Translations under genes and position numbers: made by a program
Shown: in pieces, positions 1-64,000 of the stretch
Layout: every line of letters begins with the position of its first letter
How positions within the stretch are numbered: the first letter of the stretch is position 1
Origin: Escherichia coli
GTDB taxonomy: Bacteria > Pseudomonadota > Gammaproteobacteria > Enterobacterales > Enterobacteriaceae
Assembly (NCBI RefSeq): GCF_044324785.1
Contig: NZ_CP172127.1
Length of the DNA: 64,000 nucleotides
Reading direction: 5' to 3' (one strand)
The notes under the pieces: model-generated
The model's input: the letters and a program-made list of their open reading frames with translations, nothing else
The model's database searches: none
Told to the model about the DNA's origin: nothing

Positions 1-689
1 TGGACGCGGGCATTATTGATGCAATGGCCGAAAATATGCGCAGTCGGATGCTTACCATGGGCGATTCGGTGGTGAAAATTTCCCTCGCCTCGCTGGTCGG
101 TTTGCTGACCATAGCCGTCTATCTGGTGCTGGTGCCATTGATGGTCTTCTTCCTGCTGAAAGACAAAGAGCAGATGCTGAACGCCGTTCGTCGGGTGCTA
201 CCGCGTAACCGCGGACTGGCAGGACAGGTGTGGAAGGAGATGAATCAACAAATCACCAACTATATCCGCGGCAAAGTGCTGGAGATGATCGTGGTGGGGA
301 TCGCCACCTGGCTGGGATTCTTACTCTTCGGGCTGAACTATTCGCTGCTGCTGGCGGTGCTGGTCGGCTTCTCGGTACTTATTCCGTACATTGGTGCATT
401 TGTGGTGACCATTCCGGTGGTTGGCGTGGCGCTATTCCAGTTTGGTGCTGGCACGGAATTCTGGAGCTGCTTCGCGGTGTATCTGATCATTCAGGCGCTG
501 GACGGCAACCTGTTAGTACCTGTGTTGTTCTCCGAAGCGGTTAACCTGCATCCGCTGGTCATTATTTTATCAGTAGTGATCTTCGGTGGTTTGTGGGGAT
601 TCTGGGGCGTATTCTTCGCCATTCCATTGGCGACGCTGATCAAAGCCGTGATTCACGCCTGGCCCGATGGGCAAATCGCGCAAGAATAA
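1..689 (+). CDS. perM: Putative permease PerM (YfgO), AI-2E transporter family; 5' end lies upstream of the window (reading frame from position 3)
   Basis: Open frame runs from window edge to TAA at 687-689; hydrophobic multi-helix protein recognised as the C-terminal ~229 aa of E. coli PerM; sits next to focB as in E. coli. Confidence 0.85.
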
Positions 690-693
690 TCTT

Positions 694-727
694 CAGCCCG
701 ACGAACTGTTTCGCCGGGCTGATTTTT
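694..727 (+). terminator. Intrinsic terminator after perM (hairpin plus T-run), lying between convergent perM and focB
   Basis: GC-rich inverted repeat cagcccgacgaa...ttcgccgggctg followed by TTTTT at 723-727. Confidence 0.6.
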
Positions 728-1574
728 AGGGTTCCTGACGTAAATAAATAGCCCGATAACAAATACTCACCAGCACTGCACCGCCGATAATATTACCCAG
801 CATCACCGGGAGCAGATTGGCAGTAATAAAATGGCTGACCGTCAGTGCCGGAAAATGGTCTGCGCTACTGTGCGCCAGTTGCCAGAAGGTGGTAGGGGCG
901 AAATGGCGAATGGCAATGGCGAACGGAATCACAAACAAATTGGCGATACAGTGCTCAAAACCACTGGCGACAAACAGGGTGATGGGCAAAATCATGGCGA
1001 CGATTTTGTCGCATAACGAACGTCCGCAATAACTCATCCACAGCGCCAGGCAAACCATCACATTGCACATAATGCCGAGGCTGACTGATTCAGTAAATGT
1101 ATGATGCATTTTGCCCTCGGCGCAGTGTAAAACCGCGACTCCCCACATCGCGTTTTCACTCATCACCAGCCCGGAAAACCAGATTAACAAACTGAAACAG
1201 GCAATACCTGCCAGATTACCGCAGGCCACCAGAAGTGCATTAATCAGCCATGTTCGCCAGCTAATAACGCCCCGACTTTTTGCCATCACCGTCATTACCG
1301 ACGAGGTGAACAGGCTGGTGCCGCAAACCGCCAGCAAAATAAAGCCGAGTGTAAAGCAAAGGCCTCCCACCAGATGGGTTAATGCCTGTGAAGACGGGGC
1401 ATCGGCGATAACGGTAAGGTAAAAAGTAAATCCGATCGCCATAAACACGCCTGCGGACACCGCCATTAAAAAGACCGACACTTTGCTGCGGGCAATTTTA
1501 TGGGCGGCAATCCGTTCAGCGATTGCCGCTTTTCTGGCGCTCAACTGCAAGTCGAAAGAGAGTTTGTTTCTCAT
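726..1574 (-). CDS. focB: Formate channel FocB (formate/nitrite transporter family)
   Basis: 282 aa ORF, same length as E. coli FocB; membrane protein; immediately downstream of hyfR on the same strand. Confidence 0.93.
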   Translation of the reverse strand: MRNKLSFDLQLSARKAAIAERIAAHKIARSKVSVFLMAVSAGVFMAIGFTFYLTVIADAPSSQALTHLVGGLCFTLGFILLAVCGTSLFTSSVMTVMAKSRGVISWRTWLINALLVACGNLAGIACFSLLIWFSGLVMSENAMWGVAVLHCAEGKMHHTFTESVSLGIMCNVMVCLALWMSYCGRSLCDKIVAMILPITLFVASGFEHCIANLFVIPFAIAIRHFAPTTFWQLAHSSADHFPALTVSHFITANLLPVMLGNIIGGAVLVSICYRAIYLRQEP

Positions 1575-1595
1575 GCATACTCCTGCAAAAGCAGA

Positions 1596-3608
1596 TTACA
1601 ACACCTCGCGAACCGAGATCCCCAGACGCTGCATTCGTGACAGCAGCGTGGTGCGCTTCATCCCTAATCGTGTCGCCGCGCCACGGGGCCCGGCAACAAT
1701 GCCATTGGTTTCTCGCAATACCTGAACAATGCGCTGACGTTCTTCTTCGTCATTCTCTGGCGTCGTCGGGTGCAGCAACTGCGCCATTGAACTGCGAAGC
1801 GCTGAATCTTCATTTAGCGTCGGCAGTAAACGGCTTTGTCGGACATTAAGATGTAAATTCAGACTGTTACCGCGAGTCAGTAGTACCGCTCGCTCAATCA
1901 CGTTTTCCAGCTCGCGCACGTTGCCCGGCCAGTCCCACGACATCAACTGGCGTAGCGCCTCGGTCGGGATGGCGTCAATTGCGCGATTCATATGGCGCGC
2001 CATTTTTTGCGTGAAATGCTTTGCTAAAAGAGGGATATCTTCCGGACGGTCGCGTAGCGGGGGCAATTCCAGTGGGAAGACATTCAGGCGATAAAAGAGA
2101 TCGCTGCGAAACTGGCGATCTTCAACCATTTGCCACAAATCACGGTTGGTGGCGGCAATGACTCTGACATTCACCGGGATCGTTCTACTCCCGCCGAGAC
2201 GCTCAATCTCCCGCTCCTGCAATACGCGCAGCAGTTTAGGCTGAAGTTCTAACGGCAGATCGCCAATTTCATCGAGAAACAACGTGCCGCCATCGGCAAT
2301 TTCAAAACGACCACGATGGGTATTAATCGCACCAGTAAACGCCCCTTTGTCATGACCGAATAACTCACTTTCCAGAAGACTGGCGGGGATGGCAGCGCAG
2401 TTGATTTTGACCAGTGGCTTGTCGCGTCGTGGGCTAAGTTGATGGATCGCTCTGGCGATCACCTCTTTGCCGGTTCCGGTTTCACCACAAATCAACACCG
2501 TACTGTCGCTCTTCGCCACAATATCTACCTGCTGGAGTAGGTCTTCCATTGCCTGGCTTTGATAGATAATGTCACCGACGCCCAGATTCGAAAGGAGCTG
2601 CTCGCTAAGCTGGTGGTTTTCTTGCTGCAAACTTTCCTGCAAATCGGTCATGCTGCGCCAGGCATCGGCATTGCCAACGGCAATAGCGATGCGATCGGCA
2701 ATATGTTGTAGTAGCTGGCAGTTTTCCTCACTAAAGAGAGTGGAAGAGGTATGCGCCAGCAACAATGCACCCGGTGTATGGTTGCCAAAGGTGAGCGGTA
2801 TCAGGAGCGCAGATTCGCAGCCGTTAGATGCAAGTAAGTGTAATAACGGGTCGCGTTGCCAGAGAAACAGATCGTCTGCACGGTGCGTCAAGGTCGGTTG
2901 TCGGGTTTGTAGCGTTTGTGTCAGCAATACACTTTCGCCAGGCATACTGCGTGGCAGACATGCACAATCTGAGGCGGAAAAAACGCTGCACCACAGGCTG
3001 AACTTCTCGTTCTTTCGATGATCGCCCAGTACCATACTGACTGAAGCCAGACCGAAAAAATGATGGATCTCACGAGCGACGTCAGCGATCAGATCGTCGA
3101 GATCAAGATGTGACAATACTGCATTAGTGATATCCACCAGTACCCGATGATGATCGCGATCTTTCTCCAGCAAACGCAGCGCCACCTGCTGTTCTTCATC
3201 ATTGAGCCATGATTGCAGAACCGGGGTGATTATCCGCGCCAGCCAGTTAAACAGTGTGCAATCCTGGGGAGTAAAACGGCTGCCGTGAGTGCGAATAAAG
3301 CGTAGCTCCGCCATTCCACTACTGCCGAGAAGGACGGCGTGGCGCGAATAATCGACCATCTCGCCCTGATACTCTGTTGTTGCCGTCACATCGCTGCCAT
3401 CATCATGGTAGCGGTAATAGAAGTTGCTTTTGAGAACATGCAGTTCAATAAGTTGTACCGGGCTGAACGGCGGCGGCAGCGGGATGAAGGCGCGTAATAA
3501 AGACGCCTTGCCGTGTTTCTGCGCTAACCGCTCCGCGAGCATTCCGTTTACCGCTTCAATTGTTATTCCTTGCGGCGGGGCAAACATCGCCTCGTCTGAC
3601 ATAGCCAT
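1596..3608 (-). CDS. hyfR: Sigma-54-dependent transcriptional activator HyfR (FhlA-like)
   Basis: ORF contains Walker A GETGTGKE and the sigma-54 interaction motif GAFTGA plus a C-terminal HTH; 670 aa from the ATG at 3608 (the ORF track begins one codon earlier at TTG). Confidence 0.93.
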
Positions 3609-3637
3609 CAACAGTCCTTATTAATGAGAAATCCTTC

Positions 3638-4051
3638 TCACGCAATTTTTCTGGCCATCAGATAGATGGCCGGTTCCTGCACAATTTCATCCAACAGATG
3701 AATGAATTGAATGCTACGCGCCTGCCACACAGACGTCGCGTCATCTGCCAGTGGCGCGAATGCCCGGGTCAACAGGGCGGTGTGGCTGGCGTCAATAACA
3801 ATCTCACCAAAGGTCATCACCCCCAGCATCTTACGTCGGGCTTGCTCCTCTTCGACCTGTGCAAGCCAATCATCGTATTCCGTCTGTGGGCAGCGGAAGG
3901 CGACATTCAAACAATCAATCACGCCAACGTGATGACCGATAGCCAACGAGTAATACATTACCTGGGAGCTGTGTTCCGGCATCTCGTCGCTACTGGCGAC
4001 AAACTTTTTTCGCAGCGTCCAGAAAACAATTTCCCCGCACGCCTCAGCCAT
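3638..4051 (-). CDS. hyfJ: Hydrogenase-4 component HyfJ (HycH-like maturation/assembly protein)
   Basis: 137 aa ORF matching E. coli HyfJ; overlaps the hyfI stop by 8 nt. Confidence 0.9.
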
Positions 4052-4802
4052 GTAACCCCCGGAGAACGCGAAAGAGTTGCTGAACGATACTATTGAGACG
4101 TGGATCGTCGGCTTCGCGCAACCAGGTGTTAACCCGATTTCCTGTAGGATCGTCGCTTAAATGGCGCAGGAGCCGATCGCAAATTTCTCGCCCCTGACGA
4201 TAGCCCGCCAGCCGCCTCGCTTCTCGCTCAATGGCGATACGCTGTGATGGCGGGATCTGCGGCCATAGCGGTTGCATGGTCACCCCGGTGGGATCGCGAT
4301 AATCCACAGCGTGAATCTTCTGTTGCAGCAAACCGAGCGCCACGGCGAAACCGTGAATGGTGGCGGCCGGTGTTGGCGGGCAGCCGGGGATCCAAACATC
4401 AATGGGGACAATGGTGTCGCTGCCGCCCCAGACGCTGTAAAGATCGTGGAAAATACCGCCGCCGACACCGCACGCGCCGTAGGAAATACAGATTTTATGA
4501 TCGGGGGCAGACTCATATGCCCGAAGTGCAGGCATACGCATCGCCCGGGTGACTGCGCCAGTAAATAACAAAATATCGGCGTGACGCGGTGATGAAACAA
4601 CCTTAATGCCAAAACGTTCTGCGTCGAATACGGGTGTGATGGCGGCAAAAATTTCGATTTCGCAGGCGTTGCAGCCGCCGCAATCGACGCGATAAACGTA
4701 GGCCGAGCGACGGATATCCTGTAACAAATGCTGCTTCATCTTTTGCGTTTGCTCGTCCAGCGTGATGGGCTGGCTGACATATTGCGTAAGCACTGGACTC
4801 AT
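4044..4802 (-). CDS. hyfI: Hydrogenase-4 small subunit HyfI (NuoB/HycG-like)
   Basis: 252 aa; Cys-rich N-terminal cluster-binding region ([10 protein letters not shown]...GACGVGGG...GCPP) typical of NuoB-type subunits. Confidence 0.93.
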
Positions 4803-5344
4803 AGCTGCTCCTTAGCCACCAGCGGTACATCTGTATCGTCGTTGATCAGCGTCGCGCGTTGTTTGCACTCCGGGCAGACGCTCGCTTGCGCCCATAACAT
4901 TTCGCGGTTTTGTGGCGCATTTTGTTGCTGTGCCAACAATTCAGCAGCCAGTGCGACGGTTTTTTGCGGGGCAAACGGGCGTTCGCAACGGCTGCAACGT
5001 TGTAGATGAAACGTCGCGCGGGTATAGAGATCGGCTTTATTGGTGACGGTCAGTTCAAAGTTATTGGTAAGCTGAATGGCTCTGGTCGGGCACACTTCTT
5101 CACAACGTCCGCAGTAAATACAACGCCCCAGATAGAGCTGCCAGGTGCGCGTATTTTGCTGGTCGTCGGTCTGGATAGTCAGCGCGTTTGCCGGACAAGC
5201 ACAGGCGCAGGCACCGCAGGCAATACATTGGCTGGGCATCAGGTCCGGTTTCCCGCGAAAGCCTGGGCTGACCTCCAGTGGCGCGAAGGGATATTTCACC
5301 GTCGCGGTTCCGGCGCGCATAATAGTTTTCAGTAACTTCAGCAT
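4799..5344 (-). CDS. hyfH: Hydrogenase-4 ferredoxin-type subunit HyfH (2x[4Fe-4S])
   Basis: 181 aa; two CxxCxxCxxxCP motifs ([24 protein letters not shown]). Confidence 0.93.
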
Positions 5345-5353
5345 CTTCTGTCC

Positions 5354-7069
5354 TTACTTCAGCGGCGAACGGTTACGATCAATGCCGTAGCGTTCGATCT
5401 CTTTATACGGCACGGTTTTTGACTGGCGCTTGCGCACATCAACCAGCGTCACACGGTCGGTACAGGAGTAGCAGGGATCAAGGCTACCGATAATTAGCGG
5501 TGCGTCAGAAACGGTATTGCCGCGCAGCATGTAACGCAGCACTGGCCAGTTGGCGTAGGTGGCGGCACGACAGCGCCAGCGGAACAATTTTTGGTTATCA
5601 CCGAGCATGCTCCAGTGCACGTCTTCACCACGTGGCGCTTCAACAAAGCCCAGCGCGAATGCGTGAGGTTTATAGCTAAAGCCTTCGGTCAGCAGTGGGG
5701 TATCTGGCATGTTGTCGAGGGCAAATTCCAGCATTGCCAGCGAATCAAACGTCTCTTTGACACGGACCATCACGCGGGAGAAGACATCGCCGCCGGTAAA
5801 GGTAAACAGCGTTTTTGGAATATTGCCGTAGTCGGCGTAGGGGTGAGCAAAGCGCAAATCACGGGCAAAACCACTGCCGCGGATCAGCGGCCCTACGGGG
5901 CTATAATCACGGGCGATTTGTCGGTCGAGAATGCCAATGCCCTGAGTGCGTTGTTCCATATTCGGCGTGGCAAGCAGCATCTCTACCAGCTCCGACACGT
6001 CGGCGCGCATCTCGCGCACTAGTTTCAGCGTTTGCAGACGTTGCTCTTTGAGAATATCGCGGCGAACACCACCAATCAGATTCAGACCGTAGGTTTTACG
6101 CGACCCGGTCAGCAATTCCGCCATCGTCATCGACTTTTCCCGCACGCGGAAAAATTGCATAAAGCCGGTATCAAAACCAACAAAATGGCAGGAGAGGCCA
6201 AGGTTGAGCAAATGACTATGCAGCCGTTCGACTTCCAGCAGAATCGAGCGAATAGTATGCGCTCGTTGCGGCACTTCAATCCCCAGTGCATTTTCAACCG
6301 AGTTGGTATAGGCCACACTGTGGGCAAAACCGCAAATCCCACACACGCGGTCGGATAAGAAGGTCACTTCGTTGTAGCCCATCCGCGTTTCTGCCAGTTT
6401 CTCCATGCCGCGATGGACATAAAACAGGCGGTAATCAGCATCGACAATTTGCTCGCCATCCACAAACAAGCGGAAGTGACCTGGTTCATCGGAGGTGATA
6501 TGCAGCGGGCCGACAGGGATCACCCGCGCATCGCTGTTGCCCTCGTTGATAAACGGATACGTTTCGGTATCAGTCGTCGGTTCTGGGCGCAGTCGATAAT
6601 CCATCGCGTCTTTGCGCAGCGGATGCATATCTTCCGGCCAGTCATCGGGCAACACCAGCCGACGCTGATCCGGCAGGCCAACCGGAATCAGCCCGTACAT
6701 ATCGCGAATTTCTCGCTCGCCCCAGACCGCGGCAGGGACGCGCGGTGTGACTGACGGAAACTCCCGACTGTCGGCATCGACCAGTGCCTTCACCACGATC
6801 CAGCATTTTTCGGCCCCTTCCATAGAAAGGGCATAATAAACCGCGTAATGACCGTTAAGTGTCCGCTCGTCGTTGCCAAACAGGACTGGAAGCCAGCCAT
6901 CATGTTGATAATAAAGATAATGCACAACGTCAGGCAGCAGATTGATTTTCACCGTAATGGTGACCTGTTCAGGCGTTTGTCGCTCTTCATCCAGCACCGC
7001 GCCGGGGAACTGCGTTTTCAGGGCGGCGAGAATCGCTTCGCCACGATTTGACGATGAATTAACGTTCAC
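5354..7069 (-). CDS. hyfG: Hydrogenase-4 large [NiFe] subunit HyfG (HycE/NuoCD-like); start codon uncertain
   Basis: ORF track gives 586 aa from the ATG at 7114; a GTG at 7067-7069 preceded by GGAG (7 nt spacer) is the better-supported start; C-terminal ...DPCYSCTDR is a NiFe-ligand motif. Confidence 0.88.
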
Positions 7070-8639
7070 TGTGTTTCTCCGAAACAGATGCGGTGCCTGA
7101 AGGCAAAAAATCATGCCAGGTGCTACGTTGTGCAGGCAGGTCGTGCGTCCCTGAGAGGACTATAGTGGAAGCGCTTGCCAGGATCCTGATGACAGGTTGT
7201 GGAATATGCGTTCCCATCGCCAGCATCATGACCAGCAGAATCACCATTGGCGAGGTGGTCAACCAGCCAAGTTCACCCCGGTTAACGGCCTGCGGCGGTT
7301 TCGCCATTAACACCCGCGCAGCCATCCGTACCAGGCCCGCCAGCACCAGCGTTAACAGCAATAACAGCAGGACGATAAGCAGCAGATGATTACGCGCCAG
7401 TCCGGCGGTAACGGTCATAAATTCGCTAAGAAAAATGTTGAAGGGCGGCATCCCGGCCAGCGCCAGCGCACCGCCGCCAAACAACACGGCGGTAAATGGC
7501 ATGATTTTGAGCATCCCACAGACGACGTTGAGATCGCGCGTGCCGTACTTGAGCAGTACATTGCCGGAACCGCAGAACAACAGCGTTTTTGCCAGACTGT
7601 GGTTTAAGGTGTGCAGCAGCGCGGCAAAAATTCCCAGCGGCCCGCCAATGCCTAACGCCACCGCGACCAGTCCCATGTTCTCCACGCTGGAGTACGCCAG
7701 CAGACGCTTAATGTCCCGCTGTACCAGAATGAAAAATGCCGCCACGGCAACCGACAACATGCCGAAGATGAGCAACAACCGGTTGGGGAAATCGCTGCCG
7801 ATGGCCTGGCAAATAATGATGTAATAGCGAATAAGCACCAACAGCGCGCAGTTCAGCAATACGGCGGAGAGCAGGGCGCTGACCGGACTCGGCGCTTCAC
7901 TGTGAGCATCTGGCAGCCAGGCATGCATGGGGAATAGCCCGGTTTTAGTGCCAAAGCCAATTAGCACAAACACAAAGGCCAACAGCATTAATGTTGGGTC
8001 AAGCAAGGACGATTGCTTAAGAACCTCGCTCCAGAATATCGCCATTTCTGCCTGCGGCATAACGCTGGCGGCGTTGGCGTATACCAGCACGGTACCGAAC
8101 AGACCAAAAGCGACACCAACAGTACAAATAATGATGTACTTCCATGCAGCTTCCAGCGATGAACGCTGACCGTAAATGCCTACCAGAAACGCCGAGCTTA
8201 AGGTGGTGGCTTCGATTGCCGCCCACATCACAATCAGGTTATTGCTGGTAACAACCAGCAGCATGGTGAACAAAAACAGATGGAAGAAACCGTAGTAATC
8301 GCACAGCGTAACGGGTGAAAGCTCGCCGTGTGCCACTTCATGACGCATGTAGCCAATCGAGTAAACACCGGTGAGAAAGCCAATCACACCAAGAATGGCG
8401 AGGAACAAACCGCCCAGACCATCAATGTGAAGCCACAGTCCCGCAGCGAATATTTCTCCCGCATCAGCGGCAGTTTGGACCACCCACAGTGCCAGAATCA
8501 GCAGCAGTGTGATCCCTAAGCCATGTAGTACTGTCACCGTACGAGTCGCAGAGTGTCCCCGTTTCCGGCAGGCAAAACAGAGCAGCGAAAAAAGCAGCGG
8601 CGTGAGCAGGAGTAAAGCGAACATCACAAAATAACTCAT
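7059..8639 (-). CDS. hyfF: Hydrogenase-4 membrane subunit HyfF (NuoN/antiporter-like)
   Basis: 526 aa polytopic membrane ORF matching E. coli HyfF. Confidence 0.92.
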
Positions 8640-8643
8640 CTCA

Positions 8644-9294
8644 TTATCCCTTCAGCGCGGTCAAGTTGTTCACGTCCAGCGTGCCGTGGGTACGCCATAT
8701 TTTTCTTGCCAGTAACACCATCACAATGACGGCGAAGATGGCGTCGGTAGCGATACCAATTTCCACCAGTTCCGGTGCACGCCAGGCTAGAAGCGCCAGC
8801 ACCAGATGGGAGCCGTTTTCCATCAGGCAGTAACCAAAGATTTGCCGCAGGATATTGCGCTGGCTGACAATGCACAGCAGGCCAAGCAGAAAATGACCTA
8901 ACGCCACCGCCAGCGCCGGTTTCAGCCCGGTAGCCATCGGTAGCTTCACGGGCTGAACGACAAATGTGCAAAGCAGGACAATTAACGCCGCGAGCAGTGT
9001 CATCATTGCCGGACCGAATAACGCTTTTTCCGGGATGTTCTGGGGAATATTTCGTGCAGCGTAAGTCATGATTAACGGTACCAGCAGCACTTTGGTGATA
9101 AAGGCGCTGGCGGACCAGATCAGCAGTTGCTCTGCGGCGAATAGGCACGAGAGGGTGGCGAAAATAGACACCAGCACCAGTGACTGGCAGGCGTAAAATC
9201 CGCATGACAGGCGATAGCTTTTGACGCTAATCACAAACAGCGATGTCAGCATCATCAGTCCCGCCAGATTATTTACGATCGTAGAACCGGTCAT
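8644..9294 (-). CDS. hyfE: Hydrogenase-4 membrane subunit HyfE
   Basis: 216 aa hydrophobic ORF matching E. coli HyfE. Confidence 0.92.
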
Positions 9295-9305
9295 TCATCA
9301 TCTCC

Positions 9306-10745
9306 TTACTGCAACCAGGTCGCGGCGATTACGCTGGAAATCAGCGACATCACAATCAGTACAATCAACACCAGGCGCATTGATCCTGGCAGCGGTGCGG
9401 CATCGGCGACGGCCTCGCTCGGTTTGCCAGGCACGACGCGACCAAACCAGCGAATAAACCAGGCGAAACTGGCGACCGATTCAATCATCAGCAGAATCAT
9501 GGCGGGCAGCAGGATCCAGTACTCCACTGACAACGCAAAACCGGCAGCAAACAGCGGGAATTTACTGAAGAAGCCGTTGAACGGCGGCACGCCGGTAATT
9601 GCCAGCGCTGCCACGCAGAAACCCACGCCAGGCAACGGCAGGGTGTGCAATACGCCACGCAGACGCGGCAACAAGCGCGTGCCGCAGCTGTAACTCAGCG
9701 CACCTGCTACAAGGAAAAACAGGCTTTTAGCGAACGCGTGGTTGACGATGTAGGCGATGCTACCCTCCAGCGCCAGCCGCGAGCCGAAGATGGAGAGCGA
9801 CAAGCCGAAAAACATCCAGCCAAGTTGAGTGATGGTCGACCAGGCCAGCAACCGCTTCATATCCTGCTGTGGCAAATACATCAGGAAGCCATAAAGAATG
9901 GTGACCAGTGCCATAACCATGCCAACGCCGCCAATCACATGCGGGATATTGCCGCCGTCGATAATGGCACGGGCAAAAATGTAAACGCCCACTTTCACCA
10001 TCGATGCGGCGTGGAGATAGGCGCTGATCGGTGTTGGCGCTTCCATTGCATCCGGTAGCCACGCTTGCATCGGTAGCTGGGCCGATTTCCCCCACGCGGC
10101 AAACAGGATGCCACCATAAACCAGATAGCGTGCGTCGCCGTGTAACTCGCTCATCGCGCTGAGCGCAAACGTTCCGGTCTGCAAAAACAGCGTGGCGGCG
10201 GCAAGATACAACCCCAACGAACCGATATGAGTGATAAGCAACGCTTTTAGTGCTGAACGCTGCGCTTTATCGCTCTGGTAATAACTGATCAACGCCCAGG
10301 AGCAGCCGCCCGTAATTTCAAAAAACAACAACTGACCGAGCAGCGTCGAGGAGAGTACCAGTCCCGCCATCGCGCCGATAAAAACCAGCAAAAATGCGTA
10401 ATAACGATTCGTGCCGTTATGCGGGTGTTCGCGATTTTTATCCGTCAGATAACCCGTGGAGTAGATCGTGACCAGCAAACCGAGGAACACCACCACAAAC
10501 AGAATCAGCGTACTCACGCGATCAATGACCAGGCCAAACAACGCCACATCCCCCACGTTGACCAACGTCAACGTGACGGCAACTTTATCGGCCTGATAAA
10601 ACGCGGAGATCAGCGACAACATGCACAGCGTGGTCAGCGCGGCGAACAAAATCCCCCATTCGGCGGCCCGACGTTGTGGCGAAAACGAAACGACCAGTGC
10701 GCCGATAAAAGGCAGCAATAACGTCGTCAGAGCAAGATTTTCCAT
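9306..10745 (-). CDS. hyfD: Hydrogenase-4 membrane subunit HyfD (NuoM/antiporter-like)
   Basis: 479 aa polytopic ORF matching E. coli HyfD. Confidence 0.92.
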   Translation of the reverse strand: MENLALTTLLLPFIGALVVSFSPQRRAAEWGILFAALTTLCMLSLISAFYQADKVAVTLTLVNVGDVALFGLVIDRVSTLILFVVVFLGLLVTIYSTGYLTDKNREHPHNGTNRYYAFLLVFIGAMAGLVLSSTLLGQLLFFEITGGCSWALISYYQSDKAQRSALKALLITHIGSLGLYLAAATLFLQTGTFALSAMSELHGDARYLVYGGILFAAWGKSAQLPMQAWLPDAMEAPTPISAYLHAASMVKVGVYIFARAIIDGGNIPHVIGGVGMVMALVTILYGFLMYLPQQDMKRLLAWSTITQLGWMFFGLSLSIFGSRLALEGSIAYIVNHAFAKSLFFLVAGALSYSCGTRLLPRLRGVLHTLPLPGVGFCVAALAITGVPPFNGFFSKFPLFAAGFALSVEYWILLPAMILLMIESVASFAWFIRWFGRVVPGKPSEAVADAAPLPGSMRLVLIVLIVMSLISSVIAATWLQ

Positions 10746-10761
10746 ATTCCGTCAGTGCTCC

Positions 10762-11709
10762 TTACAGACCGGTTAACCAGAAGACCCAGGCAAGCGCAGC
10801 AAGGCTGAAGCCAAGCCAGGTCACATGGTGAATGAGTAAAAAACGCCCGCGTGCCAGCGTGTTTTCTGCGATTGAGGCCAGAACAAAAATCAGCAAAACC
10901 TTGAGCAGCGTAACGATAAGTGAAGTCAGCAGGCAGGTGAGAGAAAGCTCTTGCGCGCGCCCAAAGGGCAAAAACAGGGCCACAAACAGTGATGCCATCA
11001 CGACCTGTTTCAGCCCCAGCCCCAACTTCGCCAGCGCCAGCCCGGCACCGGAATATTCGGTCAGCGGGCCTTCCTGTAATTCCTGTTCTGCTTCAGCAAC
11101 ATCAAAGGGAATTTTTCCCATCTCAATGAAGCAGGCAAAACCACAGGCCAGTAACGCCAGTACGGTGGTTAGCGGCGAGTTCCAGCCCGTCGCCAGCGTC
11201 TTGCTGATCATCTCGATATGCGTGGAATCCGCTATCAGCGCCAATACCAGCAGTGAGAGAAGGAGCATTGGTTCGACCAGAATGCCGAGCGTCAACTCGC
11301 GACTGGCACCGACTCCCGCAAACGGGCTTCCGGTATCCAGCCCGGAAAGAGCAAAGAAAAAACGAAACAGGGCAAGAAGATAGATAAGGGTGATCAGATC
11401 GCCGCCGCCCGCAAAAGGGGAAACAGTAATAAATAGTGGTAGGGCCATCGCCAGCACCAGCATGCTGCTGATTAATACCCACGGCATCAGGCGGAACATC
11501 AGACCTGAAGATGTCGGCGCAACTTCCTGGCGTTTAAACAGTTTGTGGATATCGCGATAATCCTGCCAGATCCCCGGTCCGCGACGGGAGTGCATACGCG
11601 CGCGTATCTGCCGGGAAATCCCCGTAAAAAGCGGGGTTAGCACCAGCAGAATCACGGCCTGTGCTAACGCAAAAATGATCAGATATCCGTCGCAAAGAGT
11701 TTGTCTCAT
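10762..11709 (-). CDS. hyfC: Hydrogenase-4 membrane subunit HyfC (NuoH/HycD-like)
   Basis: ORF track 322 aa; the second ATG (MRQTLCDGY...) gives 315 aa as in E. coli HyfC. Confidence 0.9.
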   Translation of the reverse strand: MRQTLCDGYLIIFALAQAVILLVLTPLFTGISRQIRARMHSRRGPGIWQDYRDIHKLFKRQEVAPTSSGLMFRLMPWVLISSMLVLAMALPLFITVSPFAGGGDLITLIYLLALFRFFFALSGLDTGSPFAGVGASRELTLGILVEPMLLLSLLVLALIADSTHIEMISKTLATGWNSPLTTVLALLACGFACFIEMGKIPFDVAEAEQELQEGPLTEYSGAGLALAKLGLGLKQVVMASLFVALFLPFGRAQELSLTCLLTSLIVTLLKVLLIFVLASIAENTLARGRFLLIHHVTWLGFSLAALAWVFWLTGL

Positions 11710-11719
11710 GGTGATTTCC

Positions 11720-13738
11720 TTAGACGGCAATAGCGATTAGCAGCACAACCAGTGCGGCGATCACATACAGGCAATAGAGACGAAAGTCGCCGCTTTGCAG
11801 ATGCTGTATTTCTTTGGCCAGCCGTTGGGTGGCGCTCACGATGGGGCGGATCACCCGCTCATCCCAGAAGGGTTCTGTGCTCTGAGCCCTGGCGGTGATG
11901 TGCGCAAGACCTTTATTTAGCTTCAGCGTAGGGTCGAGCTGTTGTCGTAGACGAAATAGCGCAGAAAAGACCACACGCAGCGGCTGCATCACGCCATTGC
12001 CTGACGGGGCCATCGCATTATCCCAGCCGTAGCCGCATGCCCAGGCATCTCCTGTGCGACGAAACGCTGCGCGGCGCGAACGACGCCACAGCCAGTAAAG
12101 GCCAGGCAGCAAAGGCATCGCCAGTAGTAACAGCAACAGTAATGAGGGAGTGACCCGTGTATGAAACGTGCCGGGTACAAGTGCTATTCCGCTGGCGACA
12201 GTGACGGGAGGGGTATTGGTAAACGCATGGGCAATGTGCATTATCTTCGGTGCCAGCCAACTGGCACTAAGCGCAATGAATACGCAGAGTGCCGCGAGCA
12301 GTAGCATGGCGACGATCATCGTATTTGGCACTTCCTGTGCCTCTTCAGCGTGTGTACTGCGCGGCGCTCCACAGAAAGTAATACCGTACATTTTGGCGAA
12401 GCACATTACTGCCAGCCCACCAGTGACTGCCAGCATCACCATAGCAATAGGACCCGCAAGTTGTAGCGCTACGGCTTCCACACGACTTAGTGAGAACAGC
12501 GACTGCCAGGTGTACCATTCGCTGATAAAACCATTCAGCGGAGGAATGGCTGATATCGCGAGGCAACCAATCAGGCATGCTGCGGCTGTCCACGGCATCC
12601 GTTTTGCCAGTGCCCCCATTTTTTCCATGTCGTGGGTATGCAAACGCGAAATAATCGCACCCGCGCCGAGAAACAGCAGCCCTTTGAACAGTGCATGGTT
12701 GAGCAAATGAAACAGCGCGCCGAGCAGTCCAACCACGGTGAGCAGCGGGTCGTGCAGTGACAGACCGACCATCGCCACACCGACCGCCAGCAAAATAATG
12801 CCGACGTTTTCGACGGTACTCCAGGCCAGCAGCCGTTTGATATCCTGTTCCGCCAGCGCATACAGCACTCCCAGGAGCGCGGAGATTGCGCCGATCGCCA
12901 TCACCAGAATGCCCCACCACAGCGGCAAACCCGTTTGCGCCAGCAGGTCCATCGCTACTTTCAGGATGCCGAAAATACCGATTTTGACCATTACGCCAGA
13001 CATCAACGCCGAAGCGTGCGATGGTGCGGCAGGGTGAGCGCGTGGCAACCAGCTGTGCAACGGCATCATCCCGGCTTTCGCGCCAAAACCGAAGAAGGCC
13101 AGCAGGAACACCGCCGACGCCAGCCCCGGAGAAAGTGAAAGCGTGCGGAAACTGGCAAAATCGAGGCTGCCGCTTTCGCGCCACATCAGCAAGAAGGCGA
13201 TCATAATCAGCACCGATCCGGCGTGGGCGATAAAAAAGTAGAGCATGCCAGCGTTGATTGACGTTTTATCCTGCCTGGCAATGACCAGAAACCAGGAAGA
13301 CAGCGACATCATTTCAAACAGCACGATGAACCAAAAAGCGTTATCCATCACCAGCAGGGCAACCATCGATGCGATGAAAAGATTCATAAAGAAGCCCATT
13401 GCCGCCGCGCCTTTGCCCTCGTATTCGCGCATATAAGTCAATGAATAGAGCGAACAAACCCCCACCAGCAAGGAGATAACCAACACCATAAATGCCGAGA
13501 GGCTATCCATTCGCAGGGTTAAATCGGCAAAATCAAAAGGCGTGGCAAAACGGGCGACTAAAGTTACGCCTGCATGTAATTGCGTAATTCCGCTGATGAT
13601 GCCAATCACGCCGCCCACCAGCGATGTGATGCCGGAAAGCTTAATAGTCAGTCTGTCCAGACCGAGTAAAAACAGCGAAGCCAGACTGGCAAACAGATAG
13701 AGGATCAGCGACCAGGTTAATAATTGCAGGGCATCCAT
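11720..13738 (-). CDS. hyfB: Hydrogenase-4 membrane subunit HyfB (NuoL/HycC-like)
   Basis: 672 aa polytopic ORF matching E. coli HyfB. Confidence 0.92.
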   Translation of the reverse strand: MDALQLLTWSLILYLFASLASLFLLGLDRLTIKLSGITSLVGGVIGIISGITQLHAGVTLVARFATPFDFADLTLRMDSLSAFMVLVISLLVGVCSLYSLTYMREYEGKGAAAMGFFMNLFIASMVALLVMDNAFWFIVLFEMMSLSSWFLVIARQDKTSINAGMLYFFIAHAGSVLIMIAFLLMWRESGSLDFASFRTLSLSPGLASAVFLLAFFGFGAKAGMMPLHSWLPRAHPAAPSHASALMSGVMVKIGIFGILKVAMDLLAQTGLPLWWGILVMAIGAISALLGVLYALAEQDIKRLLAWSTVENVGIILLAVGVAMVGLSLHDPLLTVVGLLGALFHLLNHALFKGLLFLGAGAIISRLHTHDMEKMGALAKRMPWTAAACLIGCLAISAIPPLNGFISEWYTWQSLFSLSRVEAVALQLAGPIAMVMLAVTGGLAVMCFAKMYGITFCGAPRSTHAEEAQEVPNTMIVAMLLLAALCVFIALSASWLAPKIMHIAHAFTNTPPVTVASGIALVPGTFHTRVTPSLLLLLLLAMPLLPGLYWLWRRSRRAAFRRTGDAWACGYGWDNAMAPSGNGVMQPLRVVFSALFRLRQQLDPTLKLNKGLAHITARAQSTEPFWDERVIRPIVSATQRLAKEIQHLQSGDFRLYCLYVIAALVVLLIAIAV

Positions 13739-14355
13739 TAGCGTTGCTCCTGAGTGAGGGAAAGGGGATCCTCCCCGCCATTGGCAAACCAGCTTGCGGC
13801 AAGGCGCTGTTTTTCTTTCATCTGGCGTTGCAGGCTATCGTCGGTGATCAGCCGTAACGCCTTATTCGGGCAAGCGCGAACGCATGCCGGACCTTCTGGC
13901 AAGAAATCACACAGGTCGCATTTCACCGCGACGGTCTGGACACCCGGTTCCCAGCGCAGCAACGCATGTTGGGTCGACACGTTTACTTCTCCGTCTTTGA
14001 GTGAGCCCTCAGCCTGAAAAACATATTGCGCAGGGGCATTCACCGGACGGCTTCCTGAAGCGCTGATTGCGCCAAATGGGCAGACCACGGCACAAAGCTT
14101 GCAGCCAATACAGAGGCTTTCGTTGAGTTGGATCGCATCATCCCTCTGGGAGATGGCATTGACCGGGCAGACCTGCAGGCAAGGGGCTTCCTCACAGTGA
14201 TGACACACGACAGGGGCAGTGAGTGTTGACGTCTTCGCCAGGGCCAGGCGCGGGTGTTGCTGTAAACCTTGCGTTTTATGCACGTCCGAACAGGCAGCGA
14301 GACAGGTATTACATCCTGTACACCACAGTGGTTCGGCCACCACAAAGCGGTTCAT
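13738..14355 (-). CDS. hyfA: Hydrogenase-4 ferredoxin-type subunit HyfA (multiple [4Fe-4S])
   Basis: Several CxxCxxCxxxC motifs; the ATG at 14353-14355 with AGGAG 8 nt upstream gives 205 aa; the ORF-track ATG at 14392 lies upstream of the predicted transcription start. Confidence 0.9.
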   Translation of the reverse strand: MNRFVVAEPLWCTGCNTCLAACSDVHKTQGLQQHPRLALAKTSTLTAPVVCHHCEEAPCLQVCPVNAISQRDDAIQLNESLCIGCKLCAVVCPFGAISASGSRPVNAPAQYVFQAEGSLKDGEVNVSTQHALLRWEPGVQTVAVKCDLCDFLPEGPACVRACPNKALRLITDDSLQRQMKEKQRLAASWFANGGEDPLSLTQEQR

Positions 14356-14396
14356 GTCGGCTCCTTGAAAATGATATGAAACATTGCATTTCATAT

Positions 14397-14412
14397 TGCA
14401 TAAAGGATGCCA
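14397..14412 (-). promoter_or_regulatory. Sigma-54 (-24/-12) promoter of the hyf operon
   Basis: Minus-strand sequence TGGCATcctttaTGCA fits TGGCAC-N5-TTGCA with GG and GC at the correct spacing, about 40 bp upstream of the hyfA ATG; hyfR in the same operon encodes a sigma-54 activator. Confidence 0.7.
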
Positions 14413-14538
14413 GTCTGATTAATTTAATATATTCAATAAGTTATGAATTAACTGTATTCTGAACGGTACAAAAATGATGGTCATTAACGTTCAGCAAAAA
14501 ATGAATTCGACACCCGTGTCGCAGGGGAAAGCGAGAAT

Positions 14539-14552
14539 GTGATCTTGATCAC
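14539..14552. promoter_or_regulatory. Inverted repeat GTGATC-tt-GATCAC about 140 bp upstream of the hyf sigma-54 promoter; candidate enhancer or CRP-like site
   Basis: Perfect 6-bp arms; also reads TGTGA-N6-TCACg; position is typical of an enhancer-binding-protein site. Confidence 0.3.
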
Positions 14553-14607
14553 GAGAAGTGAGGTGTGCTGACCGCAAGCGCAGCCAGCACGGAATGGAGC
14601 AAAGTAA

Positions 14608-15078
14608 TCAGGCGTGTTCTTTCAGCCAGTTCAGCACAACGTCGTGGTGATTGCTGGTTTTGAAATCGTCAAAGACATGTTCGATTTTGCCATCAGCGTC
14701 AATCAGGAAGCTGATGCGATGAATACCATCGTAGGTTTTGCCCATGAAGGACTTTTCACCCCAGACGCCGAATTGTTCGCACACCTGGTGGTCCTCATCA
14801 GACAGGAGCGTAAAGTTAAGCAGCTCTTTTTCCGCAAAACGGGAGAGTTTTTCGGGTTTATCGGTGCTGATACCCAGCACATCAACGCCCGCTTTTTTCA
14901 ACTCATCCATGTTATCGCGTAAGCCGCAGGCTTGTACGGTACAGCCGGGGGTCATGGCTTTCGGGTAGAAATAAACCAGAACACGCTGTCCCTGGAAGTC
15001 GGTCAAATTAACTTGTTCTCCGTCTTGATCCGGCAAGCTAAATTTCGGTGCGATATCACCGGCTTTCAGTGGATTCAT
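14608..15078 (-). CDS. bcp: Thiol peroxidase Bcp (peroxiredoxin)
   Basis: 156 aa; peroxidatic Cys in the TPGCT context; its start overlaps the gcvR stop by 1 nt. Confidence 0.95.
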   Translation of the reverse strand: MNPLKAGDIAPKFSLPDQDGEQVNLTDFQGQRVLVYFYPKAMTPGCTVQACGLRDNMDELKKAGVDVLGISTDKPEKLSRFAEKELLNFTLLSDEDHQVCEQFGVWGEKSFMGKTYDGIHRISFLIDADGKIEHVFDDFKTSNHHDVVLNWLKEHA

Positions 15079-15650
15079 TACTTAACTCCATCCTGTTCAT
15101 CATGTTGGGAATAATTGACGACGTTAATACTGCCTTGTGCATTGAGTTCTGTACATAGGGCTTTGAACGCTTGCTCAATATTTGCTGCGTCCGCAGATGC
15201 GGGGCTGTGGGCGGTTATCTGAATATGCAACTGCGCAGCCCGTTCATTTTCAGCAGGTTGCGTGCGCGACACCAGCTCCGCAATGTTCATATGATGCGCG
15301 TCGAAAAGTGCTGTGAAGCGTTCAATTAAATGCGGGGAGTCTGCCACATCGACCTGAACCCAGACAGATGCTGGCATTGGCGGACGCGGACGCGCCGTCG
15401 TGCGCTTCATCACGATTAAAAGATCCAGCTCGGCACCTTTCAACGGTAACGTTGATTCAATCAGAGTAATGGCATTCCATGAACCGGAAAGCAGCATGAT
15501 AAACGTGAACTCTTCTCCCAGCATCGCCAGGCGACTGTCTTCAATATTACAGCCGCAACTACTGACATGACGGGTGATGGTGTTCACAATTCCAGGGCGA
15601 TCGGCACCCAACGCAGTGATCACCAGATAATGTTGCGATGACAGTGTCAA
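15078..15650 (-). CDS. gcvR: Glycine cleavage system transcriptional repressor GcvR (ACT domains)
   Basis: ORF track 212 aa from a TTG; a second in-frame TTG gives the 190 aa product (MTLSSQHYLVITALGADRPG...) known for E. coli GcvR. Confidence 0.88.
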   Translation of the reverse strand: MTLSSQHYLVITALGADRPGIVNTITRHVSSCGCNIEDSRLAMLGEEFTFIMLLSGSWNAITLIESTLPLKGAELDLLIVMKRTTARPRPPMPASVWVQVDVADSPHLIERFTALFDAHHMNIAELVSRTQPAENERAAQLHIQITAHSPASADAANIEQAFKALCTELNAQGSINVVNYSQHDEQDGVK

Positions 15651-15795
15651 ACTGGTTATTCCTTTAAGGGGTGAGTTGTTCTTAAGGAAAGCATAAAAAA
15701 AACATGCATACAACAATCAGAACGGTTCTGTCTGCTTGCTTTTAATGCCATACCAAACGTACCATTGAGACACTTGTTTGCACAGAGGATGGCCC

Positions 15796-16674
15796 ATGTT
15801 CACGGGAAGTATTGTCGCGATTGTTACTCCGATGGATGAAAAAGGTAATGTCTGTCGGGCTAGCTTGAAAAAACTGATTGATTATCATGTCGCCAGCGGT
15901 ACTTCGGCGATCGTTTCTGTTGGCACCACTGGCGAGTCCGCTACCTTAAATCATGACGAACATGCTGATGTGGTGATGATGACGCTGGAGCTGGCTGACG
16001 GGCGCATTCCGGTGATTGCCGGGACCGGCGCTAACGCTACTGCGGAAGCCATTAGCCTGACGCAGCGCTTCAATGACAGTGGTATCGTCGGCTGCCTGAC
16101 GGTAACCCCTTACTACAATCGTCCGTCGCAAGAAGGTTTGTATCAGCATTTCAAAGCCATCGCTGAGCATACTGACCTGCCGCAAATTCTGTATAATGTG
16201 CCGTCCCGTACTGGCTGCGATCTGCTCCCGGAAACGGTGGGCCGTCTGGCGAAAGTAAAAAATATTATCGGAATCAAAGAGGCAACAGGGAACTTAACGC
16301 GTGTAAACCAGATCAAAGAGCTGGTTTCAGATGATTTTGTTCTGCTGAGCGGCGATGATGCGAGCGCGCTGGACTTCATGCAATTAGGCGGTCATGGGGT
16401 TATTTCCGTTACGGCTAACGTCGCAGCGCGTGATATGGCCCAGATGTGCAAACTGGCAGCAGAAGGGCATTTTGCCGAGGCACGCGTTATTAATCAGCGT
16501 CTGATGCCATTACACAACAAACTATTTGTCGAACCCAATCCAATCCCGGTGAAATGGGCATGTAAGGAACTGGGTCTTGTGGCGACCGATACGCTGCGCC
16601 TGCCAATGACACCAATCACCGACAGTGGTCGTGAGACGGTCAGAGCGGCGCTTAAGCATGCCGGTTTGCTGTAA
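15796..16674 (+). CDS. dapA: 4-hydroxy-tetrahydrodipicolinate synthase DapA
   Basis: 292 aa from ATG 15796 ([17 protein letters not shown]...); the ORF track adds 6 upstream codons. Confidence 0.96.
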
Positions 16675-16690
16675 AGTTTAGGGAGATTTG

Positions 16691-17725
16691 ATGGCTTACT
16701 CTGTTCAAAAGTCGCGCCTGGCAAAGGTTGCGGGTGTTTCGCTTGTTTTATTACTCGCTGCCTGTAGTTCTGACTCACGCTATAAGCGTCAGGTCAGTGG
16801 TGATGAAGCCTACCTGGAAGCGGCACCGCTTGCGGAGCTTCATGCCCCGGCTGGAATGATTTTGCCGGTGACCTCCGGTGATTATGCAATCCCGGTGACC
16901 AACGGTAGTGGTGCTGTCGGTAAGGCGCTGGACATTCGTCCACCAGCCCAGCCGCTGGCACTGGTTTCTGGCGCGCGTACCCAGTTCACGGGCGATACCG
17001 CTTCATTGCTGGTGGAAAATGGTCGTGGCAATACTCTGTGGCCGCAGGTGGTTAGCGTGCTGCAGGCGAAAAACTACACCATCACCCAACGTGATGATGC
17101 TGGTCAGACACTGACCACCGATTGGGTACAATGGAACCGTCTGGACGAAGACGAGCAGTATCGTGGTCGTTATCAAATCTCTGTTAAGCCGCAGGGTTAT
17201 CAGCAGGCGGTTACGGTTAAACTGCTGAACCTGGAACAGGCGGGCAAACCGGTTGCAGACGCGGCTTCCATGCAGCGTTATAGCACGGAGATGATGAACG
17301 TTATTTCCGCCGGTCTGGATAAATCTGCCACTGACGCCGCGAACGCTGCGCAAAATCGTGCCTCCACCACTATGGACGTACAAAGTGCAGCTGATGACAC
17401 CGGTTTACCGATGCTGGTCGTACGCGGGCCGTTCAATGTGGTTTGGCAACGTCTGCCAGCGGCGCTGGAAAAAGTGGGCATGAAAGTGACCGACAGCACC
17501 CGTTCGCAGGGCAACATGGCCGTAACTTATAAGCCGCTGTCTGACAGCGACTGGCAGGAACTGGGCGCGAGCGATCCAGGCCTGGCATCCGGTGACTATA
17601 AACTGCAGGTTGGCGATTTAGATAACCGCAGCAGCCTACAGTTCATCGATCCGAAAGGTCATACTCTGACTCAGAGTCAGAACGACGCGCTGGTATCTGT
17701 CTTCCAGGCAGCGTTTAGCAAGTAA
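16691..17725 (+). CDS. bamC: Outer membrane protein assembly factor BamC (NlpB lipoprotein)
   Basis: 344 aa; lipobox LLAAC|SSD; GGGAG RBS before ATG 16691; 16 bp downstream of dapA. Confidence 0.95.
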
Positions 17726-17732
17726 AAATACA

Positions 17733-17758
17733 GGGCTGGAGTCATCCGGCCCTTTTTT
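17733..17758 (+). terminator. Intrinsic terminator of dapA-bamC
   Basis: Hairpin gggctgga-gtca-tccggccc (8 bp stem) followed by TTTTTT at 17753-17758. Confidence 0.75.
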
Positions 17759-17768
17759 CTGATATGAT

Positions 17769-17784
17769 ACGCAAACGTGTGCGT
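17769..17784. promoter_or_regulatory. PurR operator (pur box) in the purC leader
   Basis: ACGCAAACGTGTGCGT matches the 16-bp pur-box palindrome ACGCAAACGTTTGCGT at 15/16; a TATGAT -10-like hexamer sits just upstream at 17763-17768. Confidence 0.65.
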
Positions 17785-17830
17785 CGGCAGAAAAATGCGA
17801 TTTTAGCGGTAATTCGCACGAAATTTGTTT

Positions 17831-17872
17831 GTCGGACGTAGGTCGGATAAGGCGTTCTTGCCGCATCCGACA
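17831..17872. repeat. REP-like palindromic element in the purC 5' region
   Basis: ggtcggataaggcgttcttgccgcatccgac has the REP signature (GGATAAGGCG...GCCGCATCC) with gtcggat/atccgac arms. Confidence 0.65.
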
Positions 17873-17936
17873 AAACATCCGGCACACCAGACAGCAAAGA
17901 TTTTAAAACGTTAATTCACACCCAGGAGTGATAAAG

Positions 17937-18650
17937 ATGCAAAAGCAAGCTGAGTTGTATCGTGGTAAAGCGAAAACCGTATACAGCACGGAAAACCCGG
18001 ACCTGTTGGTGCTCGAATTCCGCAATGATACGTCAGCAGGGGATGGCGCGCGCATTGAGCAGTTTGATCGCAAAGGTATGGTGAACAACAAGTTCAACTA
18101 CTTCATTATGAGCAAACTGGCTGAAGCGGGTATCCCGACTCAAATGGAGCGTCTGCTCTCCGATACCGAATGTCTGGTGAAAAAGCTGGATATGGTGCCG
18201 GTTGAGTGTGTCGTGCGTAACCGTGCTGCTGGCTCTCTGGTGAAACGTCTTGGAATCGAAGAAGGTATTGAGCTGAACCCGCCGCTGTTCGATCTGTTCC
18301 TGAAAAACGACGCCATGCACGATCCGATGGTCAACGAATCTTACTGCGAAACCTTTGGCTGGGTGAGCAAAGAGAACCTGGCGCGTATGAAAGAGCTGAC
18401 CTACAAAGCGAACGACGTGCTGAAAAAACTGTTCGATGATGCTGGTCTGATTCTGGTCGACTTCAAGCTGGAATTTGGTCTGTACAAAGGCGAAGTGGTA
18501 CTGGGTGATGAGTTCTCCCCGGACGGTAGCCGCCTGTGGGACAAAGAAACGCTGGAGAAAATGGACAAAGACCGTTTCCGCCAGAGCCTCGGTGGCCTGA
18601 TCGAAGCCTATGAAGCCGTCGCCCGCCGCCTGGGTGTACAGCTGGACTGA
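17937..18650 (+). CDS. purC: Phosphoribosylaminoimidazole-succinocarboxamide synthase PurC
   Basis: 237 aa from ATG 17937 ([18 protein letters not shown]...) with AGGAG RBS. Confidence 0.96.
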
Positions 18651-18666
18651 TTTTTCTGTTCATCAT

Positions 18667-18691
18667 CTTGCCGTGCAGCTGGCACGGCAAG
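18667..18691 (+). other. Perfect 10-bp-stem hairpin 3' of purC (cttgccgtgc-agctg-gcacggcaag) with no U-tract
   Basis: Perfect inverted repeat 16 bp after the purC stop; no T-run follows on either strand, so it is not a canonical intrinsic terminator. Confidence 0.4.
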
Positions 18692-18817
18692 ACAACCGCT
18701 CTCGGAAGATGTGCATTGAACGCTCATTCCTCCGCCATTTCATCCCGCTTTCCTGTGGTAATCTTCCTCTGAACCACCTACGATCATTTCTATAATGAAT
18801 ATATTGTTGAGGTATCT

Positions 18818-19681
18818 ATGCGTTGGCAAGGGCGACGTGAAAGTGACAATGTTGAAGACAGGCGCAACAGCTCTGGTGGTCCGTCAATGGGCGGTCCAGG
18901 TTTTCGCCTGCCAAGCGGTAAAGGCGGGCTGATTTTACTGATAGTCGTGCTGGTTGCAGGCTATTATGGCGTTGATTTAACCGGGTTGATGACCGGACAG
19001 CCGGTTTCCCAACAGCAATCAACGCGGTCAATTAGCCCAAATGAAGACGAAGCCGCAAAATTCACTTCGGTGATTCTGGCAACCACGGAAGACACCTGGG
19101 GACAGCAATTCGAGAAGATGGGTAAAACCTATCAGCAACCGAAGCTGGTCATGTACCGTGGAATGACGCGCACCGGATGCGGGGCGGGCCAGTCCATAAT
19201 GGGGCCGTTCTATTGCCCGGCGGATGGCACGGTTTATATCGATCTCTCCTTCTATGATGACATGAAAGACAAACTTGGCGCGGATGGCGATTTTGCCCAG
19301 GGGTACGTTATCGCCCATGAAGTCGGTCATCATGTGCAGAAACTGTTAGGCATCGAGCCGAAAGTTCGTCAACTGCAACAAAACGCGACGCAGGCGGAAG
19401 TGAACCGCTTATCTGTGCGTATGGAACTCCAGGCCGACTGTTTTGCTGGTGTCTGGGGGCATAGTATGCAGCAGCAAGGCGTTCTGGAAACCGGCGATCT
19501 GGAAGAGGCGCTGAACGCGGCGCAGGCCATCGGCGATGATCGTTTACAACAGCAAAGTCAGGGGCGAGTAGTACCAGACAGTTTCACTCATGGCACTTCT
19601 CAGCAACGCTACAGCTGGTTTAAACGTGGTTTCGACAGCGGCGATCCGGCACAATGCAATACTTTTGGTAAAAGCATTTAA
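18818..19681 (+). CDS. ypfJ: Uncharacterised putative zinc metallopeptidase YpfJ
   Basis: 287 aa; N-terminal TM segment ([15 protein letters not shown]); HExxH-type motif AHEVGHHVQ; TATAAT hexamer at 18791-18796 upstream. Confidence 0.9.
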
Positions 19682-19695
19682 CTTCCGGGGCAGGG

Positions 19696-21699
19696 ATGGC
19701 TGAACTAACTGCGCTTCACACATTAACAGCGCAAATGAAACGTGAAGGGATCCGCCGCTTGCTGGTGTTGAGCGGGGAAGAGGGTTGGTGTTTTGATCAT
19801 GCGCTTAAGTTGCGTGATGCCTTACCTGGCGACTGGCTGTGGATTTCGCCGCAGCCAGTCGCTGAAAACCACTGTTTTCCCTCGGCGCTACAAACTTTAC
19901 TTGGGCGCGAATTCCGGCATGCGGTATTCGACGCCCGCCACGGCTTTGATGCCGCTGCCTTTGCAGCACTTAGCGGAACGTTGAAAGCGGGAAGCTGGCT
20001 GGTTTTGTTACTCCCTGTATGGGAAGAGTGGGAAAACCAACCTGATGCCGACTCGCTGCGCTGGAGTGATTGCCCTGACCCTATTGCGACGCCGCATTTT
20101 GTCCAGCATCTCAAACGTGTACTTACGGCGAATAACGACGCCATCCTCTGGCGGCAAAACCAGCCGTTCACGTTGGTGCATTTTGCTCCCCGTACTGACT
20201 GGCACCCCGCGACCGGCGCACCACAACCAGAACAACAGCAACTCTTACAGCAGCTACTGACCATGCCATTGGGCGTGGCGGTGGTAACGGCTGCGCGTGG
20301 GCGCGGTAAATCGGCGCTGGCAGGGCAACTCATTTCTCGTATTGCGGGTAGTGCGATTGTCACCGCGCCCGCAAAAGCGGCAACGGATGTACTGGCACAA
20401 TTTGCGGGCGAGAAGTTTCGCTTTATTGCGCCGGATGCCTTGTTAGCCAGCGATGAGCAAGCCGACTGGCTGGTGGTCGATGAAGCCGCAGCCATACCTG
20501 CGCCGTTGTTGCATCAACTGGTATCGCGTTTTCCTCGAACGTTGTTAACCACTACGGTGCAGGGCTACGAAGGTACCGGACGTGGTTTTTTGCTGAAATT
20601 TTGCGCTCGCTTTCCGCATTTACACCGTTTTGAATTGCAACAGCCGATCCGCTGGGCGCAGGGATGCCCGCTGGAAAAAATGGTCAGCGAGGCACTGGTT
20701 TTTGACGATGAAAACTTCACCCATACACCACAAGGCAATATCGTCATTGCCGCATTTGAACAGACGTTATGGCGAAGCGAGCCAGAAACGCCGTTAAAGG
20801 TTTATCAGCTATTGTCTGGTGCGCACTACCGGACCTCGCCGCTGGATTTACGCCGGATGATGGATGCACCAGGGCAACATTTTTTACAGGCGGCTGGCGA
20901 AAATGCCATTGCCGGGGCGCTGTGGCTGGTGGATGAGGGCGGATTATCTCAAGAACTCAGTCAGGCGGTATGGGCAGGTTTTCGTCGCCCGCGGGGTAAT
21001 CTGGTGGCCCAGTCGCTGGCGGCGCACGGCAGCAATCCACTGGCGGCGACATTGCGCGGAAGGCGGGTCAGCCGAATAGCAGTTCATCCGGCTCGTCAGC
21101 GGGAAGGCACAGGTCAGCAACTGATTGCTGGTGCTTTGCAATATACGCAAGGCCTCGACTATCTTTCGGTGAGTTTTGGTTACACCGAGGAGTTATGGCG
21201 TTTCTGGCAACGCTGCGGTTTTGTGCTGGTGCGAATGGGTAATCATCGTGAAGCCAGCAGCGGTTGCTATACGGCGATGGCGCTGTTACCGATGAGTGAT
21301 GCGGGTAAACAGCTGGCTGAACGTGAGCATTACCGTTTACGTCGCGATGCGCAGGCTCTCGCGCAGTGGAATGGCGAAATGCTTCCTGTTGATCCACTAA
21401 ACGATGCCGTCCTTTCTGACGACGACTGGCTTGAACTGGCCGGTTTTGCTTTCGCTCATCGTCCGCTATTAACGTCGTTAGGTTGCTTAATGCGTCTGTT
21501 ACAAACCAGCGAACTGGCATTACCGGCGCTGCGTGGACGTTTACAGAAAAACGCCAGTGACGCGCAGTTATGTACCACACTTAAACTTTCAGGCCGTAAG
21601 CTGTTACTGGTCCGTCAACGCGAAGAAGCCGCGCAGGCGCTATACGCACTTGATGATGTTCGCACTGAGCGTTTGCGCGATCGCATAACGCAATGGTAA
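19696..21699 (+). CDS. tmcA: tRNA(Met) cytidine acetyltransferase TmcA (helicase-like ATPase plus GNAT domain)
   Basis: 667 aa; P-loop GRGKS; 14 bp after ypfJ. Confidence 0.92.
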   Translation: MAELTALHTLTAQMKREGIRRLLVLSGEEGWCFDHALKLRDALPGDWLWISPQPVAENHCFPSALQTLLGREFRHAVFDARHGFDAAAFAALSGTLKAGSWLVLLLPVWEEWENQPDADSLRWSDCPDPIATPHFVQHLKRVLTANNDAILWRQNQPFTLVHFAPRTDWHPATGAPQPEQQQLLQQLLTMPLGVAVVTAARGRGKSALAGQLISRIAGSAIVTAPAKAATDVLAQFAGEKFRFIAPDALLASDEQADWLVVDEAAAIPAPLLHQLVSRFPRTLLTTTVQGYEGTGRGFLLKFCARFPHLHRFELQQPIRWAQGCPLEKMVSEALVFDDENFTHTPQGNIVIAAFEQTLWRSEPETPLKVYQLLSGAHYRTSPLDLRRMMDAPGQHFLQAAGENAIAGALWLVDEGGLSQELSQAVWAGFRRPRGNLVAQSLAAHGSNPLAATLRGRRVSRIAVHPARQREGTGQQLIAGALQYTQGLDYLSVSFGYTEELWRFWQRCGFVLVRMGNHREASSGCYTAMALLPMSDAGKQLAEREHYRLRRDAQALAQWNGEMLPVDPLNDAVLSDDDWLELAGFAFAHRPLLTSLGCLMRLLQTSELALPALRGRLQKNASDAQLCTTLKLSGRKLLLVRQREEAAQALYALDDVRTERLRDRITQW

Positions 21700-21784
21700 T
21701 TTTTTCACTGACTCCTTCAATTTTCTCCCATGGTCATTGTGAGTCAGCGGCGTAAAATTAATGACATCAGTTAAGGAGTTCGCC

Positions 21785-22483
21785 ATGAAACATGACCATT
21801 TTGTTGTTCAAAGCCCGGATAAACCTGCGCAACAGTTGTTACTGCTTTTCCACGGTGTCGGGGATAACCCGGTGGCAATGGGGGAAATAGGCAGCTGGTT
21901 TGCGCCGCTATTTCCTGATGCGCTGGTGGTGAGTGTCGGTGGCGCGGAGCCGAGCGGTAATCCGGCGGGGCGTCAGTGGTTTTCGGTGCAGGGTATTACG
22001 GAAGATAATCGCCAGGAGCGTGTGGATGCCATCATGCCGACGTTTATTGAAACGGTACGCTACTGGCAGAAACAGAGCGGAGTAGGGGCTAACGCCACGG
22101 CGCTAATCGGTTTCTCACAAGGCGCGATTATGGCGCTGGAGAGCATTAAAGCCGAACCGGGCCTTGCTTCGCGCGTCATTGCCTTCAACGGACGCTACGC
22201 GAGCCTGCCGGAAACCGCGTCTACAGCCACGACAATTCACTTGATTCATGGCGGTGAAGATCCGGTTATCGATCTGGCGCATGCGGTTGCGGCGCAGGAA
22301 GCGTTAATCAGTGCCGGTGGTGACGTGACGCTGGATATCGTGGAGGATTTAGGCCATGCGATCGACAATCGCAGTATGCAATTTGCCCTGGATCACTTGC
22401 GTTATACCATTCCGAAACATTATTTCGACGAAGCGCTAAGTGGCGGTAAGCCTGGCGATGATGATGTGATTGAAATGATGTAA
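21785..22483 (+). CDS. ypfH: Esterase YpfH (alpha/beta hydrolase)
   Basis: 232 aa from ATG 21785 (AGGAG RBS); GFSQG nucleophile-elbow motif. Confidence 0.92.
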   Translation: MKHDHFVVQSPDKPAQQLLLLFHGVGDNPVAMGEIGSWFAPLFPDALVVSVGGAEPSGNPAGRQWFSVQGITEDNRQERVDAIMPTFIETVRYWQKQSGVGANATALIGFSQGAIMALESIKAEPGLASRVIAFNGRYASLPETASTATTIHLIHGGEDPVIDLAHAVAAQEALISAGGDVTLDIVEDLGHAIDNRSMQFALDHLRYTIPKHYFDEALSGGKPGDDDVIEMM

Positions 22484-22494
22484 TAATAGCCGGG

Positions 22495-22558
22495 TAGGCC
22501 TGATAAGACCGTATCAGGCATCATGGCCGGATGCGGCGTTAACGCCTTATCCGGCCAC
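22495..22558. repeat. Pair of REP elements (BIME-like) between convergent ypfH and ypfN
   Basis: gtaggcctgataagaccgtatcaggc followed by ggccggatgcggcgttaacgccttatccggcc, a canonical REP sequence. Confidence 0.8.
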
Positions 22559-22563
22559 TCAGC

Positions 22564-22764
22564 TTACTTCTTCGGTTGATCCTTTTTCGGCCAGTCGTCG
22601 TCATCGTCCCACTTATCGTTGAAATCACGATGCGGGGGAAGCTCCGGCTTGTTGGCGAGAAATTTCTTATGGTCGACGCGCTTGAGATCTTTAATCACGT
22701 TCAGCAGGACGCCTACCAAAAAGACAATCACCAGAATCCACCAATATTTAGCCAGCCAGTCCAT
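22564..22764 (-). CDS. ypfN: Small membrane protein YpfN (UPF0370)
   Basis: 66 aa from ATG 22764 ([21 protein letters not shown]...) with an acidic/lysine-rich tail. Confidence 0.85.
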
Positions 22765-22791
22765 GCTTATTTCCTCTTGCAGAACCACTCA

Positions 22792-23919
22792 TCAGGCGAC
22801 GAGCTGTTCCATGATACGTTGATACATACGGGCAAGTAGCTGCAGGTCGGCAGCGTTCACACATTCATTAATTTTATGAATAGTGGCATTGACCGGCCCG
22901 AGTTCCACCACCTGCGCCCCCATGCGGGCAATAAAGCGCCCGTCGGACGTTCCGCCTGTGGTCAGTAGCTGCGGTTTAATTTCATTATAGTGCTCAACCG
23001 CGTTAACGACCGCATCCACCAGTTTACCGCGCGCGGTCAAAAATGGCTGCCCGGAAAGCCACCAATCCACCGTATAGCGCAGTTGATGTTTTTCAAGCAG
23101 GGCAAGTACCTGCGCTTTGATCATCTCATCAGTTAGTTCGGTGCTGAAGCGGAAGTTAAACTGCACAAACAGTTCACCCGGAATAACGTTGTTACTGCCC
23201 GTTCCCGCCTGAATATTGGCAATCTGCATACTGGTCGCCGGGAAGAATTCATTGCCCTGATCCCACTCAATAGCCACTAATTCATTAAGGAAAGGTGCTG
23301 CGCGATGTACCGGATTGTCAGCCAGATGTGGGTAGGCAACATGCCCCTGCACGCCATGAATGGTAAGGTTGCATGTTAACGATCCGCGACGACCATTTTT
23401 CACCACGTCACCTACCACTTCGATACTCGACGGTTCGCCGACCAGGCAGTAATCGAGACGCTCATTACGCGCCATTAACGCTTCGACGACTTTTACCGTA
23501 CCGTTGTGGGCACTGGCTTCTTCATCAGAGGTGATCAGAAATGCCAGTCGTCCCGTATGGTTGGGATGTTGTGCGACAAAGCGTTCTGCCGCTACCACCA
23601 TCGCTGCCAGCGAGCCTTTCATATCTGCCGCACCGCGCCCGAATAACATACCGTCACGAATGGTCGGTTCAAACGGCGGATTGATCCAACGATCTGCGTC
23701 GCCAGGCGGCACCACGTCGGTATGCCCGGCAAAGGCCAACGTTTCACCCTGCCCACGCCATGCCCAAAAATTCTGCGTATCGGCAAAATCCATGCGTTCA
23801 ACGGTAAAACCGATCGCCTGCAAACGTTCAATCAACAAAGCCTGGCATCCTGCGTCATCAGGACTCAGGGAAGGGCGGCGAATAAGCTGTTGTGTCAGCT
23901 CAATAACCGGGCACGACAT
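22792..23919 (-). CDS. dapE: Succinyl-diaminopimelate desuccinylase DapE (M20 peptidase)
   Basis: 375 aa matching E. coli DapE. Confidence 0.96.
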
Positions 23920-23922
23920 AGA

Positions 23923-24297
<375 letters not shown>

Positions 24298-24605
24298 TTA
24301 TGAGAATAAATACTCATTTAAGGGTGAAAACATTTTGCCTGCAAATGATTATCAGGAAATATAACATTATCGAAGTATTCAAATTAACAACTATTAAATA
24401 ATATTAAACATTTTTAACGTAAACATTAAGAATATTCATCTTGTTATCTGTCTGTATTTTAACCAGAATTAAATCAGTATTAGATACCGTATGAATATCT
24501 CGAAATGGTGCTGTGTATCACATACAAATCATCACCGCAGGACCATAGTATTTACATAAGGTTTGTCCCCCGGAGGTAGTCATCGCAGCAATCGAGTAAA
24601 TTAGC

Positions 24606-24634
24606 TTCACCACGGTATATTGTTTCCGTAGAAT
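24606..24634 (+). promoter_or_regulatory. Candidate sigma-70 promoter for ypfM (-35 TTCACC, 17 bp spacer, -10 TAGAAT)
   Basis: Hexamers at 24606-24611 and 24629-24634; predicted TSS about 20 nt before the ypfM ATG. Confidence 0.45.
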
Positions 24635-24659
24635 ACCCATAATTATAAGAGAGGTTGTT

Positions 24660-24719
24660 ATGATTGAACGTGAACTGGGGAACTGGAAAGACTTTATCGA
24701 AGTTATGCTTCGTAAGTAA
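24660..24719 (+). CDS. ypfM: Small protein YpfM (19 aa, MIERELGNWKDFIEVMLRK)
   Basis: ATG preceded by AGAGAGG; 19 codons then TAA; absent from the ORF track (below its size cutoff); matches the known E. coli small protein. Confidence 0.75.
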   Translation: MIERELGNWKDFIEVMLRK

Positions 24720-24743
24720 TTCCTGAGACAAAGTACAAACAGC

Positions 24744-24766
24744 AAGAACCTGCTGAGCAGGTTCTT
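24744..24766 (+). other. 10-bp-stem hairpin downstream of ypfM (aagaacctgc-tga-gcaggttctt), no U-tract
   Basis: Perfect inverted repeat; precedes the terminator at 24784-24812. Confidence 0.4.
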
Positions 24767-24783
24767 AATCGGAAAGTTGAAAA

Positions 24784-24812
24784 GGGCGACACATTGGCAT
24801 GTCGCCTTTTTT
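24784..24812. terminator. Bidirectional intrinsic terminator between convergent ypfM and acrD
   Basis: Hairpin ggcgaca-N8-tgtcgcc flanked by AAAA on the 5' side and TTTTTT (24807-24812) on the 3' side. Confidence 0.75.
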
Positions 24813-24817
24813 ATTGC

Positions 24818-27800
24818 TTATTCCGGGCGCGGCTTCAGCGGGAAGCGGCGGCGCACCAGCACAAAGAACAGCGGCACGAAGTAAATAGCCAGAATAGTGG
24901 CCGAAATCATCCCGCCCATTACGCCAGTACCCACCGCATGCTGACCACCGGAACCGGCACCCGTGCTGGTTGCCATTGGCAATACGCCGAAGATAAATGC
25001 CAGCGAGGTCATCAGAATCGGGCGTAAACGCTGACGGCAGGCGTGGAGCGTCGCTTCAAACAGGTCGTGGCCTTTTTGGTTCATCTCGTTAGCAAACTCG
25101 ACGATCAGGATGGCGTTTTTCGCCGATAAACCAATGACCGTTAACAGGCCCACCTGGAAGTAAACGTCGTTTTCCAGCCCGCGCATCCAGGTTGCCAGCA
25201 GCGCGCCGATAACCCCCAGCGGCACGACCAGCATTACCGAGAACGGCACCGACCAGCTTTCATACAGCGCCGCCAGACACAGGAATACCACCAGCAAGGA
25301 AATGGCGTACAGCGCCGGAGCCTGCGCGCCGGAAAGCCGCTCCTGATACGACATCGCCGTCCACTCCAGACCAAAGCCGTTTGGCAGCTGCTTCACTAAC
25401 GATTCCATAATATCCATCGCCGTACCGGTACTGACCCCCGGTGCGGCTTCCCCTACAATCTCTACCGCAGAATAACCGTTATAGCGTTCCAGACGCGGCG
25501 AGCCTGTCTCCCAGCGTGAGGTCGCGAAAGCAGAGAAGGGCACCATGCCGCCATCTTTATTTCGGACATACCAGAGATTGATGTCATCTGGCAGCATGCG
25601 ATATGGCGCAGCTGCCTGCACATAGACTTTCTTCACGCGACCGCGATCCATAAAGTCATTCACATAGCTCGAACCCCAGGCGGTTTGCAGTGTGTCGTTA
25701 ATATCGTCGATAGCAACGCCCAGCGCCTGAGCTTTACGCTGGTCGATATCAATCTGCAACTGCGGACTGTCGTCGAGGCCGTTATGGCGCACACGGGTTA
25801 GCTCCGGGTTTTCCGCCGCCAGCGCCAGCAACTGGTTACGTGCTGCCATCAGCGCATCGTGACCTGCCCCGGCGTGGTCCTGCAACTCCATATCAAAACC
25901 CGCAGAACTGCCAAGACCGCTAATTGCTGGCGGGCTGCTGGCGATAACGCGAGCTTCTTTAATCTTGTTAAACGCCTTCGTTGCACGCTCGATAATGGCA
26001 AACGAGGTGCCGGTCTTACTGTCGCGTTCGCTCCAGTCTTTCAGGCGGATAAACATTCGCGCCACGTTTTGCCCGTTACCCCCAGGGCCAGAACCAACAG
26101 TGGCAAACACCGACATGATGTTGTCTTTTTCATGGGTGAAGTAGTATTTCTCGATTTGCTCAACGACTTTCAGGGTCTGTTGTTGGGTTGAACCGCTGGG
26201 CAACTGTACCGAGGTAGTAAACATGCCCCGGTCTTCCAGTGGCAAGAACGACGTCGGCAAACGCAGGAACAGGAACACCATGCCGCCAAGCAGCAGGACA
26301 TAAATCACAATCCAGCGCAGGCTACGGTGGAGAATTTTCGCCACCCCTTTTTCGTAGCGTTCGGCGTTGCGGTTAAACATCTGGTTAAACCAGGCAAAAA
26401 AGCCTTTTTGCCCGTGATGCTCACCTTTTTTCAGTGGCTTAAGTAGCGTGGCACACAGAGCCGGAGTGAGGATCATCGCTACCAGTACTGACAGCACCAT
26501 CGCCGCAACAATGGTAATAGAGAACTGGCGATAGATGGCACCGGTGGTGCCGCCGAAGAAGGCCATTGGCACAAATACCGCCGAAAGCACCATCGCAATC
26601 CCGACCAGTGCCCCCTGGATCTGCCCCATCGATTTACGTGTGGCTTCGCGAGGAGTGAGTCCTTCCTCACTCATAATACGTTCGACGTTTTCCACCACCA
26701 CGATGGCGTCATCCACCAGCAGACCGATCGCCAGCACCATCGCGAACATGGTTAAGGTGTTGACGCTGTAACCGAAGGCATAAAGTACGGAGAAGGTTCC
26801 CATCAACACCACCGGCACGGCGATAGTGGGTATCAGCGTGGCGCGGAAGTTTTGCAGGAACAGATACATAACGAGGAAAACCAGAGCGATAGCTTCCAGC
26901 AGCGTTTTCACCACGTCTTCAATGGAGGCTTTAACAAACGAGGTGGTTTCATACGCCACCTTGTATTCCAGTCCATGCGGGAAATACTGCGCCAGCTCGT
27001 CAAGACGATTGAGCACCAGCTCCGCTGTCGCCATTTCGTTCGCGCCGGAGGCCAGTTTTACCCCCAACCCGGAGGCTGGCTTACCATTGAAGCGGCTAAG
27101 ATAATCGTATTTCTCCGCCCCCATTTCGACGGTGGCGACATCGCCCAGCCTTACCTCTGAGCCGTCCTGATTCACCCGCAAGGTGATATCGCGGAACTGT
27201 TCTGGTGTTTGCAGCAGTGACTGGGCGTTAATGGTGGCGTTGAGCGCCTGCTTATCGACGGAAGGCGTACCACCAAGTTGCCCAACCGCAATCTGCGCGT
27301 TCTGTGACTCAATGGCATCAGTGACATCTTTAGCCGTCATCTGGAAACTGTTGAGTTTCGCCGGGTCCAGCCAGATACGCATGGAATATTGCGAACCATA
27401 GGCATCGATATCCCCAACGCCATTCACGCGGCTTAACGGATCCTGAATATTACTGGCAACGTAATCGGCAATATCCTGTTTATCCATCGAACCATCGGTA
27501 GAGACGAAGGCAATGGTCAGAATGTTGGTATCGCCGGTTTTACGCACCGTCACGCCCTGATTTTGCACTGCCTGCGGTAACTTTCGCATGGCAGATTGCA
27601 GCTGGTTTTGTACTTGCTGCACGGCTTCGTCCGGATCGGTGCCTGCTTTAAAACTTAAAGTGACAGATGCCTGACCGGTGCCGCTGCTCTGAGATGACAT
27701 ATACATCAGATTATCGAGACCGGTCATATTTTGCTCGATAACCTGGGTCACGGTGTTTTCCAGCGTCTGGGCCGATGCGCCGGGATAGTTAGCGGTCACT

Positions 27801-27931
27801 CGCACATTCGGTGGCGCGAGATCGGGGTATTGTTCAACGGGCAATGAGAAAATCGCCAGGGTCCCTGTCAGACACAACAGGATTGCCAGCACCCAGGCAA
27901 AAATGGGGCGATCAATAAAGAAATTCGCCAT
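24818..27931 (-). CDS. acrD: RND multidrug efflux pump AcrD (aminoglycoside efflux)
   Basis: 1037 aa, 12-TM RND transporter matching E. coli AcrD. Confidence 0.96.
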
Positions 27932-28001
27932 TAAAAGAGGACCTCGTGTTTCTGCGTATCGTTGTAGGCTTGACTTGCTTCACTGTAGCGGCAAGGTACG
28001 A

Positions 28002-28019
28002 GCCAATCGTGGAGAAAAA
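28002..28019 (-). promoter_or_regulatory. BaeR binding box upstream of acrD
   Basis: Minus strand reads TTTTTCTCCACGATTGGC, one mismatch from the BaeR consensus TTTTTCTCCATDATTGGC; 71-88 bp upstream of the acrD ATG. Confidence 0.6.
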
Positions 28020-28094
28020 AAGGAGTTAATGTAAATTATCATGCCCTTTTATACTGAACTTTAAGGGCCAGTATTCTTTGGTCAGTCGGAGGCA

Positions 28095-29795
28095 TTACAT
28101 CAGCTGGCTTTCCTCACCCTCCGCGGAGCGAAAGCTAATACTCACTAACGTGCCGCCGCCGGAAGGTTGTGAAAAAGTCAGCGTCCCACCCAGCCGTTCC
28201 GCGCGCTCGCGCATGATATTCAGACCATAATGACCTTCGGGTTCTTTCGGTTCACCGATGCCAATCCCGTTGTCTCGAATATAGACTGTGTGATTGCCGT
28301 CCGGCGCGGTGACGCAACTGACGGCGATTTCGCTGGCGTTGGCGTGCTTCATCGCATTCAGCACCGCTTCGCGAATAATTTGCAACAAATGCACCTGCAT
28401 TTGCGCATCCAGCGCCAGGGTTGGCAGGCGGCAGTCGAGGGTCAGTTTAGCGCTGGTTTGATTTTGTAACGTATCCAGCATTTCCCTCAACGCGGAGGGG
28501 AGATCTGCCTGCTGCAGCGTCAGGCGGAAAGTAGTCAACAGCTCGCGTAACTGCCGATAAGCATCATTCAACGCCTGGGAAAAATCGGCCATGATACTTT
28601 GTGCGGTGGTGTTATCTTCCGGTATCGAACGCTTAAGTAACGTCAACTGGATACGTAAGTAAGAAAGTACCTGAGCCAGCGAGTCGTGCAATTCGCGGGC
28701 GATGGTCGCACGTTCTTCCATCAACAGTAACTGCTGAAAATGCTTCTGCGCCTGATTAAAGTACAAACCGCGTCCCAGCATCGACGAAACGCTGTTAAGC
28801 AGCGGTTCTGATGATGAAACGTGACTATTTTGCCAGTGCAGTTCGCCGTAAACCGTCTCTTGCATTGTCACTGGTAAAATCTGCATCGGCAATTCCGGGT
28901 TTGGTTGCCCTTCGCTAATCCGCCAGTTTTCACCGACATTTAACTCCAGATATTCAGCCGCTTCATTGTCGCGCACAATCTGCAAAATATGGCGGAAACA
29001 ATGCACATCAATCTGGCTGGTGTTCAGCGCCTGCGAACACTGATACAACACCTCCAGGCGACGCTTGGCCTCGTGGAGGTCGCGGGTCTTTTCTTCTACT
29101 GACGCTTCCAGCGAACGGTACAATTTATGCAGCTCGCTCGACATCTGGTTAAAGGTTTTGGCAAGCAGGCCAAGCTCATTCGGCAGGCTGGTATCCAGCG
29201 GCGGCGAGTCGAACTGCCCGTGTTCAATACGCTGACTGGCGGTAACCAGCTGATTCAGCGGGGCAACCACCTGATGGCGTATGCGGCGCAAAGTAAAAAA
29301 GACCAGCGTGAAAATACCGATACCGCCAGCCAGGGAAATCGCCACTACCAGCAGCATTTTGCGTTCAGCGTAGTGCTGTAAAGCCAGCACGAACAGGTCT
29401 ATCTGATTAACATAATTATTAATATTGGCCTGATACCACGGCAAATCGCCTTTGCTGAGCCGATTATTCATCTCCAGCCAGTTGGCATTCAGATGCGCAT
29501 AGCGAGTTTTTACTGCTTCTGGCACATACCAGACGTTGAGGTTGGTTAATACCGGTGAATGCAGTGCCTGATGAAATAACTGGCGATGTGCATTGAGTTG
29601 CGGACTGCCACTTTGCAAGTCGTAGCCCAGGCGGTAACTCTGCATACGCAGCGATCCGGCAATATTGATAGCCTCAGCATCGCGCAAACTGCTCGCCAGA
29701 GTTAGCAGAGCGATACCCGTGGAAAGAATCGACAGCAGCACAATGTAAAAAAAGGCCCGGGCCAGACTGGCCGAGACGGGTCGTTTAACAATCAC
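28095..29795 (-). CDS. narQ: Nitrate/nitrite sensor histidine kinase NarQ
   Basis: 566 aa from the GTG at 29793-29795 (GGAG RBS); H-box ELHDSLAQ, HAMP and ATPase domains. Confidence 0.94.
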   Translation of the reverse strand: MIVKRPVSASLARAFFYIVLLSILSTGIALLTLASSLRDAEAINIAGSLRMQSYRLGYDLQSGSPQLNAHRQLFHQALHSPVLTNLNVWYVPEAVKTRYAHLNANWLEMNNRLSKGDLPWYQANINNYVNQIDLFVLALQHYAERKMLLVVAISLAGGIGIFTLVFFTLRRIRHQVVAPLNQLVTASQRIEHGQFDSPPLDTSLPNELGLLAKTFNQMSSELHKLYRSLEASVEEKTRDLHEAKRRLEVLYQCSQALNTSQIDVHCFRHILQIVRDNEAAEYLELNVGENWRISEGQPNPELPMQILPVTMQETVYGELHWQNSHVSSSEPLLNSVSSMLGRGLYFNQAQKHFQQLLLMEERATIARELHDSLAQVLSYLRIQLTLLKRSIPEDNTTAQSIMADFSQALNDAYRQLRELLTTFRLTLQQADLPSALREMLDTLQNQTSAKLTLDCRLPTLALDAQMQVHLLQIIREAVLNAMKHANASEIAVSCVTAPDGNHTVYIRDNGIGIGEPKEPEGHYGLNIMRERAERLGGTLTFSQPSGGGTLVSISFRSAEGEESQLM

Positions 29796-30000
29796 ACGCG
29801 TCTTCTCCACAAAAAATCATTAATGTTCCAGCTCGCTGAAACGCAATTTAGTCAGTGATGGGATTATTTGATCTGCCACAGTTTATAGCGAAATAGTTAC
29901 TTATTCTGGGCACATGAACATTGCCGATTCCCCTGTAAGTCGGGTAATAACAACACTCATATAAAGAATAAGGTTTTTACAACCAAAAAAGAAGGTCGTT

Positions 30001-31980
30001 ATGAATCGTTTTATTATGGCCAACAGTCAGCAATGTCTGGGTTGTCATGCTTGTGAAATCGCCTGTGTCATGGCTCACAATGATGAGCAACATGTCCTGA
30101 GCCAACACCATTTTCATCCCCGAATTACGGTTATCAAACATCAGCAGCAACGTAGTGCAGTGACCTGTCACCATTGTGAAGATGCGCCCTGCGCCCGTAG
30201 CTGCCCTAATGGCGCAATCAGCCACGTTGATGACAGCATTCAGGTCAATCAGCAAAAGTGTATTGGCTGTAAATCCTGCGTGGTGGCCTGTCCATTTGGT
30301 ACGATGCAAATCGTCCTGACACCCGTCGCGGCGGGCAAAGTAAAAGCCACGGCGCATAAATGCGACCTTTGTGCAGGGCGCGAAAACGGTCCTGCCTGTG
30401 TCGAGAATTGCCCGGCGGACGCGCTGCAACTGGTCACTGACGCCGCACTCTCTGGCATGGCGAAATCCCGCCGCTTGCGTACCGCACGTCAGGAACATCA
30501 ACCGTGGCATGCCAGTACCGCGGCGCAAGAAATGCCGGTAATGAGTAAAGTCGAGCAAATGCAGGCAACGCCCGCGCGTGGCGAGCCGGACAAACTGGCG
30601 ATTGAAGCGCGCAAAACCGGTTTTGATGAAATTTATCTGCCATTCCGTGCCGATCAGGCACAACGGGAAGCCTCGCGCTGCCTTAAGTGCGGCGAGCACA
30701 GCGTTTGTGAATGGACCTGCCCGCTGCATAACCATATTCCACAGTGGATTGAACTGGTGAAAGCCGGAAACATCGACGCCGCCGTCGAGCTTTCTCACCA
30801 GACCAACACCCTGCCGGAAATTACCGGACGCGTTTGTCCGCAAGACCGTTTGTGTGAAGGTGCCTGTACTATTCGCGATGAGCACGGTGCGGTAACTATC
30901 GGCAACATTGAACGCTACATTTCAGATCAGGCGTTGGCGAAAGGTTGGCGTCCTGACTTAAGCCATGTCACCAAAGTGGACAAGCGGGTGGCGATTATCG
31001 GTGCGGGTCCGGCAGGGCTGGCCTGTGCGGATGTTCTGACCCGCAATGGCGTGGCGGTGACGGTGTACGATCGCCATCCAGAAATCGGTGGCTTGCTCAC
31101 TTTCGGCATTCCTTCTTTCAAACTGGATAAATCCCTGCTGGCACGCCGTCGGGAAATCTTCAGCGCGATGGGGATTCACTTCGAACTCAATTGTGAAGTG
31201 GGTAAAGATGTCTCTTTGGATTCGCTTTTGGAACAATACGACGCGGTCTTCGTTGGCGTAGGCACTTACCGTTCCATGAAAGCGGGTTTACCCAATGAAG
31301 ATGCGCCAGGCGTTTATGACGCGCTGCCGTTCCTCATCGCCAACACTAAACAGGTGATGGGACTCGAAGAGCTACCGGAAGAGCCGTTTATCAATACCGC
31401 CGGACTCAACGTCGTGGTACTGGGCGGCGGCGACACCGCGATGGACTGTGTGCGTACCGCGCTGCGCCACGGCGCGAGTAACGTCACCTGCGCTTATCGT
31501 CGTGATGAAGCTAACATGCCAGGCTCGAAGAAAGAGGTGAAGAACGCCCGCGAAGAGGGGGCCAACTTCGAATTTAACGTCCAGCCGGTGGCGCTTGAGC
31601 TGAATGAGCAAGGTCACGTTTGCGGGATTCGTTTCCTGCGTACGCGTCTTGGCGAGCCGGATGCCCAGGGGCGTCGGCGTCCAGTACCGGTGGAAGGCAG
31701 TGAATTTGTCATGCCAGCCGACGCGGTGATTATGGCGTTTGGCTTCAATCCACACGGGATGCCGTGGCTGGAGTCGCACGGTGTAACGGTAGACAAATGG
31801 GGCCGCATCATCGCGGATGTGGAAAGCCAGTACCGTTACCAGACCACGAATCCGAAAATCTTCGCCGGTGGTGACGCCGTGCGTGGTGCGGATCTGGTGG
31901 TTACCGCAATGGCAGAAGGACGTCATGCGGCACAGGGGATTATTGACTGGCTGGGGGTAAAATCAGTCAAATCTCACTGA
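30001..31980 (+). CDS. aegA: Fe-S/FAD oxidoreductase AegA (GltD-like, anaerobically expressed)
   Basis: 659 aa; N-terminal ferredoxin-like Cys clusters plus a GxGxxG dinucleotide fold (VAIIGAGPAGLACA). Confidence 0.93.
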   Translation: MNRFIMANSQQCLGCHACEIACVMAHNDEQHVLSQHHFHPRITVIKHQQQRSAVTCHHCEDAPCARSCPNGAISHVDDSIQVNQQKCIGCKSCVVACPFGTMQIVLTPVAAGKVKATAHKCDLCAGRENGPACVENCPADALQLVTDAALSGMAKSRRLRTARQEHQPWHASTAAQEMPVMSKVEQMQATPARGEPDKLAIEARKTGFDEIYLPFRADQAQREASRCLKCGEHSVCEWTCPLHNHIPQWIELVKAGNIDAAVELSHQTNTLPEITGRVCPQDRLCEGACTIRDEHGAVTIGNIERYISDQALAKGWRPDLSHVTKVDKRVAIIGAGPAGLACADVLTRNGVAVTVYDRHPEIGGLLTFGIPSFKLDKSLLARRREIFSAMGIHFELNCEVGKDVSLDSLLEQYDAVFVGVGTYRSMKAGLPNEDAPGVYDALPFLIANTKQVMGLEELPEEPFINTAGLNVVVLGGGDTAMDCVRTALRHGASNVTCAYRRDEANMPGSKKEVKNAREEGANFEFNVQPVALELNEQGHVCGIRFLRTRLGEPDAQGRRRPVPVEGSEFVMPADAVIMAFGFNPHGMPWLESHGVTVDKWGRIIADVESQYRYQTTNPKIFAGGDAVRGADLVVTAMAEGRHAAQGIIDWLGVKSVKSH

Positions 31981-32047
31981 TAGCCTGCGCAGACAAACCC
32001 GACTTCACAGCGTAAGATAATTGTTCATTTCGCGCTGTGGAGTCGGT

Positions 32048-32623
32048 ATGACGCAACAAATCACCCTCATTAAAGACAAAATTCTCTCCGATAACTATTT
32101 CACCCTGCACAACATTACTTACGATCTCACGCGCAAAGATGGCGAAGTTATCCGCCATAAACGTGAAGTTTACGATCGCGGTAATGGTGCAACGATCCTC
32201 CTGTACAACGCGAAGAAAAAGACCGTGGTTCTGATTCGTCAGTTCCGCGTCGCTACCTGGGTTAATGGCAATGAAAGCGGGCAGCTGATTGAAACCTGCG
32301 CCGGGCTGCTGGATAACGACGAACCGGAAGTGTGTATTCGTAAAGAAGCGATTGAAGAGACGGGTTATGAAGTTGGCGAAGTGCGCAAATTATTTGAACT
32401 GTATATGTCGCCAGGCGGTGTGACTGAGCTAATCCACTTCTTTATCGCCGAATACAGTGACAGCCAGCGCGCTAACGCGGGCGGTGGTGTCGAAGATGAA
32501 GATATTGAAGTGCTCGAGTTGCCGTTCAACAAGGCGCTGGAGATGATTAAAACCGGCGAGATACGTGACGGTAAGACGGTGTTATTGCTTAACTATTTGC
32601 AAATGTCACATTTAATGGACTGA
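32048..32623 (+). CDS. nudK: GDP-mannose pyrophosphatase NudK (Nudix hydrolase)
   Basis: 191 aa from ATG 32048; Nudix-box-like segment (...[14 protein letters not shown]...). Confidence 0.92.
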
Positions 32624-32748
32624 AAAATAACAATAATATTTCGTTGTTTATTATTGGCTCAATCCGATAAATCCGATTGAGCCGCGCTACCTGCGCAACG
32701 AAGATACGACTTGTGCTGTTTGTTTGAACTTCTGGGGTCGTACCGTCC

Positions 32749-33792
32749 ATGCGCTATCGCATTTTCCTTCTCTTTTTTTTCGCTTTGTTGCCGACGTCTT
32801 TGGTGTGGGCGGCACCAGCGCAACGGGCGTTTTCCGACTGGCAGGTTACCTGTAATAACCAAAATTTCTGTGTAGCGCGCAATACGGGCGATCATAATGG
32901 ACTGGTGATGACCCTGAGCCGCAGCGCCGGGGCGCATACCGATGCCGTTTTACGTATTGAGCGCGGCGGGTTGAAATCGCCGGATGCGTCTGAAGGGGAG
33001 ATAGCGCCACGGCTGCTGTTAGATGGTGAGCCGTTGGCATTAAGTGGTGACAAGTGGCGGATTTCACCATGGTTATTAGTAACCGATGATACGGCAACCA
33101 TCACCGCGTTTTTGCAGATGATTCAGGAAGGGAAGGCGATCACCTTACGCGACGGCAATCAGACCATTTCTCTGAGTGGCTTAAAAGCGGCGTTGTTGTT
33201 TATTGATGCTCAGCAAAAGCGCGTTGGCAGTGAAACCGCGTGGATCAAGAAAGGGGACGAACCGCCGCTCAGCGTACCGCCCGCGCCTGCGCTGAAAGAG
33301 GTCGCGGTGGTTAACCCAACGCCGACGCCACTCTCACTCGAAGAACGTAACGATTTGCTGGATTATGGAAACTGGCGGATGAATGGTCTGCGCTGCTCGC
33401 TTGATCCGTTACGTCGTGAGGTGAATGTCACTGCGTTGACCGATGATAAAGCACTGATGATGATTAGCTGTGAGGCAGGGGCCTATAACACCATTGATTT
33501 GGCATGGATTGTGTCGCGTAAAAAGCCGCTAGCCTCGCGCCCGGTTCGGTTGCGTTTGCCGTTCAACAACGGTCAGGAGACGAATGAACTGGAACTGATG
33601 AACGCAACATTTGATGAGAAATCGCGTGAACTGGTGACCTTAACGAAAGGGCGCGGATTAAGCGATTGTGGCATTCAGGCGCGCTGGCGCTTTGACGGTC
33701 AGCGTTTTCGCCTGGTGCGTTACGCCGCAGAACCCACCTGCGATAACTGGCATGGGCCAGACGCCTGGCCCACGTTGTGGATCACCCGTTAA
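32749..33792 (+). CDS. ypfG: Uncharacterised secreted protein YpfG (DUF1176)
   Basis: 347 aa; N-terminal signal peptide (LLFFFALLPTSLVWA|AP); several Cys. Confidence 0.9.
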   Translation: MRYRIFLLFFFALLPTSLVWAAPAQRAFSDWQVTCNNQNFCVARNTGDHNGLVMTLSRSAGAHTDAVLRIERGGLKSPDASEGEIAPRLLLDGEPLALSGDKWRISPWLLVTDDTATITAFLQMIQEGKAITLRDGNQTISLSGLKAALLFIDAQQKRVGSETAWIKKGDEPPLSVPPAPALKEVAVVNPTPTPLSLEERNDLLDYGNWRMNGLRCSLDPLRREVNVTALTDDKALMMISCEAGAYNTIDLAWIVSRKKPLASRPVRLRLPFNNGQETNELELMNATFDEKSRELVTLTKGRGLSDCGIQARWRFDGQRFRLVRYAAEPTCDNWHGPDAWPTLWITR

Positions 33793-33824
33793 ACAAAATC
33801 CCAGATGCGCCCCTAAAAAGAGCA

Positions 33825-33873
33825 CGGACCGTCCCCTCGCCCCTCTGGGGAGAGGGTTAGGGTGAGGGGAACA
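33825..33873. repeat. GC-rich ~49 bp intergenic repeat, copy 1 (between convergent ypfG and tktB)
   Basis: cggaccgtcccctcgcccctctggggagagggttagggtgaggggaaca; internally palindromic; differs at 2 positions from the copy at 47218-47266. Confidence 0.75.
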
Positions 33874-33894
33874 TACAGCATCCGGCGATCACCA

Positions 33895-35898
33895 TCAGGC
33901 ACCTTTCACTCCCAGCACCTTATGCGCTTTTGCCACAATATTCTCGGCGGTAAAGCCAAAGAACGGGAACAGCTTATCCGCCGGAGCAGATTCCCCATAA
34001 CCTGTCATCCCGACAATTGCCCCTTTCAGGCCAACATATTTGTACCAGTAATCGGCAATACCCGCTTCCACCGCCACGCGAGCCGCAACGTTAGAAGGCA
34101 ACACCGACTCGCGATATTCCTCATCCTGGGCGTCGAAAATATCGGTCGAGGGCAGGGAAACTACGCGTACATTGCGACCTTCTCCCGCTAATTTCTCTGC
34201 CGCTTGCAGGGTGATTTCCATCTCTGAACCGGTGGCAATCAAAATAATATCCGGCTTGCCGCCGCTGTCTTTCAACACATAACCACCACGAGCAATCTCT
34301 TTAACCTGATCCGGCGTACGTTCCACCTGGGCCAGATTCTGCCTGGAGAGGATCAGTGCCGTCGGTCCGTTGTGGCGCTCAACCGCCAGCTTCCAGCCCA
34401 CCGCTGCTTCCACCTGATCGCACGGTCGCCAGGTGCTGAAATTTGGCGTTAAGCGCAGACTGGCCAGTTGCTCAACAGCCTGGTGCGTAGGACCATCTTC
34501 GCCCAGACCAATTGAGTCGTGGGTATAAACCATAATCTGCCGCGCTTTCATCAGTGCCGCCATCCGCGCGGCGTTACGGGCGTATTCAACAAACATCAGG
34601 AACGTCGCGGTATACGGTACAAATCCACCGTGGTGCGCGATGCCATTGGCGATAGCGGTCATACCAAATTCACGCACCCCGTAGTGAATATAGTTGCCCG
34701 CCGGATCTTCCTTCAGCGACACAGAACCTTTCCAGATGGTGAGGTTGCTGGGAGCCAGATCCGCCGAACCGCCGAGCAGCTCCGGTAGCATCGGCCCGTA
34801 AGCGTTAAGCGTATTTTGCGAAGCCTTACGGGTAGCGATTTTCGCCGGATTTGCCTGTAACTCATTGATATATTTCTGAGTCGTTTTCTCCCAGTCCTTC
34901 GGTAAACCACCGCTCATCCGACGGGTAAACTCTTCTGCCAGTTGCGGATGGGCCTTTTTGTAGGCTGCATACTTCTCATTCCAGCTCTGCTGCGCTTTTT
35001 CGCCTTTTTCGCGGGCATCCCAGGCGTGATAAATCTCTTTAGGGATTTCAAATGGCGGATGGTGCCAGCCCAGTTTTTGCCGTGCCAGCGCCACTTCTTC
35101 TTCCCCCAGCGGTGCGCCATGCGCCTCTTCCTTACCTGCTTTATTCGGCGATCCAAAGCCAATCACTGTACGACAGATAATCAGCGACGGCTTATCTTTC
35201 ACGCTTTGCGCTTCAAGGATCGCTTCCTTCACCGCCTGCGGATCGTGACCGTCGATCTCGTGGATCACATGCCAGTGATAGGCTTCAAAACGTTTTGCTG
35301 TATCGTCGGTAAACCAGCCTTCGGTTTCACCGTCGATGGAAATACCGTTGTGATCGTAAAAACCAATCAGCTTGCCCAGTCCCAGCGTGCCCGCCAGCGA
35401 ACAGACTTCGTGGGAAATACCTTCCATCAGGCAACCGTCGCCCATAAACACATAGGTGAAGTGATCGACAATTTCATGATCCGGCTGGTTAAACTGCGCC
35501 GCCAGTGTACGCTCTGCTATCGCCAGCCCGACGGCGTTCGCCAAACCTTGTCCAAGTGGACCGGTGGTGGTTTCAACACCTGGCGTATAACCAATCTCCG
35601 GGTGACCTGGGGTTTTTGAATGCAACTGACGGAAGTTCTTCAGCTCTTCCAGCGGCAGGTCGTAACCGGTCAGATGCAGCAAACTGTAGAGCAGCATCGA
35701 CGCGTGGCCGTTGGAAAGAATAAAGCGGTCGCGATCATACCAGGTTGGGTCGGTGGGGTTATGTTTAAGAAAATCGTTCCACAGCACTTCGGCAATATCA
35801 GCCATGCCCATCGGCGCGCCGGGATGACCAGAATTGGCTTTTTGTACCGCATCCATACTGAGTGCGCGAATCGCATTGGCAAGGTCTTTTCGGGACAT
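33895..35898 (-). CDS. tktB: Transketolase 2 TktB
   Basis: 667 aa from ATG 35898 ([27 protein letters not shown]...); the ORF track adds 21 upstream codons. Confidence 0.96.
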
Positions 35899-35917
35899 AT
35901 AACACTCCGTGGCTGGT

Positions 35918-36868
35918 TTATAGTTTGGCGGCAAGAAGATCTTCCAGTTTGCGTTGATCAACGGCGAACAGACGAATGCCTTCAGACAGTTTTTCTACCG
36001 CCATCGCATCCTGATTGTGCTCCCAACGGAACTCCGCTTCGCTCATGGGAGCTGGGCGTGGGAACGTCTGAGAAGATGGGATTAATTTACGTACCACTGG
36101 CGAAACTTTTTCCTGCAGCTCCTTCAGCAAATTCGGTGCGATAGTCAGTCGATCGCAGCCGGTTAAGGCGAGGATTTGTTCGGTGCGACGGAAGCTCGCG
36201 CCCATCACAATGGTTTCATAGTGGTGTTGCTTATAGTAGTCGTAGATATTGCGTACTGATTTAACGCCTGGATCTTCTTCCACCACATACGGGTCCATCG
36301 GCTTGCGTGCCTGATACCAGTCATAAATACGCCCGACAAACGGCGAAATAAGAAATACGCCTGCTTCTGCACAGGCCCGCGCCTGTGCAAAAGAAAACAG
36401 CAGCGTCAGGTTGCAGTTAATACCTTCTTTTTCCAGCTCTTCTGCCGCGCGAATTCCTTCCCAGGTTGAAGCCAGCTTGATCAAAATGCGTGATTTCTCA
36501 ACGCCTTGTTGCTGATACAAGTCCACCAGATGGCGCGCTTTCTCAATACTCTTTTCTTTATCAAAAGAGAGGCGTGCATCAACTTCTGTTGACACGCGAC
36601 CGGGTACGATTTTGAGAATTTCAGCACCGAAATTGACCGCCAGTTTGTCACACGCTGCGACCACCTGTTGTTCCTGGGTCTTGCCATTTTTTTTACCCCA
36701 GGCGATAGCATCGTCTATTAAATGCTCATATTGTGATAATCCGGCAGCCTTGAGTAACAGCGAAGGATTGGTGGTGGCATCCTGGGGATGATAATGGCGA
36801 ATGGACTCAATATCGCCGCTGTCTGCCACGACAGTGGTGAACTGTTTGATGCCGTCTAACTCGTTCAT
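35918..36868 (-). CDS. talA: Transaldolase A TalA
   Basis: 316 aa; 19 bp upstream of tktB on the same strand. Confidence 0.96.
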
Positions 36869-37156
36869 AGGAAATACTCCTTGAAAAGTAAAGTGTTAGA
36901 TGAGTGCGTTAATTCACACTTCTGAGAAATTTCGCTAAACGCATCAAAAAAGCATAGCAGACAGGCATGGTATTGCTGGATTAAGCAGGTAACATCAGTG
37001 TTATAGGATTATTACCAAAACATTATATTAATGGTGAGAGTTTGGACTTGCTCAAAGTCTGTAGACTCCGGCAAGGTAATAATGTGCGCCACGTTGTGGG
37101 CAGGGGCTGTTGCCCACACACTTTACTTGTGAACGTTACGTGAAAGGAACAACCAA

Positions 37157-39436
37157 ATGGATGACCAGTTAAAACAAAGTGCACTTGATTTCCATGAATT
37201 TCCAGTTCCAGGGAAAATCCAGGTTTCTCCAACCAAGCCTCTGGCAACGCAGCGCGATCTGGCGCTGGCCTACTCACCAGGCGTTGCCGCACCTTGTCTT
37301 GAAATCGAAAAAGACCCGTTAAAAGCCTACAAATATACCGCGCGCGGTAACCTGGTGGCGGTGATCTCTAACGGTACGGCGGTGCTGGGGTTAGGCAACA
37401 TTGGCGCGCTGGCAGGCAAACCGGTGATGGAAGGCAAGGGCGTTCTGTTTAAGAAATTCGCCGGGATTGATGTATTTGACATTGAAGTTGATGAACTCGA
37501 CCCGGACAAATTTATTGAAGTCGTCGCCGCGCTTGAACCGACCTTCGGCGGCATCAACCTCGAAGACATTAAAGCGCCAGAATGTTTCTATATTGAACAG
37601 AAACTGCGCGAGCGAATGAATATTCCGGTATTCCACGACGATCAGCACGGCACGGCAATCATCAGCACTGCCGCCATCCTCAACGGTTTGCGCGTGGTGG
37701 AGAAAAACATCTCCGACGTGCGGATGGTGGTTTCCGGCGCGGGTGCCGCAGCAATCGCCTGTATGAACCTGCTGGTAGCGCTGGGTCTGCAAAAACATAA
37801 CATCGTGGTTTGCGATTCAAAAGGCGTTATCTATCAGGGCCGTGAGCCAAACATGGCGGAAACCAAAGCCGCATATGCGGTGGTGGATGACGGCAAACGT
37901 ACCCTCGATGATGTGATTGAAGGCGCGGATATTTTCCTCGGCTGTTCCGGCCCGAAAGTGCTGACCCAGGAAATGGTGAAGAAAATGGCTCGTGCGCCAA
38001 TGATCCTGGCGCTGGCGAATCCGGAACCGGAAATTCTGCCGCCGCTGGCGAAAGAAGTGCGTCCGGATGCCATCATCTGCACCGGTCGTTCCGACTACCC
38101 GAACCAGGTGAACAACGTTCTTTGCTTCCCGTTCATCTTCCGTGGCGCGCTGGACGTTGGCGCAACCGCCATCAACGAAGAGATGAAACTGGCGGCGGTA
38201 CGCGCGATTGCAGAACTGGCCCATGCGGAACAGAGTGAAGTGGTGGCTTCAGCTTATGGCGATCAGGATCTGAGCTTTGGTCCGGAATACATCATTCCAA
38301 AACCGTTTGATCCGCGCTTGATCGTTAAGATCGCTCCTGCGGTCGCTAAAGCAGCGATGGAGTCGGGCGTGGCGACGCGTCCGATTGCTGATTTCGACGT
38401 CTACATCGACAAGCTGACGGAGTTCGTTTACAAAACCAACCTGTTTATGAAGCCGATTTTTTCCCAGGCTCGCAAAGCGCCGAAGCGCGTCGTTCTGCCG
38501 GAAGGGGAAGAGGCGCGCGTTCTGCATGCCACTCAGGAACTGGTAACGCTGGGGCTGGCGAAACCGATCCTTATCGGTCGTCCGAACGTGATCGAAATGC
38601 GCATTCAGAAACTGGGCTTGCAGATCAAAGCGGGCGTTGATTTTGAGATCGTCAATAACGAATCCGATCCGCGCTTTAAAGAGTACTGGACCGAATACTT
38701 CCAGATCATGAAGCGTCGCGGCGTCACTCAGGAACAGGCGCAGCGGGCGCTGATCAGTGACCCGACAGTGATTGGCGCGATCATGGTTCAGCGTGGCGAA
38801 GCCGATGCAATGATCTGCGGTACGGTGGGCGATTATCATGAACATTTTAGCGTGGTGAAAAATGTCTTTGGTTATCGCGATGGCGTTCACACCGCAGGTG
38901 CCATGAACGCGCTGCTGCTGCCGAGTGGTAACACCTTTATTGCCGATACTTACGTTAATGACGAACCAGACGCAGAAGAGCTTGCGGAGATCACCTTGAT
39001 GGCGGCAGAAACTGTTCGTCGTTTCGGTATTGAACCGCGCGTGGCTCTGTTGTCGCACTCCAACTTTGGTTCTTCTGACTGCCCGTCGTCGAGCAAAATG
39101 CGTCAGGCGCTGGAACTGGTCAGGGAACGTGCACCAGAACTGATGATTGATGGTGAAATGCACGGCGATGCAGCGCTGGTGGAAGCGATTCGCAGCGACC
39201 GTATGCCGGACAGCCCTTTGAAAGGTTCCGCTAATATTCTGGTGATGCCGAACATGGAAGCTGCCCGCATTAGTTACAACTTATTGCGCGTTTCCAGCTC
39301 GGAAGGTGTGACTGTCGGTCCGGTGCTGATGGGCGTGGCGAAACCGGTTCACGTGTTAACGCCGATCGCATCGGTACGTCGTATCGTCAACATGGTGGCG
39401 CTGGCTGTGGTTGAAGCACAAACCCAACCGCTGTAA
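37157..39436 (+). CDS. maeB: NADP-dependent malic enzyme MaeB (malic enzyme fused to a PTA-like domain)
   Basis: 759 aa matching E. coli MaeB. Confidence 0.96.
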
Positions 39437-39453
39437 TTCATTCTTAACTCTCA

Positions 39454-39487
39454 CGCTTACCCTGAATATTCAGGGTAAGCGGTTTTC
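39454..39487 (+). terminator. Intrinsic terminator of maeB
   Basis: Near-perfect palindrome cgcttaccctgaata/tattcagggtaagcg followed by TTTT. Confidence 0.8.
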
Positions 39488-39728
39488 CTGAAATATATTA
39501 GCAAAGCTTATTACTGAGTTTGCGAATAATAAAAAAAGCAGTATATAAAATATCTCGATATTATTTTATTTATATTCATGCCTCGCATATGAAAGTTTAT
39601 TCATAACAGTAAATATCTCTCCATTCTTAGTGATCTACCTCACCTTTTAAACGCGCTTGCCGAATTTTGTTATTTACTCTGACGAAAAATTGTCACGATA
39701 CACGAAAGTTTTTCACAGGCGGCGACTC

Positions 39729-40064
39729 ATGGATAAAGAACGCATCATTCAGGAATTTGTGCCCGGTAAACAGGTCACACTGGCGCATCTCATCGCGCAT
39801 CCCGGCGAGGAACTGGCGAAGAAAATCGGCGTTCCGGATGCGGGCGCAATCGGCATTATGACGCTAACTCCTGGCGAAACGGCGATGATCGCCGGTGATT
39901 TAGCACTAAAAGCCGCCGATGTGCATATCGGTTTTCTCGACCGTTTTAGCGGCGCGTTGGTGATTTATGGCTCGGTGGGTGCAGTAGAAGAAGCGTTATC
40001 ACAAACCGTCAGCGGTTTAGGGCGTTTATTAAATTATACGCTTTGTGAAATGACCAAAAGTTAA
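39729..40064 (+). CDS. eutS: Ethanolamine-utilisation microcompartment shell protein EutS (BMC domain)
   Basis: 111 aa from ATG 39729 ([15 protein letters not shown]...); the ORF track adds 24 upstream codons. Confidence 0.93.
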
Positions 40065-40076
40065 TACGAGGCATTC

Positions 40077-40556
40077 ATGAAACGAATTGCGTTTGTGGGT
40101 ACCGTCGGGGCAGGAAAAACAACGTTATTTAATGCGTTGCAGGGAGATTATACCCTCGCCAGAAAAACGCAGGCCGTAGAATTTAATGATAAGGGTGATA
40201 TTGATACGCCGGGTGAATATTTTAGCCATCCCCGCTGGTATCACGCCTTAATTACCACGCTACAGGATGTGGACATGCTGATCTATGTCCACGGCGCGAA
40301 TGACCCGGAAAGTCGGTTGCCTGCCGGGTTGCTGGATATTGGCGTCAGCAAACGGCAAATCGCCGTCATCAGTAAAACGGACATGCCAGATGCTGACGTC
40401 GCCGCAACGCGAAAGTTATTGCTTGAGACGGGCTTCGAAGAGCCGATTTTCGAGCTAAACAGCCACGACCCGCAAAGCGTGCAGCAACTGGTGGATTATC
40501 TGGCATCTCTCACCGAACAGGAGGAAGCAGGTGAAAAAACTCATTACAGCGAATGA
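40077..40556 (+). CDS. eutP: Ethanolamine-utilisation protein EutP (P-loop GTPase/acetate-kinase-like)
   Basis: 159 aa; P-loop GTVGAGKT. Confidence 0.93.
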   Translation: MKRIAFVGTVGAGKTTLFNALQGDYTLARKTQAVEFNDKGDIDTPGEYFSHPRWYHALITTLQDVDMLIYVHGANDPESRLPAGLLDIGVSKRQIAVISKTDMPDADVAATRKLLLETGFEEPIFELNSHDPQSVQQLVDYLASLTEQEEAGEKTHYSE

Positions 40557-41232
40557 TATTCGTGAAGCACACGCGCGCGGCGAACAGGCAATGTCCGTGG
40601 TTCTGCGCGCCAGCATTATTACCCCGGAAGCCCGTGAAGTGGCGGATCTGTTGGGTTTTACCATCACTGAATGTGATGAATCGACTGCGGTAACGACGTC
40701 TGTTCCCGCCAGCGTGCCAGCCGATAAAACCGAAAGCCAGCGCATCCGCGAAACCATCATCGCCCAGCTGCCGGAAGGCCAGTTTACCGAAAGCCTGGTC
40801 GCGCAGCTGATGGAAAAAGTGATGAAGGAAAAACAGTCACTGGAGCAGGGTGCAATGCAGCCGAGTTTCAAATCGGTTACCGGCAAAGGCGGCATCAAAG
40901 TTATTGATGGCAGCAGCGTCAAGTTTGGTCGTTTTGACGGCGCACAGCCACACTGCGTCGGATTAACGGATCTGGTCACCGGAGACGACGGCAGCAGCAT
41001 GGCCGCTGGTTTTATGCAGTGGGAGAACGCCTTCTTCCCGTGGACCCTGAACTATGACGAAATCGACATGGTACTGGAAGGGGAACTGCACGTTCGCCAC
41101 GAAGGCGAAACCATGATCGCCAAAGCAGGCGACGTGATGTTTATCCCGAAAGGCTCCAGCATCGAATTTGGTACGACATCCAGCGTGAAATTCCTGTATG
41201 TCGCCTGGCCGGCTAACTGGCAATCCCTATGA
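40531..41232 (+). CDS. eutQ: Ethanolamine-utilisation protein EutQ (cupin domain)
   Basis: 233 aa, GTG start; overlaps eutP by 26 nt. Confidence 0.92.
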   Translation: MKKLITANDIREAHARGEQAMSVVLRASIITPEAREVADLLGFTITECDESTAVTTSVPASVPADKTESQRIRETIIAQLPEGQFTESLVAQLMEKVMKEKQSLEQGAMQPSFKSVTGKGGIKVIDGSSVKFGRFDGAQPHCVGLTDLVTGDDGSSMAAGFMQWENAFFPWTLNYDEIDMVLEGELHVRHEGETMIAKAGDVMFIPKGSSIEFGTTSSVKFLYVAWPANWQSL

Positions 41233-42032
41233 AAGATTTCATCACCGAAGCATGGCTAAGAGCGAACCATACGCTCAGCGAAGGCGCAGAGATCCATCTC
41301 CCTGCGGACAGTCGCCTGACGCCCTCTGCCCGGGAGTTGCTGGAAAGCCGCCATCTGCGCATCAAGTTTATTGACGAGCAGGGCCGCCTGTTTGTTGACG
41401 ATGAACAGCAGCAGCCGCAGCCCGTTCATGGGCTGACCAGTAGCGATGAACATCCGCAGGCGTGCTGCGAACTGTGCCGCCAGCCGGTGGCGAAAAAGCC
41501 GGATACGCTGACTCACCTGTCGGCGGAAAAAATGGTCGCCAAAAGCGATCCGCGCCTGGGTTTTCGCGCTGTTCTCGACAGCACCATTGCGCTGGCAGTG
41601 TGGCTGCAAATTGAACTGGCAGAACCGTGGCAGCCATGGCTGGCGGACATCCGCTCGCGTCTTGGCAACATTATGCGCGCCGATGCGCTGGGGGAACCGC
41701 TGGCCTGCCAGGCGATTGTCGGGCTTTCTGACGAAGATCTGCATCGGCTTTCTCACCAGCCGCTGCGCTATCTTGGTCACGATCATCTGGTGCCGGAAGC
41801 CAGCCACGGGCGCGATGCGGCGTTGCTCAATCTGCTACGCACCAAAGTGCGGGAAACCGAAACCGTGGCGGCGCAGGTCTTTATCACCCGCAGCTTTGAA
41901 GTATTACGCCCGGACATCTTGCAGGCGCTGAACCGCCTTTCCAGCACGGTCTACGTGATGATGATCCTGAGCGTAGCGAAACAACCGCTAACGGTGAAGC
42001 AGATCCAACAACGACTGGGGGAAACGCAATGA
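41229..42032 (+). CDS. eutT: Corrinoid adenosyltransferase EutT
   Basis: 267 aa; ATGA overlap with eutQ. Confidence 0.93.
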
Positions 42033-43045
42033 TTATTGAACGTTGTCGTGAACTGGCGTTGCGAGCGCCCGCCAGAGTGGTATTTCCGGATGCGTTAGAT
42101 CAACGTGTGCTGAAAGCTGCGCAATATTTACATCAACAAGGTCTGGCAACGCCCATTCTGGTCGCCAATCCGTTTGAACTTCGTCAGTTTGCGCTCAGTC
42201 ACGGCGTGGCGATGGACGGGCTACAGGTGATAGATCCGCATGGCAACCTCGCAATGCGGGAAGAATTTGCTCTCCGCTGGCTGGCCCGTGCGGGCGAAAA
42301 AACGCCGCCGGATGCGCTGGAAAAACTCACCGATCCGCTGATGTTCGCTGCCGCAATGGTCAGCGCCGGGACAGCGGATGTTTGCATTGCGGGCAATCTC
42401 TCTTCCACGGCGAATGTGCTGCGTGCCGGATTACGCATTATTGGCTTACAGCCAGGCTGTAAAACGCTCTCCTCCATTTTCCTGATGCTGCCGCAGTACA
42501 GCGGCCCGGCGTTGGGCTTTGCCGATTGCAGCGTGGTGCCACAGCCGACGGCGGCGCAGCTGGCGGATATCGCGCTTGCCAGCGCCGAAACCTGGCGCGC
42601 CATCACCGGAGAAGAGCCGCGCGTGGCGATGTTGTCGTTTTCCAGTAACGGCAGCGCCCGTCACCCCTGCGTTGCCAACGTCCAGCAGGCGACAGAAATC
42701 GTCCGTGAGCGCGCGCCGCAGTTGGTAGTCGATGGCGAGTTGCAGTTTGACGCCGCCTTCGTGCCGGAAGTGGCGGCGCAAAAAGCGCCTGCCAGCCCAC
42801 TACAAGGCAAAGCCAATGTGATGGTTTTTCCGTCGCTGGAAGCCGGAAATATTGGCTACAAAATCGCACAACGACTCGGCGGATATCGTGCCGTCGGGCC
42901 ATTGATACAAGGACTTGCCGCGCCGATGCACGATCTCTCTCGTGGTTGTAGCGTGCAGGAAATTATCGAGCTGGCGCTGGTGGCAGCTGTGCCGCGTCAG
43001 ACAGAAGTAAACCGTGAAAGCAGTTTACAAACACTGGTTGAATGA
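42029..43045 (+). CDS. eutD: Phosphotransacetylase EutD (EutI)
   Basis: 338 aa PTA-family ORF; ATGA overlap with eutT. Confidence 0.94.
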
Positions 43046-43083
43046 ACGGTCCCGTTCTGGACCCTGATAAAGAGGAAAGCACA

Positions 43084-43377
43084 ATGGAAGCATTAGGAAT
43101 GATCGAAACCCGGGGCCTGGTTGCACTGATTGAGGCTTCTGACGCGATGGTGAAAGCTGCGCGCGTCAAGCTGGTTGGTGTTAAGCAGATTGGCGGCGGC
43201 CTGTGTACTGCCATGGTTCGTGGTGATGTTGCAGCCTGTAAAGCCGCGACCGACGCAGGTGCTGCAGCGGCACAGCGTATCGGCGAGCTGGTATCTGTAC
43301 ACGTTATCCCGCGTCCGCACGGCGACCTGGAAGAAGTCTTCCCGATCGGCCTCAAAGGCGATAGCAGCAACCTGTAA
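43084..43377 (+). CDS. eutM: Major microcompartment shell protein EutM (BMC-H)
   Basis: 97 aa from ATG 43084 ([26 protein letters not shown]...) with GAGGAAA RBS. Confidence 0.95.
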
Positions 43378-43386
43378 TCACCCTGT

Positions 43387-43408
43387 GTGACGTCGATTCG
43401 GGCGTCAC
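43387..43408 (+). other. Hairpin (gtgacg-N10-cgtcac) followed by a T-rich tract in the eutM-eutN spacer
   Basis: 6-bp stem then ctctctcctttttcatttt; a possible weak attenuator within the operon. Confidence 0.3.
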
Positions 43409-43483
43409 GCTCTCTCCTTTTTCATTTTACCTTCCGCGGAGGGTAGGGGGAGCTTTTACCTGAAATACGCCACGGAGGCGGGT

Positions 43484-43771
43484 ATGAAACTGGCAGTCGT
43501 CACTGGACAAATTGTTTGTACCGTACGCCATCACGGACTGGCGCATGACAAATTGCTGATGGTGGAAATGATTGATCCACAAGGTAATCCTGACGGGCAA
43601 TGCGCCGTCGCCATCGACAATATTGGCGCGGGAACCGGGGAGTGGGTGTTGCTGGTGAGTGGCAGTTCCGCCCGCCAGGCGCATAAAAGCGAAACGTCAC
43701 CGGTCGATCTGTGCGTGATTGGCATCGTCGATGAGGTGGTGTCTGGCGGTCAGGTAATTTTCCACAAATAA
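43484..43771 (+). CDS. eutN: Microcompartment vertex protein EutN (BMC-P family)
   Basis: 95 aa matching E. coli EutN. Confidence 0.94.
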   Translation: MKLAVVTGQIVCTVRHHGLAHDKLLMVEMIDPQGNPDGQCAVAIDNIGAGTGEWVLLVSGSSARQAHKSETSPVDLCVIGIVDEVVSGGQVIFHK

Positions 43772-43782
43772 GGCAGAACATC

Positions 43783-45186
43783 ATGAATCAACAGGATATT
43801 GAACAGGTGGTGAAAGCGGTACTGCTGAAAATGCAAAGCAGTGACACGCCGCCCGCCGCCGTTCATGAGATGGGCGTTTTCGCGTCCCTGGATGACGCCG
43901 TTGCGGCAGCCAAAATTGCCCAGCAAGGGTTAAAAAGCGTGGCAATGCGCCAGTTAGCCATTGCTGCCATTCGTGAGGCAGGCGAAAAACACGCCAGAGA
44001 TTTAGCGGAACTTGCCGTCAGTGAAACCGGCATGGGCCGCGTCGAAGATAAATTTGCCAAAAACGTCGCTCAGGCGCGCGGCACACCAGGCGTTGAGTGC
44101 CTCTCTCCGCAAGTGCTGACAGGCGACAACGGCCTGACTTTAATTGAAAACGCGCCCTGGGGCGTGGTGGCTTCGGTGACGCCTTCCACTAACCCGGCGG
44201 CAACCGTAATTAACAACGCCATCAGCCTGATTGCCGCGGGCAACAGCGTCATTTTTGCCCCGCATCCGGCGGCGAAAAAAGTCTCCCAGCGGGCGATTAC
44301 GCTGCTCAACCAGGCGATTGTTGCCGCAGGCGGGCCGGAAAACTTACTGGTTACTGTGGCCAATCCGGATATCGAAACCGCACAACGCTTGTTCAAGTTT
44401 CCGGGTATTGGCCTTTTGGTGGTGACCGGCGGCGAAGCGGTAGTAGAAGCGGCGCGTAAACACACCAATAAACGTCTGATTGCCGCAGGTGCCGGTAACC
44501 CGCCGGTAGTGGTGGATGAAACCGCCGACCTCGCCCGTGCCGCTCAGTCCATCGTTAAAGGTGCTTCTTTCGATAACAACATCATTTGTGCCGACGAAAA
44601 GGTACTGATTGTTGTTGATAGCGTAGCCGATGAACTGATGCGTCTGATGGAAGGCCAGCACGCGGTGAAACTGACCGCAGAGCAGGCGCAGCAGCTACAA
44701 CCGGTGTTGCTGAAAAATATCGACGAGCGCGGAAAAGGCACCGTCAGCCGTGACTGGGTTGGTCGCGATGCGGCGAAAATCGCGGCGGCAATCGGCCTTA
44801 AAGTTCCGGAACAAACGCGACTGCTGTTTGTGGAAACCACTGCAGAACATCCGTTTGCCGTGACTGAACTGATGATGCCGGTGCTGCCCGTCGTGCGCGT
44901 CGCCAACGTGGCGGATGCCATTGCGCTGGCGGTGAAACTGGAAGGCGGTTGCCACCACACGGCGGCAATGCACTCGCGCAATATCGAGAACATGAACCAG
45001 ATGGCGAATGCCATTGATACCAGCATTTTCGTTAAGAACGGACCGTGCATTGCCGGGCTGGGGCTGGGCGGGGAAGGCTGGACCACCATGACCATCACCA
45101 CGCCAACCGGTGAAGGGGTAACCAGCGCGCGGACGTTTGTCCGTCTGCGTCGCTGTGTATTAGTCGATGCGTTTCGCATTGTTTAA
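43783..45186 (+). CDS. eutE: Acetaldehyde dehydrogenase (CoA-acetylating) EutE
   Basis: 467 aa aldehyde-dehydrogenase-family ORF. Confidence 0.95.
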   Translation: MNQQDIEQVVKAVLLKMQSSDTPPAAVHEMGVFASLDDAVAAAKIAQQGLKSVAMRQLAIAAIREAGEKHARDLAELAVSETGMGRVEDKFAKNVAQARGTPGVECLSPQVLTGDNGLTLIENAPWGVVASVTPSTNPAATVINNAISLIAAGNSVIFAPHPAAKKVSQRAITLLNQAIVAAGGPENLLVTVANPDIETAQRLFKFPGIGLLVVTGGEAVVEAARKHTNKRLIAAGAGNPPVVVDETADLARAAQSIVKGASFDNNIICADEKVLIVVDSVADELMRLMEGQHAVKLTAEQAQQLQPVLLKNIDERGKGTVSRDWVGRDAAKIAAAIGLKVPEQTRLLFVETTAEHPFAVTELMMPVLPVVRVANVADAIALAVKLEGGCHHTAAMHSRNIENMNQMANAIDTSIFVKNGPCIAGLGLGGEGWTTMTITTPTGEGVTSARTFVRLRRCVLVDAFRIV

Positions 45187-45196
45187 GGAGTAACCG

Positions 45197-46033
45197 ATGG
45201 CGCACGACGAACAATGGCTCACCCCTCGACTGCAAACGGCGGCAACGCTGTGTAACCAGACGCCCGCCGCGACGGAATCTCCGCTGTGGCTGGGGGTGGA
45301 TCTGGGCACCTGCGATGTGGTGTCGATGGTTGTCGACTGCGACGGTCAGCCGGTGGCGGTATGTCTCGACTGGGCCGATGTGGTCCGCGACGGCATCGTC
45401 TGGGATTTCTTCGGTGCGGTCACCATTGTTCGTCGCCATCTCGACACCCTCGAGCAGCAATTCGGTCGCCGTTTTAGCCATGCGGCGACCTCTTTTCCTC
45501 CAGGTACGGATCCGCGTATTTCCATCAACGTGCTGGAGTCTGCCGGGCTGGAAGTGAGCCATGTGCTGGATGAGCCAACCGCAGTCGCGGATCTGCTGCA
45601 ACTGGACAACGCCGGTGTAGTGGATATCGGCGGCGGCACCACCGGCATTGCCATCGTGAAAAAGGGCAAGGTGACTTACTCGGCAGATGAAGCCACCGGC
45701 GGACATCATATCTCTCTGACTCTCGCCGGAAATCGCCGTATTTCGCTGGAAGAGGCGGAGCAGTACAAGCGCGGTCACGGTGAAGAGATTTGGCCTGCGG
45801 TGAAACCGGTGTACGAAAAAATGGCGGACATTGTCGCCCGGCATATTGAAGGGCAGGGCATTACTGATTTATGGCTGGCGGGCGGCTCTTGTATGCAACC
45901 GGGCGTGGCGGAACTGTTTCGCAAACAATTCCCGGCGTTACAGGTGCATTTACCGCAGCACAGTTTGTTTATGACCCCGCTGGCGATCGCCAGTAGCGGG
46001 CGAGAGAAAGCGGAGGGGCTATATGCAAAATGA
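45197..46033 (+). CDS. eutJ: Ethanolamine-utilisation chaperone-like ATPase EutJ (actin/Hsp70 fold)
   Basis: 278 aa; DLGTCD and VDIGGGTTG sugar-kinase/Hsp70 motifs. Confidence 0.94.
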   Translation: MAHDEQWLTPRLQTAATLCNQTPAATESPLWLGVDLGTCDVVSMVVDCDGQPVAVCLDWADVVRDGIVWDFFGAVTIVRRHLDTLEQQFGRRFSHAATSFPPGTDPRISINVLESAGLEVSHVLDEPTAVADLLQLDNAGVVDIGGGTTGIAIVKKGKVTYSADEATGGHHISLTLAGNRRISLEEAEQYKRGHGEEIWPAVKPVYEKMADIVARHIEGQGITDLWLAGGSCMQPGVAELFRKQFPALQVHLPQHSLFMTPLAIASSGREKAEGLYAK

Positions 46034-47210
46034 ATTGCAGACCGCGCTCTTTCAGGCGTTCGATACCCTGAATCTGCAACGGGTAAAAACATTTAGCGTT
46101 CCACCGGTGACGCTTTGCGGTCCGGGCGCGATGAGCAGTTGCGGGCAGCAAGCGCAAACGCGTGGGCTGAAACATCTGTTCGTGATGGCAGACAGCTTTT
46201 TGCATCAGGCGGGGATGACCGCCGGGCTGACGCGTAGCCTGGCCGTTAAAGGTATCGCCATGACGCTCTGGCCATGTCCGGTGGGCGAACCGTGCATCAC
46301 CGACGTGTGTGCAGCCGTGGCGCAGTTGCGTGAATCAGGTTGTGACGGGGTGATCGCGTTTGGCGGCGGCTCGGTGCTGGATGCGGCGAAAGCCGTGGCG
46401 TTGCTGGTGACAAACCCGGATAGCACGCTGGCAGAAATGTCAGAAACCAGCGTTCTGCAACCGCGCCTGCCGTTGATTGCCATTCCAACGACCGCCGGAA
46501 CCGGCTCTGAAACCACCAACGTAACGGTGATTATCGACGCGGTGAGCGAGCGCAAGCAGGTGTTAGCCCATGCCTCGCTGATGCCGGATGTGGCGATTCT
46601 TGACGCCGCATTGACCGAAGGTGTGCCGTCGCATGTCACGGCGATGACCGGTATCGACGCGTTAACTCATGCCATTGAAGCGTACAGCGCGCTGAACGCC
46701 ACACCGTTTACCGACAGTCTGGCGATTGGCGCTATTGCGATGATTGGCAAATCGCTGCCGAAAGCGGTGGGCTACGGTCACGACCTTGCCGCGCGCGAGA
46801 GCATGTTGCTGGCTTCATGTATGGCGGGAATGGCGTTTTCCAGTGCGGGGCTTGGGTTATGCCACGCGATGGCGCATCAGCCGGGGGCGGCGCTGCATAT
46901 TCCGCACGGTCTGGCGAACGCCATGCTACTGCCAACGGTGATGGAGTTTAACCGGATGGTCTGTCGTGATCGGTTTAGTCAGATTGGTCGGGCGCTGACA
47001 AACAAGAAAACTGACGAGCGCGAGGTAATTAGCGTGATAAGCGAGCTGATTGCGGAAGTTGGGATCAACAAGCGGCTGGCTGATGTGGGCGCAACCACCG
47101 GACATTACCGCGCATGGGCGCAGGCCGCGATGGAAGATATTTGTCTGCGCAGCAACCCGCGTACCGCCAGCCTGGAGCAGATTATTGGTCTGTATGCTGC
47201 GGCGCAATAA
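46023..47210 (+). CDS. eutG: Iron-containing alcohol dehydrogenase EutG
   Basis: 395 aa Fe-ADH-family ORF; overlaps eutJ by 11 nt. Confidence 0.94.
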   Translation: MQNELQTALFQAFDTLNLQRVKTFSVPPVTLCGPGAMSSCGQQAQTRGLKHLFVMADSFLHQAGMTAGLTRSLAVKGIAMTLWPCPVGEPCITDVCAAVAQLRESGCDGVIAFGGGSVLDAAKAVALLVTNPDSTLAEMSETSVLQPRLPLIAIPTTAGTGSETTNVTVIIDAVSERKQVLAHASLMPDVAILDAALTEGVPSHVTAMTGIDALTHAIEAYSALNATPFTDSLAIGAIAMIGKSLPKAVGYGHDLAARESMLLASCMAGMAFSSAGLGLCHAMAHQPGAALHIPHGLANAMLLPTVMEFNRMVCRDRFSQIGRALTNKKTDEREVISVISELIAEVGINKRLADVGATTGHYRAWAQAAMEDICLRSNPRTASLEQIIGLYAAAQ

Positions 47211-47217
47211 AAGTGTA

Positions 47218-47335
47218 CGGACAGTCCCCTCGCCCCTTTGGGGAGAGGGTTAGGGTGAGGGGAACAGAGTCGCGCCGGTGCAAACAATTACCCTCACCCC
47301 GGCCCCTCGGCTTCCAGAGTGAGGGAAAAACCCAC
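47218..47335. repeat. GC-rich intergenic repeat, copy 2, plus downstream inverted partial copies, between eutG and eutH
   Basis: 47218-47266 cggacagtcccctcgcccctttggggagagggttagggtgaggggaaca; 47291-47300 ccctcacccc is the reverse complement of the gggtgagggg core, and gagtgaggg recurs at ~47318. Confidence 0.75.
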
Positions 47336-47379
47336 TTTCAGCATTGGCAATAAATAACAACTAACAGGGAGTAAAGGTG

Positions 47380-48606
47380 ATGGGAATTAACGAAATCATC
47401 ATGTACATCATGATGTTCTTTATGCTGATAGCTGCCGTAGACAGGATCCTGTCGCAGTTCGGTGGTTCTGCTCGTTTCCTCGGTAAGTTCGGTAAAAGTA
47501 TCGAAGGATCAGGCGGTCAGTTCGAAGAAGGCTTTATGGCAATGGGCGCACTGGGCCTGGCGATGGTTGGTATGACCGCGCTGGCACCGGTACTGGCCCA
47601 CGTACTCGGGCCGGTGATTATCCCGGTTTACGAAATGCTCGGCGCAAACCCGTCAATGTTCGCCGGAACACTGCTGGCGTGCGATATGGGCGGCTTCTTC
47701 CTCGCCAAAGAGCTGGCGGGCGGCGACGTAGCAGCGTGGCTATACTCTGGGTTAATTCTCGGGTCGATGATGGGGCCAACGATTGTGTTTTCCATTCCGG
47801 TGGCGCTCGGCATTATCGAACCTTCTGACCGTCGTTATCTGGCGCTCGGCGTGCTGGCGGGCATTGTGACCATTCCAATTGGTTGTATCGCCGGTGGCCT
47901 GGTGGCTATGTACTCCGGTGTACAGATCAACGGCCAGCCGGTGGAATTCACCTTTGCGCTTATCCTGATGAACATGATCCCGGTACTTATCGTCGCGGTA
48001 CTGGTGGCGCTGGGGCTGAAATTCATCCCGGAAAAAATGATCAACGGCTTCCAGATCTTCGCCAAATTCCTCGTTGCATTGATCACCCTCGGTCTTGCTG
48101 CCGCGGTAGTGAAATTCCTGCTTGGCTGGGAACTGATCCCCGGTCTGGATCCTATCTTTATGGCCCCTGGCGATAAACCCGGTGAAGTGATGCGCGCCAT
48201 TGAAGTTATCGGTTCTATCTCCTGCGTTCTGTTAGGGGCGTACCCGATGGTACTGCTGCTGACTCGCTGGTTTGAAAAACCGCTGATGAGCGTCGGTAAG
48301 GTGCTGAATATGAACAATATCGCGGCAGCTGGCATGGTGGCAACGCTTGCCAACAACATCCCAATGTTTGGCATGATGAAGCTGATGGATACCCGCGGCA
48401 AAGTCATCAACTGCGCCTTCGCCGTTTCCGCTGCTTTCGCCCTGGGTGACCACTTAGGCTTCGCCGCTGCCAACATGAACGCCATGATTTTCCCGATGAT
48501 TGTCGGCAAATTGATCGGCGGCGTAACGGCGATTGGCGTGGCGATGATGCTGGTGCCAAAAGAAGACGCGACCGCGGCTAAAACCGAAGCGGAGGCACAA
48601 TCGTGA
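47380..48606 (+). CDS. eutH: Ethanolamine permease/facilitator EutH
   Basis: 408 aa polytopic membrane protein from ATG 47380 (GGGAG RBS). Confidence 0.94.
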   Translation: MGINEIIMYIMMFFMLIAAVDRILSQFGGSARFLGKFGKSIEGSGGQFEEGFMAMGALGLAMVGMTALAPVLAHVLGPVIIPVYEMLGANPSMFAGTLLACDMGGFFLAKELAGGDVAAWLYSGLILGSMMGPTIVFSIPVALGIIEPSDRRYLALGVLAGIVTIPIGCIAGGLVAMYSGVQINGQPVEFTFALILMNMIPVLIVAVLVALGLKFIPEKMINGFQIFAKFLVALITLGLAAAVVKFLLGWELIPGLDPIFMAPGDKPGEVMRAIEVIGSISCVLLGAYPMVLLLTRWFEKPLMSVGKVLNMNNIAAAGMVATLANNIPMFGMMKLMDTRGKVINCAFAVSAAFALGDHLGFAAANMNAMIFPMIVGKLIGGVTAIGVAMMLVPKEDATAAKTEAEAQS

Positions 48607-50006
48607 ACACTCGCCAGCTACTGAGCGTCGGTATCGATATCGGCACCACCACCACCCAGGTGATCTTCTCCCACCTGGAACTGGTTAACCGTGCGGCGGT
48701 GTCGCAGGTGCCGCGCTACGAATTCATCAAACGCGAAATTAGCTGGCAAAGCCCGGTGTTCTTTACCCCTGTCGATAAACAGGGTGGTTTAAAAGAAGCG
48801 GAACTGAAATCGCTGATTTTAGAGCAATATCAGGCTGCGGGCATTGCGCCGGAAAGCGTTGATTCTGGTGCCATCATCATCACCGGTGAAAGCGCGAAAA
48901 CCCGCAACGCTCGCCCGGCGGTGATGACGCTCTCCCAGTCGCTGGGCGATTTTGTCGTCGCCAGCGCCGGGCCGCATCTCGAATCCGTGATCGCCGGTCA
49001 CGGTGCCGGGGCGCAAACCCTTTCTGAACAACGGCTGTGTCGGGTACTGAATATCGACATCGGCGGTGGCACCGCGAACTACGCCCTGTTCGATGCCGGA
49101 AAAATCAGCGGCACTGCCTGCCTCAACGTTGGCGGTCGCCTGCTGGAAACCGACAGCCAGGGGCGCGTGGTTTACGCTCATATACCGGGGCAGATGATTG
49201 TGGATGAGTGCTTCGGTGCAGGCACTGACGCCCGTTCGCTGACCGGCACGCAGTTGGTGCAGGTTACCCGGCGGATGGCAGAACTGATTGTCGAAGTGAT
49301 TGACGGAACGCTCTCGCCGCTCGCGCAGGCATTGATGCAAACCGGTTTGTTGCCCGCAGGTGTTACGCCCGAAATCATTACGCTTTCTGGCGGCGTGGGC
49401 GAATGTTATCGCCACCAGCCCGCCGACCCGTTCTGTTTTGCCGATATCGGCCCGCTTCTGGCAACGGCGCTGCATGACCATCAGCGCCTGCGTGAGATGA
49501 ACGTGCAGTTTCCAGCGCAAACCGTGCGCGCCACGGTGATTGGCGCGGGCGCACATACCCTTTCGCTCTCTGGCAGCACAATCTGGCTGGAGGGCGTACA
49601 ACTGCCGCTGCGCAATTTGCCGGTGGCGATCCCAATTGATGAAACGGATCTGGTGAGTGCCTGGCAACAGGCGCTGATTCAGCTGGATCTTTGCCCCAAA
49701 ACTGACGCGTACGTGCTGGCGCTTCCCGCCTCGCTGCCTGTGCGTTACGCCGCGGTACTGACGGTCATCAACGCGCTGGTCGATTTCGTCGCGCGTTTTC
49801 CGAATCCGCATCCCCTGCTGGTGGTGGCCGGGCAGGACTTTGGTAAAGCTCTGGGCATGTTGTTGCGCCCACAGCTACAACAACTCCCGTTGGCAGTCAT
49901 TGACGAAGTGATTGTCCGCGCGGGGGACTATATCGACATTGGTACGCCTCTTTTTGGCGGATCGGTTGTGCCGGTGACGGTGAAATCACTCGCATTTCCT
50001 TCCTGA
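48603..50006 (+). CDS. eutA: Ethanolamine ammonia-lyase reactivase EutA
   Basis: 467 aa, GTG start overlapping the eutH stop (GTGA). Confidence 0.94.
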   Translation: MNTRQLLSVGIDIGTTTTQVIFSHLELVNRAAVSQVPRYEFIKREISWQSPVFFTPVDKQGGLKEAELKSLILEQYQAAGIAPESVDSGAIIITGESAKTRNARPAVMTLSQSLGDFVVASAGPHLESVIAGHGAGAQTLSEQRLCRVLNIDIGGGTANYALFDAGKISGTACLNVGGRLLETDSQGRVVYAHIPGQMIVDECFGAGTDARSLTGTQLVQVTRRMAELIVEVIDGTLSPLAQALMQTGLLPAGVTPEIITLSGGVGECYRHQPADPFCFADIGPLLATALHDHQRLREMNVQFPAQTVRATVIGAGAHTLSLSGSTIWLEGVQLPLRNLPVAIPIDETDLVSAWQQALIQLDLCPKTDAYVLALPASLPVRYAAVLTVINALVDFVARFPNPHPLLVVAGQDFGKALGMLLRPQLQQLPLAVIDEVIVRAGDYIDIGTPLFGGSVVPVTVKSLAFPS

Positions 50007-50017
50007 GGGAACGACTT

Positions 50018-51379
50018 ATGAAACTAAAGACCACATTGTTCGGCAATGTATATCAGTTTAAGGATGTAAAAGAGGTGCTGGCTAAAGCCAACGAACTGCG
50101 TTCGGGGGATGTGCTGGCGGGCGTTGCAGCGGCAAGCTCACAAGAGCGCGTGGCGGCAAAGCAGGTGTTGTCGGAAATGACCGTAGCGGACATCCGCAAT
50201 AATCCGGTGATTGCCTATGAAGATGACTGCGTGACGCGGCTGATTCAGGACGACGTTAACGAAACGGCCTACAACCAGATTAAAAACTGGAGCATCAGCG
50301 AACTGCGTGAGTATGTGCTGAGCGATGAAACCAGCGTGGACGACATTGCCTTTACCCGCAAAGGGCTGACCTCGGAAGTGGTCGCGGCGGTAGCGAAGAT
50401 TTGCTCCAACGCGGACCTGATCTACGGCGCGAAGAAAATGCCGGTAATCAAAAAGGCCAATACCACCATCGGTATTCCGGGCACCTTTAGCGCCCGTTTG
50501 CAGCCAAATGACACCCGTGACGACGTGCAAAGTATCGCCGCGCAAATCTACGAAGGGCTTTCCTTCGGGGTGGGCGATGCGGTGATCGGCGTTAACCCGG
50601 TGACTGACGATGTGGAAAACTTAAGCCGCGTGTTGGACACCATTTACGGCGTGATCGACAAATTCAACATTCCGACCCAGGGCTGCGTGCTGGCGCACGT
50701 CACCACCCAGATTGAAGCGATCCGTCGTGGCGCACCAGGCGGGCTGATTTTCCAGAGTATCTGCGGCAGCGAAAAAGGGCTGAAAGAATTTGGCGTGGAG
50801 CTGGCGATGCTCGATGAAGCACGCGCAGTGGGCGCGGAGTTCAACCGTATCGCCGGGGAAAACTGCCTCTACTTCGAAACCGGACAAGGCTCTGCGCTGT
50901 CCGCTGGCGCTAACTTCGGCGCAGACCAGGTGACGATGGAAGCACGTAACTATGGGCTGGCGCGTCATTACGATCCGTTTATCGTCAACACCGTGGTCGG
51001 CTTTATTGGGCCGGAGTATCTCTACAACGACCGCCAGATTATCCGTGCGGGCTTAGAAGATCACTTTATGGGTAAGCTGAGCGGCATCTCTATGGGCTGT
51101 GACTGCTGCTACACCAACCACGCTGACGCTGACCAGAACCTCAACGAAAACCTCATGATCCTGCTCGCCACCGCAGGCTGCAACTACATCATGGGGATGC
51201 CGCTGGGTGATGACATCATGCTCAACTACCAGACCACCGCCTTCCACGATACTGCCACTGTGCGTCAGTTACTCAACCTGCGCCCGTCACCGGAGTTTGA
51301 ACGCTGGCTGGAAAGCATGGGCATTATGGCAAACGGTCGCCTGACCAAACGGGCGGGCGATCCGTCACTGTTCTTCTGA
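50018..51379 (+). CDS. eutB: Ethanolamine ammonia-lyase large subunit EutB
   Basis: 453 aa; begins 11 bp after eutA with no inserted DNA. Confidence 0.96.
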   Translation: MKLKTTLFGNVYQFKDVKEVLAKANELRSGDVLAGVAAASSQERVAAKQVLSEMTVADIRNNPVIAYEDDCVTRLIQDDVNETAYNQIKNWSISELREYVLSDETSVDDIAFTRKGLTSEVVAAVAKICSNADLIYGAKKMPVIKKANTTIGIPGTFSARLQPNDTRDDVQSIAAQIYEGLSFGVGDAVIGVNPVTDDVENLSRVLDTIYGVIDKFNIPTQGCVLAHVTTQIEAIRRGAPGGLIFQSICGSEKGLKEFGVELAMLDEARAVGAEFNRIAGENCLYFETGQGSALSAGANFGADQVTMEARNYGLARHYDPFIVNTVVGFIGPEYLYNDRQIIRAGLEDHFMGKLSGISMGCDCCYTNHADADQNLNENLMILLATAGCNYIMGMPLGDDIMLNYQTTAFHDTATVRQLLNLRPSPEFERWLESMGIMANGRLTKRAGDPSLFF

Positions 51380-51399
51380 TGACGCGGAGATAACACATC

Positions 51400-52284
51400 A
51401 TGGATCAAAAACAGATTGAAGAAATTGTACGCAGCGTGATGGCGTCAATGGGACAAGCGGCCCCCGCGCCGTCAGAAGCAAAGTGCGCCACCACCTATGC
51501 GGCACCGGTGACCTCGGAAAGCTGCGCGCTGGATTTAGGCTCTGCGGAAGCAAAAGCGTGGATTGGCGTTGAAAACCCGCATCGCGCAGACGTATTAACA
51601 GAACTGCGTCGCAGCACCGTGGCCCGCGTTTGTACCGGTCGTGCCGGTCCGCGTCCGCGTACCCAGGCGTTGCTGCGTTTCCTGGCCGATCACTCTCGTT
51701 CGAAAGATACCGTACTGAAAGAAGTGCCGGAAGAGTGGGTGAAAGCGCAGGGCTTGCTGGAAGTCCGCTCTGAAATTAGCGACAAAAATCTCTACCTGAC
51801 TCGTCCGGATATGGGCCGCCGCCTGTGTGCAGAAGCTGTTGAAGCGCTGAAAGCACAGTGTGTTGCTAATCCGGACGTGCAGGTCGTTATTTCTGATGGC
51901 CTGTCAACTGATGCGATCACCGTGAACTACGAAGAGATCCTGCCGCCGCTGATGGCGGGCCTGAAACAGGCCGGGCTGAAAGTCGGTACACCATTCTTTG
52001 TTCGTTATGGTCGCGTGAAGATTGAAGATCAGATCGGTGAGATCCTCGGCGCGAAAGTGGTGATCCTGCTGGTGGGGGAACGCCCGGGATTAGGGCAGTC
52101 AGAAAGCCTCTCCTGCTACGCCGTTTACTCGCCGCGTATGGCAACCACCGTTGAGGCCGATCGCACCTGCATCTCTAACATTCACCAGGGCGGCACGCCG
52201 CCGGTTGAAGCCGCAGCCGTCATTGTGGATTTGGCGAAACGTATGCTGGAGCAGAAAGCATCCGGCATCAACATGACCCGATAA
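51400..52284 (+). CDS. eutC: Ethanolamine ammonia-lyase small subunit EutC
   Basis: 294 aa matching E. coli EutC. Confidence 0.95.
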
Positions 52285-52293
52285 GGAGGCATC

Positions 52294-52953
52294 ATGCCAG
52301 CTTTAGATTTGATTCGACCGTCGGTAACCGCCATGCGGGTGATTGCCTCCGTTAACGCCGAATTTGCGCGTGAACTGAAATTGCCGCCGCATATTCGTAG
52401 CCTCGGGCTGATTTCTGCTGATTCCGATGACGTCACCTACATTGCGGCTGACGAAGCGACCAAGCAGGCGATGGTGGAAGTGGTGTATGGACGCTCGCTG
52501 TATGCGGGAGCCGCACACGGCCCGTCACCGACTGCCGGTGAAGTGCTGATTATGCTTGGTGGGCCAAACCCGGCGGAAGTGCGTGCTGGTCTGGATGCGA
52601 TGGTTGCGCATATTGAAAATGGCGCGGCTTTCCAGTGGGCTAATGACGCAGAAAACACAGCCTTCCTGGCACATGTAGTTTCGCGTACCGGTTCTTATCT
52701 CTCATCAACCGCCGGGATCACGCTTGGCGATCCGATGGCGTATCTGGTGGCACCGCCGCTGGAAGCGACCTATGGCATTGATGCAGCCCTGAAATCTGCC
52801 GACGTGCAACTGGTGACCTACGTACCGCCGCCGTCTGAAACCAACTACTCGGCAGCATTTTTAACCGGTAGCCAGGCCGCGTGTAAAGCAGCCTGTAACG
52901 CCTTTACCGATGCAGTGCTGGAAATCGCGCGTAATCCAATCCAGCGTGCGTAA
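52294..52953 (+). CDS. eutL: Microcompartment shell protein EutL (tandem BMC domains)
   Basis: 219 aa matching E. coli EutL. Confidence 0.95.
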
Positions 52954-52965
52954 CGGAGGTTGCCG

Positions 52966-53466
52966 ATGATCAATGCACTGGGATTGCTGGAAGTGGACGG
53001 CATGGTCGCCGCGATAGATGCTGCGGATGCCATGCTCAAAGCAGCTAACGTTCGTCTGCTCAGTCACGAAGTGCTTGACCCTGGTCGCCTAACGCTGGTG
53101 GTGGAAGGCGATCTGGCGGCGTGTCGTGCGGCGCTGGACGCAGGTTGTGCTGCCGCGATGCGTACCGGGCGTGTCATCAGCCGTAAGGAGATCGGTCGGC
53201 CAGACGATGACACCCAGTGGCTGGTTACTGGCTTTAACCGCCAGCCGAAGCAACCCGTAAAGGAACCCGACGCGCCAGTTATCGTCGCGGAATCTGCTGA
53301 CGAGTTGTTGGCGCTGTTAACATCAGTACGTCAGGGAATGACGGCAGGAGAAGTGGCTGCCCACTTTGGCTGGCCGCTGGAAAAAGCCAGAAATGCGCTC
53401 GAACAGCTCTTTTCTGCCGGGACGTTACGTAAACGCAGTAGTCGTTATCGTCTCAAGCCCCATTAA
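52966..53466 (+). CDS. eutK: Microcompartment shell protein EutK (BMC domain plus C-terminal helix-turn-helix-like tail)
   Basis: 166 aa from ATG 52966 (ACGGAGG RBS); the ORF track starts 2 codons earlier at TTG. Confidence 0.93.
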   Translation: MINALGLLEVDGMVAAIDAADAMLKAANVRLLSHEVLDPGRLTLVVEGDLAACRAALDAGCAAAMRTGRVISRKEIGRPDDDTQWLVTGFNRQPKQPVKEPDAPVIVAESADELLALLTSVRQGMTAGEVAAHFGWPLEKARNALEQLFSAGTLRKRSSRYRLKPH

Positions 53467-53478
53467 CCTGTCGGAGGT

Positions 53479-53502
53479 GCCGGGTGTCCTACAACACCCG
53501 GC
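53479..53502 (+). other. 9-bp-stem hairpin (gccgggtgt-cctaca-acacccggc) between eutK and eutR
   Basis: Perfect inverted repeat 12 bp after the eutK stop and 10 bp before the eutR ATG; no U-tract. Confidence 0.4.
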
Positions 53503-53511
53503 ATTAACATC

Positions 53512-54564
53512 ATGAAAAAGACCCGTACAGCCAATTTGCACCATCTTTATCATGAACCCTTACCCGAAAACCTGAAGCTCACGCCGAAGGTCGAAGTGGA
53601 TAATGTTCATCAACGACAGACAACGGATGTCTATGAACATGCTTTGACAATTACCGCCTGGCAGCAGATTTACGATCAGCTGCATCCGGGCAAGTTTCAT
53701 GGTGAATTTACGGAAATTCTACTCGATGATATTCAGGTTTTTCGTGAATACACCGGTCTGGCGCTGCGTCAGTCGTGCCTGGTCTGGCCGAACTCGTTCT
53801 GGTTTGGCATTCCGGCGACGCGCGGTGAGCAGGGATTTATCGGTTCGCAATGTCTGGGAAGTGCAGAAATAGCCACGCGGCCTGGCGGCACTGAGTTTGA
53901 ATTGAGTACGCCGGACGATTACACCATCCTTGGCGTGGTGCTTTCTGAAGATGTCATTACCCGGCAGGCTAACTTTTTGCATAACCCGGAGCGGGTGTTG
54001 CATATGTTGCGTCACCAGTCGGCGCTGGAAGTGAAAGAGCAGCATAAAGCCGCGCTGTGGGGCTTTGTCCAACAGGCGCTGGCGACGTTTTGCGAGAACC
54101 CGGAAAATCTCCATCAGCCTGCAGTGCGAAAAGTGTTGGGGGATAATTTGCTCATGGCGATGGGGGCGATGCTGGAAGAAGCGCAACCAATGGTGACGGC
54201 GGAAAGCATCAGTCATCAGAGTTACCGTAGATTACTTTCCCGCGCCCGTGAATATGTGCTGGAAAATATGTCTGAGCCGGTGACGGTGCTGGACTTGTGT
54301 AATCAACTGCATGTCAGTCGCCGCACGCTACAAAACGCGTTTCACGCTATTTTAGGCATTGGCCCGAACGCGTGGCTGAAACGCATTCGCCTGAACGCCG
54401 TACGCCGCGAACTGATAAGCCCGTGGTCGCAAAGCACAACGGTAAAAGACGCCGCCATGCAGTGGGGATTCTGGCATCTGGGGCAATTCGCCACGGATTA
54501 CCAGCAGCTGTTTGCCGAGAAGCCGTCACTGACGCTGCATCAGCGGATGCGGGAATGGGGGTGA
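53512..54564 (+). CDS. eutR: AraC-family transcriptional activator EutR
   Basis: 350 aa with a C-terminal AraC-type HTH; last gene of the eut cluster. Confidence 0.94.
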
Positions 54565-54569
54565 GGGAG

Positions 54570-55472
<903 letters not shown>

Positions 55473-56342
55473 TTACCGCTTTCTCGAGTGTGCTTTCTGG
55501 TTGTCAAACCAGTGAAAATAACTGATCACGCCTTCGGCAATCGCTGTGGCGATTTTCTGGCGAAATGCTGCCGTGCCTAACAGCCGCTCTTCTTCCGGGT
55601 TGGTGATAAACGAGGTTTCCACCAGCACCGAAGGAACCGACGGCGATTTCAACACCACAAACGCGGCTTGTTCGGTGTTGCGGCTGTGCAGTTTATGCAC
55701 CGGCTTAATCTTTTTCAGAATATGCGAGCCGAGCGTCAGGCTGTTTTTAATAGTATCGGTTTGCACCAGATCAAACAGCACTTGCTGCAATAGGTGATCC
55801 TTGTCAGTCGCCTTTTTACCGGCAACTTCATCGGCGCGGTTTTCGCGTTCAGACAGGTATTTCGCCATTGCGCTACTTGCCCCACGGTTAGAGAGGGCAA
55901 ATACCGAAGCACCGGCAGCTTTCGGGTTGGTAAAGCCGTCGGCATGAATTGACATAAACAGATCTGCGCCATGTTTATGGGCGATTTCAACGCGATCGTA
56001 AAGTGGGATAAACGTATCGCCAGAACGCGTTAAACGCGCATCAATCCCATGATTACGCAAAATGGAACGGACGTTTTTAGCAATCGCCAGCACCACATGT
56101 TTTTCTTTCGAACCGTTGCGCCCGATCGCTCCGGTATCAATCCCGCCGTGGCCTGGATCGAGAACAACGACACGTTTGCCGCCAGATTTTTTGGCTTTCG
56201 GCTTGCTGTGTCCGTTGCTGGTTTTTAAAGGTTCGTCTTTGGCGATGGCTTGCGACATTCCTGACAACGTCAGCGCTGCAAGTCCTGCTTTCAGCACCTG
56301 GCGGCGCGAAGTGAGTGTTTTTAGTGGTTTAAAAGTGCTCAT
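55473..56342 (-). CDS. amiA: N-acetylmuramoyl-L-alanine amidase AmiA
   Basis: 289 aa; twin-arginine signal (TSRRQVLKAGLAAL); amidase_3 domain; 3 bp upstream of hemF. Confidence 0.95.
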   Translation of the reverse strand: MSTFKPLKTLTSRRQVLKAGLAALTLSGMSQAIAKDEPLKTSNGHSKPKAKKSGGKRVVVLDPGHGGIDTGAIGRNGSKEKHVVLAIAKNVRSILRNHGIDARLTRSGDTFIPLYDRVEIAHKHGADLFMSIHADGFTNPKAAGASVFALSNRGASSAMAKYLSERENRADEVAGKKATDKDHLLQQVLFDLVQTDTIKNSLTLGSHILKKIKPVHKLHSRNTEQAAFVVLKSPSVPSVLVETSFITNPEEERLLGTAAFRQKIATAIAEGVISYFHWFDNQKAHSRKR

Positions 56343-56555
56343 ACGGCCTGAGTTGTAATAATAAAGTTCCAGATGTTATATCGTATCGCGTAATCCGTTA
56401 CGACCGTTTGCTGTTGAGAATTGTTTTACTTTTCATTTCAATAGTTGACAACTCCCCATTATGCCACTTTTTCAACCGATTTTCGTCAGATATTGGCTAA
56501 TTCGACCGTTCACGCCATAATCAGCCTTTTAACCCGCAAAAAGGTAACGAATACC

Positions 56556-56981
56556 ATGGAGATACGCGTATTTCGCCAGGAAGATTTCGAAGAGGTCATC
56601 ACCCTTTGGGAGCGTTGCGACTTGCTGCGTCCGTGGAACGATCCGGAAATGGACATCGAGCGTAAGATGAACCATGACGTCAGTTTGTTTCTGGTCGCTG
56701 AGGTGAACGGTGAAGTGGTCGGAACGGTGATGGGCGGTTATGACGGGCATCGCGGGTCTGCTTATTATCTTGGCGTGCATCCAGAGTTTCGTGGGCGTGG
56801 GATTGCTAATGCGTTGCTTAATCGGCTGGAGAAAAAGCTGATTGCTCGCGGCTGCCCGAAAATTCAGATCAACGTGCCGGAAGATAACGACATGGTGCTC
56901 GGAATGTATGAACGCCTGGGATATGAACACGCCGACGTGCTGAGTCTGGGTAAGCGTTTGATTGAAGATGAAGAGTACTGA
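56556..56981 (+). CDS. ypeA: GNAT-family acetyltransferase YpeA
   Basis: 141 aa from ATG 56556; the ORF-track start at 56445 is a TTG extension. Confidence 0.9.
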
Positions 56982-57417
56982 GTTTCATCCTGTCCATTAT
57001 GATGCGCACGGTCGCCTGCGTTTACCCTTGCTCTTCTGGCTTGTGCTATTGCTTCAGGCGCGAACCTGGGTGCTGTTTGTCATTGCCGGTGCGTCGCGCG
57101 AGCAGGGTACTGCGCTGCTAAATCTGTTTTATCCCGATCACGATAACTTCTGGCTGGGGTTGATTCCCGGCATTCCGGCGGTGCTGGCGTTTTTGCTGAG
57201 TGGTCGGCGGGCTTCATTTCCCCGTATCTGGCATGTGCTCTATTTTCTGTTGCTGTTGGCGCAAGTGGTTTTACTTTGCTGGCAACCGTGGCTGTGGCTG
57301 AACGGTGAATCCGTTAGCGGTATCGGTCTGGCGCTGGTAGTGGCGGATATTGTGGCGTTAATCTGGCTGCTGACCAATCGACGTTTACGCGCTTGTTTTA
57401 ATGAAGAAAAAGAATAA
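56968..57417 (+). CDS. yfeZ: Inner membrane protein YfeZ
   Basis: 149 aa hydrophobic ORF from ATG 56968; overlaps the ypeA end by 14 nt. Confidence 0.88.
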
Positions 57418-57477
57418 CGGCACTTTTTGGTGAATTTGCACTCCAAGCAACGTTATTGAATAACCAAAGGAAGTGAC

Positions 57478-58053
57478 ATGAAATCGCTGCGTTTAATGTT
57501 ATGCGCTATGCCGTTGATGCTGACCGGCTGTTCCACGATGTCGTCAGTTAACTGGTCTGCCGCTAACCCGTGGAACTGGTTTGGGTCGTCCACCAAAGTG
57601 AGCGAGCAGGGCGTTGGTGAATTAACGGCGTCCACACCACTGCAAGAACAAGCCATTGCTGATGCGCTTGATGGCGATTATCGCCTGCGCAGCGGAATGA
57701 AAACCGCGAACGGCAACGTGGTGCGCTTTTTTGAAGTGATGAAAGGCGACAACGTGGCGATGGTGATTAACGGTGATCAAGGCACGATCAGCCGCATTGA
57801 TGTGCTGGATAGCGATATTCCTGCTGACACCGGTGTTAAAATCGGTACACCGTTTAGCGACCTTTACAGCAAAGCATTTGGCAATTGCCAAAAAGCTGAT
57901 GGTGATGATAATCGTGCCGTCGAATGTAAAGCCGAAGGCAGTCAACATATTAGCTACCAGTTCAGCGGGGAATGGAGTGGTCCTGAAGGGTTAATGCCTT
58001 CGGACGATACCCTGAAAAACTGGAAAGTCAGTAAAATTATCTGGCGGCGTTAA
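57478..58053 (+). CDS. yfeY: Lipoprotein YfeY
   Basis: 191 aa; signal peptide with lipobox LTGC|ST. Confidence 0.9.
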   Translation: MKSLRLMLCAMPLMLTGCSTMSSVNWSAANPWNWFGSSTKVSEQGVGELTASTPLQEQAIADALDGDYRLRSGMKTANGNVVRFFEVMKGDNVAMVINGDQGTISRIDVLDSDIPADTGVKIGTPFSDLYSKAFGNCQKADGDDNRAVECKAEGSQHISYQFSGEWSGPEGLMPSDDTLKNWKVSKIIWRR

Positions 58054-58064
58054 TTTGCGTCTGA

Positions 58065-59048
<984 letters not shown>

Positions 59049-59068
59049 TCGTTTCTGATTCATTGATT

Positions 59069-59107
59069 AAAGGCCAGCCAGTAACACAACTGACTGGCCT
59101 TTTTATT
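59069..59107 (+). terminator. Intrinsic terminator of yfeX
   Basis: Hairpin aggccagccag-N8-ctgactggcct (one mismatch) followed by TTTTT. Confidence 0.7.
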
Positions 59108-59227
59108 ACTGCTTTAACGCCGCATACACTTGATCAACTACTTTCTGTCAGAACAGGGTATTTTGCGGCGCTGACGCTACAACTAACAGCCAGCAGAGAA
59201 AGATAGAGCATTGTCCGTTTCATATTA

Positions 59228-60652
<1,425 letters not shown>

Positions 60653-60655
60653 GGG

Positions 60656-61552
60656 TTATTCCTTGTCTAAAACCTGACGAATAAAGCCGCCGTGTTGATC
60701 AAGGCGTTTTTTAGCTTCTGCGGCATCGAGATTTTTCAGCACCATCACAATGGCCGTTTTACAGTTGCGCTCGCAGGCAACCAATGCCGCTTCCGCTTGC
60801 TCTGCGCTACATCCGGTAGCGTTTTTGACGATATTGACCTGGCGCACATGCAGTTTTTCGTTGGTGGCGACCACATCAACCATCAGGTTACCGAACACTT
60901 TGCCGGATTTAATCATCAGCCCGGTGGAGAGCATGTTGAGCACCAGTTTCTGCGCCGTACCTGCTTTCATTCGCGAAGAACCTGTGACCACTTCGGCCCC
61001 AACAACTGGCGTAATGGCAAACTCAGCGGTGGTTGAAACAGCGCTCCCGGGATTACAGGAAATTCCCACTGTGCGGCAGCCGAGCTGGCGTGCGTATTCC
61101 AGTCCGGCAATCACATACGGCGTGCGTCCGCTGGCCGCAATACCAACCACCACATCCTGCGCGGTTAAATTAAGATTTTTCAGATCGTTAACACCACCTT
61201 CCCGGCTATCTTCCGCGCCTTCCACCGCGTGCTGAATGGCATATTCGCCGCCAGCAATTAATCCAACTACCAGGCCTGGCTTCACGCCGTAGGTGGGCGG
61301 ACATTCGCTGGCATCCAGAATCCCCAGACGACCGGATGTTCCCGCACCGAGATAAATCAGACGCCCGCCGCCGCTTACCTGGGCGTGGATAACATCGATC
61401 GCCGCGGCGATATCCGGCAGTACGCGCTCAACGGCAAGCGGTACGGTTTTATCTTCATCGTTGATAATCCGGCACATTTCCAGCGTTGATACGCGGTCAA
61501 TTTCAGCCGAGGCGGCGTTCGAGCCTTCGGTAATCATCTTTTCAAGTTGCAT
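60656..61552 (-). CDS. murQ: N-acetylmuramic acid 6-phosphate etherase MurQ (SIS domain)
   Basis: 298 aa; 3 bp upstream of murP. Confidence 0.95.
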
Positions 61553-61643
61553 CGGTGGTGACCTTACTATTTACGATCAAATAATTGCAGATGTATGGAA
61601 TCATATATCCCGAATTGACAGACTTAAAGGAATCATTGAGTCT

Positions 61644-61658
61644 ACACTCGCAGAGTGT
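61644..61658. promoter_or_regulatory. Inverted repeat ACACTC-gca-GAGTGT in the murQ/murR divergent region; candidate MurR operator or CRP-like half site
   Basis: Perfect 6-bp arms with a 3-bp spacer, roughly mid-way between the divergent start codons; the adjacent TGTGA-N6-TCAta resembles a CRP site. Confidence 0.35.
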
Positions 61659-61715
61659 GAAGAGCGTCATAAGAACTTAAGCGGAATTTTTGCTGCCAGC
61701 CCAGGAGAGTGGAAG

Positions 61716-62573
61716 ATGTTGTACCTGACGAAAATACGCAATGCGGAAAGTGAATTTACCGAGAACGAGCAAAAAATTGCTGACTTTCTGCGGGCCAACG
61801 TGAGTGAGCTGAAATCCGTCTCTTCGCGCAAGATGGCGAAACAGCTCGGCATCAGCCAGTCGAGTATTGTGAAGTTTGCCCAGAAGCTCGGCGCGCAAGG
61901 ATTTACTGAATTGCGTATGGCGTTAATTGGCGAATACAGTGCCAGCCGGGAGAAAACGAATGCCACGGCGCTGCACCTGCACAGTTCGATTACCAGTGAT
62001 GATTCGCTGGAAGTGATTGCCCGCAAACTGAATCGCGAAAAAGAGCTGGCGCTGGAGCAAACCTGCGCGTTGTTTGACTACGCGCGGCTGCAAAAAATCA
62101 TTGAGGTCATCAGTAAAGCACCGTTTATCCAGATAACGGGCTTGGGTGGGTCGGCGCTGGTGGGGCGCGATCTGTCGTTCAAACTGATGAAAATTGGCTA
62201 TCGCGTGGCCTGTGAAGCCGACACGCACGTACAAGCCACCGTTTCTCAGGCGCTGAAAAAAGGCGATGTACAAATCGCTATCTCTTACAGCGGCAGTAAA
62301 AAAGAGATTGTCTTGTGCGCCGAGGCAGCGCGAAAGCAGGGGGCAACGGTGATTGCCATTACCTCGTTAACCGATTCTCCGCTGCGGCGGCTGGCGCATT
62401 TCACGCTCGATACCGTTTCCGGTGAAACCGAATGGCGTAGCTCGTCGATGTCTACCCGCACGGCGCAAAATTCTGTTACCGATTTACTGTTTGTTGGCCT
62501 TGTGCAACTCAATGATGTGGAGTCATTGAAAATGATTGAGCGCAGCAGTGAGCTAACGCAACGCCTGAAATGA
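61716..62573 (+). CDS. murR: RpiR-family transcriptional regulator MurR (HTH plus SIS domain)
   Basis: 285 aa from ATG 61716 (GGAGAGTGGAAG RBS); the ORF track extends 85 codons upstream into murQ. Confidence 0.93.
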
Positions 62574-62701
62574 TGCATAAAGCAGCGACTGAATTGAGAT
62601 TTTCCTGAATTAGTGAGCTGATCCGCAGCAATATTTTGTTTATCCTGTATTTTCAGAGGGAATGGAGTGTAACGCTCTGTATTAACAAGGAGAGCATTAA
62701 A

Positions 62702-63493
62702 ATGGGTAAACTCACGGGCAAGACAGCACTGATTACGGGCGCATTGCAAGGAATTGGCGAAGGTATTGCCAGAACTTTTGCGCGTCATGGCGCAAACCTA
62801 ATCTTGCTGGATATCTCCCCTGAGATCGAAAAGCTGGCGGACGAACTGTGTGGTCGTGGTCATCGCTGTACGGCGGTTGTCGCCGATGTGCGTGACCCGG
62901 CGTCGGTCGCCGCAGCTATCAAGCGCGCGAAGGAAAAAGAAGGGCGCATTGATATCCTGGTGAATAACGCAGGCGTTTGTCGTCTGGGCAGTTTCCTCGA
63001 TATGAGCGATGAAGATCGCGATTTCCATATTGATATCAATATTAAAGGCGTATGGAACGTCACGAAGGCGGTGTTGCCGGAGATGATTGCCCGCAAAGAT
63101 GGTCGCATTGTGATGATGTCTTCAGTCACTGGCGATATGGTGGCCGATCCGGGTGAAACGGCGTATGCCTTAACGAAAGCGGCGATTGTTGGCCTGACTA
63201 AATCGCTGGCGGTGGAGTACGCGCAGTCTGGTATTCGCGTTAACGCCATCTGCCCGGGATACGTTCGCACGCCAATGGCGGAAAGCATTGCCCGCCAGTC
63301 GAACCCGGAAGATCCAGAAGCGGTGCTGACTGAAATGGCAAAAGCAATCCCGATGCGTCGCCTCGCCGATCCGCTGGAAGTCGGTGAACTGGCGGCCTTC
63401 CTCGCATCGGATGAATCCAGCTATTTAACCGGTACACAGAATGTGATTGATGGCGGCAGCACACTGCCGGAGACGGTTAGCGTCGGCATCTGA
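62702..63493 (+). CDS. ucpA: Short-chain dehydrogenase/reductase UcpA
   Basis: 263 aa from ATG 62702 (AAGGAG RBS); TGALQGIG dinucleotide motif and an SDR catalytic YxxxK segment. Confidence 0.94.
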   Translation: MGKLTGKTALITGALQGIGEGIARTFARHGANLILLDISPEIEKLADELCGRGHRCTAVVADVRDPASVAAAIKRAKEKEGRIDILVNNAGVCRLGSFLDMSDEDRDFHIDINIKGVWNVTKAVLPEMIARKDGRIVMMSSVTGDMVADPGETAYALTKAAIVGLTKSLAVEYAQSGIRVNAICPGYVRTPMAESIARQSNPEDPEAVLTEMAKAIPMRRLADPLEVGELAAFLASDESSYLTGTQNVIDGGSTLPETVSVGI

Positions 63494-63505
63494 TTCACCT
63501 CTGTT

Positions 63506-63538
63506 TCCTCCCTGCATTTGTGGGGAGGATTTCGTCTT
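63506..63538 (+). terminator. Probable intrinsic terminator of ucpA
   Basis: Hairpin tcctccc-N10-gggagga followed by a T-rich tract (tttcgtctt). Confidence 0.5.
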
Positions 63539-63663
63539 GAACCCGGTTCTTATTCCCTTTTCAACTTCCAAATCACCAAACGGTATATAAAACCGTTACT
63601 CCTTTCACGTCCGTTATAAATATGATGGCTATTAGAAAGTCATTAAATTTATAAGGGTGCGCA

Positions 63664-64000
63664 ATGGCCGTTAACTTACTGAAAAAGAACTCACTCGCGC
63701 TGGTCGCTTCTCTGCTGCTGGCGGGCCATGTACAGGCAACGGAACTGCTGAACAGTTCTTATGACGTCTCTCGCGAGCTGTTTGCAGCCCTTAATCCGCC
63801 GTTTGAGCAACAATGGGCAAAAGATAACGGCGGCGACAAACTGACGATAAAACAATCTCATGCCGGGTCATCAAAACAGGCGCTGGCGATTTTGCAGGGC
63901 TTAAAAGCAGACGTTGTCACTTATAACCAGGTGACCGACGTACAAATCCTGCATGACAAAGGCAAGCTGATCCCGGCCGACTGGCAGTCGCGCCTGCCGA
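63664..64000 (+). CDS. cysP: Thiosulfate-binding periplasmic protein CysP; 3' end lies beyond the window
   Basis: ATG 63664; signal peptide ([13 protein letters not shown]|TE); open to the window edge. Confidence 0.92.

Follow-up and report, generated by a model that had tools for sequence, protein, structure and literature searches.

AcrZ, a 49-amino-acid protein with a transmembrane helix, is a partner of the RND pump AcrB whose binding has been demonstrated and which is encoded away from acrB, and the small proteins MgtS and AzuC are membrane-associated. Hfq-binding RNA modules, for their part, carry a terminal hairpin with a U-tract and an A/U-rich stretch before it. Among the systems closest to the locus described here is STnc250 of Salmonella, the name under which Sittka et al. 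2008 listed the ortholog of ypfM (PMC2515195). That report gives a growth-phase-dependent Northern band of about 220 nt in Salmonella and a 4-fold enrichment upon Hfq co-immunoprecipitation (24 reads versus 6 in the control), the Hfq reads spanning 94 nt that begin at codon 14 and extend to the terminator, and it concludes that STnc250 is a "small mRNA gene", namely E. coli ypfM, credited to Wassarman et al. 2001 (PMC2515195). In RNA-seq of S. Typhi, STnc250 was the most abundant among the mapped Hfq-bound RNAs (PMC2704369). The protein has also been seen: top-down mass spectrometry covered 100% of the intact YpfM peptide and showed an N-terminal formyl-Met, the peptide was detected by DIA and PRM as well, and it is among the few small proteins that LC-MS/MS commonly picks up, with PRM being reproducible for YpfM only in low-Mn2+ minimal medium in this 2025 proteomics study (PMC12529367). 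No function has been assigned to YpfM in the searchable literature, in which one paper writes of "ypfM of unknown function", and no partner protein, phenotype or solved structure was found there or in a PDB search. Finally, collision-based bidirectional termination has been described at convergent E. coli gene pairs (bioRxiv 10.1101/2022.10.23.513370); ypfM and acrD are likewise convergent.

Within a window of 64,000 nucleotides of E. coli DNA, which is the whole stretch analysed here, we found that a short open reading frame between yffB and acrD is the annotated gene ypfM, which encodes a single conserved protein of 19 amino acids and forms a stand-alone transcription unit. The translation of 24660-24719 corresponds to RefSeq WP_001386977.1, "protein YpfM", and is identical in K-12 and four other strains, so the gene name given in the original prediction was correct. 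The gene is divergent from yffB-dapE and convergent with acrD, a position that is conserved in nearly all ypfM-bearing loci. Over 551 nt centred on the locus, identity is 99.6% to strain 042 and 99.1% to K-12; in 5,411 of 5,426 complete E. coli genomes at least 80% of this 551-nt query length was matched, and the annotation under the match reads "ypfM: protein YpfM" in about 5,410 of the 5,426. K-12 has the same peptide, promoter hexamers and terminator as the window, and its gene likewise lies between yffB and acrD, whereas the two transcripts differ at two bases: T at 24751 in the window completes a perfect hairpin 1 where K-12 has a C.A mismatch, and with G at 24784 the window carries an A4G tract instead of the A5 of K-12. 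The features discussed below are as follows.

22792-23919, minus strand: dapE.
23923-24279, minus strand: yffB.
24544-24549, plus strand: upstream block CATAGT, conserved in about 15 of 23 genera.
24606-24611, plus strand: -35 hexamer TTCACC, found by the scan and kept in position across genera.
24629-24634, plus strand: -10 hexamer TAGAAT, found by the scan, with a 17-nt spacer from the -35.
24647-24654, plus strand: Shine-Dalgarno region AAGAGAGG, spaced 5 nt from the ATG.
24660-24719, plus strand: ypfM open reading frame, 19 codons and TAA, encoding MIERELGNWKDFIEVMLRK and annotated in RefSeq.
24720-24725, plus strand: post-stop motif TTCCTG, consensus T-Y-C-[ACT]-G.
24744-24766, plus strand: hairpin 1, AAGAACCTGC-TGA-GCAGGTTCTT, with arms at 24744-24753 and 24757-24766.
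24778-24813: intrinsic terminator, shared with convergent acrD and composed of an A-tract, GGGCGACA, an 8-nt loop, TGTCGCC and T6.
24818-27931, minus strand: acrD (RND efflux permease), the convergent neighbour, with its stop codon at 24818-24820.

The gene, the peptide and the Salmonella transcript have all been reported before, and the locus is therefore not novel. Peptide detection and a Northern blot had been named as checks in the original prediction, and both are already in print: mass spectrometry answers the former (PMC12529367), and the transcript of about 220 nt in Salmonella answers the latter (PMC2515195). Because these two results were previously published, our finding is a rediscovery. 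What we add here are the conservation of the gene, covariation in its terminator, its synteny with acrD, the allele frequency of hairpin 1 and a motif that follows the stop codon.

Conservation was assessed in a comparative set of 80 loci, each from a different species and located by means of yffB, that spans Escherichia to Yersinia, Serratia, Dickeya, Pantoea and Erwinia. We found a YpfM-like open reading frame of 19-20 codons in 67 of these 80 Enterobacterales species loci, with M1, E5, W9, K10, F12, I13, M16 and L17 invariant across the homologues. Among 50 distinct nucleotide sequences, variable sites fall at codon positions 1, 2 and 3 in 9, 4 and 16 of 18 cases, respectively, and the pooled pN/pS is 0.16. 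These data indicate that ypfM is a protein-coding gene under purifying selection across Enterobacterales. The predicted 19-amino-acid open reading frame is present at 24660-24719 with a coding signature, and its peptide is made in E. coli. The 20-residue Pantoea homologs score 49.0 and 39.2 bits against the NCBIfam equivalog NF033843 (small_YpfM), for which the cutoff is 33 bits, and the Yersinia homolog scores 32.1 bits against the same cutoff. No Pfam family was found for YpfM, and the PDB search yielded no relative, its best hit (E-value 1.6) being a chance 7-mer. The original statement that the function of the peptide is unknown likewise holds in the searchable literature.

YpfM has a GRAVY of -0.43 with four positive and four negative charges, and a hydrophilic peptide of this kind would not form a membrane-spanning helix. 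Its hydrophobic moment, when it is modelled as an alpha-helix, is 0.55, which is reached by 2.8% of shuffled sequences. In this model I2, L6, W9, I13 and M16 fall on one face, and the positions that vary (4, 8 and 15) are on the flank and the opposite face. The moments of the Pantoea and Dickeya homologs are not above those of shuffles at the 5% level. The amphipathic-helix model is therefore moderately supported. The best-supported mechanism, to which we give about even chances, follows the example of other bacterial small proteins: YpfM would be a single amphipathic helix that docks on a larger partner protein by way of an invariant face made up of I2, L6, W9, I13 and M16, together with F12 and L17, leaving positions 4, 8 and 15 to the solvent.

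Upstream of the gene, the scan identified a candidate sigma-70 promoter with 9 of 12 consensus matches and 17-nt spacing. On its own, the promoter scan performs at chance level (1 site versus 2.5 ± 1.7 in shuffles). The case for the promoter instead comes from comparative and published evidence. The -35 (cTTCAC), the -10 (TAGAAT or TATAAT) and AAGAGAGG hold their positions in 23 genera, throughout which T1, A2 and T6 of the -10 hexamer are invariant, and an RpoD genomic-SELEX table lists the identical hexamer pair for ypfM with an H-NS flag on the spacer (PMC3946193). The dedicated promoter that had been predicted, TTCACC-17-TAGAAT, is thus supported by conservation and by the SELEX table. The good Shine-Dalgarno holds up as well: AAGAGAGG lies 5 nt upstream of the ATG, and this region is nearly invariant in 68 loci. 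From this promoter, transcription is predicted to start near 24641. Approximately 110 nt upstream of the ypfM ATG, the CATAGT block may serve as the -10 of another, more distal promoter or as a site for a regulator, and its membership in the ypfM unit is uncertain. A start at CATAGT would fit the Salmonella band of about 220 nt better than the approximately 150 nt expected from the proximal promoter; the block has no recognisable -35 partner and was not flagged by the scan. In Salmonella, a MarA box has been described in the ypfM<>yffB region; this box is absent both from the intergenic region of the window and from S. diarizonae, so MarA regulation in Salmonella is not transferred to E. coli.

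At the other end of the unit, the terminator has arms at 24780-24791 and 24800-24811 with its T6 at 24807-12, and it ends 6 nt from the acrD stop codon. On the plus strand, a GC-rich stem of 12-14 bp (-18.4 kcal/mol) is followed by U6, as in an intrinsic terminator, and the region holds 3 terminator-like sites versus 0.4 ± 0.6 in shuffles. Across 44 sequences from different genera, the stem is paired in 96.4% of cells and compensatory changes occur in 7 of its 12 pairs, a level reached by 0 of 500 shuffles; conservation of the A-tract that precedes the stem is 90% or more. The minus-strand version of the element folds at -13.8 kcal/mol with U4 in the window and at -18.0 kcal/mol with U5 in K-12. 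For an acrD transcript, no other hairpin comes between the stop codon and this one. The conserved symmetry of A-tract, stem and T-tract suggests that termination probably occurs from both directions, and we infer, as is reasonable given this symmetry, the conservation and the position, that the shared terminator is bidirectional. The original claim of a bidirectional terminator is partly supported: an intrinsic terminator abuts acrD, but the scan made no terminator call on the minus strand at the shared site.

The arrangement with acrD is itself widely kept. In all ypfM-bearing loci except those of two Dickeya and one Yersinia, the AcrD C-terminus lies 6-125 nt past the terminator, and where ypfM is missing, acrD is also missing from beside yffB in 10 of 11 informative loci. 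In Erwinia endophytica, a different open reading frame of 65 amino acids fills the gap. Physical linkage and common descent confound this co-occurrence of ypfM and acrD, and a functional link between YpfM and AcrD, for which synteny is the basis, would have a low probability.

Between the stop codon and the terminator lie 30-88 nt of 3'UTR that are unalignable between genera. In the window, this interval contains hairpin 1, a perfect 10-bp stem with a 3-nt loop (-14.3 kcal/mol) that matches the 10-bp-stem hairpin predicted to follow the open reading frame. The perfect stem is the minority allele in E. coli, at roughly 9%: the 41-nt hairpin 1 region is matched exactly in 468 of 5,425 E. coli records and with a one-base difference in 4,937. 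Each of the eight other alleles that we read has C at 24751, which introduces a C.A mismatch into the plus-strand stem and weakens it from -14.3 to -9.6 kcal/mol, while the minus-strand hairpin stays at -14.5 kcal/mol by means of a G.U pair. In one strain, the apex of hairpin 1 is interrupted by an IS10-like element. We considered whether hairpin 1 is specific to Escherichia, and this is overturned by homologues of the form AAGARC...GYTCTT in Buttiauxella, Cedecea and Pseudocitrobacter, in addition to E. albertii. Two Buttiauxella species differ by a single clean compensatory change, A-T to G-C. Enterobacter and Leclercia retain only the left-arm motif GCAAGAGCA, and in other genera the hairpin is missing or replaced, Salmonella and Citrobacter carrying a different short one. 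From this distribution, hairpin 1 appears to predate Escherichia, though it is not universal.

As a whole, the predicted ypfM RNA (24641-24818, 178 nt) folds better than 200 of 200 shuffles (z = -3.6), and same-interval 3'UTRs have a mean folding z-score of -1.0, with values below -2 in 14 of 52 sequences. The Rfam family RF01409, "STnc250 Hfq binding RNA", covers this region. Its first 21 nt encode EVMLRK-stop, which means that the family really comprises the distal part of the ypfM open reading frame and the 3'UTR. The window scores 34.9 bits against this family, under the gathering score of 42, compared to 112.9 bits for Salmonella, 81-92 for Citrobacter and 43.1 for E. albertii, and the low score is attributable to a 37-nt Escherichia insert that holds hairpin 1. 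STnc250 and the window thus occupy orthologous positions and have the terminator stem GGCGAC/GUCGCC in common, whereas the Salmonella and Citrobacter RNAs possess a short AUCCC/GGGAU hairpin in place of the Escherichia insert; Hfq binding has been demonstrated for Salmonella STnc250 only. A stem that Rfam models within the open reading frame (CGAAG/CUUCG) is 93.5% paired with zero compensatory change, and shuffles do equally well.

Immediately after the stop codon, a T-Y-C-[ACT]-G motif occurs within 12 nt in 68% of 66 distinct 3'UTRs; its frequency is 3% in shuffled sequences and 5-6% in other parts of the UTR. Codons 7-10 (24678-24689) contain its complement, the invariant GGGAA/CUGGAA, and the duplex that it would form with the open reading frame has a mean energy of -6.8 kcal/mol. 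Shuffles give -4.1 ± 0.27 kcal/mol, and the two UTR windows that follow give -3.6 and -3.0. Partition functions of full transcripts give 5.4 expected pairs versus 2.9 and are higher in 37 of 44 species, a count uncorrected for shared ancestry. RNAalifold found no fixed-register consensus structure over the distal open reading frame because the pairing register varies between genera, and true covariation of this pairing is unscorable because its coding side is invariant. At synonymous sites, Gly7 is encoded by GGG in 43 of 47 sequences and Leu17 by CTT in 37 of 50, although these codons make up 16% of Gly and 10% of Leu codons in the long genes of the window; the conservation of such rare codons indicates that the RNA is constrained somewhat beyond the protein. 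Together, the pairing and synonymous-site evidence is suggestive of an mRNA stem-loop, closing off the distal ypfM open reading frame, that is under selection, and the post-stop motif is better explained by intramolecular pairing with codons 7-10 than by a regulatory seed. Of the two hairpins originally predicted, hairpin 1 stands, but the count is ambiguous since a further stem-loop, the one that closes the distal open reading frame, is predicted besides it.

These RNA-level features raise the question of whether the transcript does more than encode YpfM. A dual function, in which the ypfM transcript or a 3' fragment corresponding to the STnc250 region would also be an Hfq-binding, base-pairing regulator, draws on the 4-fold Hfq co-immunoprecipitation in Salmonella (PMC2515195), the title of the Rfam entry, an RNA that ends in a hairpin and U6 with an A/U-rich stretch before it, the conserved post-stop motif, some constrained synonymous sites, and the precedent of Spot 42/SpfP (PMC8916003). 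However, the accessible part of the Salmonella report sets that 4-fold value beside 21-27-fold for several bona fide small RNAs, and its authors themselves reclassified STnc250 as a small mRNA (PMC2515195). Moreover, a conserved seed longer than 5 nt is absent from a 3'UTR that does not align between genera, the pairing with codons 7-10 accounts better for the post-stop motif, and neither target nor interactome evidence was found in the searchable literature, including the searchable part of the Adams 2021 supplementary tables, which has no ypfM entry. We therefore consider such a regulator improbable, and we are equally doubtful of its fuller version, in which the pairing of codons 7-10 with the post-stop motif would be joined to an Hfq-associated 3' module, perhaps linked to acrD. 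The original suggestion that the transcript may also act as an RNA thus retains the Salmonella Hfq enrichment weakly in its favour, and the 3'UTR on which it leaned is unconserved apart from the terminator and the 5-nt post-stop motif. The more extreme view, that the open reading frame is fortuitous and the locus purely non-coding, has a historical root, given that the locus was first found in small-RNA screens and entered Rfam as an sRNA. We regard it as already refuted for practical purposes, because the peptide has been directly detected by mass spectrometry (PMC12529367), and it would leave unaccounted for the codon-position pattern, the pN/pS of 0.16 over 50 distinct sequences, the invariant start codon, the conserved Shine-Dalgarno and a length held at 19-20 codons.

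Two further readings place the weight on acrD. Hairpin 1 could work mainly on the minus strand, as a back-up terminator or insulator against acrD read-through antisense to ypfM. The scan calls it terminator-like on that strand only, with the tail CUGUUUGU, and in the majority allele, which has C at 24751 and makes up about 91%, the hairpin is weaker on the plus strand but kept on the minus strand; these two observations point to a possible back-up stop for acrD read-through, as does the short minus-strand U-tract of the main terminator. Also in its favour, E. coli and Buttiauxella have an identical flank AAACAGC, which reads GCUGUUU on the minus strand. The asymmetry of G.U and C.A pairs, as an indicator of the strand under selection, gives mixed signals: the G.U pairs that B. 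noackiae, Cedecea and Pseudocitrobacter have on the plus strand are C.A mismatches on the minus strand. Given in addition that the U-rich tail is weak and that such a hairpin is missing from many genera in which acrD is arranged alike, we judge a mainly minus-strand role unlikely. It is also conceivable that the whole unit acts mainly in cis on acrD, either by convergent transcription or through approximately 40 nt of complementary terminator RNA carried by both 3' ends, with the peptide being secondary. Such a role would be compatible with collision-based termination known at convergent E. coli pairs (bioRxiv 10.1101/2022.10.23.513370), with a shared-terminator arrangement in all but three ypfM-bearing loci and with the 10 of 11 informative ypfM-less loci that also have no acrD next to yffB, though the confounding of this co-occurrence by linkage and common ancestry weakens the last two points. 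A purely cis role would not explain the strong purifying selection on the peptide, nor why Dickeya and one Yersinia species retain ypfM without acrD, and we consider it very improbable.

The reading that very probably describes the locus as a whole is a monocistronic small-protein gene, ypfM, with its own promoter, a structured 3'UTR and a shared terminator. According to this model, the sigma-70 promoter TTCACC-17-TAGAAT would drive an mRNA of roughly 180 nt, made up of a leader of about 19 nt, the 19-codon open reading frame and a structured 3'UTR of about 100 nt. The 3'UTR would end at an intrinsic terminator that stands back-to-back with the end of acrD and probably stops transcription in both directions, and the pairing of the open reading frame with the post-stop motif, hairpin 1 and the terminator would serve mainly to stabilise and terminate this very short mRNA.

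YpfM is among the shortest validated E. coli proteins and among those more readily detected by mass spectrometry, and it is conserved over much of Enterobacterales, so that the remaining interest lies in the role of a 19-amino-acid protein and in selection on the structure of its mRNA. The conserved pairing between the open reading frame and the start of the 3'UTR, together with the constrained synonymous sites, suggests that the ypfM mRNA structure may itself be selected. For later study, the invariant hydrophobic face of the modelled helix could be probed with point mutants, the back-to-back placement with acrD, which is nearly universal, provides a handle, and the natural T/C polymorphism at 24751 alters the strength of hairpin 1 on one strand only.

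Compared to described systems, ypfM resembles yneM/mgtS (STnc570) and azuC in that a tiny open reading frame with its own promoter and terminator is carried by a short mRNA that looks like a small RNA. With these proteins from small-RNA screens and with Spot 42/SpfP it also has an association with Hfq in common (PMC2515195, PMC8916003). By contrast, MgtS and AzuC are found at the membrane, whereas YpfM is hydrophilic. AcrZ and YpfM are both small proteins genetically associated with an RND pump, ypfM being almost always beside acrD; however, AcrZ is a transmembrane protein with demonstrated binding, whereas YpfM has no hydrophobic segment and synteny alone connects it to AcrD. Lastly, the bidirectional terminators of Ju et al. 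2019, as cited in a later study, are single convergent sites at which both transcripts end; the site between ypfM and acrD, with its conserved A-tract/stem/T-tract symmetry, is probably comparable, but this class is described there as unlike intrinsic terminators, whereas the plus-strand terminator of ypfM looks like a classical intrinsic one (bioRxiv 10.1101/2022.10.23.513370).

The window carries the minority allele at two sites beyond the ypfM ORF, 24751 and 24784. At the former, a T yields a perfect hairpin 1 (the 10-bp-stem hairpin of the ypfM 3' UTR, 24744-24766), and an exact match to the 41-nt hairpin region is found in only ~9% of E. coli records. Because the perfect stem also occurs in E. 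albertii and in a divergent Escherichia lineage, the common C allele at 24751 appears to be the derived state. At 24784, within the downstream terminator (24780-24812), the window has G, whereas A occupies this site in four of five further alleles read, and this G leaves the minus-strand U-tract with four residues instead of five.

Within the ORF itself, conservation across genera extends to two rare synonymous codons. Gly7 (24678-24680) is encoded by GGG in 43 of 47 sequences, compared to 16% usage in the long genes of the window, and Leu17 (24708-24710) by CTT in 37 of 50, compared to 10% usage in those genes; the codons neighbouring both are freely variable. This conservation may be tied to pairing of the ORF, at codons 7-10, with the motif that immediately follows the stop codon (24720-24725).

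Two blocks conserved in many genera lie upstream of the ypfM -35 element (24606-24611), and the spacer that separates ypfM from yffB also holds a divergent yffB promoter, whose hexamers were placed by us:

24544-24549, conserved block CATAGT
24581-24603, conserved block AATCNCAGCAATCGNNTAAA
24495-24490, minus strand, -35 of the yffB promoter
24473-24468, minus strand, -10 of the yffB promoter

CATAGT could represent the -10 of a candidate distal ypfM promoter, and the ~220-nt Salmonella transcript (PMC2515195) is a better fit with a start near 24556 than with the proximal promoter, whose predicted start is near 24641. No good -35 for CATAGT is present, and the promoter scan gives no call at this block. 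The yffB promoter, TTCATA-16-TTTAAT, is assigned to the yffB-ypfM spacer in an RpoD SELEX table that also flags this spacer for H-NS (PMC3946193), and our placement of it implies a yffB leader of ~180 nt. GC content falls to 19-25% in a stretch of the same intergenic region (24300-24480).

In other species, the yffB neighbourhood can be occupied differently. Erwinia endophytica has a different ORF of ~65 aa (MNYLKASSVHTVEETQ...; 2150-2360 of its locus, minus strand) in place of ypfM in the yffB-acrD gap. Rfam matches at gathering level place a naRNA4 element near yffB in E. albertii (4266-4346 of its locus) and, in Dickeya undicola, where acrD is missing, a fluoride riboswitch and a cspA thermoregulator (835-896 and 1362-1781).

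Our search of E. coli genomes returned ~5,440 matching places, including one on a plasmid record; in some cases a single genome holds two. Between 13 and 15 genomes have no match over at least 80% of the query, and in the one such genome examined, that of E. coli c1-17 (NZ_AP040898.1), the shortfall is due to an IS insertion. Here, an ISVsa5 element of the IS4 family (1620-2960 of the locus) interrupts hairpin 1 precisely at its apex, at the equivalent of 24750-24758. The ypfM ORF is intact, and the element lies between it and both the hairpin's right arm and the terminator. The element, which is IS10-like, is flanked by a 9-bp target duplication, CGCTGAGCA, that matches the Tn10/IS10 hotspot consensus, NGCTNAGCN.

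Follow-up and report, generated by a model that had tools for sequence, protein, structure and literature searches.

The 18-mer TTTTTCTCCACGATTGGC, found on the minus strand upstream of acrD in the analyzed Escherichia coli DNA, corresponds to the BaeR activator box that has already been described for the E. coli acrD promoter and does not represent a new element. The whole 64,000-nucleotide stretch that was analyzed is herein referred to as the window. With a probability of about 85%, this box is where BaeR activates the acrD promoter, which makes acrD one arm of the BaeSR envelope-stress regulon, next to mdtABCD-baeSR and spy. The 18-mer is, moreover, only one part of a larger conserved promoter module.

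The box is located between narQ and acrD, the latter encoding an RND aminoglycoside and multidrug efflux permease. The surrounding features are as follows:

24818..27931, minus strand: acrD coding sequence, identified as an open reading frame, by the NCBIfam AcrD equivalog NF007842 (2265 bits, cutoff 1854), and by the RefSeq annotation of matching genomes

27941..27945, minus strand: Shine-Dalgarno GAGGT of acrD, invariant in 51 Enterobacteriaceae sequences

28095..29795, minus strand: narQ coding sequence, within an open reading frame at 28095..29810 (NarQ equivalog, 929 bits, alignment from residue 7), with its stop codon bordering the spacer

The narQ start is the GTG at 29795 (the N-terminus reads V-IVKRPVSAS). 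Positions 27932-28094 form the complete narQ-acrD spacer of 163 bp, the same length as in K-12; that the 3' end of narQ shares these 163 bp, as was stated previously, is trivially true, the spacer beginning after the narQ stop. From about -125 to the ATG, the spacer is base-for-base identical to that of E. coli K-12 MG1655, and the 61-mer around the box is identical in 5,299 of the 5,401 complete E. coli records. For the acrD-narQ segment (24818-29810), the best identity among 5,426 complete E. coli genomes was only 98.9%, with an identical promoter core; the window may thus derive from Shigella or from an Escherichia lineage absent from the complete genomes. The promoter itself is nevertheless the standard E. 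coli sequence, so that the K-12 literature applies to it and TTTTTCTCCACGATTGGC is the BaeR box already known for acrD.

The published BaeR consensus TTTTTCTCCATDATTGGC, attributed to Nishino (2005), appears in the same form in PMC3915751 and PMC3799227. The minus strand from 28019 to 28002 agrees with this consensus at 17 of 18 positions, the sole mismatch being C for T at position 11 (28009). The preliminary description had located the box at 28002-28019 of the minus strand, one mismatch from the BaeR consensus; the sequence reads accordingly, and the consensus it had used matches that of the two papers. The distance of the 18-mer from the A of the acrD ATG is 71-88 nt on the 5' side, as had also been stated, in agreement with the end of the acrD reading frame at 27931. 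With at most one mismatch to TTTTTCTCCATDATTGGC, the 18-mer is the single match in 64 kb on both strands, and any match was found in 0 of 100 dinucleotide-preserving shuffles. With up to three mismatches, it is still the sole match in the window (0.26 expected).

Around the 18-mer, the following features were delimited. All positions relative to +1 were calculated from TAnAGT taken as the -10 hexamer.

27974..27976 (about 27975), minus strand: predicted transcription start, 6-8 nt downstream of the conserved -10, which would leave a 5' UTR of ~44 nt

27982..27987, minus strand: TACAGT, putative sigma-70 -10 hexamer (TAnAGT), with T, A, A, G, and T ~100% conserved

28002..28019, minus strand: the 18-mer TTTTTCTCCACGATTGGC, a BaeR box of the published type, predicted at about -44 to -27 and identical in K-12

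28005..28026, minus strand: two tandem 11-bp units, aCTCCTTTTTT and TCTCCACGATT, delimited by per-column conservation, with the CTCC cores predicted at -51 to -47 and -40 to -35, a proposed site for a head-to-tail BaeR dimer

28015..28010, minus strand: proximal TCTCCA, predicted at -40 to -35

28025..28022, minus strand: distal CTCC, predicted at -50 to -47

28027..28044, minus strand: conserved upstream extension GCATGATAATTTACATTA, delimited by column conservation and including TTTACA

28035..28030, minus strand: TTTACA, predicted at -60 to -55, 99-100% conserved in 69 distinct sequences

28054..28040, minus strand: curated CpxR site GTATAAAAGGGCATG (PMC9600279, Table S1), predicted at -79 to -65, 0.94 bits

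The conservation of this region was analyzed in loci fetched by a pattern encoding only the AcrD N-terminus MANFFIDRP, with no requirement for the box. In total, 120 loci were obtained, and 78 of them, from across Enterobacterales, were accepted as AcrD orthologues, the first 120 residues being at least 75% identical to AcrD of the window. TCTCCAYG was found upstream of acrD in 73 of the 78 orthologues, compared with 0 of 40 non-AcrD RND pumps from the same pattern search. A second YCTYC was found 10-12 bp before TCTCCAYG in 71 of the 78. Both counts were made without requiring the core; the first alignment group had been chosen on TCTCCA[CT]G, and the column conservation reported for the distal repeat and TTTACA excludes the columns conditioned on that pattern. 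The alignment included 51 distinct Enterobacteriaceae sequences, and a wider set of 69 distinct sequences spanned Enterobacteriaceae, Serratia, Erwinia, Yersinia, Rahnella, Hafnia, and Rouxiella.

In the 51 Enterobacteriaceae sequences, the narQ-proximal part of the spacer is essentially unalignable, with 0.24 bits per column. The block 28044..28005 (GCATGATAATTTACAyTAtCTCCTTwwTTTCTCCACGwTT) has 1.7-1.9 bits per column, with 1.84 bits for the distal repeat, 1.93 bits for TTTACA, and a mean of 1.76 bits over 28020-28044. The TCTCCA core is 100% conserved in the 69 distinct sequences. A chance resemblance to the consensus in a T-rich intergenic region, having no regulatory role, is hardly credible in view of these data. 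Only a handful of sites went into the consensus, and promoters often contain T-rich strings, but the shuffled sequences contained no match at up to one mismatch, the core does not vary among several Enterobacterales families despite lying next to a spacer of such low information, and it is absent upstream of the 40 paralogous pumps. Thus, a chance match is effectively refuted by the conservation data.

Conservation ends exactly at 28005. The 3' GGC of the 18-mer (28004-28002) has only 0.81 bits, the majority base being shared by 84% (G), 41% (G), and 69% (C) of the acrD orthologues. These three bases are common to acrD, mdtA, and spy of E. coli and are not kept among the acrD orthologues. Judged by conservation, the 3' GGC appears to be dispensable, and the published 18-mer consensus may be over-specified at this end. 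The mismatched C at 28009 is itself 98-99% conserved and is an acrD-specific feature rather than a sign of site decay; the neighboring G is 100% conserved. The preliminary description had considered the envelope-stress input to be placed precisely by the 18-mer. The identity of the BaeR box stands, but its boundaries do not: the 3' GGC is poorly conserved, and ~25 nt of conserved sequence upstream had been missed.

Several individual loci may be mentioned. Five Erwinia loci (L029, L046, L062, L065, and L078) have the same module upstream of acrD (TTTACAyTTTCyyCTCAATTTCTCCACGATT). The "BaeR box" given for E. amylovora in PMC3915751, TTCTTCACGATTACTGGC, appears to be ~2 nt off frame relative to the orthologous alignment with the E. 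coli box, as judged from the other Erwinia sequences. The five AcrD orthologues without the core include a metagenome-assembled genome (L024), in which the AcrD N-terminus is 92% identical and the upstream sequence is unrelated, and the endosymbiont Candidatus Fukatsuia symbiotica (L113), which has a degenerate version of the box, ATCTTCCATATTTAATCGCGTAAAAT.

Within the conserved block, a second CTCC was found exactly 11 bp upstream of the box CTCC (aaCTCCTtttttTCTCCAcg). The cores at 28025..28022 and 28014..28011 thus form an 11-bp direct repeat, about one helical turn apart. By itself, CTCC-N7-CTCCAYG at one mismatch occurs in the window about as often as expected by chance (2 matches vs 1.7 expected), and the tandem-repeat argument therefore rests on conservation. 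On the plus strand, positions 28020-28034, the reverse complement of the BaeR core, read AAGGAG-TTA-ATG-TAA, that is, a Shine-Dalgarno-like sequence, a start codon, and an immediate stop. This arrangement probably just follows from the CTCC motif, and the 3 nt between AAGGAG and ATG are fewer than a good ribosome-binding site requires. Upstream of the repeat, TTTACA reads GTAAA, a CpxR half-site, on the opposite strand, and in most other species it is enclosed by a 5-bp inverted repeat, GATAA...TTATC. It was considered whether TTTACA could be a half-site of CpxR or EvgA, or else a degenerate third BaeR repeat (9-bp offset); none of these assignments was established.

The position of the block relative to the promoter is fixed. 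In 68 of the 69 distinct sequences, TAnAGT follows TCTCCA at exactly 22 nt, whereas TCTCCA and the ATG are anywhere between 84 and 300 nt apart. The box is therefore tied to the promoter and not to the start codon; from this spacing, it appears to belong to a promoter and would cover its -35 position (about -44 to -27). Thus, the 71-88 nt to the ATG given in the preliminary description are correct as a distance, but the meaningful anchor is the -10 element 22 nt downstream. No mapped acrD transcription start site was found in the searchable literature, the Salmonella AcrD paper being without one. The hexamer at the predicted -35 position, ACGATT, matches TTGACA at 2 of 6 positions. A strict sigma-70 scan of 27800-28250 found no consensus promoter, TACAGT being missed because it has no -35, and the promoter was predicted from conservation instead.

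For activators of the OmpR/PhoB family, a layout is known in which the activator substitutes for the -35 element. The acrD layout would be the one expected for such an activator replacing the -35. Of the features of a class II-like site in this family, tandem half-sites about one helical turn apart were found, as well as the location at the -35 position and the fixed distance to the -10. The pho-box of PhoB is an activator site of this kind: it replaces the -35 and consists of tandem 11-bp units, each with a core and a less conserved stretch, at a fixed distance from the -10. The acrD site would resemble the pho-box in having two tandem 11-bp units, no recognizable -35, and a fixed -10 distance, and the less conserved stretch after the core is T-rich in the distal acrD unit. 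The two differ in the core (CTCC vs CTGTCAT) and in the regulator (BaeR vs PhoB). A further similar site is the DzrR box of desAB in Dickeya and Burkholderia, where the footprinted site consists of two direct CTCCAT repeats 11 bp apart (PMC10052836). Like the acrD box, it is located upstream of an RND efflux operon answering envelope stress. The regulator is a different one, DzrR being closest to AdeR and reported to be phosphorylation-independent, and the organisms and the pump are different.

The fixed distance to the downstream -10-like hexamer also bears on whether the block acts as RNA, for instance as a narQ terminator, as the leader of a longer acrD transcript, or as a small RNA, rather than as DNA bound by a regulator. 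The block is located just downstream of narQ, and the run of seven T at 28021..28015 looks at first sight like the tail of a terminator. An intrinsic-terminator scan of 27800-28250, however, revealed no terminator-like hairpin, the predicted fold of the spacer RNA is no better than that of shuffled sequences (z = -0.31), and an Rfam search of 27700-28300 gave no match at E <= 1. Additionally, the block persists while the upstream neighbors and the spacer sequence differ among genera. An RNA-level role is accordingly considered highly improbable, and such readings were dropped on the fold being indistinguishable from shuffles.

The dependence of acrD on BaeSR in vivo is known from K-12 and BW25113, the promoter of which is identical to that of the window. 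In the RNA-seq data of the BaeR ChIP-exo study, deletion of baeR lowered acrD expression 7.5-fold under ethanol (log2 -2.91, p = 2e-39) and left it unchanged without stress. In parallel, mdtA and spy fell in the deletion strain under stress (-4.0 and -5.8). Tungstate induced acrD in the wild type but not in a baeS deletion strain or in the kinase-dead BaeS N364A mutant, and baeS mutations raised both acrD expression and the temocillin MIC. Purified BaeR of Erwinia shifted the orthologous acrD upstream fragment (246 bp) and not tolC, the shift being a smear that does not localize the site. Direct BaeR regulation of acrD in E. coli is also stated in the secondary literature. Of the features of a BaeR box, the consensus match, BaeSR-dependent acrD expression in vivo according to the literature, and conservation in orthologous promoters were thus found here; on direct binding, the Erwinia gel shift and the K-12 ChIP-exo data disagree. 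The suggestion in the preliminary description that the box fits BaeSR control of acrD agrees with this dependence, with the K-12-identical promoter, with the conserved core, and with the similarity to the spy and mdtA boxes.

Of the two best-established BaeR targets in K-12, spy has a perfect box with 0 mismatches (TTTTTCTCCATAATTGGC), and mdtA has a box with 1 mismatch (TTTTTCTCCCTTATTGGC). The boxes of acrD, mdtA, and spy have a common TTTTTCTCC..ATTGGC string, and stress induction of all three genes is lost upon baeR deletion. In mdtA, as in acrD, a second CTCC (CCTCCA) is located 10 bp, or one helical turn, upstream of the box TCTCCC, and a similar TTTCAT/TTTACAT stretch precedes the repeat. 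The repeat spacing is 11 bp in acrD, 10 bp in mdtA, and 22 bp in spy, where the second TCTCCA is located upstream. Unlike the consensus, acrD has CG in place of T-D, and this CG is itself conserved. Unlike the acrD box, the spy box is located far upstream of the core promoter. At mdtA, BaeR ChIP-exo peak_5 (2153931-2153967) maps to TCATAATTCCTCCATTTTTCTCCCTTATTGGCTGGCT and covers the 18-mer together with the upstream CTCC repeat. At K-12 spy (L003 2765-2844; record 1825677-1825843), two BaeR ChIP-exo peaks flank the perfect 18-mer at 1825764-1825781 without covering it. A BaeR motif in the form of TCTNCANAA repeats was reportedly proposed by Yamamoto in 2008, and the distal spy peak overlaps a TCTGCAAAA element matching this motif.

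In contrast to mdtA and spy, acrD has no ChIP-exo peak. This experiment, performed with 5% ethanol, is the only genome-wide in vivo study of BaeR binding available; no BaeR peak was found in it upstream of acrD, and its authors class the gene as indirectly regulated. Accordingly, the block could be a functional conserved activator site that BaeR does not occupy in E. coli, with BaeR acting through another regulator that binds to the block or through CpxR. The absence of acrD from the BaeR iModulon, its additional dependence on CpxR (log2 -1.87), and the GTAAA half-site opposite the invariant TTTACA also point in this direction. CpxR co-regulates acrD, and its curated site is located in the same spacer. 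Nevertheless, indirect action is unlikely. No GTAAA was found on either strand of the 18-mer, nor was the tandem GTAAA-N5-GTAAA of the CpxR box; GTATAAAAGGGCATG is a separate site further upstream, only moderately conserved and a poor match to the CpxR consensus. By sequence, the acrD core groups with the boxes of mdtA and spy, and in the same study the BaeR dependence of acrD was strong and, as for these two genes, specific to stress. The binding of Erwinia BaeR to the orthologous fragment likewise argues for direct action, and an absent thresholded peak is weak negative evidence. Because of the RNA-seq data of that study and the conservation described here, the missing acrD peak is probably a false negative at a weaker site. 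The comparative evidence favors direct regulation over the "indirect" label derived from ChIP-exo.

Under direct regulation, phosphorylated BaeR, a winged-helix regulator of the OmpR/PhoB family, would bind as a head-to-tail dimer to the two 11-bp direct-repeat units, (T/a)CTCC-N6 and TCTCCACGATT, at 28026..28005. The promoter-proximal unit would take the place of the -35 hexamer, at which ACGATT is found. Bound BaeR could then recruit sigma-70 RNA polymerase to an otherwise weak promoter with the putative -10 TACAGT at 27987..27982 and a start near 27975. CpxR bound further upstream, at ~28054..28040, may augment this activation. The sequence match, the deep conservation, and the fixed spacing to a -10-like element are observed, and the BaeSR dependence of acrD in vivo is established by the literature; the binding of a dimer to the tandem repeat, the identity of the -10 and of the transcription start, and the contact with RNA polymerase are predictions from these observations.

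One base of the distal unit distinguishes E. coli from its relatives. Position 28026 is A (ACTCC) in the window, in K-12, and in essentially all complete E. coli genomes. It is T (TCTCC) in 69 of 69 distinct sequences of other species, including E. albertii and cryptic-clade "E. coli". The "E. coli" record L031 carries T at this position and is only 91.5% identical across acrD-narQ. A polymorphism within E. coli was considered and rejected; no complete genome has T in an otherwise identical 61-mer. The A at 28026 might weaken the BaeR site in E. coli. Tentatively, a joint reading may be suggested in which the functional unit is not the textbook 18-mer but a composite module of ~40 nt at 28044..28005, in which TTTACA and both 11-bp CTCC repeats are joined and kept 22 nt away from the -10 across Enterobacterales, and in which the species-wide, derived T-to-A change of E. 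coli at 28026, an otherwise invariant position, lowers BaeR occupancy and would explain the ChIP-exo miss despite direct regulation. This combination is possible rather than probable.

Both the regulatory link between BaeR and acrD and the box itself are already present in the literature. The additions made in this study are modest: comparative support for direct regulation, better boundaries of the element together with a predicted promoter geometry, and the E. coli-specific base at 28026. AcrD exports aminoglycosides and, with mutated BaeS, contributes to resistance to temocillin and other beta-lactams. Given this role of AcrD in resistance, the exact BaeR site is useful for reading promoter variants in clinical isolates.

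Follow-up and report, generated by a model that had tools for sequence, protein, structure and literature searches.

Our analysis identified the open reading frame at 32749–33792 of the window (the whole 64,000-nucleotide stretch of E. coli DNA that was analysed) as the E. coli core gene ypfG (b2466) of the DUF1176 family. The explanation that we favour, with slightly better than even confidence when it is taken as a whole, is that the encoded protein is an Rcs-induced periplasmic protein that probably works by binding rather than as an enzyme. Both the gene and its family were already known, and published expression data already place ypfG in the Rcs envelope-stress response, which does not in itself assign a molecular function. 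The observation from which this work started was confirmed as real, correctly interpreted and ordinary: the finding re-identifies a known gene, and its added value lies in testable predictions, namely a promoter site, a disulfide map, domain boundaries and conserved surface residues. ypfG is a near-universal E. coli gene still without a function, and its family reaches the alpha-, beta- and gammaproteobacteria, including Brucella; knowledge of what YpfG does would close a gap in our understanding of Rcs-mediated protection of the cell, and could account for the IalB-like domain associated with erythrocyte invasion by Bartonella.

The gene itself was delimited as follows:

32749..33792, + strand: ypfG coding sequence, an ATG-to-TAA open reading frame with a full-length match to Pfam PF06674 and a RefSeq annotation

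The reading frame comprises 347 codons plus the stop and occupies exactly these coordinates. The Pfam DUF1176 profile (PF06674) matched YpfG with an E value of 1.2e-106 and 357.4 bits, against a cut-off of 34.8, which places the protein in the family; YpfG residues 25–347 aligned to profile positions 1–322 of 322, and the NCBIfam search with YpfG returned no model. We searched 32600–33900 by megablast against all complete RefSeq E. coli genomes (n = 5426), and the locus was present in 5424 of them, labelled by RefSeq as "ypfG: DUF1176 domain-containing protein" with nudK and tkt on either side. Compared to b2466 of K-12 MG1655, the ypfG of the window differed at 23 of 1044 nucleotides and at only 3 of 347 amino acids (E79D, D137N and A299T), so that most of the changes are synonymous, and identity to K-12 was about 98% across the surrounding 8.5 kb, which places the window in an Escherichia or Shigella lineage distinct from K-12. 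The GC content at the three codon positions (0.56/0.47/0.60) and overall (0.54) was typical for the window.

The name ypfG and the DUF1176 assignment given in the original prediction were thus borne out by the full-length Pfam match, the RefSeq annotation and the distance of three amino acids from K-12. Its description of the gene as conserved but uncharacterised also held, with the locus in 5424 of 5426 genomes and a literature of transcriptome tables and lists only. It had named existing functional literature as what would overturn that description; a full-text literature search for ypfG, DUF1176, b2466 and the locus tags retrieved such tables and lists, and no functional characterisation was found in it. 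Beyond E. coli, the DUF1176 family formed 1525 clusters at 50% identity (E ≤ 0.001), spread over the gamma-, beta- and alphaproteobacteria and including Luteimonas, Pseudoxanthomonas, Burkholderia, Sphingomonas, Acidisphaera and Brucella. Fusions to other domains were rare and comprised a DUF2127 membrane domain, tandem DUF1176 domains and one borderline LprI (lysozyme-inhibitor) domain, which scored 23.3 bits against a cut-off of 22. Searches of PADLOC for defence systems and of PHROGs for phage proteins gave no match to YpfG.

The N-terminus of the protein carries a predicted export signal:

32749..32811, + strand: predicted signal peptide, residues 1–21 MRYRIFLLFFFALLPTSLVWA, a hydrophobic segment with a cleavage site according to the −3/−1 rule

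The N-terminus reads MRYR, followed by IFLLFFFALLPTSLV and VWA↓AP, and residues 5–19 are the sole strongly hydrophobic segment of YpfG. Cleavage is predicted after A21 (VWA↓AP) by the −3/−1 rule. Because the first Cys is residue 35, the protein lacks a lipobox. A hydrophobic leader also preceded the conserved Trp31 in 93 of 98 family members. These sequence features strongly support a precursor of 347 amino acids with a Sec-type signal peptide and a mature protein of about 36 kDa, and the clear signal peptide noted at the outset was recovered both in YpfG and in its relatives.

To the export signal are added six Cys residues (35, 41, 216, 241, 307 and 331), all within the mature part. We aligned 98 full-length, diverse relatives (25–80% identity), and the results showed that C35 and C41 were invariant (98/98), while C216, C241, C307 and C331 were each kept in 95–97 of the 98. 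The losses came in pairs: C216 and C241 were missing together in three sequences of this alignment, and C307 and C331 in one, which supports disulfides 216–241 and 307–331; the pairing of 35 with 41 then follows by elimination. YpfG therefore has the export signal and the six conserved Cys that characterise DUF1176 proteins. The conservation pattern strongly supports three predicted Cys pairs, 35–41, 216–241 and 307–331, which would fit a protein that the Dsb system oxidises in the periplasm. The suggestion that several Cys are probably disulfide-bonded in the periplasm gained ground from this pairwise covariation, and the disulfide map of YpfG is a new prediction of this work.

Structure prediction, one of the checks proposed with the original prediction, was carried out with AlphaFold2 on the 98-sequence alignment. 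The model was confident (mean pLDDT 93.5, pTM 0.89) and consisted of two compact globular domains joined by a linker, with the following predicted boundaries:

32818..33258, + strand: N-terminal domain, residues ~24–170, beta-rich with two helices, IalB-like fold and a Cys35–Cys41 hairpin
33259..33333, + strand: Pro-rich linker, residues ~171–195, without regular secondary structure, of high pLDDT and with conserved P177
33334..33789, + strand: C-terminal domain, residues ~196–347, with Cys216–Cys241, Cys307–Cys331 and the motifs GAY(N/Q) and KGRGxxDCG

The N-terminal domain holds the most conserved stretch of the family, SLxGLxAALLxxDxxQxR (141–158). In the model, the C-terminal domain is formed by one long helix (197–212) packed on an antiparallel sheet. 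The most conserved positions were D30, W31, N37, R58 and D92, the series S141-L-x-G-x-x-A-x-L-L-x-x-D153-x-x-Q156-x-R158, then G244-A-Y246, K300-G-R-G-x-x-D306-C-G308, W313, D316, G317 and F320. The model strongly supports two compact soluble domains in mature YpfG, and the two-domain architecture with an IalB-like fold is likewise newly predicted here. An older annotation had suggested a beta-barrel, and YpfG is indeed beta-rich, but an outer-membrane beta-barrel is extremely unlikely: the confident model shows two helix-containing, globular alpha/beta domains connected by the Pro-rich linker and no closed transmembrane barrel, and conserved disulfides together with structural likenesses to IalB and cystatin-like proteins are typical of soluble proteins.

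The likeness of the modelled N-terminal domain to IalB of Bartonella (PDB 3dtd; PF06776) lies at the level of the fold only. The PF06776 profile did not match YpfG at E ≤ 1, nor the N-domain segments of any of ten diverse relatives at E ≤ 10, and across the 98 relatives it gave a single match at noise level (E 0.02). Membership of the IalB family by sequence was rejected on the grounds of this unmatched profile. YpfG also differs from IalB in being twice as large and in having a second, unrelated domain, and since the biochemical activity of IalB itself is unknown, the likeness transfers no mechanism. Foldseek against the PDB found no significant match to the YpfG model, and searches of the PDB by sequence and by profile found no related solved structure.

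Several Rcs-regulated periplasmic proteins are lysozyme inhibitors. YpfG could be a dedicated periplasmic inhibitor or immunity-like protein that counters cell-wall hydrolases from outside the cell, for example lysozymes or effectors of type VI or type IV secretion, and would then form a new class beside the Rcs-regulated inhibitors Ivy, MliC and PliG. We regard this as quite improbable. YpfG has no detectable homology to the known inhibitors (hhalign below 2%), and an analogous inhibitor or binding role is weakly supported. Membership of the lysozyme inhibitors was rejected: hhalign gave probabilities of 0.4% against E. coli Ivy, 1.3% against MliC and 0.4% against PliG, and no Pfam inhibitor family was matched. 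The only aligned piece covered 7 columns, LgDCG opposite the PHDCG loop of Ivy, and was not significant. Structural matches of the YpfG model to PliI-type proteins stayed at background level.

The conserved polar residues raise the alternative that YpfG remodels an envelope polymer (peptidoglycan, LPS or capsule) enzymatically, through residues at the interface of the two domains. D153, Q156, R158, Y246, K300, R302, D306 and D316 are invariant or near-invariant, the high pTM suggests a fixed arrangement of the two domains that could form a cleft, and envelope remodelling, for example capsule synthesis, has been ascribed to Rcs-regulated genes (PMC5105897). Against this stand the lack of any sequence or fold match to a hydrolase or transferase family and a gene neighbourhood in which the conserved neighbours are only positional and none is common to distant homologues, so that we consider an enzymatic role unlikely. 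The non-catalytic binding or shielding role that we prefer is nevertheless the weakest step of our explanation, since its basis is the lack of an enzyme signature together with the types of fold seen; to call YpfG non-enzymatic is to argue from absence, and the invariant polar residues could form an active site.

To examine the control of the gene, we aligned the nudK–ypfG spacer of the window with the Salmonella, Enterobacter and Citrobacter loci. Three conserved islands stood out in an otherwise divergent spacer: ATCCGATAAATCCGATTGAG at 32662–32681, GAAGATAC at 32700–32707, and a leader GGGG..GTACCGTCC directly before the ATG. The corresponding features of the window are:

32660..32679, + strand: 20-bp palindrome CAATCCGATAAATCCGATTG with an RcsB-box-like site inside, candidate activator site of the ypfG promoter
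32700..32705, + strand: −10-like hexamer GAAGAT, 23 nt after the box at fixed spacing
32734..32748, + strand: conserved 5′ leader block GGGGTCGTACCGTCC with a Shine-Dalgarno-like GGGG at 32734–32737

The RcsB-box-like 14-mer TCCGATAAATCCGA at 32663–32676 shares its centre with the palindrome CAATCCGATAAATCCGATTG. The RcsB box has been defined structurally and genome-wide in Salmonella as TN(G/A)GAN4TC(T/C)NA, and rprA is among the promoters with described boxes (PMC7913699). The ypfG 14-mer agreed with this Salmonella-defined box at 13 of 14 positions, with a perfect right half-site and a C at position 3 of the left one. The upstream site of K-12 rprA (TGAGACGAATCTGA with its flanks) was identical to the ypfG 20-mer at 14 of 20 positions, and the rprA site fits the box strictly. 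The 5′ end of the rprA site lies 49 nt before the RNA start, and the distance from the box to the −10 element is comparable in the two promoters.

We then followed the site through 80 Enterobacterales loci from a genome scan, which was based on a narrow alignment and returned almost only Enterobacterales. Each of the 29 Enterobacteriaceae loci that were testable had the 20-mer with 5 mismatches or fewer, 83–99 nt before the ATG in 27 of them, and most Erwiniaceae loci, where YpfG is only 44–50% identical, had it with 1–5 mismatches. In Yersiniaceae and Hafniaceae the orthologues lacked it, and the best matches in their upstream regions had 7–10 mismatches, the level expected by chance. The −10-like block followed the box at a fixed 23–24 nt, as GAAGAT or, in Erwiniaceae, as GATGAT or CATGAT, and the intervening spacer was not conserved. 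When 58 different upstream regions were lined up with the box as anchor, the top base reached a mean frequency of 0.87 within the box and of 0.83 within the −10-like block, compared to 0.39–0.43 in the flanks and spacer; the anchoring pattern forces part of the conservation of the box, but not that of the flanking AAT and TTGAG or of the −10 block. The leader block GGGGTCGTACCGTCC hardly varied between E. coli, Salmonella, Enterobacter and Citrobacter.

A conserved box with a −10-like element at fixed spacing, as seen in these alignments, is characteristic of an activator site standing in for the −35 element. By analogy with rprA, transcription is predicted to start near 32711–32713. A generic sigma-70 promoter scan missed the candidate ypfG promoter, as expected of an activator-dependent promoter with an activator site in place of the −35 region. 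This conserved, putative RcsB-type promoter of ypfG is a new prediction as well.

Published transcriptomes agree with such control. When lipoprotein sorting was blocked with a LolCDE inhibitor, ypfG rose 38–44-fold, in the same table as ycfJ, bdm, the wca genes, ypeC, rcsA, yjbE/G and spy (PMC5105897). In an O157:H7 isolate with a disrupted rcsB, ypfG was reduced 4.6-fold, and ycfJ and ypeC about 24-fold (PMC5343319). In ExPEC, ypfG, ycfJ and ygaC rose only in the presence of active serum complement (PMC4145685). During RP4 conjugation, ypfG and ypeC belonged to a set of 13 genes that rose in E. coli and in Klebsiella recipients alike; in carbapenem-resistant E. coli exposed to ertapenem or meropenem, the DUF1176 gene was up together with ivy and a ymgD-like gene, and flhDC was down; and in EHEC in cattle faeces, ypfG was strongly induced. 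Rcs-type expression of ypfG in these six independent published datasets is strongly supported, and it is equally well supported that ypfG is among the genes most strongly induced when Rcs is triggered, whether by a block of lipoprotein sorting, complement, carbapenems or an incoming conjugative plasmid. Over several of the datasets, ypfG shared its expression signature with ycfJ, ypeC, yaiY and ygaC, which are core members of the Rcs regulon without an assigned function.

Against the Rcs reading speak the mismatch at position 3 of the left half-site, the missing box in Yersiniaceae and Hafniaceae, and one paper that credits Fur (PMC4145685). In that ExPEC serum study a Fur box was predicted upstream of ypfG, and a K. 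pneumoniae preprint gives YpfG network links to siderophore functions, which together would point to Fur regulation of ypfG and to a part for it in the biology of iron or siderophores. We judge this very unlikely. In the same serum study ypfG did not respond to iron-poor inactivated serum and responded to active complement only (PMC4145685); the AT-rich stretch at 32624–32658, a possible place for a Fur box, is not conserved in Enterobacter and Citrobacter, whereas the RcsB-like box is; and the co-rising ycfJ and ygaC are also top LolCDE-inhibitor genes beside known Rcs targets (PMC5105897). Since ypfG did not rise in iron-poor inactivated serum, the AT-rich stretch is poorly conserved and the co-rising genes are Rcs-like, we read the complement response in ExPEC as an Rcs response.

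In the mechanism that we propose, phosphorylated RcsB would bind the putative site at 32663–32676 over the −35 region and drive transcription from about 32712. YpfG would be exported via Sec and oxidised by Dsb, both steps being suggested by the signal peptide and the Cys pairs, and would accumulate in the periplasm during damage to the outer membrane or peptidoglycan. There YpfG, with its IalB-like beta domain and its helix-on-sheet roll, may act as a non-catalytic binder instead of an enzyme, and would attach to or shield either a component of the envelope or a harmful protein that comes in from outside. A bolder version, to which we give little credence, is that YpfG founds a new class of RcsB-induced proteins of the response to envelope damage that combine an IalB-like domain with a cystatin-like roll and neutralise a harmful protein or patch damaged peptidoglycan or outer membrane; if true, it would supply the first molecular function for DUF1176 and, by extension, for IalB-like domains. 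Candidates for the harmful protein in that version include lysozyme, a secreted effector or a complement component.

The surroundings of the gene were examined for further clues. Upstream, aegA and nudK lie on the same strand as ypfG, nudK ending at 32623 and leaving a 125-bp spacer; downstream, tktB–talA is convergent, with tktB ending at 33895 and leaving a 102-bp spacer. The order of nudK upstream and convergent tktB–talA downstream was shared by the window, K-12, Salmonella, Enterobacter, Citrobacter and most of the 80 Enterobacterales loci, which establishes positional orthology; in Yersiniaceae and many Erwiniaceae, nudK is separated from ypfG by other genes. At four distant DUF1176 loci (Luteimonas, Burkholderia and two metagenomic), the gene was solitary and had no recurring neighbour. 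Conservation of the neighbours within Enterobacterales is a matter of position only, and the gene neighbourhood gives no hint of function. ypfG as a stand-alone transcription unit is strongly supported.

IalA and NudK fall into separate Nudix subfamilies. This counts against a partnership of YpfG with NudK, a Nudix hydrolase of GDP-mannose, for example in the control of capsule precursors, which would echo ialA/ialB of Bartonella. Such a partnership has in its favour that nudK precedes ypfG throughout Enterobacterales, once at a distance of just 16 bp, and that the modelled N-terminal domain is IalB-like while ialA encodes a Nudix hydrolase (PMC6299047). Nonetheless it is highly improbable, given that NudK has no signal peptide context, that ypfG has conserved promoter elements of its own, that insertions separate the two genes in Yersiniaceae and many Erwiniaceae, and that the distant DUF1176 loci examined had no Nudix neighbour.

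Between ypfG and tktB lies a repeat:

33832..33870, strand not assigned: GC-rich dispersed hairpin repeat, an inverted repeat with 11-nt arms that forms a hairpin in the predicted RNA fold

The 125-bp and 102-bp spacers and this repeat agree with the earlier description of ypfG as standing alone between nudK and a GC-rich repeat. Rfam over 32000–34500 yielded a sub-threshold chance match only, and one terminator-like match was dismissed for its position inside the start of ypfG. The repeat lies between the convergent ypfG and tktB and possibly marks a bidirectional transcript end; although it folds into a hairpin, the ypfG–tktB spacer as a whole was no more stable than shuffled sequence (z −1.1). 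A second copy of the repeat occurs in the window at 47233–47262, and K-12 carries a different type of repeat in the ypfG–tktB spacer, while its coding sequence shows no material difference.

We aligned the region upstream of ypfG (32749-33792, plus strand) and compared its flanks and its relatives at other loci. Four sequence features of the window were noted:
32624-32658: AT-rich imperfect palindrome AAAAATAACAATAATATTTCGTTGTTTATTATTGG, immediately 3' of the nudK stop codon
32734-32748: ypfG 5' leader block GGGG..GTACCGTCC, before the ATG
32839-32856: sigma-54 -24/-12-like element TGGCAGGTTACCTGTAAT, by sequence resemblance, within the codons of the conserved DWQVTCNN motif
Within 33793-33894: GC-rich hairpin repeat with core CCCCTCTGGGGAGAGGGTTAGGGTGAGGGG; a second copy lies 13 kb away at 47233-47262

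The upstream alignment revealed that the leader block was almost invariant among four genera. Its GGGG and the start codon are 11 nt apart, a distance exceeding the usual Shine-Dalgarno spacing, and the block may therefore have another role, for example in mRNA structure or as a small-RNA target. The RcsB-box-like conserved box and its -10 block were located approximately 87 nt 5' of the start codon in Enterobacteriaceae, whereas in Pantoea, Erwinia and Mixta (loci L039-L082) they were located approximately 190-200 nt 5' of the start codon, as counted from the start assigned in this analysis. Either the leader in these Erwiniaceae is approximately 110 nt longer, or translation truly begins upstream of the assigned start.

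The AT-rich palindrome could represent the end of the nudK transcript or the Fur box predicted upstream of ypfG in a study of ExPEC in serum and complement (PMC4145685). The spacer alignment showed no conservation of this palindrome in Enterobacter or Citrobacter. Within the coding sequence, the Salmonella counterpart of the sigma-54-like element, TGGCAGGTCACCTGCAAT, is a reported intragenic sigma-54 binding site (PMC3844500); the GC of the -12 element is altered in the window.

The Nudix hydrolase gene nudK (32048-32623) adjoins ypfG, which encodes an IalB-like domain, and this adjacency mirrors the Bartonella pair of ialA (Nudix) and ialB. As no Nudix neighbour was found at the distant DUF1176 loci examined, the parallel is probably a coincidence. 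Natural DUF1176 fusions were rare (P0233, encoded at L006 5001-6698; P0213; P0220). One fusion carried a borderline LprI lysozyme-inhibitor domain, with an ECF sigma factor gene and a Spy/CpxP-like (Metal_resist) gene as neighbours, and one carried a DUF2127 membrane domain; one DUF1176 protein was a tandem duplication.

The ypfG-tktB spacer (33793-33894) was a variable spot. At the position where the window carries its GC-rich element, which may resemble the E. coli 'BoxC' repeat, K-12 (L096) contained REP-type GCCGGATAAGACGC repeats, and Salmonella contained an additional 76-codon gene (L001 5173-5403). The window derives from an Escherichia or Shigella lineage that has no close representative among the complete genomes, as positions 29026-37533 were approximately 98% identical to K-12 and the highest identity to any complete E. 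coli genome was 98.8% across 1.3 kb.

Follow-up and report, generated by a model that had tools for sequence, protein, structure and literature searches.

A candidate REP-like RNA 3′-end barrier: the strain-variable BoxC repeat between ypfG and tktB in Escherichia coli

What is the GC-rich repeat that lies between the convergent genes ypfG and tktB, and what might it do to the transcripts that reach it from either side? The repeat stands in a 64,000-nucleotide stretch of Escherichia coli DNA, referred to here as the window. An earlier note described it as the second copy of a 49-nt member of a dispersed extragenic family, which it left unnamed, and proposed that it acts as a terminator or insulator. 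The open reading frames of the window place the spacer at 33793–33894, and its length of exactly 102 bp agrees with that description. The flanking genes are annotated as ypfG (DUF1176) and tkt in matching E. coli genomes, and as ypfG and tktB in K-12.

32749–33792, plus strand: ypfG (DUF1176), the upstream convergent gene, from the open reading frame and the annotation of matching genomes
33895–35898, minus strand: tktB (transketolase 2), the convergent gene, from the open reading frame and annotation, with the 5′ end taken from the 2004-nt annotated gene

A repeat search of the window aligned 33816–33873 with 47209–47266, in the eutG–eutH spacer, as a direct repeat of 58 nt with 93% identity and four mismatches (33821, 33823, 33830 and 33845). 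The two copies and their near-identity were thus correctly seen, as 33825–33873 carries exactly two mismatches over 49 nt, but the repeated unit is 58 nt rather than 49 nt long. Its 37-nt core, CCCCTCGCCCCTCTGGGGAGAGGGTTAGGGTGAGGGG (33833–33869), occurs twice in the window at up to one mismatch, against an expectation of 0.00 from 100 shuffles.

By its sequence, the ypfG–tktB repeat is a solo type-A BoxC, a family also called PIT element (Hoyne & Maher 2000/2002), TMECO type A 'mm' (Holder 2015) and HPG1 (Kaplan 2016). The motif was named BoxC in the 1990s and found again as the PIT element by Hoyne & Maher (Holder et al. 2015, PMC4666352). Holder et al. (PMC4666352) give the TMECO consensus as CCCTCNCCC-N3-6-GGGNGAGGG-N3-GGGNGAGGG and distinguish type A, with a TTA loop, from type B, with a CCG loop. 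A strict search with this expression matched at 33834–33868 and 47227–47261 and nowhere else in the 64 kb, and the ypfG–tktB copy carries the type-A form, GGGAGAGGG-TTA-GGGTGAGGG, at 33848–33868. The 36-nt core shows no difference from K-12 TMECO nos. 9, 16, 19 and 22, nor does the core of the eut copy from nos. 7, 11 and 15. The left flank of ~20 nt and the GAACA on the right are common to the 58-nt unit of the window and the K-12 BoxC copies. Kaplan et al. 2016 (PMC5100583) treated these sequences under the names HPG1 and HPG2 and described them as a 'G-quadruplex-hairpin-duplex switch'. In the list of Petrillo et al., BoxC has 32 copies and, from the literature, a length of 56 bp.

The genome-wide count and the comparison with catalogued repeats, which the earlier note had suggested as checks, confirmed a dispersed extragenic family and supplied the name that it lacked. 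In a BLAST search of 5,426 complete E. coli genomes the 58-mer was present in 5,425, at 17 places in the median genome and at 29 in the richest; Holder et al. (PMC4666352) report 1 to 29 copies per strain. Strain N3 (NZ_CP031609.1), which matches the window at both loci with 100% identity, has 22 BoxC places. Both window copies are intergenic, judged from the open reading frames and spacers.

Other repeat families were rejected. ERIC, or IRU, is a 127-bp unit that contains the ERIC1R and ERIC2 primer sequences, and these match nowhere in the window within three mismatches. An identity with REP/BIME (consensus GCCGGATGCGGCG ... CCGGCCTAC) was discarded, since no alignment was obtained between the element and the REP cassette that K-12 has at this site; the sole REP-like part at the ypfG–tktB BoxC is the right flank that the alleles share, GCATCCGGCG. 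The left edge, CCCAGATGCGCCCCT, was considered as a REP remnant, but its 11/15 match is not significant, because the window holds 17 REP-half matches at up to two mismatches, many of them outside its two REP elements. An Rfam covariance-model search of the ypfG–tktB spacer, run with a permissive E-value, returned chance-level matches only (E = 0.17 and 3.6), whose scores fall well short of the gathering thresholds. Ordinary REP elements (GCCGGATGCGGCG...CCTTATCCGGCC) lie at 17841–17871 and 22526–22556 of the window, so that REP and BoxC coexist in this strain.

The ypfG–tktB copy is built as follows.

33816–33873, plus strand (the G-rich strand): solo BoxC of type A (TTA second loop), the full 58-nt unit, from the repeat, the TMECO expression and the K-12 core identity
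33816–33832, plus strand: conserved left flank of the unit, AAAAGAGCACGGACCGT, with a related flank in other type-A copies
33833–33846, plus strand: pyrimidine block Y, CCCCTCGCCCCTCT, which pairs with the purine blocks in minimum-energy folds
33847–33856, plus strand: purine block R1, GGGGAGAGGG
33857–33859, plus strand: loop TTA
33860–33869, plus strand: purine block R2, GGGTGAGGGG
33870–33873, plus strand: AACA after R2

The related left flank (consensus A.aaA.Gtgc.Cg.aC.GT) is common to 10 E. coli type-A copies, and in the triplex motif published by Holder et al. 2015 (PMC4666352) the pyrimidine block supplies the first stem. The palindromes CCCCTC/GAGGGG and CCCTCT/AGAGGG that had been pointed out are present and fold on both strands, but the third block, GGGTGAGGGG, had been overlooked. 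On the reading of its letters, this block gives the copy a pyrimidine-purine-purine (triplex or G4) architecture, and R1-TTA-R2 (33847–33869) matches the canonical G4 motif, G3N3G3N3G3N3G3. As RNA, the 60-nt element is predicted to fold at -26.2 kcal/mol on the plus strand and -21.1 kcal/mol on the minus strand, and the 43-nt core as DNA at -12.4 and -9.7 kcal/mol. The minimum-energy fold mostly uses the second purine block, because the 'G' variant of the pyrimidine block forms a G-U wobble there, whereas it makes a G-A mismatch with the first. These folds have modest z-scores (whole spacer -1.1; element -2.1 and -0.8), since any sequence of such GC content folds well.

We compared the spacer with that of other strains. 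Direct alignment shows that K-12 carries a REP sequence (GTAGGCCGGATAAGACGC...GCATCCGGCAAT) at ypfG–tktB between identical flanks, which delimit an exchangeable cassette.

33800–33875, no strand assigned: 76-nt allele-specific cassette, in place of the REP/BIME of K-12 and most strains, bounded by the shared flanks ...AAACAAAAT on the left and CAGCATCCGGCGAT on the right
33876–33889, no strand assigned: CAGCATCCGGCGAT, a unit derived from a REP 3′ half and present in both allele classes, from the alignment

In Table 1 of Holder et al. (PMC4666352) the K-12 copies leave the interval from 1.35 to 3.05 Mb empty, and therefore neither window BoxC exists in K-12. The BoxC allele at ypfG–tktB is covered by 832 of the 5,426 complete genomes (~15%), and the BoxC composite at eutG–eutH is found in 304 (~6%). 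Alignment of nine sampled ypfG–tktB alleles, from K-12 and eight other strains, gave two classes, BoxC or REP. Spacers of the BoxC class are 102, 99 or 87 bp long. Those of the REP class measure 75–122 bp and contain 1–3 REP halves and 1–4 tandem copies of the 14-nt unit CAGCATCCGGCAAT, the unit of 33876–33889 standing in tandem beside the REP's own GCATCCGGCAAT end. Whether BoxC or REP fills it, the spacer is hypervariable. The REP-derived right flank CAGCATCCGGCGAT within the BoxC allele suggests an earlier REP at the site, and thus that REP may have occupied this slot first.

The eutG–eutH spacer behaves in the same way: K-12 has a two-unit BIME at the position of BoxC, and in the other sampled alleles the number of BIME units, each of ~100 bp, ranges from one to about five, while the flanks are identical. 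BoxC and REP/BIME are thus alternative stop-to-stop fillers at both loci, which lie 13 kb apart. Among the matches listed (a spread of 60 per locus), neither locus showed an empty allele. Bachellier and colleagues are said to have described, in 1997, boxC insertions in or near BIMEs of natural isolates.

BoxC does not always alternate with REP, a rule that three further loci exclude. At tauD–hemB, where BoxC is present in 3,601 of the 5,426 genomes, the alternative in about one third of genomes is a 39-bp spacer with a simple hairpin, ATGCCGGGTTGGATAACCCGGCAT (for example in strain FDAARGOS_448), and the swap takes in all 106 bp of the BoxC spacer between the two stop codons. BoxC is nearly fixed at zntA–tusA (5,148 of 5,426 genomes), where some strains have a three-REP BIME beside the retained BoxC, and at aaeR–tldD (5,415 of 5,426). 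The common denominator is that the whole stop-to-stop spacer switches among fillers, each of which forms a GC-rich hairpin. The 'instability' earlier ascribed to BoxC may in part be such cassette switching between hairpin-forming repeats.

The eutG–eutH copy proved to be the sister of the ypfG–tktB copy, as had been noted, but also a composite, in which the type-A arm is joined to a degenerate inverted type-B arm. Comparison of the window copies with five BoxC pairs and three solo copies of K-12 shows that a full element opens with a left flank of ~20 nt and an A arm, continues through GAACAG into a conserved spacer of ~20 nt, and closes with an inverted B arm followed by GAAAAC.

47209–47340, plus strand: sister copy, the eutG–eutH composite BoxC, with the A arm at 47209–47266, the conserved spacer and the degenerate inverted B arm at 47291–47325

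The composite is predicted to fold as a single long hairpin (-53.6 and -56.7 kcal/mol). Its central spacer is not a leftover BIME linker, being kept in the K-12 BoxC pairs. Five K-12 sites and the eut site have the A arm plus the inverted B arm, whereas the ypfG–tktB copy is the A arm alone: no inverted partner, CCCTCACCC, was found downstream of it, and the REPIN-like doublet is seen at eutG–eutH and not at ypfG–tktB. The stop codon of eutG (TAA, 47208–47210) overlaps the left edge of the eutG–eutH BoxC. In the same region of the window eutA (48603–50006) is directly followed by eutB (50018–51379); the strain is therefore without the CPZ-55 cryptic prophage, which abuts eutA in K-12.

To place BoxC relative to RNA ends, the curated K-12 Term-seq tables of Adams et al. 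2021 (PMC7815308) were searched by coordinate. Ends lie 3–11 nt past three BoxC hairpins.

K-12 3781065, plus strand: primary 3′ end of lldD, 3–4 nt past the BoxC hairpin, with an intrinsic score of 1.32 (cutoff 3.0) and a significant Rho termination region
K-12 3959467, minus strand: 3′ end 4 nt past the BoxC hairpin, 28,044 reads
K-12 624567, minus strand: 3′ end 11 nt past the BoxC hairpin, which has the orientation that the tktB mRNA would meet here, 50,300 reads

At ten further K-12 BoxC sites the tables, a short curated list from which weakly expressed genes may be missing, show no end. A very strong orphan 3′ end in the fepB leader (NC_000913.3 624680, minus strand; 103,563 and 243,213 reads) falls 4 nt before the RNA would enter the BoxC pair, upstream and not downstream of the element. 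The low-scoring lldD end in a Rho region, together with the ends past BoxC hairpins, points to 3′-end protection rather than termination. Dar & Sorek 2018 found that Rho-dependent transcripts end just 3′ of stable stem-loops that lack U residues; these block PNPase and RNase II, and 24% of them are REPs.

We propose, with a probability of roughly 0.55, that the ypfG–tktB BoxC is a strain-variable spacer filler that acts as a REP-like passive barrier to 3′ exonucleases after Rho termination further downstream. The 3′ UTRs of the ypfG and tktB transcripts alike would contain a very stable stem-loop with no U tract after it. RNA polymerase would most likely read past BoxC into the opposite gene, whose antisense RNA is C-rich, and Rho would stop it there; 3′-to-5′ exonucleases would trim the RNA back to the BoxC hairpin, which would both set and protect the steady-state 3′ end. 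This is the job attributed to REP elements, the occupants of the slot in K-12. Read-through RNA at ypfG–tktB has more C than G within 100–250 nt in both directions. We infer that the same barrier effect would operate at the ypfG–tktB copy and could carry weight for the expression of ypfG or tktB.

A second hairpin at the locus bears on how dominant such an end would be.

33754–33771, minus strand: hairpin GGGCCAG-ACGC-CTGGCCC in the 3′ coding end of ypfG, conserved in the window; the K-12 tktB read-through RNA ends there

Adams et al. 2021 (PMC7815308) list a K-12 3′ end at 2581778 (plus strand), antisense to ypfG and with the sequence ...GGGCCAGGCGTCTGGCCCATGCCA. This tktB read-through end lies just past the ypfG hairpin and beyond the REP spacer, and as it is the sole one listed, the hairpin of the spacer does not necessarily mark the dominant end. 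As summarised by Holder et al. (PMC4666352), Hoyne & Maher 2002 saw neither promoter nor terminator activity and no effect on RNA polymerase; results of this kind, so far as that summary gives them, fit a passive barrier without lending it positive support. The published Term-seq ends at the base of BoxC hairpins give it a testable REP-like role, which the reporter assays of 2002 would have missed.

The repeat could also be a pure genomic passenger, selfish or neutral and without consequence for ypfG or tktB, in which case the RNA ends at other copies would be incidental to stable hairpins. BoxC varies in presence between strains and in copy number from 1 to 29 per strain, a published range that the BLAST count also spans. 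Holder et al. (PMC4666352) found no link to gene function or position, and the slot tolerates fillers as different as REP, BIME or a simple hairpin. Against this, every alternative filler that we saw is a stable GC-rich hairpin, and empty alleles are missing from ypfG–tktB and eutG–eutH among the matches listed. Paralogous cores are nearly identical while their flanks diverge, and some copies, those at aaeR–tldD and zntA–tusA, approach fixation. We regard a mere passenger as unlikely, though as a serious contender to the exonuclease barrier.

A related question is how BoxC came to occupy such spacers. An exact-match scan of one genome per species with the 23-mer GGGGAGAGGGTTAGGGTGAGGGG, the purine half of BoxC, found it in at least 120 genome stretches from many phyla. 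Among the matches listed are Alpha-, Beta-, Gamma- and Deltaproteobacteria, a Desulfotomaculum MAG and a Methanomicrobiaceae MAG; further carriers among them are Asticcacaulis, Azospirillum, Methylovirgula and deltaproteobacterial MAGs, and Pseudomonas sp. dw_612 has ~30 copies. The 23-mer is usually preceded by a CCCCTC(T/G)CCCC block, and, again among the matches listed, the same pyrimidine block lies upstream in 111 of 127 copies, with lineage-specific outer flanks, and an inverted partner lies within 120 nt in 27 of 127. Upstream of the core, ACTCGGTCAGT is common to the E. coli alx–sstT copy and the Pseudomonas copies. Holder et al. (PMC4666352) counted 3,610 copies over 262 proteobacterial genomes, with Salmonella devoid of them. 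Some Enterobacter strains hold more than 300 triplex motifs, and E. asburiae LF7a has 143 TMECO copies.

One could picture BoxC as a recently active, non-autonomous REPIN-like mobile element, moved in trans by a putative widespread enzyme, that lands in the REP/BIME spacers at gene 3′ ends and can displace the REPs. The solo ypfG–tktB copy would then be a half element in a gutted REP, its RNA hairpin replacing REP as protector of the 3′ end. We consider this scenario quite improbable as a whole. If it were true, the near-identical core across distant phyla would reflect the recognition needs of the mobilising enzyme.

A different proposal places the effect in the DNA itself: the unwound G-rich strand would form an intrastrand triplex or a G-quadruplex and stall polymerases, making the spacer a rearrangement hotspot (Holder) or a structural switch (Kaplan). 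The sequence fits the triplex consensus as well as the G4 motif, and published CD and NMR data on oligonucleotides identical to the BoxC core demonstrate triplex or G4 formation in vitro as single-stranded DNA. Higher variability around BoxC loci has also been published, and the ypfG–tktB spacer, at 75 to 122 bp, is itself hypervariable. However, published in vivo DMS footprinting detected no triplex, and double-stranded DNA stayed in the B-form. Moreover, the REP alleles at ypfG–tktB vary equally in their REP halves and tandem units, and the variability of the spacer is therefore not specific to BoxC. We find this DNA-structural explanation of the ypfG–tktB copy very doubtful.

The terminator role first put forward for the element, a bidirectional intrinsic (Rho-independent) terminator for ypfG and tktB, is largely refuted. 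The position between convergent genes, shared by 6 of 16 K-12 type-A copies, and the GC-rich stem-loop on both strands would suit it. However, no U-rich tract lies within 0–2 nt of the stem on either strand of the ypfG–tktB BoxC, the nearest T run, on the tktB-sense strand, begins 13 nt after it, and an intrinsic-terminator scan of 33400–34300 found 0 terminator-like sites on either strand. A promoter scan of the ypfG–tktB spacer was likewise negative. The reporter assays, in the summary of Holder et al. (PMC4666352), also speak against terminator activity, and the only BoxC-associated end with a listed intrinsic score, that of lldD, is below the cutoff. By its sequence features the ypfG–tktB BoxC is not an intrinsic terminator, and a terminator function in the classical sense is highly improbable.

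Least probable is a putative protein binding site, whether for an insulator or nucleoid-organising factor or for an enzyme that mobilises the repeat: the exact 23-mer and its upstream pyrimidine block are kept across many phyla between lineage-specific flanks, which structure alone hardly explains, but Kaplan et al. (PMC5100583) found no match to a known transcription-factor motif, and the literature consulted on BoxC/PIT/TMECO/HPG1 reports no protein partner.

Comparison with known systems indicates where this copy belongs. In consensus, TTA loop, intergenic place, copy number, unit of ~56–58 bp and flanks it fits BoxC throughout, with no difference in kind; the locus is empty of BoxC in K-12, so the copy is missing from K-12 catalogues. 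Four names have been given to this known family since the 1990s, and one more copy of it is in itself of little weight. Annotation pipelines leave BoxC unlabelled, which means that readers keep rediscovering it.

REPINs are inverted REP doublets (Bertels & Rainey). The composite BoxC resembles them in that A arm, spacer and inverted B arm form one long hairpin, and solo copies resemble half elements. It differs in that the ypfG–tktB copy is a singlet, and neither a mobilising enzyme nor a target-site duplication has been identified for BoxC. We know of no cognate RAYT-type transposase for it.

REP/BIME elements share with BoxC the GC-rich imperfect palindromes, the spacers at gene 3′ ends and, in K-12 and most strains, the very same slot, and both are expected to yield exonuclease-resistant RNA stem-loops without U tracts. 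Their sequences are unrelated: the GCCGGATGCG / GTAG motif of REP is absent from BoxC, whereas BoxC has a third purine block and hence triplex or G4 potential, and it is present in ~20 copies against several hundred REPs. The closest functional counterparts are the protective stem-loops of Dar & Sorek 2018, a class defined by function and not by sequence, in which we place the ypfG–tktB copy by analogy. Like them, BoxC would form a stable stem-loop without following U residues, and RNA ends lie a few nucleotides downstream of it at three K-12 copies, one of them in a Rho region.

What the first reader, a model, noticed from the sequence alone, without database searches (positions are those of the whole stretch)
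39729..54564. Uninterrupted 17-gene eut microcompartment operon; prophage-free eutA-eutB junction
The gene order is eutSPQTDMNEJGHABCLKR with every ORF intact. eutA ends at 50006 and eutB starts at 50018, with no inserted DNA. From memory, K-12 MG1655 carries the CPZ-55 prophage between these two genes. So the source is a non-K-12 strain with an ancestral-type operon, presumably competent for ethanolamine catabolism.
Basis: partly seen in the sequence, partly recalled or inferred. Interest (0 to 1): 0.4.

Follow-up and report, generated by a model that had tools for sequence, protein, structure and literature searches.

The report
Intact E. coli ethanolamine operon
This is the normal, uninterrupted 17-gene ethanolamine-utilisation operon found in about nine of ten E. 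coli genomes; the prophage that splits it in the K-12 reference strain is the known exception, so the finding is correct but ordinary.

Summary
Window 39729-54564 holds eutSPQTDMNEJGHABCLKR. All 17 ORFs are intact and match MG1655 in length, except EutC (294 vs 295 aa). The eutA stop is at 50004-50006 and the eutB ATG at 50018, with an 11-nt spacer.

MG1655 carries the 6,790-bp cryptic prophage CPZ-55 exactly here, flanked by an 8-bp duplication, CTTCCTGA. The window has one copy of it (49999-50006), so the site is unoccupied.

The empty site is the common and ancestral state:
- 4,964 of 5,426 complete E. coli genomes have a contiguous junction.
- 35 loci from other Enterobacteriaceae species plus a Salmonella enterica fragment show the same junction sequence (one has a single base change).

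All of this is published. Two caveats apply. Some K-12 genomes also have a scarless empty site, so it is the 3-4% sequence divergence that shows the source is not K-12. Eut+ competence is inferred, not tested.

One side observation is worth a follow-up. The junction sits in a ~198-nt block (49920-50117), centred on the eutB start codon. The block is ~99.5% identical across enterobacterial genera, synonymous sites included, while the operon averages 83%. Its function is unknown.

The parts
39437..39728 (+). maeB-eutS intergenic region; expected site of the main ethanolamine/B12-inducible eut promoter (PI)
   Evidence: Sequence read. The promoter assignment rests on literature (PMC7617246) and was not tested here.
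39729..40064 (+). eutS, microcompartment shell protein (111 aa)
   Evidence: 111/111 aa identical to K-12. PF00936 BMC.
40077..40556 (+). eutP (159 aa)
   Evidence: 153/159 aa identical to K-12. PF10662 PduV-EutP.
40531..41232 (+). eutQ (233 aa, GTG start as in K-12)
   Evidence: 228/233. PF06249 EutQ.
41229..42032 (+). eutT, corrinoid adenosyltransferase (267 aa)
   Evidence: 264/267. PF01923.
42029..43045 (+). eutD, phosphotransacetylase (338 aa)
   Evidence: 335/338. PF01515.
43084..43377 (+). eutM, major shell protein (97 aa)
   Evidence: 97/97. PF00936.
43484..43771 (+). eutN, vertex protein (95 aa)
   Evidence: 95/95. PF03319.
43783..45186 (+). eutE, acetaldehyde dehydrogenase (467 aa)
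   Evidence: 462/467. PF00171.
45197..46033 (+). eutJ, chaperone-like protein (278 aa)
   Evidence: 277/278. FtsA/MreB-like families.
46023..47210 (+). eutG, alcohol dehydrogenase (395 aa); the 3' third is a divergent allele
   Evidence: 373/395 aa and 93.4% nt identity; 17 of the 22 differences lie in residues 316-388. PF00465.
47211..47379 (.). eutG-eutH spacer holding G+C-rich palindromic repeats (resembling BoxC repeats, from memory); its length varies between strains
   Evidence: sequence; 169 nt here, against 216 (K-12), 116 and 316 in other strains.
47380..48606 (+). eutH, ethanolamine permease (408 aa)
   Evidence: 404/408. PF04346.
48603..50006 (+). eutA, ethanolamine ammonia-lyase reactivase (467 aa, GTG start)
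   Evidence: 456/467. PF06277.
49999..50006 (.). CTTCCTGA, the unoccupied attachment core for CPZ-55/IntZ-type islands (single copy; includes the eutA stop codon)
   Evidence: the same 8 bp is duplicated at both ends of CPZ-55 in MG1655; the same holds for a different 10.3-kb intZ island in strain MFDS1016424. PMC6379469 reports the 8-bp duplication.
50007..50017 (+). 11-nt eutA-eutB spacer GGGAACGACTT; with the eutA stop codon it provides the eutB ribosome-binding region (GAGGGA, 50005-50010)
   Evidence: The spacer is identical in all 35 loci from other Enterobacteriaceae species.
49920..50117 (+). nucleotide-level ultraconserved block centred on the eutB ATG (-98..+100)
   Evidence: Non-Escherichia species match the window at 0.97-0.998 per 60-nt window, against an operon mean of 0.834. 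Synonymous codons are identical in 58/62 cases, against 61-69% outside the block.
49995..50011 (+). predicted small mRNA hairpin pairing the last eutA codons with the eutB Shine-Dalgarno region
   Evidence: Present in both the MFE and centroid structures. It is a prediction only and has no covariation support.
50018..51379 (+). eutB, ethanolamine ammonia-lyase large subunit (453 aa)
   Evidence: 453/453. PF06751.
51400..52284 (+). eutC, lyase small subunit (294 aa; one codon shorter than K-12)
   Evidence: N33 deleted, C34Y. The exact protein is seen on about 300 contigs and named E. coli.
52294..52953 (+). eutL, shell protein (219 aa)
   Evidence: 214/219. PF00936.
52966..53466 (+). eutK, shell protein (166 aa)
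   Evidence: 165/166. PF00936 + PF16365.
53512..54564 (+). eutR, AraC-family activator (350 aa)
   Evidence: 346/350. PF00165/PF12833.

Best explanation
The region is the standard enterobacterial 17-gene ethanolamine-utilisation (eut) microcompartment operon of a non-K-12 E. coli strain, in its uninterrupted form. The eutA-eutB junction is an unoccupied attachment site for IntZ-type integrative elements. In K-12 MG1655 the cryptic prophage CPZ-55 sits there. From established knowledge, EutR with ethanolamine and adenosylcobalamin activates one long transcript from the promoter upstream of eutS. EutBC converts ethanolamine to acetaldehyde and ammonia inside a shell built from EutS, M, N, L and K. 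EutA reactivates the lyase, EutE, EutD and EutG process the acetaldehyde, EutT adenosylates the corrinoid and EutH imports the substrate. With eutA and eutB contiguous, the lyase, shell and regulator genes downstream stay on that transcript. The strain is therefore most likely able to use ethanolamine, at least as a nitrogen source, when B12 is supplied. Shown here: gene content, gene integrity, the empty site and its ancestral status. Inferred: expression and growth phenotype.
For: All 17 genes are intact and colinear with K-12 and have the expected Pfam families. The window has one copy of CTTCCTGA and an 11-nt spacer. MG1655 has 6,790 bp of CPZ-55 between two copies of that 8-mer. The junction is contiguous in 4,964 of 5,426 complete E. 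coli genomes. Full-length CPZ-55 is present in only 213, mostly laboratory strains, and about 200 more carry only intZ-like sequence. The junction is identical in 35 loci from species of Citrobacter, Klebsiella, Salmonella, Yokenella, Pluralibacter, Intestinirhabdus, Pseudocitrobacter and Escherichia, apart from one base in E. whittamii, and in a Salmonella enterica fragment. Published experiments show that BW25113 carrying the prophage cannot use ethanolamine, and that scarless removal of the prophage restores use as a nitrogen source (PMC11334477). In BW25113 eutB is not induced and no microcompartments form (PMC7617246). The window sequence is 100% identical over 21 kb to two independent GenBank assemblies, so it is not an assembly artefact.
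Against: No phenotype or expression data exist for this strain. Several proteins differ from K-12: EutG at 22 residues, EutA at 11, and EutC by a one-codon deletion. The effect of these changes is untested, although the exact alleles occur on roughly 270-300 contigs each. An uninterrupted junction does not guarantee function. The closest complete genome (strain N3) has an internal stop in eutT and a frameshift in eutR. A near-identical relative of the source has an IS66-family insertion in eutD. The genes for B12 uptake and salvage lie outside the window.
Confidence: 0.9

Rival explanations
1. The operon is structurally intact but not functional in this strain, because of missense changes, a regulatory defect or a lack of usable cobalamin. 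On this view the intact ORFs overstate competence.
For: There are 22 substitutions in EutG and 11 in EutA, and a codon deletion in EutC. Point pseudogenes occur in otherwise uninterrupted operons of other strains: eutT and eutR in N3 and eutC in MFDS1016424.
Against: No ORF here has a stop or a frameshift. EutB, EutM, EutN and EutS are 100% identical to K-12. The variant alleles are common in natural E. coli, which fits purifying selection. Published surveys report the eut operon conserved in all 47 sequenced UPEC isolates (PMC6652756) and ethanolamine use as a nitrogen source widespread among 35 human gut commensal E. coli (cited in PMC7617246).
Confidence: 0.1
2. The empty junction is not a never-occupied ancestral site. 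It is the scar-free product of a past excision of an IntZ-type island from this lineage.
For: Excision by a tyrosine integrase restores attB exactly. One K-12 record has such a scarless empty site with otherwise MG1655-identical flanks. About 8% of E. coli genomes carry something at this site, so visits are not rare.
Against: The two histories leave the same sequence, so nothing here favours a past occupation. The empty state is the large majority in E. coli and was universal in the other genera sampled. Never occupied is therefore the simpler reading.
Confidence: 0.07
3. The contiguous junction is an assembly artefact, for example a collapsed or mis-joined contig that lost an inserted element.
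For: None found.
Against: Two independent GenBank assemblies match the window at 100% over 21 kb spanning the junction. Two further assemblies match at 99.96-99.99%. Thousands of genomes share the same arrangement.
Confidence: 0.01

Closest known systems
eut operon of Salmonella enterica LT2 and E. coli Nissle 1917 / UPEC (EUT1-type locus)
   Same: The same 17 genes in the same order, contiguous eutA-eutB, EutR at the 3' end, and maeB upstream with hemF downstream (PMC7617246 Fig. 1C legend; PMC11334477).
   Different: Only allelic differences: a divergent eutG 3' end, the 294-aa EutC, and the length of the eutG-eutH spacer.
eut locus of E. coli K-12 MG1655 / BW25113 with cryptic prophage CPZ-55
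   Same: Orthologous genes at 93-99% nt identity. The flanking sequence is identical for at least 66 nt upstream and 94 nt downstream of the insertion point.
   Different: K-12 has 6,790 bp (intZ, yffL-yffS), transcribed opposite to eut, inserted after the eutA stop codon with CTTCCTGA duplicated. The window has none of this. K-12 strains carrying the prophage are Eut- (PMC11334477, PMC7617246).
K-12 derivatives with a restored junction (BW25113 eut+, W3110 eut+, record NZ_CP047127.1)
   Same: A scarless, contiguous eutA-eutB junction whose sequence is identical to the window's.
   Different: Their flanks are K-12 alleles (100% to MG1655 on the eutA side). The window is only 96-97% identical to MG1655.
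Other IntZ-type islands at the same site (strain MFDS1016424; UPEC U71 in PMC6652756)
   Same: They use the same 8-bp core that is unoccupied in the window.
   Different: They carry about 10 kb of different cargo next to an intZ gene 82-89% identical to that of CPZ-55. The window has no such element.

Membership tests
Enterobacterial 17-gene eut (EUT1) microcompartment operon | Signature enzyme ethanolamine ammonia-lyase EutB + EutC with reactivase EutA | tested here: met
   EutB 453/453, EutC 293/295 and EutA 456/467 aa identical to K-12. Pfam PF06751, PF05985 and PF06277.
Enterobacterial 17-gene eut (EUT1) microcompartment operon | Shell genes: four BMC-domain proteins (EutS, M, L, K) and one EutN/CcmL vertex protein | tested here: met
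   PF00936 on four products and PF03319 on one. All are intact.
Enterobacterial 17-gene eut (EUT1) microcompartment operon | Gene order eutSPQTDMNEJGHABCLKR on one strand, with the AraC-type regulator EutR last | tested here: met
   the order is the same as annotated in MG1655 and strain N3.
Enterobacterial 17-gene eut (EUT1) microcompartment operon | Chromosomal context maeB ... eut ... hemF-amiA | tested here: met
   maeB at 37157-39436, hemF at 54570-55472 and amiA at 55473-56342.
Enterobacterial 17-gene eut (EUT1) microcompartment operon | Induction by ethanolamine plus B12 and growth on ethanolamine | not testable with these tools
   Needs culture and expression assays.
CPZ-55 / IntZ-island-occupied eut locus (K-12 type) | Integrase-bearing DNA between the eutA stop and the eutB start | tested here: not met
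   Only 11 nt separate the two genes. CPZ-55 did not align to the window when MG1655 locus L001 was compared with it (L001 8711-15481 unaligned).
CPZ-55 / IntZ-island-occupied eut locus (K-12 type) | Duplicated 8-bp core CTTCCTGA flanking the insert | tested here: not met
   A single copy lies at 49999-50006.

The most novel reading that the evidence does not exclude
The element is held almost invariant at the nucleotide level, synonymous sites included, across Escherichia, Salmonella, Klebsiella, Citrobacter, Yokenella and other genera. It could be an undescribed cis-acting RNA or DNA element that controls synthesis of the lyase EutBC. One possibility is an extended translation-initiation or translational-coupling structure built around the hairpin that pairs the end of eutA with the eutB ribosome-binding site. 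IntZ-type elements would then target it for the same reason other integrases target tRNA genes: it is the same in many hosts. CPZ-55 would split such an element in K-12.
Probability: 0.3. Interest if true: 0.5.

Novelty: already known. Interest (0 to 1): 0.13.

Why it matters
The finding itself adds little. It shows that the window comes from an ordinary, non-laboratory E. coli with the usual ethanolamine operon. It is also a reminder that the K-12 reference is atypical at this locus, which matters for metabolic models and for choosing control strains (noted in PMC7617246). The side observation could matter more. A 198-nt stretch more conserved than its surroundings at silent sites, sitting on the start of the pathway's key enzyme and doubling as a prophage attachment site, is a concrete and cheaply testable candidate for post-transcriptional control of the Eut system.

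Tried and rejected
1. Known RNA families. Rfam gave nothing on the whole window at gathering thresholds. At E<=10 on 49700-50350 the only match was a chance snoRNA hit outside the block. ARAGORN found no tRNA-like gene.
2. A strongly folded RNA. The MFE z-score was +0.11 on the sense strand and -1.64 on the antisense strand, so neither is significant.
3. An internal sigma-70 promoter. There were no consensus matches in 49700-50350.
4. Homogenisation of the block by mobile elements. CPZ-55 and a second intZ island duplicate only 8 bp and carry no copy of the block. In the phage and plasmid collections the block appears only on mislabelled chromosomal pieces. Site +65 shows all four bases among species, which argues for long in-place evolution rather than recent transfer.
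5. Overlapping coding. The eutB frame is open for 38 codons upstream of the ATG, but the open stretch is only 3-11 codons in Serratia, P. gergoviae and Pseudomonas. A 49-aa antisense ORF with a TTG start covers only part of the block, and in the eutB half its third codon positions coincide with eutB's third positions (my frame arithmetic on the coordinates). Neither explains the whole block.
6. Naming the source strain. No complete RefSeq E. coli genome exceeds 99.0% identity. The exact proteins are named only 'Escherichia coli'. Shigella flexneri/boydii are unlikely, because their EutB homologues (98% identical over 89% of the query) are annotated as 512-540-aa fusions with an alcohol-dehydrogenase domain.
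7. The genome-contig scan is not exhaustive. The E. coli type strain has the search pattern but was not returned, so absence of a species means nothing.
8. Kofoid et al. 1999 (PMC94038) is not held in the library.
Full report
**Observation.**
The ORF list for 38000-56500 and a gene-by-gene comparison with E. coli K-12 MG1655 (loci L001 and L003) show 17 intact genes on the + strand. Their order is eutS, P, Q, T, D, M, N, E, J, G, H, A, B, C, L, K, R, spanning 39729 to 54564. Start and stop codons match K-12, and no gene has an internal stop. Sixteen products have the K-12 length. EutC is one residue shorter (N33 deleted, C34Y). Protein identity to K-12 runs from 94% (EutG, 373/395) to 100% (EutS, EutM, EutN, EutB). 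Nucleotide identity runs from 93.4% to 99.3%. A public locus 100% identical to window 36023-57210 carries the Pfam families expected for each gene. eutA ends with TGA at 50004-50006 and eutB begins at 50018. The 11 nt between them read GGGAACGACTT.

**The K-12 comparison.**
The MG1655 record annotates 'cryptic prophage CPZ-55' at 2558691-2565480 (6,790 bp). It holds intZ and yffL to yffS on the strand opposite to eut, and lies between eutB (b2441) and eutA (b2451). Reading both ends shows CTTCCTGA, which includes the eutA stop codon, once at each end of the prophage. The window has a single copy at 49999-50006. On either side of the insertion point the window is identical to K-12 for all the sequence inspected. 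This is published knowledge:
- the 8-bp duplication and the position just after the eutA stop (PMC6379469);
- the insertion as a hallmark of K-12-lineage strains, and a different prophage at the same site in a uropathogenic isolate (PMC6652756);
- loss of eutB induction, microcompartments and growth on ethanolamine in BW25113 (PMC7617246);
- restoration of ethanolamine use after scarless removal of the prophage (PMC11334477).

**How common the empty site is, and whether it is ancestral.**
A 2-kb query centred on the junction matches 5,423 of 5,426 complete E. coli genomes. In 4,964 of them (91.5%) it matches as one contiguous piece. Full-length CPZ-55 is present in 213 genomes, mostly laboratory strains. 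About 200 further genomes hold only an intZ-like gene at 82-89% identity. One of these, strain MFDS1016424, has a 10.3-kb island with different cargo at the same site and the same 8-bp duplication.

A pattern search of species-representative genomes returned 35 loci. They come from Citrobacter, Klebsiella, Salmonella arizonae, Yokenella, Pluralibacter, Pseudocitrobacter, Intestinirhabdus and four non-coli Escherichia lineages. In 34 of them the analysis found an EutA-like ORF ending 11 nt before the eutB ATG. In C. koseri a frame disruption hid that ORF. The 30 nt before the ATG are identical to the window in 34 of the 35, C. koseri included, and differ by one base in E. whittamii. A Salmonella enterica Kentucky fragment shows the same junction. 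The empty site is thus both the majority state and the ancestral state, and the K-12 state is derived.

**Source of the window.**
The operon differs from MG1655 at 3-4% of positions, so the source is not K-12. The empty junction alone would not prove this. The K-12 record NZ_CP047127.1 has a scarless empty junction with flanks 100% identical to MG1655 on the eutA side. PMC11334477 also lists its W3110 stock as eut+.

No complete RefSeq E. coli genome matches the window at more than 98.3% (eut), 99.0% (1-24000) or 98.5% (54500-64000). Even so, two GenBank assemblies (GCA_958308385.1 and GCA_043676975.1) are 100% identical over 21 kb. The exact EutA, EutG, EutR and EutC proteins occur on roughly 270-300 contigs each, all named Escherichia coli.

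**Function.**
From established knowledge of the system (summarised in PMC7617246 and PMC11334477), EutR together with ethanolamine and adenosylcobalamin activates the promoter upstream of eutS. EutBC is the lyase and EutA reactivates it. EutE, EutD and EutG process acetaldehyde, EutT adenosylates the corrinoid, EutH imports the substrate, and EutS, M, N, L and K form the shell. All parts are present and intact, and the lyase, shell and regulator genes downstream of eutA remain on the same transcription unit. The strain is therefore most likely Eut+ when given B12.

This last step is inference. Point pseudogenes occur in otherwise uninterrupted operons: eutT and eutR in strain N3 and eutC in MFDS1016424. 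A near-identical relative of the source carries an IS66-family element in eutD.

**A side observation at the junction.**
The outgroup loci were then aligned to the window. The stretch from about -98 to +100 relative to the eutB ATG (49920-50117) is almost invariant, and conservation drops sharply on both sides. Over the whole operon, 60-nt windows average 0.834 identity to non-Escherichia species (sd 0.056). Across the block they reach 0.97-0.998, and no other stretch of comparable length does. Among codons that encode the same amino acid, 58 of 62 in the block are the same codon in Salmonella, Klebsiella pneumoniae and Citrobacter youngae (50-59 of 60-62 across the eight species compared). 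Outside the block the figure is 60-69% (binomial P from about 1e-4 to 1e-9 per pair, not independent between pairs).

A few sites inside the block vary freely. Site +65 shows all four bases and +32 shows A or T. That argues for long evolution in place under selection, not for recent transfer. The IntZ islands carry no copy of the block, and it is not found on genuine phages or plasmids. It is not conserved in the eutA-eutB junctions of Serratia fonticola, Pluralibacter gergoviae, Photorhabdus or Pseudomonas citronellolis. Those junctions belong to differently organised eut loci, and only the roughly 30 nt around the eutA stop stay similar.

Tests for a known explanation were negative. There was no Rfam family, tRNA-like gene, significant folding z-score or promoter consensus. 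Overlapping reading frames do not explain the whole block.

Two things point to translation. First, the block is centred on the start codon. Second, the first 50 nt of several other eut genes are also unusually conserved: eutH 0.999, eutM 0.972, eutC 0.968 and eutE 0.967. This fits the known reduction of synonymous change at the start of enterobacterial genes (Eyre-Walker and Bulmer 1993; recalled from memory, with the title confirmed as cited). The MFE and centroid folds also contain a small hairpin (49995-50011) that pairs the last eutA codons with the eutB ribosome-binding region. Such a hairpin would couple eutB translation to eutA termination.

My best reading is an unusually long constraint on the translation-initiation region of the pathway's key enzyme. 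IntZ-type integrases would exploit it as a host-invariant target. The function is not established. The sample was chosen with a pattern inside the block, so it is somewhat biased, and the scan was not exhaustive. A keyword search of the held library returned no paper describing this block.

**Verdict.**
The finding is accurate, and its interpretation is supported with two caveats: the logic of 'non-K-12', and the untested phenotype. It describes the normal, already published state of the locus, so interest is low. The conserved block is recorded as a lead.

Noticed in passing
window 49920-50117: A ~198-nt block centred on the eutB start codon is ~99.5% identical across enterobacterial genera, silent codon positions included, against 83% for the operon. 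The CPZ-55 attachment core and a predicted hairpin that sequesters the eutB ribosome-binding site lie inside it. Function is unknown, and a keyword search of the held paper library found no description.
   Followed up: partly
window 59049-59227 (breakpoint near 59141): pbp4b (yfeW) is missing between yfeX and murP. Relative to strain MFDS1016424 there is a 1,182-bp deletion that removes most of the gene. Twelve of the 15 best-matching complete genomes listed keep pbp4b, and at least one (K_EC180) lacks the extra DNA as the window does.
   Followed up: partly
window 46968-47379: The last third of eutG is a divergent allele: 17 of the 22 amino-acid differences from K-12 fall in residues 316-388. 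The eutG-eutH spacer holds G+C-rich palindromic repeats and varies in length between strains (116, 169, 216 or 316 nt). This looks like a local recombination mosaic.
   Followed up: partly
window 51400-52284: EutC is 294 aa rather than 295 (N33 deleted, C34Y), in the region after the N-terminal encapsulation peptide. The exact allele is seen on about 300 contigs labelled E. coli.
   Followed up: partly
whole window: No complete RefSeq E. coli genome in the collection is more than 98.3-99.0% identical to the window. GenBank draft assemblies, however, are 100% identical over 21 kb. The source lineage seems to be absent from the complete-genome set.
   Followed up: partly
L007 / L013 (GCA_053151395.1), equivalent to window ~42858-42866: A genome otherwise 99.99-100% identical to the window in the parts of this region that align has an IS66-family element (three transposase ORFs) inserted in eutD. 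The operon is therefore being inactivated within the same lineage.
   Followed up: no
L002 (strain N3) and L015 (strain MFDS1016424): The closest complete genome, N3, has an internal stop in eutT and a frameshift in eutR despite an uninterrupted junction. MFDS1016424 has an internal stop in eutC besides its island. Point decay of eut is not rare.
   Followed up: no
window 51321-51399: The end of eutB and the eutB-eutC spacer form a second conservation peak (0.977 for window 51321-51380). An antisense promoter in the eutB-eutC spacer was validated experimentally in E. coli (PMC2912661).
   Followed up: no
P0038, P0039 (Shigella proteins): Shigella flexneri and boydii EutB homologues are annotated as 512-540-aa fusions carrying an alcohol-dehydrogenase (EutG-like) domain. 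This implies a deletion that joins eutG to eutB in those lineages.
   Followed up: no
L014 (NZ_CP047127.1): A genome labelled E. coli K-12 (4.58 Mb) lacks CPZ-55 with a scarless junction and flanks identical to MG1655. This indicates excision or engineered removal.
   Followed up: partly

Follow-up and report, generated by a model that had tools for sequence, protein, structure and literature searches.

The 64,000-nt stretch of Escherichia coli DNA analysed here (the window; contig NZ_CP172127.1, assembly GCF_044324785.1) carries on the plus strand an intact 17-gene eut operon (39729-54564), in which every ORF is uninterrupted. The genes lie on one strand in the order eutSPQTDMNEJGHABCLKR, which is identical in other Escherichia, Citrobacter and Klebsiella loci, and presumably the same in Salmonella. 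Co-transcription of the operon is established for both Salmonella and E. coli. The locus is the canonical eut operon of E. coli, free of the prophage which splits the K-12 copy. The eut operon of Salmonella enterica LT2 similarly includes 17 genes, and the same 17 Eut proteins are all named in PMC12487888; all of them have been detected in the Salmonella ethanolamine-induction proteome PXD059040. EutQ spans 229 residues in Salmonella and 233 in the window.

The genes relevant to this work, all on the plus strand, are eutP (40077..40556, 159 aa), eutQ (40531..41232, 233 aa), eutT (41229..42032, 267 aa), eutD (42029..43045, 338 aa), eutJ (45197..46033, 278 aa), eutG (46023..47210, 395 aa), eutH (47380..48606, 408 aa) and eutA (48603..50006, 467 aa). 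Both eutQ and eutA start at GTG; the annotated ATG of eutH (47380) is preceded by an in-frame GTG one codon upstream (47377). EutP, EutQ, EutT, EutJ, EutG, EutH and EutA all exceed the curated NCBIfam cut-offs. Equivalog matches run end-to-end in EutP (NF012011, 1-159/159), EutQ (1-233/233), EutT (1-267/267), EutG (1-395/395) and EutA (1-467/467), and the match of EutJ (residues 2-271 of 278) is the sole one among these proteins which does not. EutD, of the pta type, matches pta/phosphotransacetylase models. The RefSeq annotation of E. coli N3 (98.4% identity) gives the eut genes the same starts as in the window. No RNA element was matched in Rfam between 39000 and 55000 at E≤1, and Pfam matched none of the six longest ORFs on the opposite strand (181-330 aa), which were discarded as genes. 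A hairpin is found at 43385-43410 in the eut region.

All five gene overlaps called in the original prediction are present in the DNA, and the RefSeq starts of E. coli N3 agree with them. eutP and eutQ overlap by 26 nt (40531..40556), from the GTG start of eutQ to the TGA stop of eutP; the eutQ SD (AGGAGG, 40519..40524; duplex -10.3 kcal/mol) lies inside eutP, 6 nt 5' of the GTG, in the region encoding the poorly conserved C-terminal tail of EutP. eutJ and eutG overlap by 11 nt (46023..46033, ATGCAAAATGA), and eutG is preceded by the SD GGAGG (46012-46016, -10.0 kcal/mol). The other three overlaps are 4-nt fused stop and start codons: ATGA at eutQ/eutT (41229..41232), where an upstream SD is absent (-1.7 kcal/mol), ATGA at eutT/eutD (42029..42032), with the SD GGGGGA at 42017-42022 (-8.4 kcal/mol), and GTGA at eutH/eutA (48603..48606), with the SD GGAGG at 48591-48595 (-9.5 kcal/mol). 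A consensus scan of the sequence alone found neither promoter-like nor terminator-like sites at the five junctions. An EutP-EutQ fusion formed by frameshifting at the run of six A residues at 40534-40539 was considered and rejected, as the run does not form an X XXY YYZ heptamer when read in the frame of eutP; moreover, its nucleotides are not conserved (K. oxytoca has GTGAAGAAAC, Entomohabitans ATGAAAACATT).

The overlaps had been described as pervasive, which is an overstatement. They involve 5 of the 16 eut junctions, and this frequency is not above background. In the hyf operon, which resides in the same window, 4 of 11 junctions overlap (Fisher p=1.0). In the annotated 48.3-kb stretch located upstream of eut in E. 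coli N3, the last 40 kb of which align to window positions 1-40110, overlaps were found at 6 of 31 other co-directional neighbours (p=0.47 vs eut), or at 6 of 19 when only gaps <30 nt are considered (p=0.71).

Which junctions overlap is, by contrast, far from random. The comparison covered 80 eut loci of other species, a set which does not include Salmonella DNA, with the first in-frame stop codon taken as gene end; the loci are phylogenetically related, and were dereplicated to 26 clusters. The T/D overlap was found in 59/59 loci and 17/17 clusters; its length varies (-1, -4, -10, -11 and -14) and has changed at least four times, never giving rise to a non-overlapping state. The J/G genes overlap in 49/56 loci (12/16 clusters), -11 being the most frequent length even in diverged sequences, and the P/Q genes in 52/67 loci (14/20 clusters), with an overlap of 23 nt in Citrobacter and Klebsiella loci vs 26 nt in the window. 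The H/A overlap (35/55 loci, 6/16 clusters) is found mainly in Enterobacterales and in one Telmatospirillum MAG, and the Q/T overlap (14/58 loci, 1/17 clusters) is lineage-specific. At each of the remaining 11 eut junctions overlaps were found in 0-3 loci. The cluster counts of the T/D, P/Q, J/G and H/A junctions differ from the 0-2 clusters found at any other junction (Fisher p from 3e-11 to 3e-3), though the conserved overlap may partly mirror inheritance, because the compared loci are kin. The overlap state is junction-specific, and conserved across beta- and gamma-proteobacteria. Constraints on protein termini could, along with inheritance, account for part of this conservation; the C-terminal tails of EutP, EutT, EutJ and EutH are weakly conserved, and vary in length between taxa.

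The same alignments bear on the GTG codons, which are well supported as the true starts of both eutQ and eutA. Across 55-67 other eut loci the start of each gene aligns with the GTG of the window, and distant taxa use ATG at this position. In the 67 loci in which the eutQ start could be aligned the codon is GTG in Escherichia, Citrobacter and Klebsiella, and ATG elsewhere; that of eutA is ATG in Morganella, Pluralibacter and Pseudomonas. The two GTGs probably represent a lineage-specific switch from ATG within Enterobacteriaceae, which probably lowers initiation somewhat. Translation from them would give the N-terminal peptides (M)KKLITANDIR in EutQ and (M)N/KTRQLLSVGIDIGTTTTQVIFSR in EutA. 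One could argue that the overlaps are annotation artefacts, created by longest-ORF calling which places the starts too far upstream, the true ones being located downstream, as at Met21 of EutQ. All five annotated starts are indeed the first possible ones past the preceding in-frame stop, and two are GTG. This reading is hardly tenable, however, given that distant taxa have ATG at the codons homologous to the two GTGs, each of which is preceded by an SD 5-8 nt upstream, and that the protein sequence encoded ahead of the next candidate start is conserved, MKKLITANDIR in EutQ, where it is kept across Proteobacteria, and xxxLLSVGIDIGTTTTQ in EutA. The downstream candidates lack SDs: the next ATG of eutQ is codon 21 (-2.1), and the next in-frame start of eutA is codon 20, which lies 3' of the conserved GIDIGTTTTQ motif. 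Furthermore, the N-terminal helix H1 of Salmonella EutQ (residues 9-21) is needed for shell-cargo association, and deletion of these residues destroys function (PMC12487888).

A full-text literature search retrieved zero papers on translational coupling or start-site mapping in eut. Coupling at the eut overlaps is plausible, given their conservation and the behaviour of other overlapping genes. Reporter assays showed strict coupling for 13 of the 14 native overlapping pairs examined (PMC6728339). For coupling to occur, genes have to overlap or lie very close together, spacings of -8..+10 nt being predictive of reinitiation, which was nearly lost in E. coli reporters at gaps of ~20 nt (PMC10666635). 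Among the pairs used in coupling experiments is hyfH-hyfI (PMC6728339, PMC10666635), which resides in this same window (4799-4802, minus strand). The coupled pairs and the eut genes alike are co-directional members of one operon, exhibit NTGA overlaps, and have SDs which lie within the 3' end of the preceding gene. Q/T, T/D and H/A fit the stop/start spacing of up to ~10 nt which marks coupled pairs; J/G (-11) and P/Q (-26) overlap as well, yet fall outside the -8..+10 range of PMC10666635. A further difference from the coupled pairs is that eutT lacks an SD.

Where stop and start are fused as NTGA (Q/T, T/D and H/A), a ribosome which terminates at the UGA would already sit on the next start codon and would reinitiate there (termination-reinitiation). 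The case for coupling seems most compelling for eutQ and eutT, because eutT has no SD: reinitiation is probably its sole efficient route, and eutT output would consequently be linked to eutQ translation. All five distinct junctions at which Q/T overlap lack the SD, whereas 68% of 34 non-overlapping Q/T junctions have one. In Intestinirhabdus, a single genus, eutT starts at GTG, and likewise lacks an SD; the association between overlap and SD loss is suggested by one clade. The downstream starts at J/G and P/Q carry the strongest SDs of the five, and two initiation routes probably operate there, short-range back-scanning of terminating ribosomes, and fresh 30S binding at a site which upstream ribosomes hold unfolded. 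Long, out-of-frame overlaps of this kind may be modelled on the coat-lysis overlaps of the phages MS2 and fr (-38 to -50 nt). In fr, initiation at the downstream gene depends on upstream termination and on backward movement of the ribosome, back-scanning having been demonstrated at -38 and -50 nt, while in MS2 coupling by RNA unfolding, in which the terminating ribosome holds the downstream site unfolded, has been proposed at -50 nt (PMC12548453). Unlike the phage genes, the eut starts bear strong SDs and may not need coupling; a regulatory role is not known. The overlaps would probably keep the accessory enzymes at coordinated and, in general, low levels of expression.

The overlaps could also be viewed as products of neutral compaction or of drift of stop and start codons, each gene being translated from its own SD and coupling being functionally irrelevant. 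The strong SDs preceding eutQ, eutD, eutG and eutA, four of the five downstream genes, could allow independent initiation; the tails of EutP, EutT, EutJ and EutH are variable, and a dispensable tail running on to the next stop would generate an overlap. Overlap frequency in eut equals the local background, and bioB-bioF, an overlapping E. coli pair tested by Huber et al., is uncoupled and initiates independently (PMC6728339). In addition, predicted RBS opening energies are alike at overlapping and non-overlapping junctions (Mann-Whitney p=0.46), so that a structural signature of enforced coupling is absent. On the other hand, drift does not readily explain why the same junctions have stayed overlapping in beta- and gamma-proteobacteria alike while overlap lengths have changed, with T/D invariably so, nor why eutT, when overlapping eutQ, always lacks an SD, the GTG-starting gene of Intestinirhabdus included; and nearly all tested overlapping pairs are coupled (PMC6728339). 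Neutral drift as the whole explanation seems to us unlikely. The reading favoured here, which we hold to be probable as a whole, is that the overlaps are genuine, correctly annotated and ordinary operon junctions, at which reinitiation is proposed, that the GTG codons are true starts, and that ratios of complex subunits are not set by them.

The last point concerns the proposal that coupling helps to set subunit stoichiometry. Of the overlapping pairs, eutT/eutD encode an adenosyltransferase and a phosphotransacetylase, eutJ/eutG a putative chaperone and an alcohol dehydrogenase, and eutH/eutA a permease and a reactivase; none of these three pairs of products is known to form a heteromer. The literature checked does not report EutT-EutD or EutH-EutA complexes, and includes none of the five pairs among known heteromers. 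The notion that the overlaps fix the ratios of co-assembling subunits finds some support in the 4.5-fold enrichment of short overlaps for subunits of heteromeric complexes in E. coli (PMC10666635), and in the apparent importance of EutQ levels for compartment assembly (PMC12487888). Yet, of the E. coli pairs with spacings of -8..+10 nt only 30.4% code for subunits of a complex, and the other 69.6% of closely spaced pairs do not (PMC10666635). EutP and EutJ are cytosolic, whereas EutQ and EutG are encapsulated (PMC12487888). The true partners, EutB/EutC and the shell proteins, are encoded by genes which do not overlap: eutB/eutC, eutM/eutN and eutL/eutK are separated in the window by 20, 106 and 12 nt, and are likewise free of overlap in 62/63, 78/78 and 59/59 other loci, respectively, hence overlap in at most one of 59-78 loci. 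A role in stoichiometry, as first proposed, is very improbable, and the separation of true complex partners counts against the popular shortcut equating overlap with stoichiometry in the eut operon.

That the choice of starts and junctions matters for engineering holds true. In Salmonella the overlap of eutP with eutQ codons 1-9 has been explicitly noted, and these codons were retained because they overlap eutP (PMC12487888). In deleting, tagging or refactoring eut genes ~30-40 nt should be kept on each side of a junction, a flank which includes the SD inside the preceding gene, the fused stop/start and the GTG starts; its removal is expected to reduce downstream expression, that of eutT above all. 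The Salmonella field already preserves such junctions, and the value of the finding is mainly practical. The eut overlaps are an ordinary operon feature, already annotated and known; what is mildly new is the comparative observation that a junction-specific overlap is kept across beta- and gamma-proteobacterial eut operons. A bolder view, which we regard as possible though doubtful, is that the conserved overlaps (T/D in all loci, P/Q and J/G in most) are obligate coupling modules, and that in Escherichia and Klebsiella eutT is translated only by ribosomes which finish eutQ. If so, adenosyltransferase supply would be hard-wired to the level of EutQ, the shell-cargo adaptor, and coupling of eutJ to eutG might mirror a relation between the EutJ chaperone and its EutG client.

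A complete eut operon of 17 genes, in which every ORF is intact, resides on the + strand of the window: eutS (39729-40064), eutP (40077-40556), eutQ (40531-41232), eutT (41229-42032), eutD (42029-43045), eutM (43084-43377), eutN (43484-43771), eutE (43783-45186), eutJ (45197-46033), eutG (46023-47210), eutH (47380-48606), eutA (48603-50006), eutB (50018-51379), eutC (51400-52284), eutL (52294-52953), eutK (52966-53466) and eutR (53512-54564). Of 5,426 complete E. coli genomes, all but one (5,425) carry the region 40531-50006, at up to 98.4% identity. Gene boundaries in the RefSeq annotation of the best-matching genome are those of the window, and the 40 kb upstream of eut are colinear with that genome (98.9% identity). 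EutP, EutQ, EutT, EutG, EutH and EutA match NCBIfam equivalogs end to end, and the EutJ match covers residues 2-271 of 278. In K-12 the operon is split by a prophage between eutA and eutB; here the two genes are only 11 nt apart (50007-50017), and therefore a K-12-type prophage is absent, and the operon uninterrupted. In the best-matching genome, E. coli N3, eutT has an internal stop and eutR is frameshifted, and both are annotated as pseudogenes; either gene is intact in the window.

The five overlaps listed in the original prediction are all exact. eutP and eutQ overlap by 26 nt, the GTG start of eutQ lying within eutP; eutQ/eutT and eutT/eutD share ATGA, eutJ/eutG overlap by 11 nt (ATGCAAAATGA), and eutH/eutA share GTGA. 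The remaining eleven gaps measure 12, 38, 106, 11, 10, 169, 11, 20, 9, 12 and 45 nt. Overlaps had been called pervasive, but their rate (5 of 16 junctions) matches that of neighbouring operons. In hyf, the hydrogenase-4 operon on the minus strand (3638-14355), 4 of 11 junctions overlap: hyfA/B by 1 nt (13738), hyfF/G by 11 nt (7059-7069), hyfH/I by 4 nt (4799-4802) and hyfI/J by 8 nt (4044-4051). Other co-directional neighbours upstream of eut overlap in 6 of 31 cases (annotated 48.3-kb stretch, the last 40 kb of which align to the window), and the eut rate does not differ significantly from either. The local rate agrees with the literature, according to which distances of -4 and -1 far outnumber any other between co-directional genes of prokaryotes, and about one gene in three has an overlapping neighbour (PMC10666635, PMC12548453). 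A G-rich element with inverted repeats lies in the 169-nt eutG-eutH spacer (47211-47379). Over 58 nt (47209-47266) it matches, at 93% identity, a second copy located between ypfG and tkt (about 33817-33874), and is therefore a dispersed, REP/BIME-like intergenic repeat; taken in full, the spacer is no more stably folded than shuffled sequence (z -0.81).

Across species, the eut overlaps recur at particular junctions. Eighty eut loci of other species were retrieved with an EutE query, and the 17 genes mapped by tblastn. Among informative loci (in brackets, among the 26 clusters formed at >=85% EutE identity), overlaps were found at eutT/eutD in 59/59 (17/17), at eutJ/eutG in 49/56 (12/16), at eutP/eutQ in 52/67 (14/20), at eutH/eutA in 35/55 (6/16) and at eutQ/eutT in 14/58 (1/17), each of the other eleven junctions overlapping in 0-3 loci. 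Contrasts with neighbouring junctions gave Fisher p values from 3e-11 to 3e-3, which overstate independence, since the loci are related. Overlap sequences are not simply frozen, as lengths turn over: -1, -4, -10, -11 and -14 at eutT/eutD, -4, -17, -23 and -26 at eutP/eutQ, -1, -4, -8, -11, -14 and -26 at eutJ/eutG. The C-terminal tails of the upstream proteins are weakly conserved, and rich in Gly and Glu codons spelling the downstream Shine-Dalgarno (SD) sequence; the N-termini of the downstream proteins are conserved. Outside enterics, ATGA is the widespread state at eutP/eutQ, and the enteric 23-26-nt overlap arose when the eutP tail changed frame and read on to the next stop. The eutQ/eutT overlap is recent: only Escherichia, Klebsiella, some Citrobacter and Intestinirhabdus have it, and in them the spacer which holds the SD in other taxa has been lost. 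Where such a spacer measures 7-13 nt, it carries an SD; the SD is absent in 5/5 distinct overlapping eutQ/eutT junctions, and present in 68% of the 34 non-overlapping ones. eutT (start at 41229) lacks an SD in the window and in every relative with the overlap (as in loci L007, L008 and L025, the last from Intestinirhabdus, where eutT also starts with GTG).

None of the five downstream genes has a possible start between its annotated one and the preceding in-frame stop, and therefore an annotation artefact had to be excluded. In virtually all loci the eutQ start aligns to one and the same codon, which is GTG in Escherichia, Citrobacter, Klebsiella and Intestinirhabdus, and ATG in Buttiauxella, Entomohabitans, Serratia, Pluralibacter, Morganella, Pseudomonas, Chromobacterium, Thauera and others; the N-terminus M-K-K/T/Q-L-I-T/S-A is kept throughout. 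eutA starts with GTG in Enterobacteriaceae and Hafnia, with ATG elsewhere, and an invariant SVGIDxGTTT motif follows within 9 residues. Anti-SD duplex energies are -10.3 (eutQ), -8.4 (eutD), -10.0 (eutG) and -9.5 (eutA) kcal/mol; the nearest downstream candidates, eutQ ATG codon 21 (-2.1) and eutA GTG codon 20 (-1.7), are essentially without SD. In Salmonella, the N-terminal helices H1/H2 of EutQ (residues 9-41) bind the shell, loss of residues 9-21 alone leaves shell and cargo apart, and eutQ codons 1-9 overlap eutP (PMC12487888). Conserved starts and N-termini, SD sites and the Salmonella data thus make the GTG starts of eutQ and eutA, as originally proposed, well supported. The eutH ORF opens with GTGATG (47377-47382): RefSeq places the start at the ATG (47380), and the preceding GTG (47377) shares its frame and is 5 nt away from a GGGAG SD.

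Junction geometry, SD sites and conservation are observed directly; by analogy with other gene pairs, the overlaps may support translational coupling. In reporter experiments, for which hyfH-hyfI of the window was one of the E. coli pairs used, 13 of 14 native overlapping pairs were strictly coupled, the SD contribution ranged from none to essential, and coupling collapsed at a gap of about 20 nt (PMC6728339, PMC10666635). In the light of these data, reinitiation of the terminating ribosome on the next gene would be the most likely mode at eutQ/eutT, eutT/eutD and eutH/eutA, and would be nearly obligatory for eutT. The start precedes the stop by 8 nt at eutJ/eutG and by 23 nt at eutP/eutQ. Phage fr offers a demonstrated case of backward scanning across distances of this order, at its coat-lysis overlap; for the corresponding overlap of MS2, the terminating ribosome is proposed to unfold the site (PMC12548453). 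Because the SD sites are very strong, assisted de novo initiation would be equally plausible at these two junctions. Predicted opening energies around ribosome-binding sites did not distinguish overlapping from non-overlapping eut junctions (p=0.46), hence no structural sign of blocked independent initiation emerged. Literature searches retrieved no published coupling tests on eut.

The notion that overlaps set subunit stoichiometry finds no support, as overlapping pairs are not known heteromers, and real partners do not overlap. We know of no overlapping eut pair forming a complex with its neighbour; the pairs are accessory enzymes. EutB/EutC, the one classical heteromer, are encoded 20 nt apart in the window, and by non-overlapping genes in 62 of 63 other loci. 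Shell genes never overlap, here (eutM/eutN gap 106 nt, eutL/eutK gap 12 nt) or in other loci. In Salmonella, EutP and EutJ are cytosolic, whereas EutQ and EutG are encapsulated (PMC12487888), and 69.6% of closely spaced E. coli pairs are not complex subunits (PMC10666635).

The eutM-eutN spacer (43378-43483, 106 nt) is structured (MFE -42.2 kcal/mol, z -2.69). A stable, GC-rich 10-bp hairpin with a terminator-like score (43385-43410) begins 8 nt past the eutM stop, and a second one follows at about 43412-43452. Strong hairpins recur here in other Proteobacteria: of 60 distinct spacers between eutM and eutN, each 60 nt or longer, 90% reach -15 kcal/mol or lower in the first 60 nt (median z -2.4), the stem sequences being unrelated between lineages. 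The hairpin resembles stem-loops of operons subject to selective RNA processing and stabilisation (PMC4423207, PMC8219983); no eut-specific paper on it was found in the literature. It may act as an mRNA 3'-stabiliser or a partial terminator, raising EutM, the major shell protein, over EutN, the vertex protein. Though adjoining the original claim rather than part of it, it would be a more plausible stoichiometry device than the overlaps.

Coupling at shared ATGA or GTGA junctions is textbook matter. The eut overlaps are already in public annotation, that of eutP/eutQ is mentioned in print (PMC12487888), and the finding as such is known. What is mildly new comes from the comparison of loci, namely that overlap is specific to particular junctions of the eut operon.
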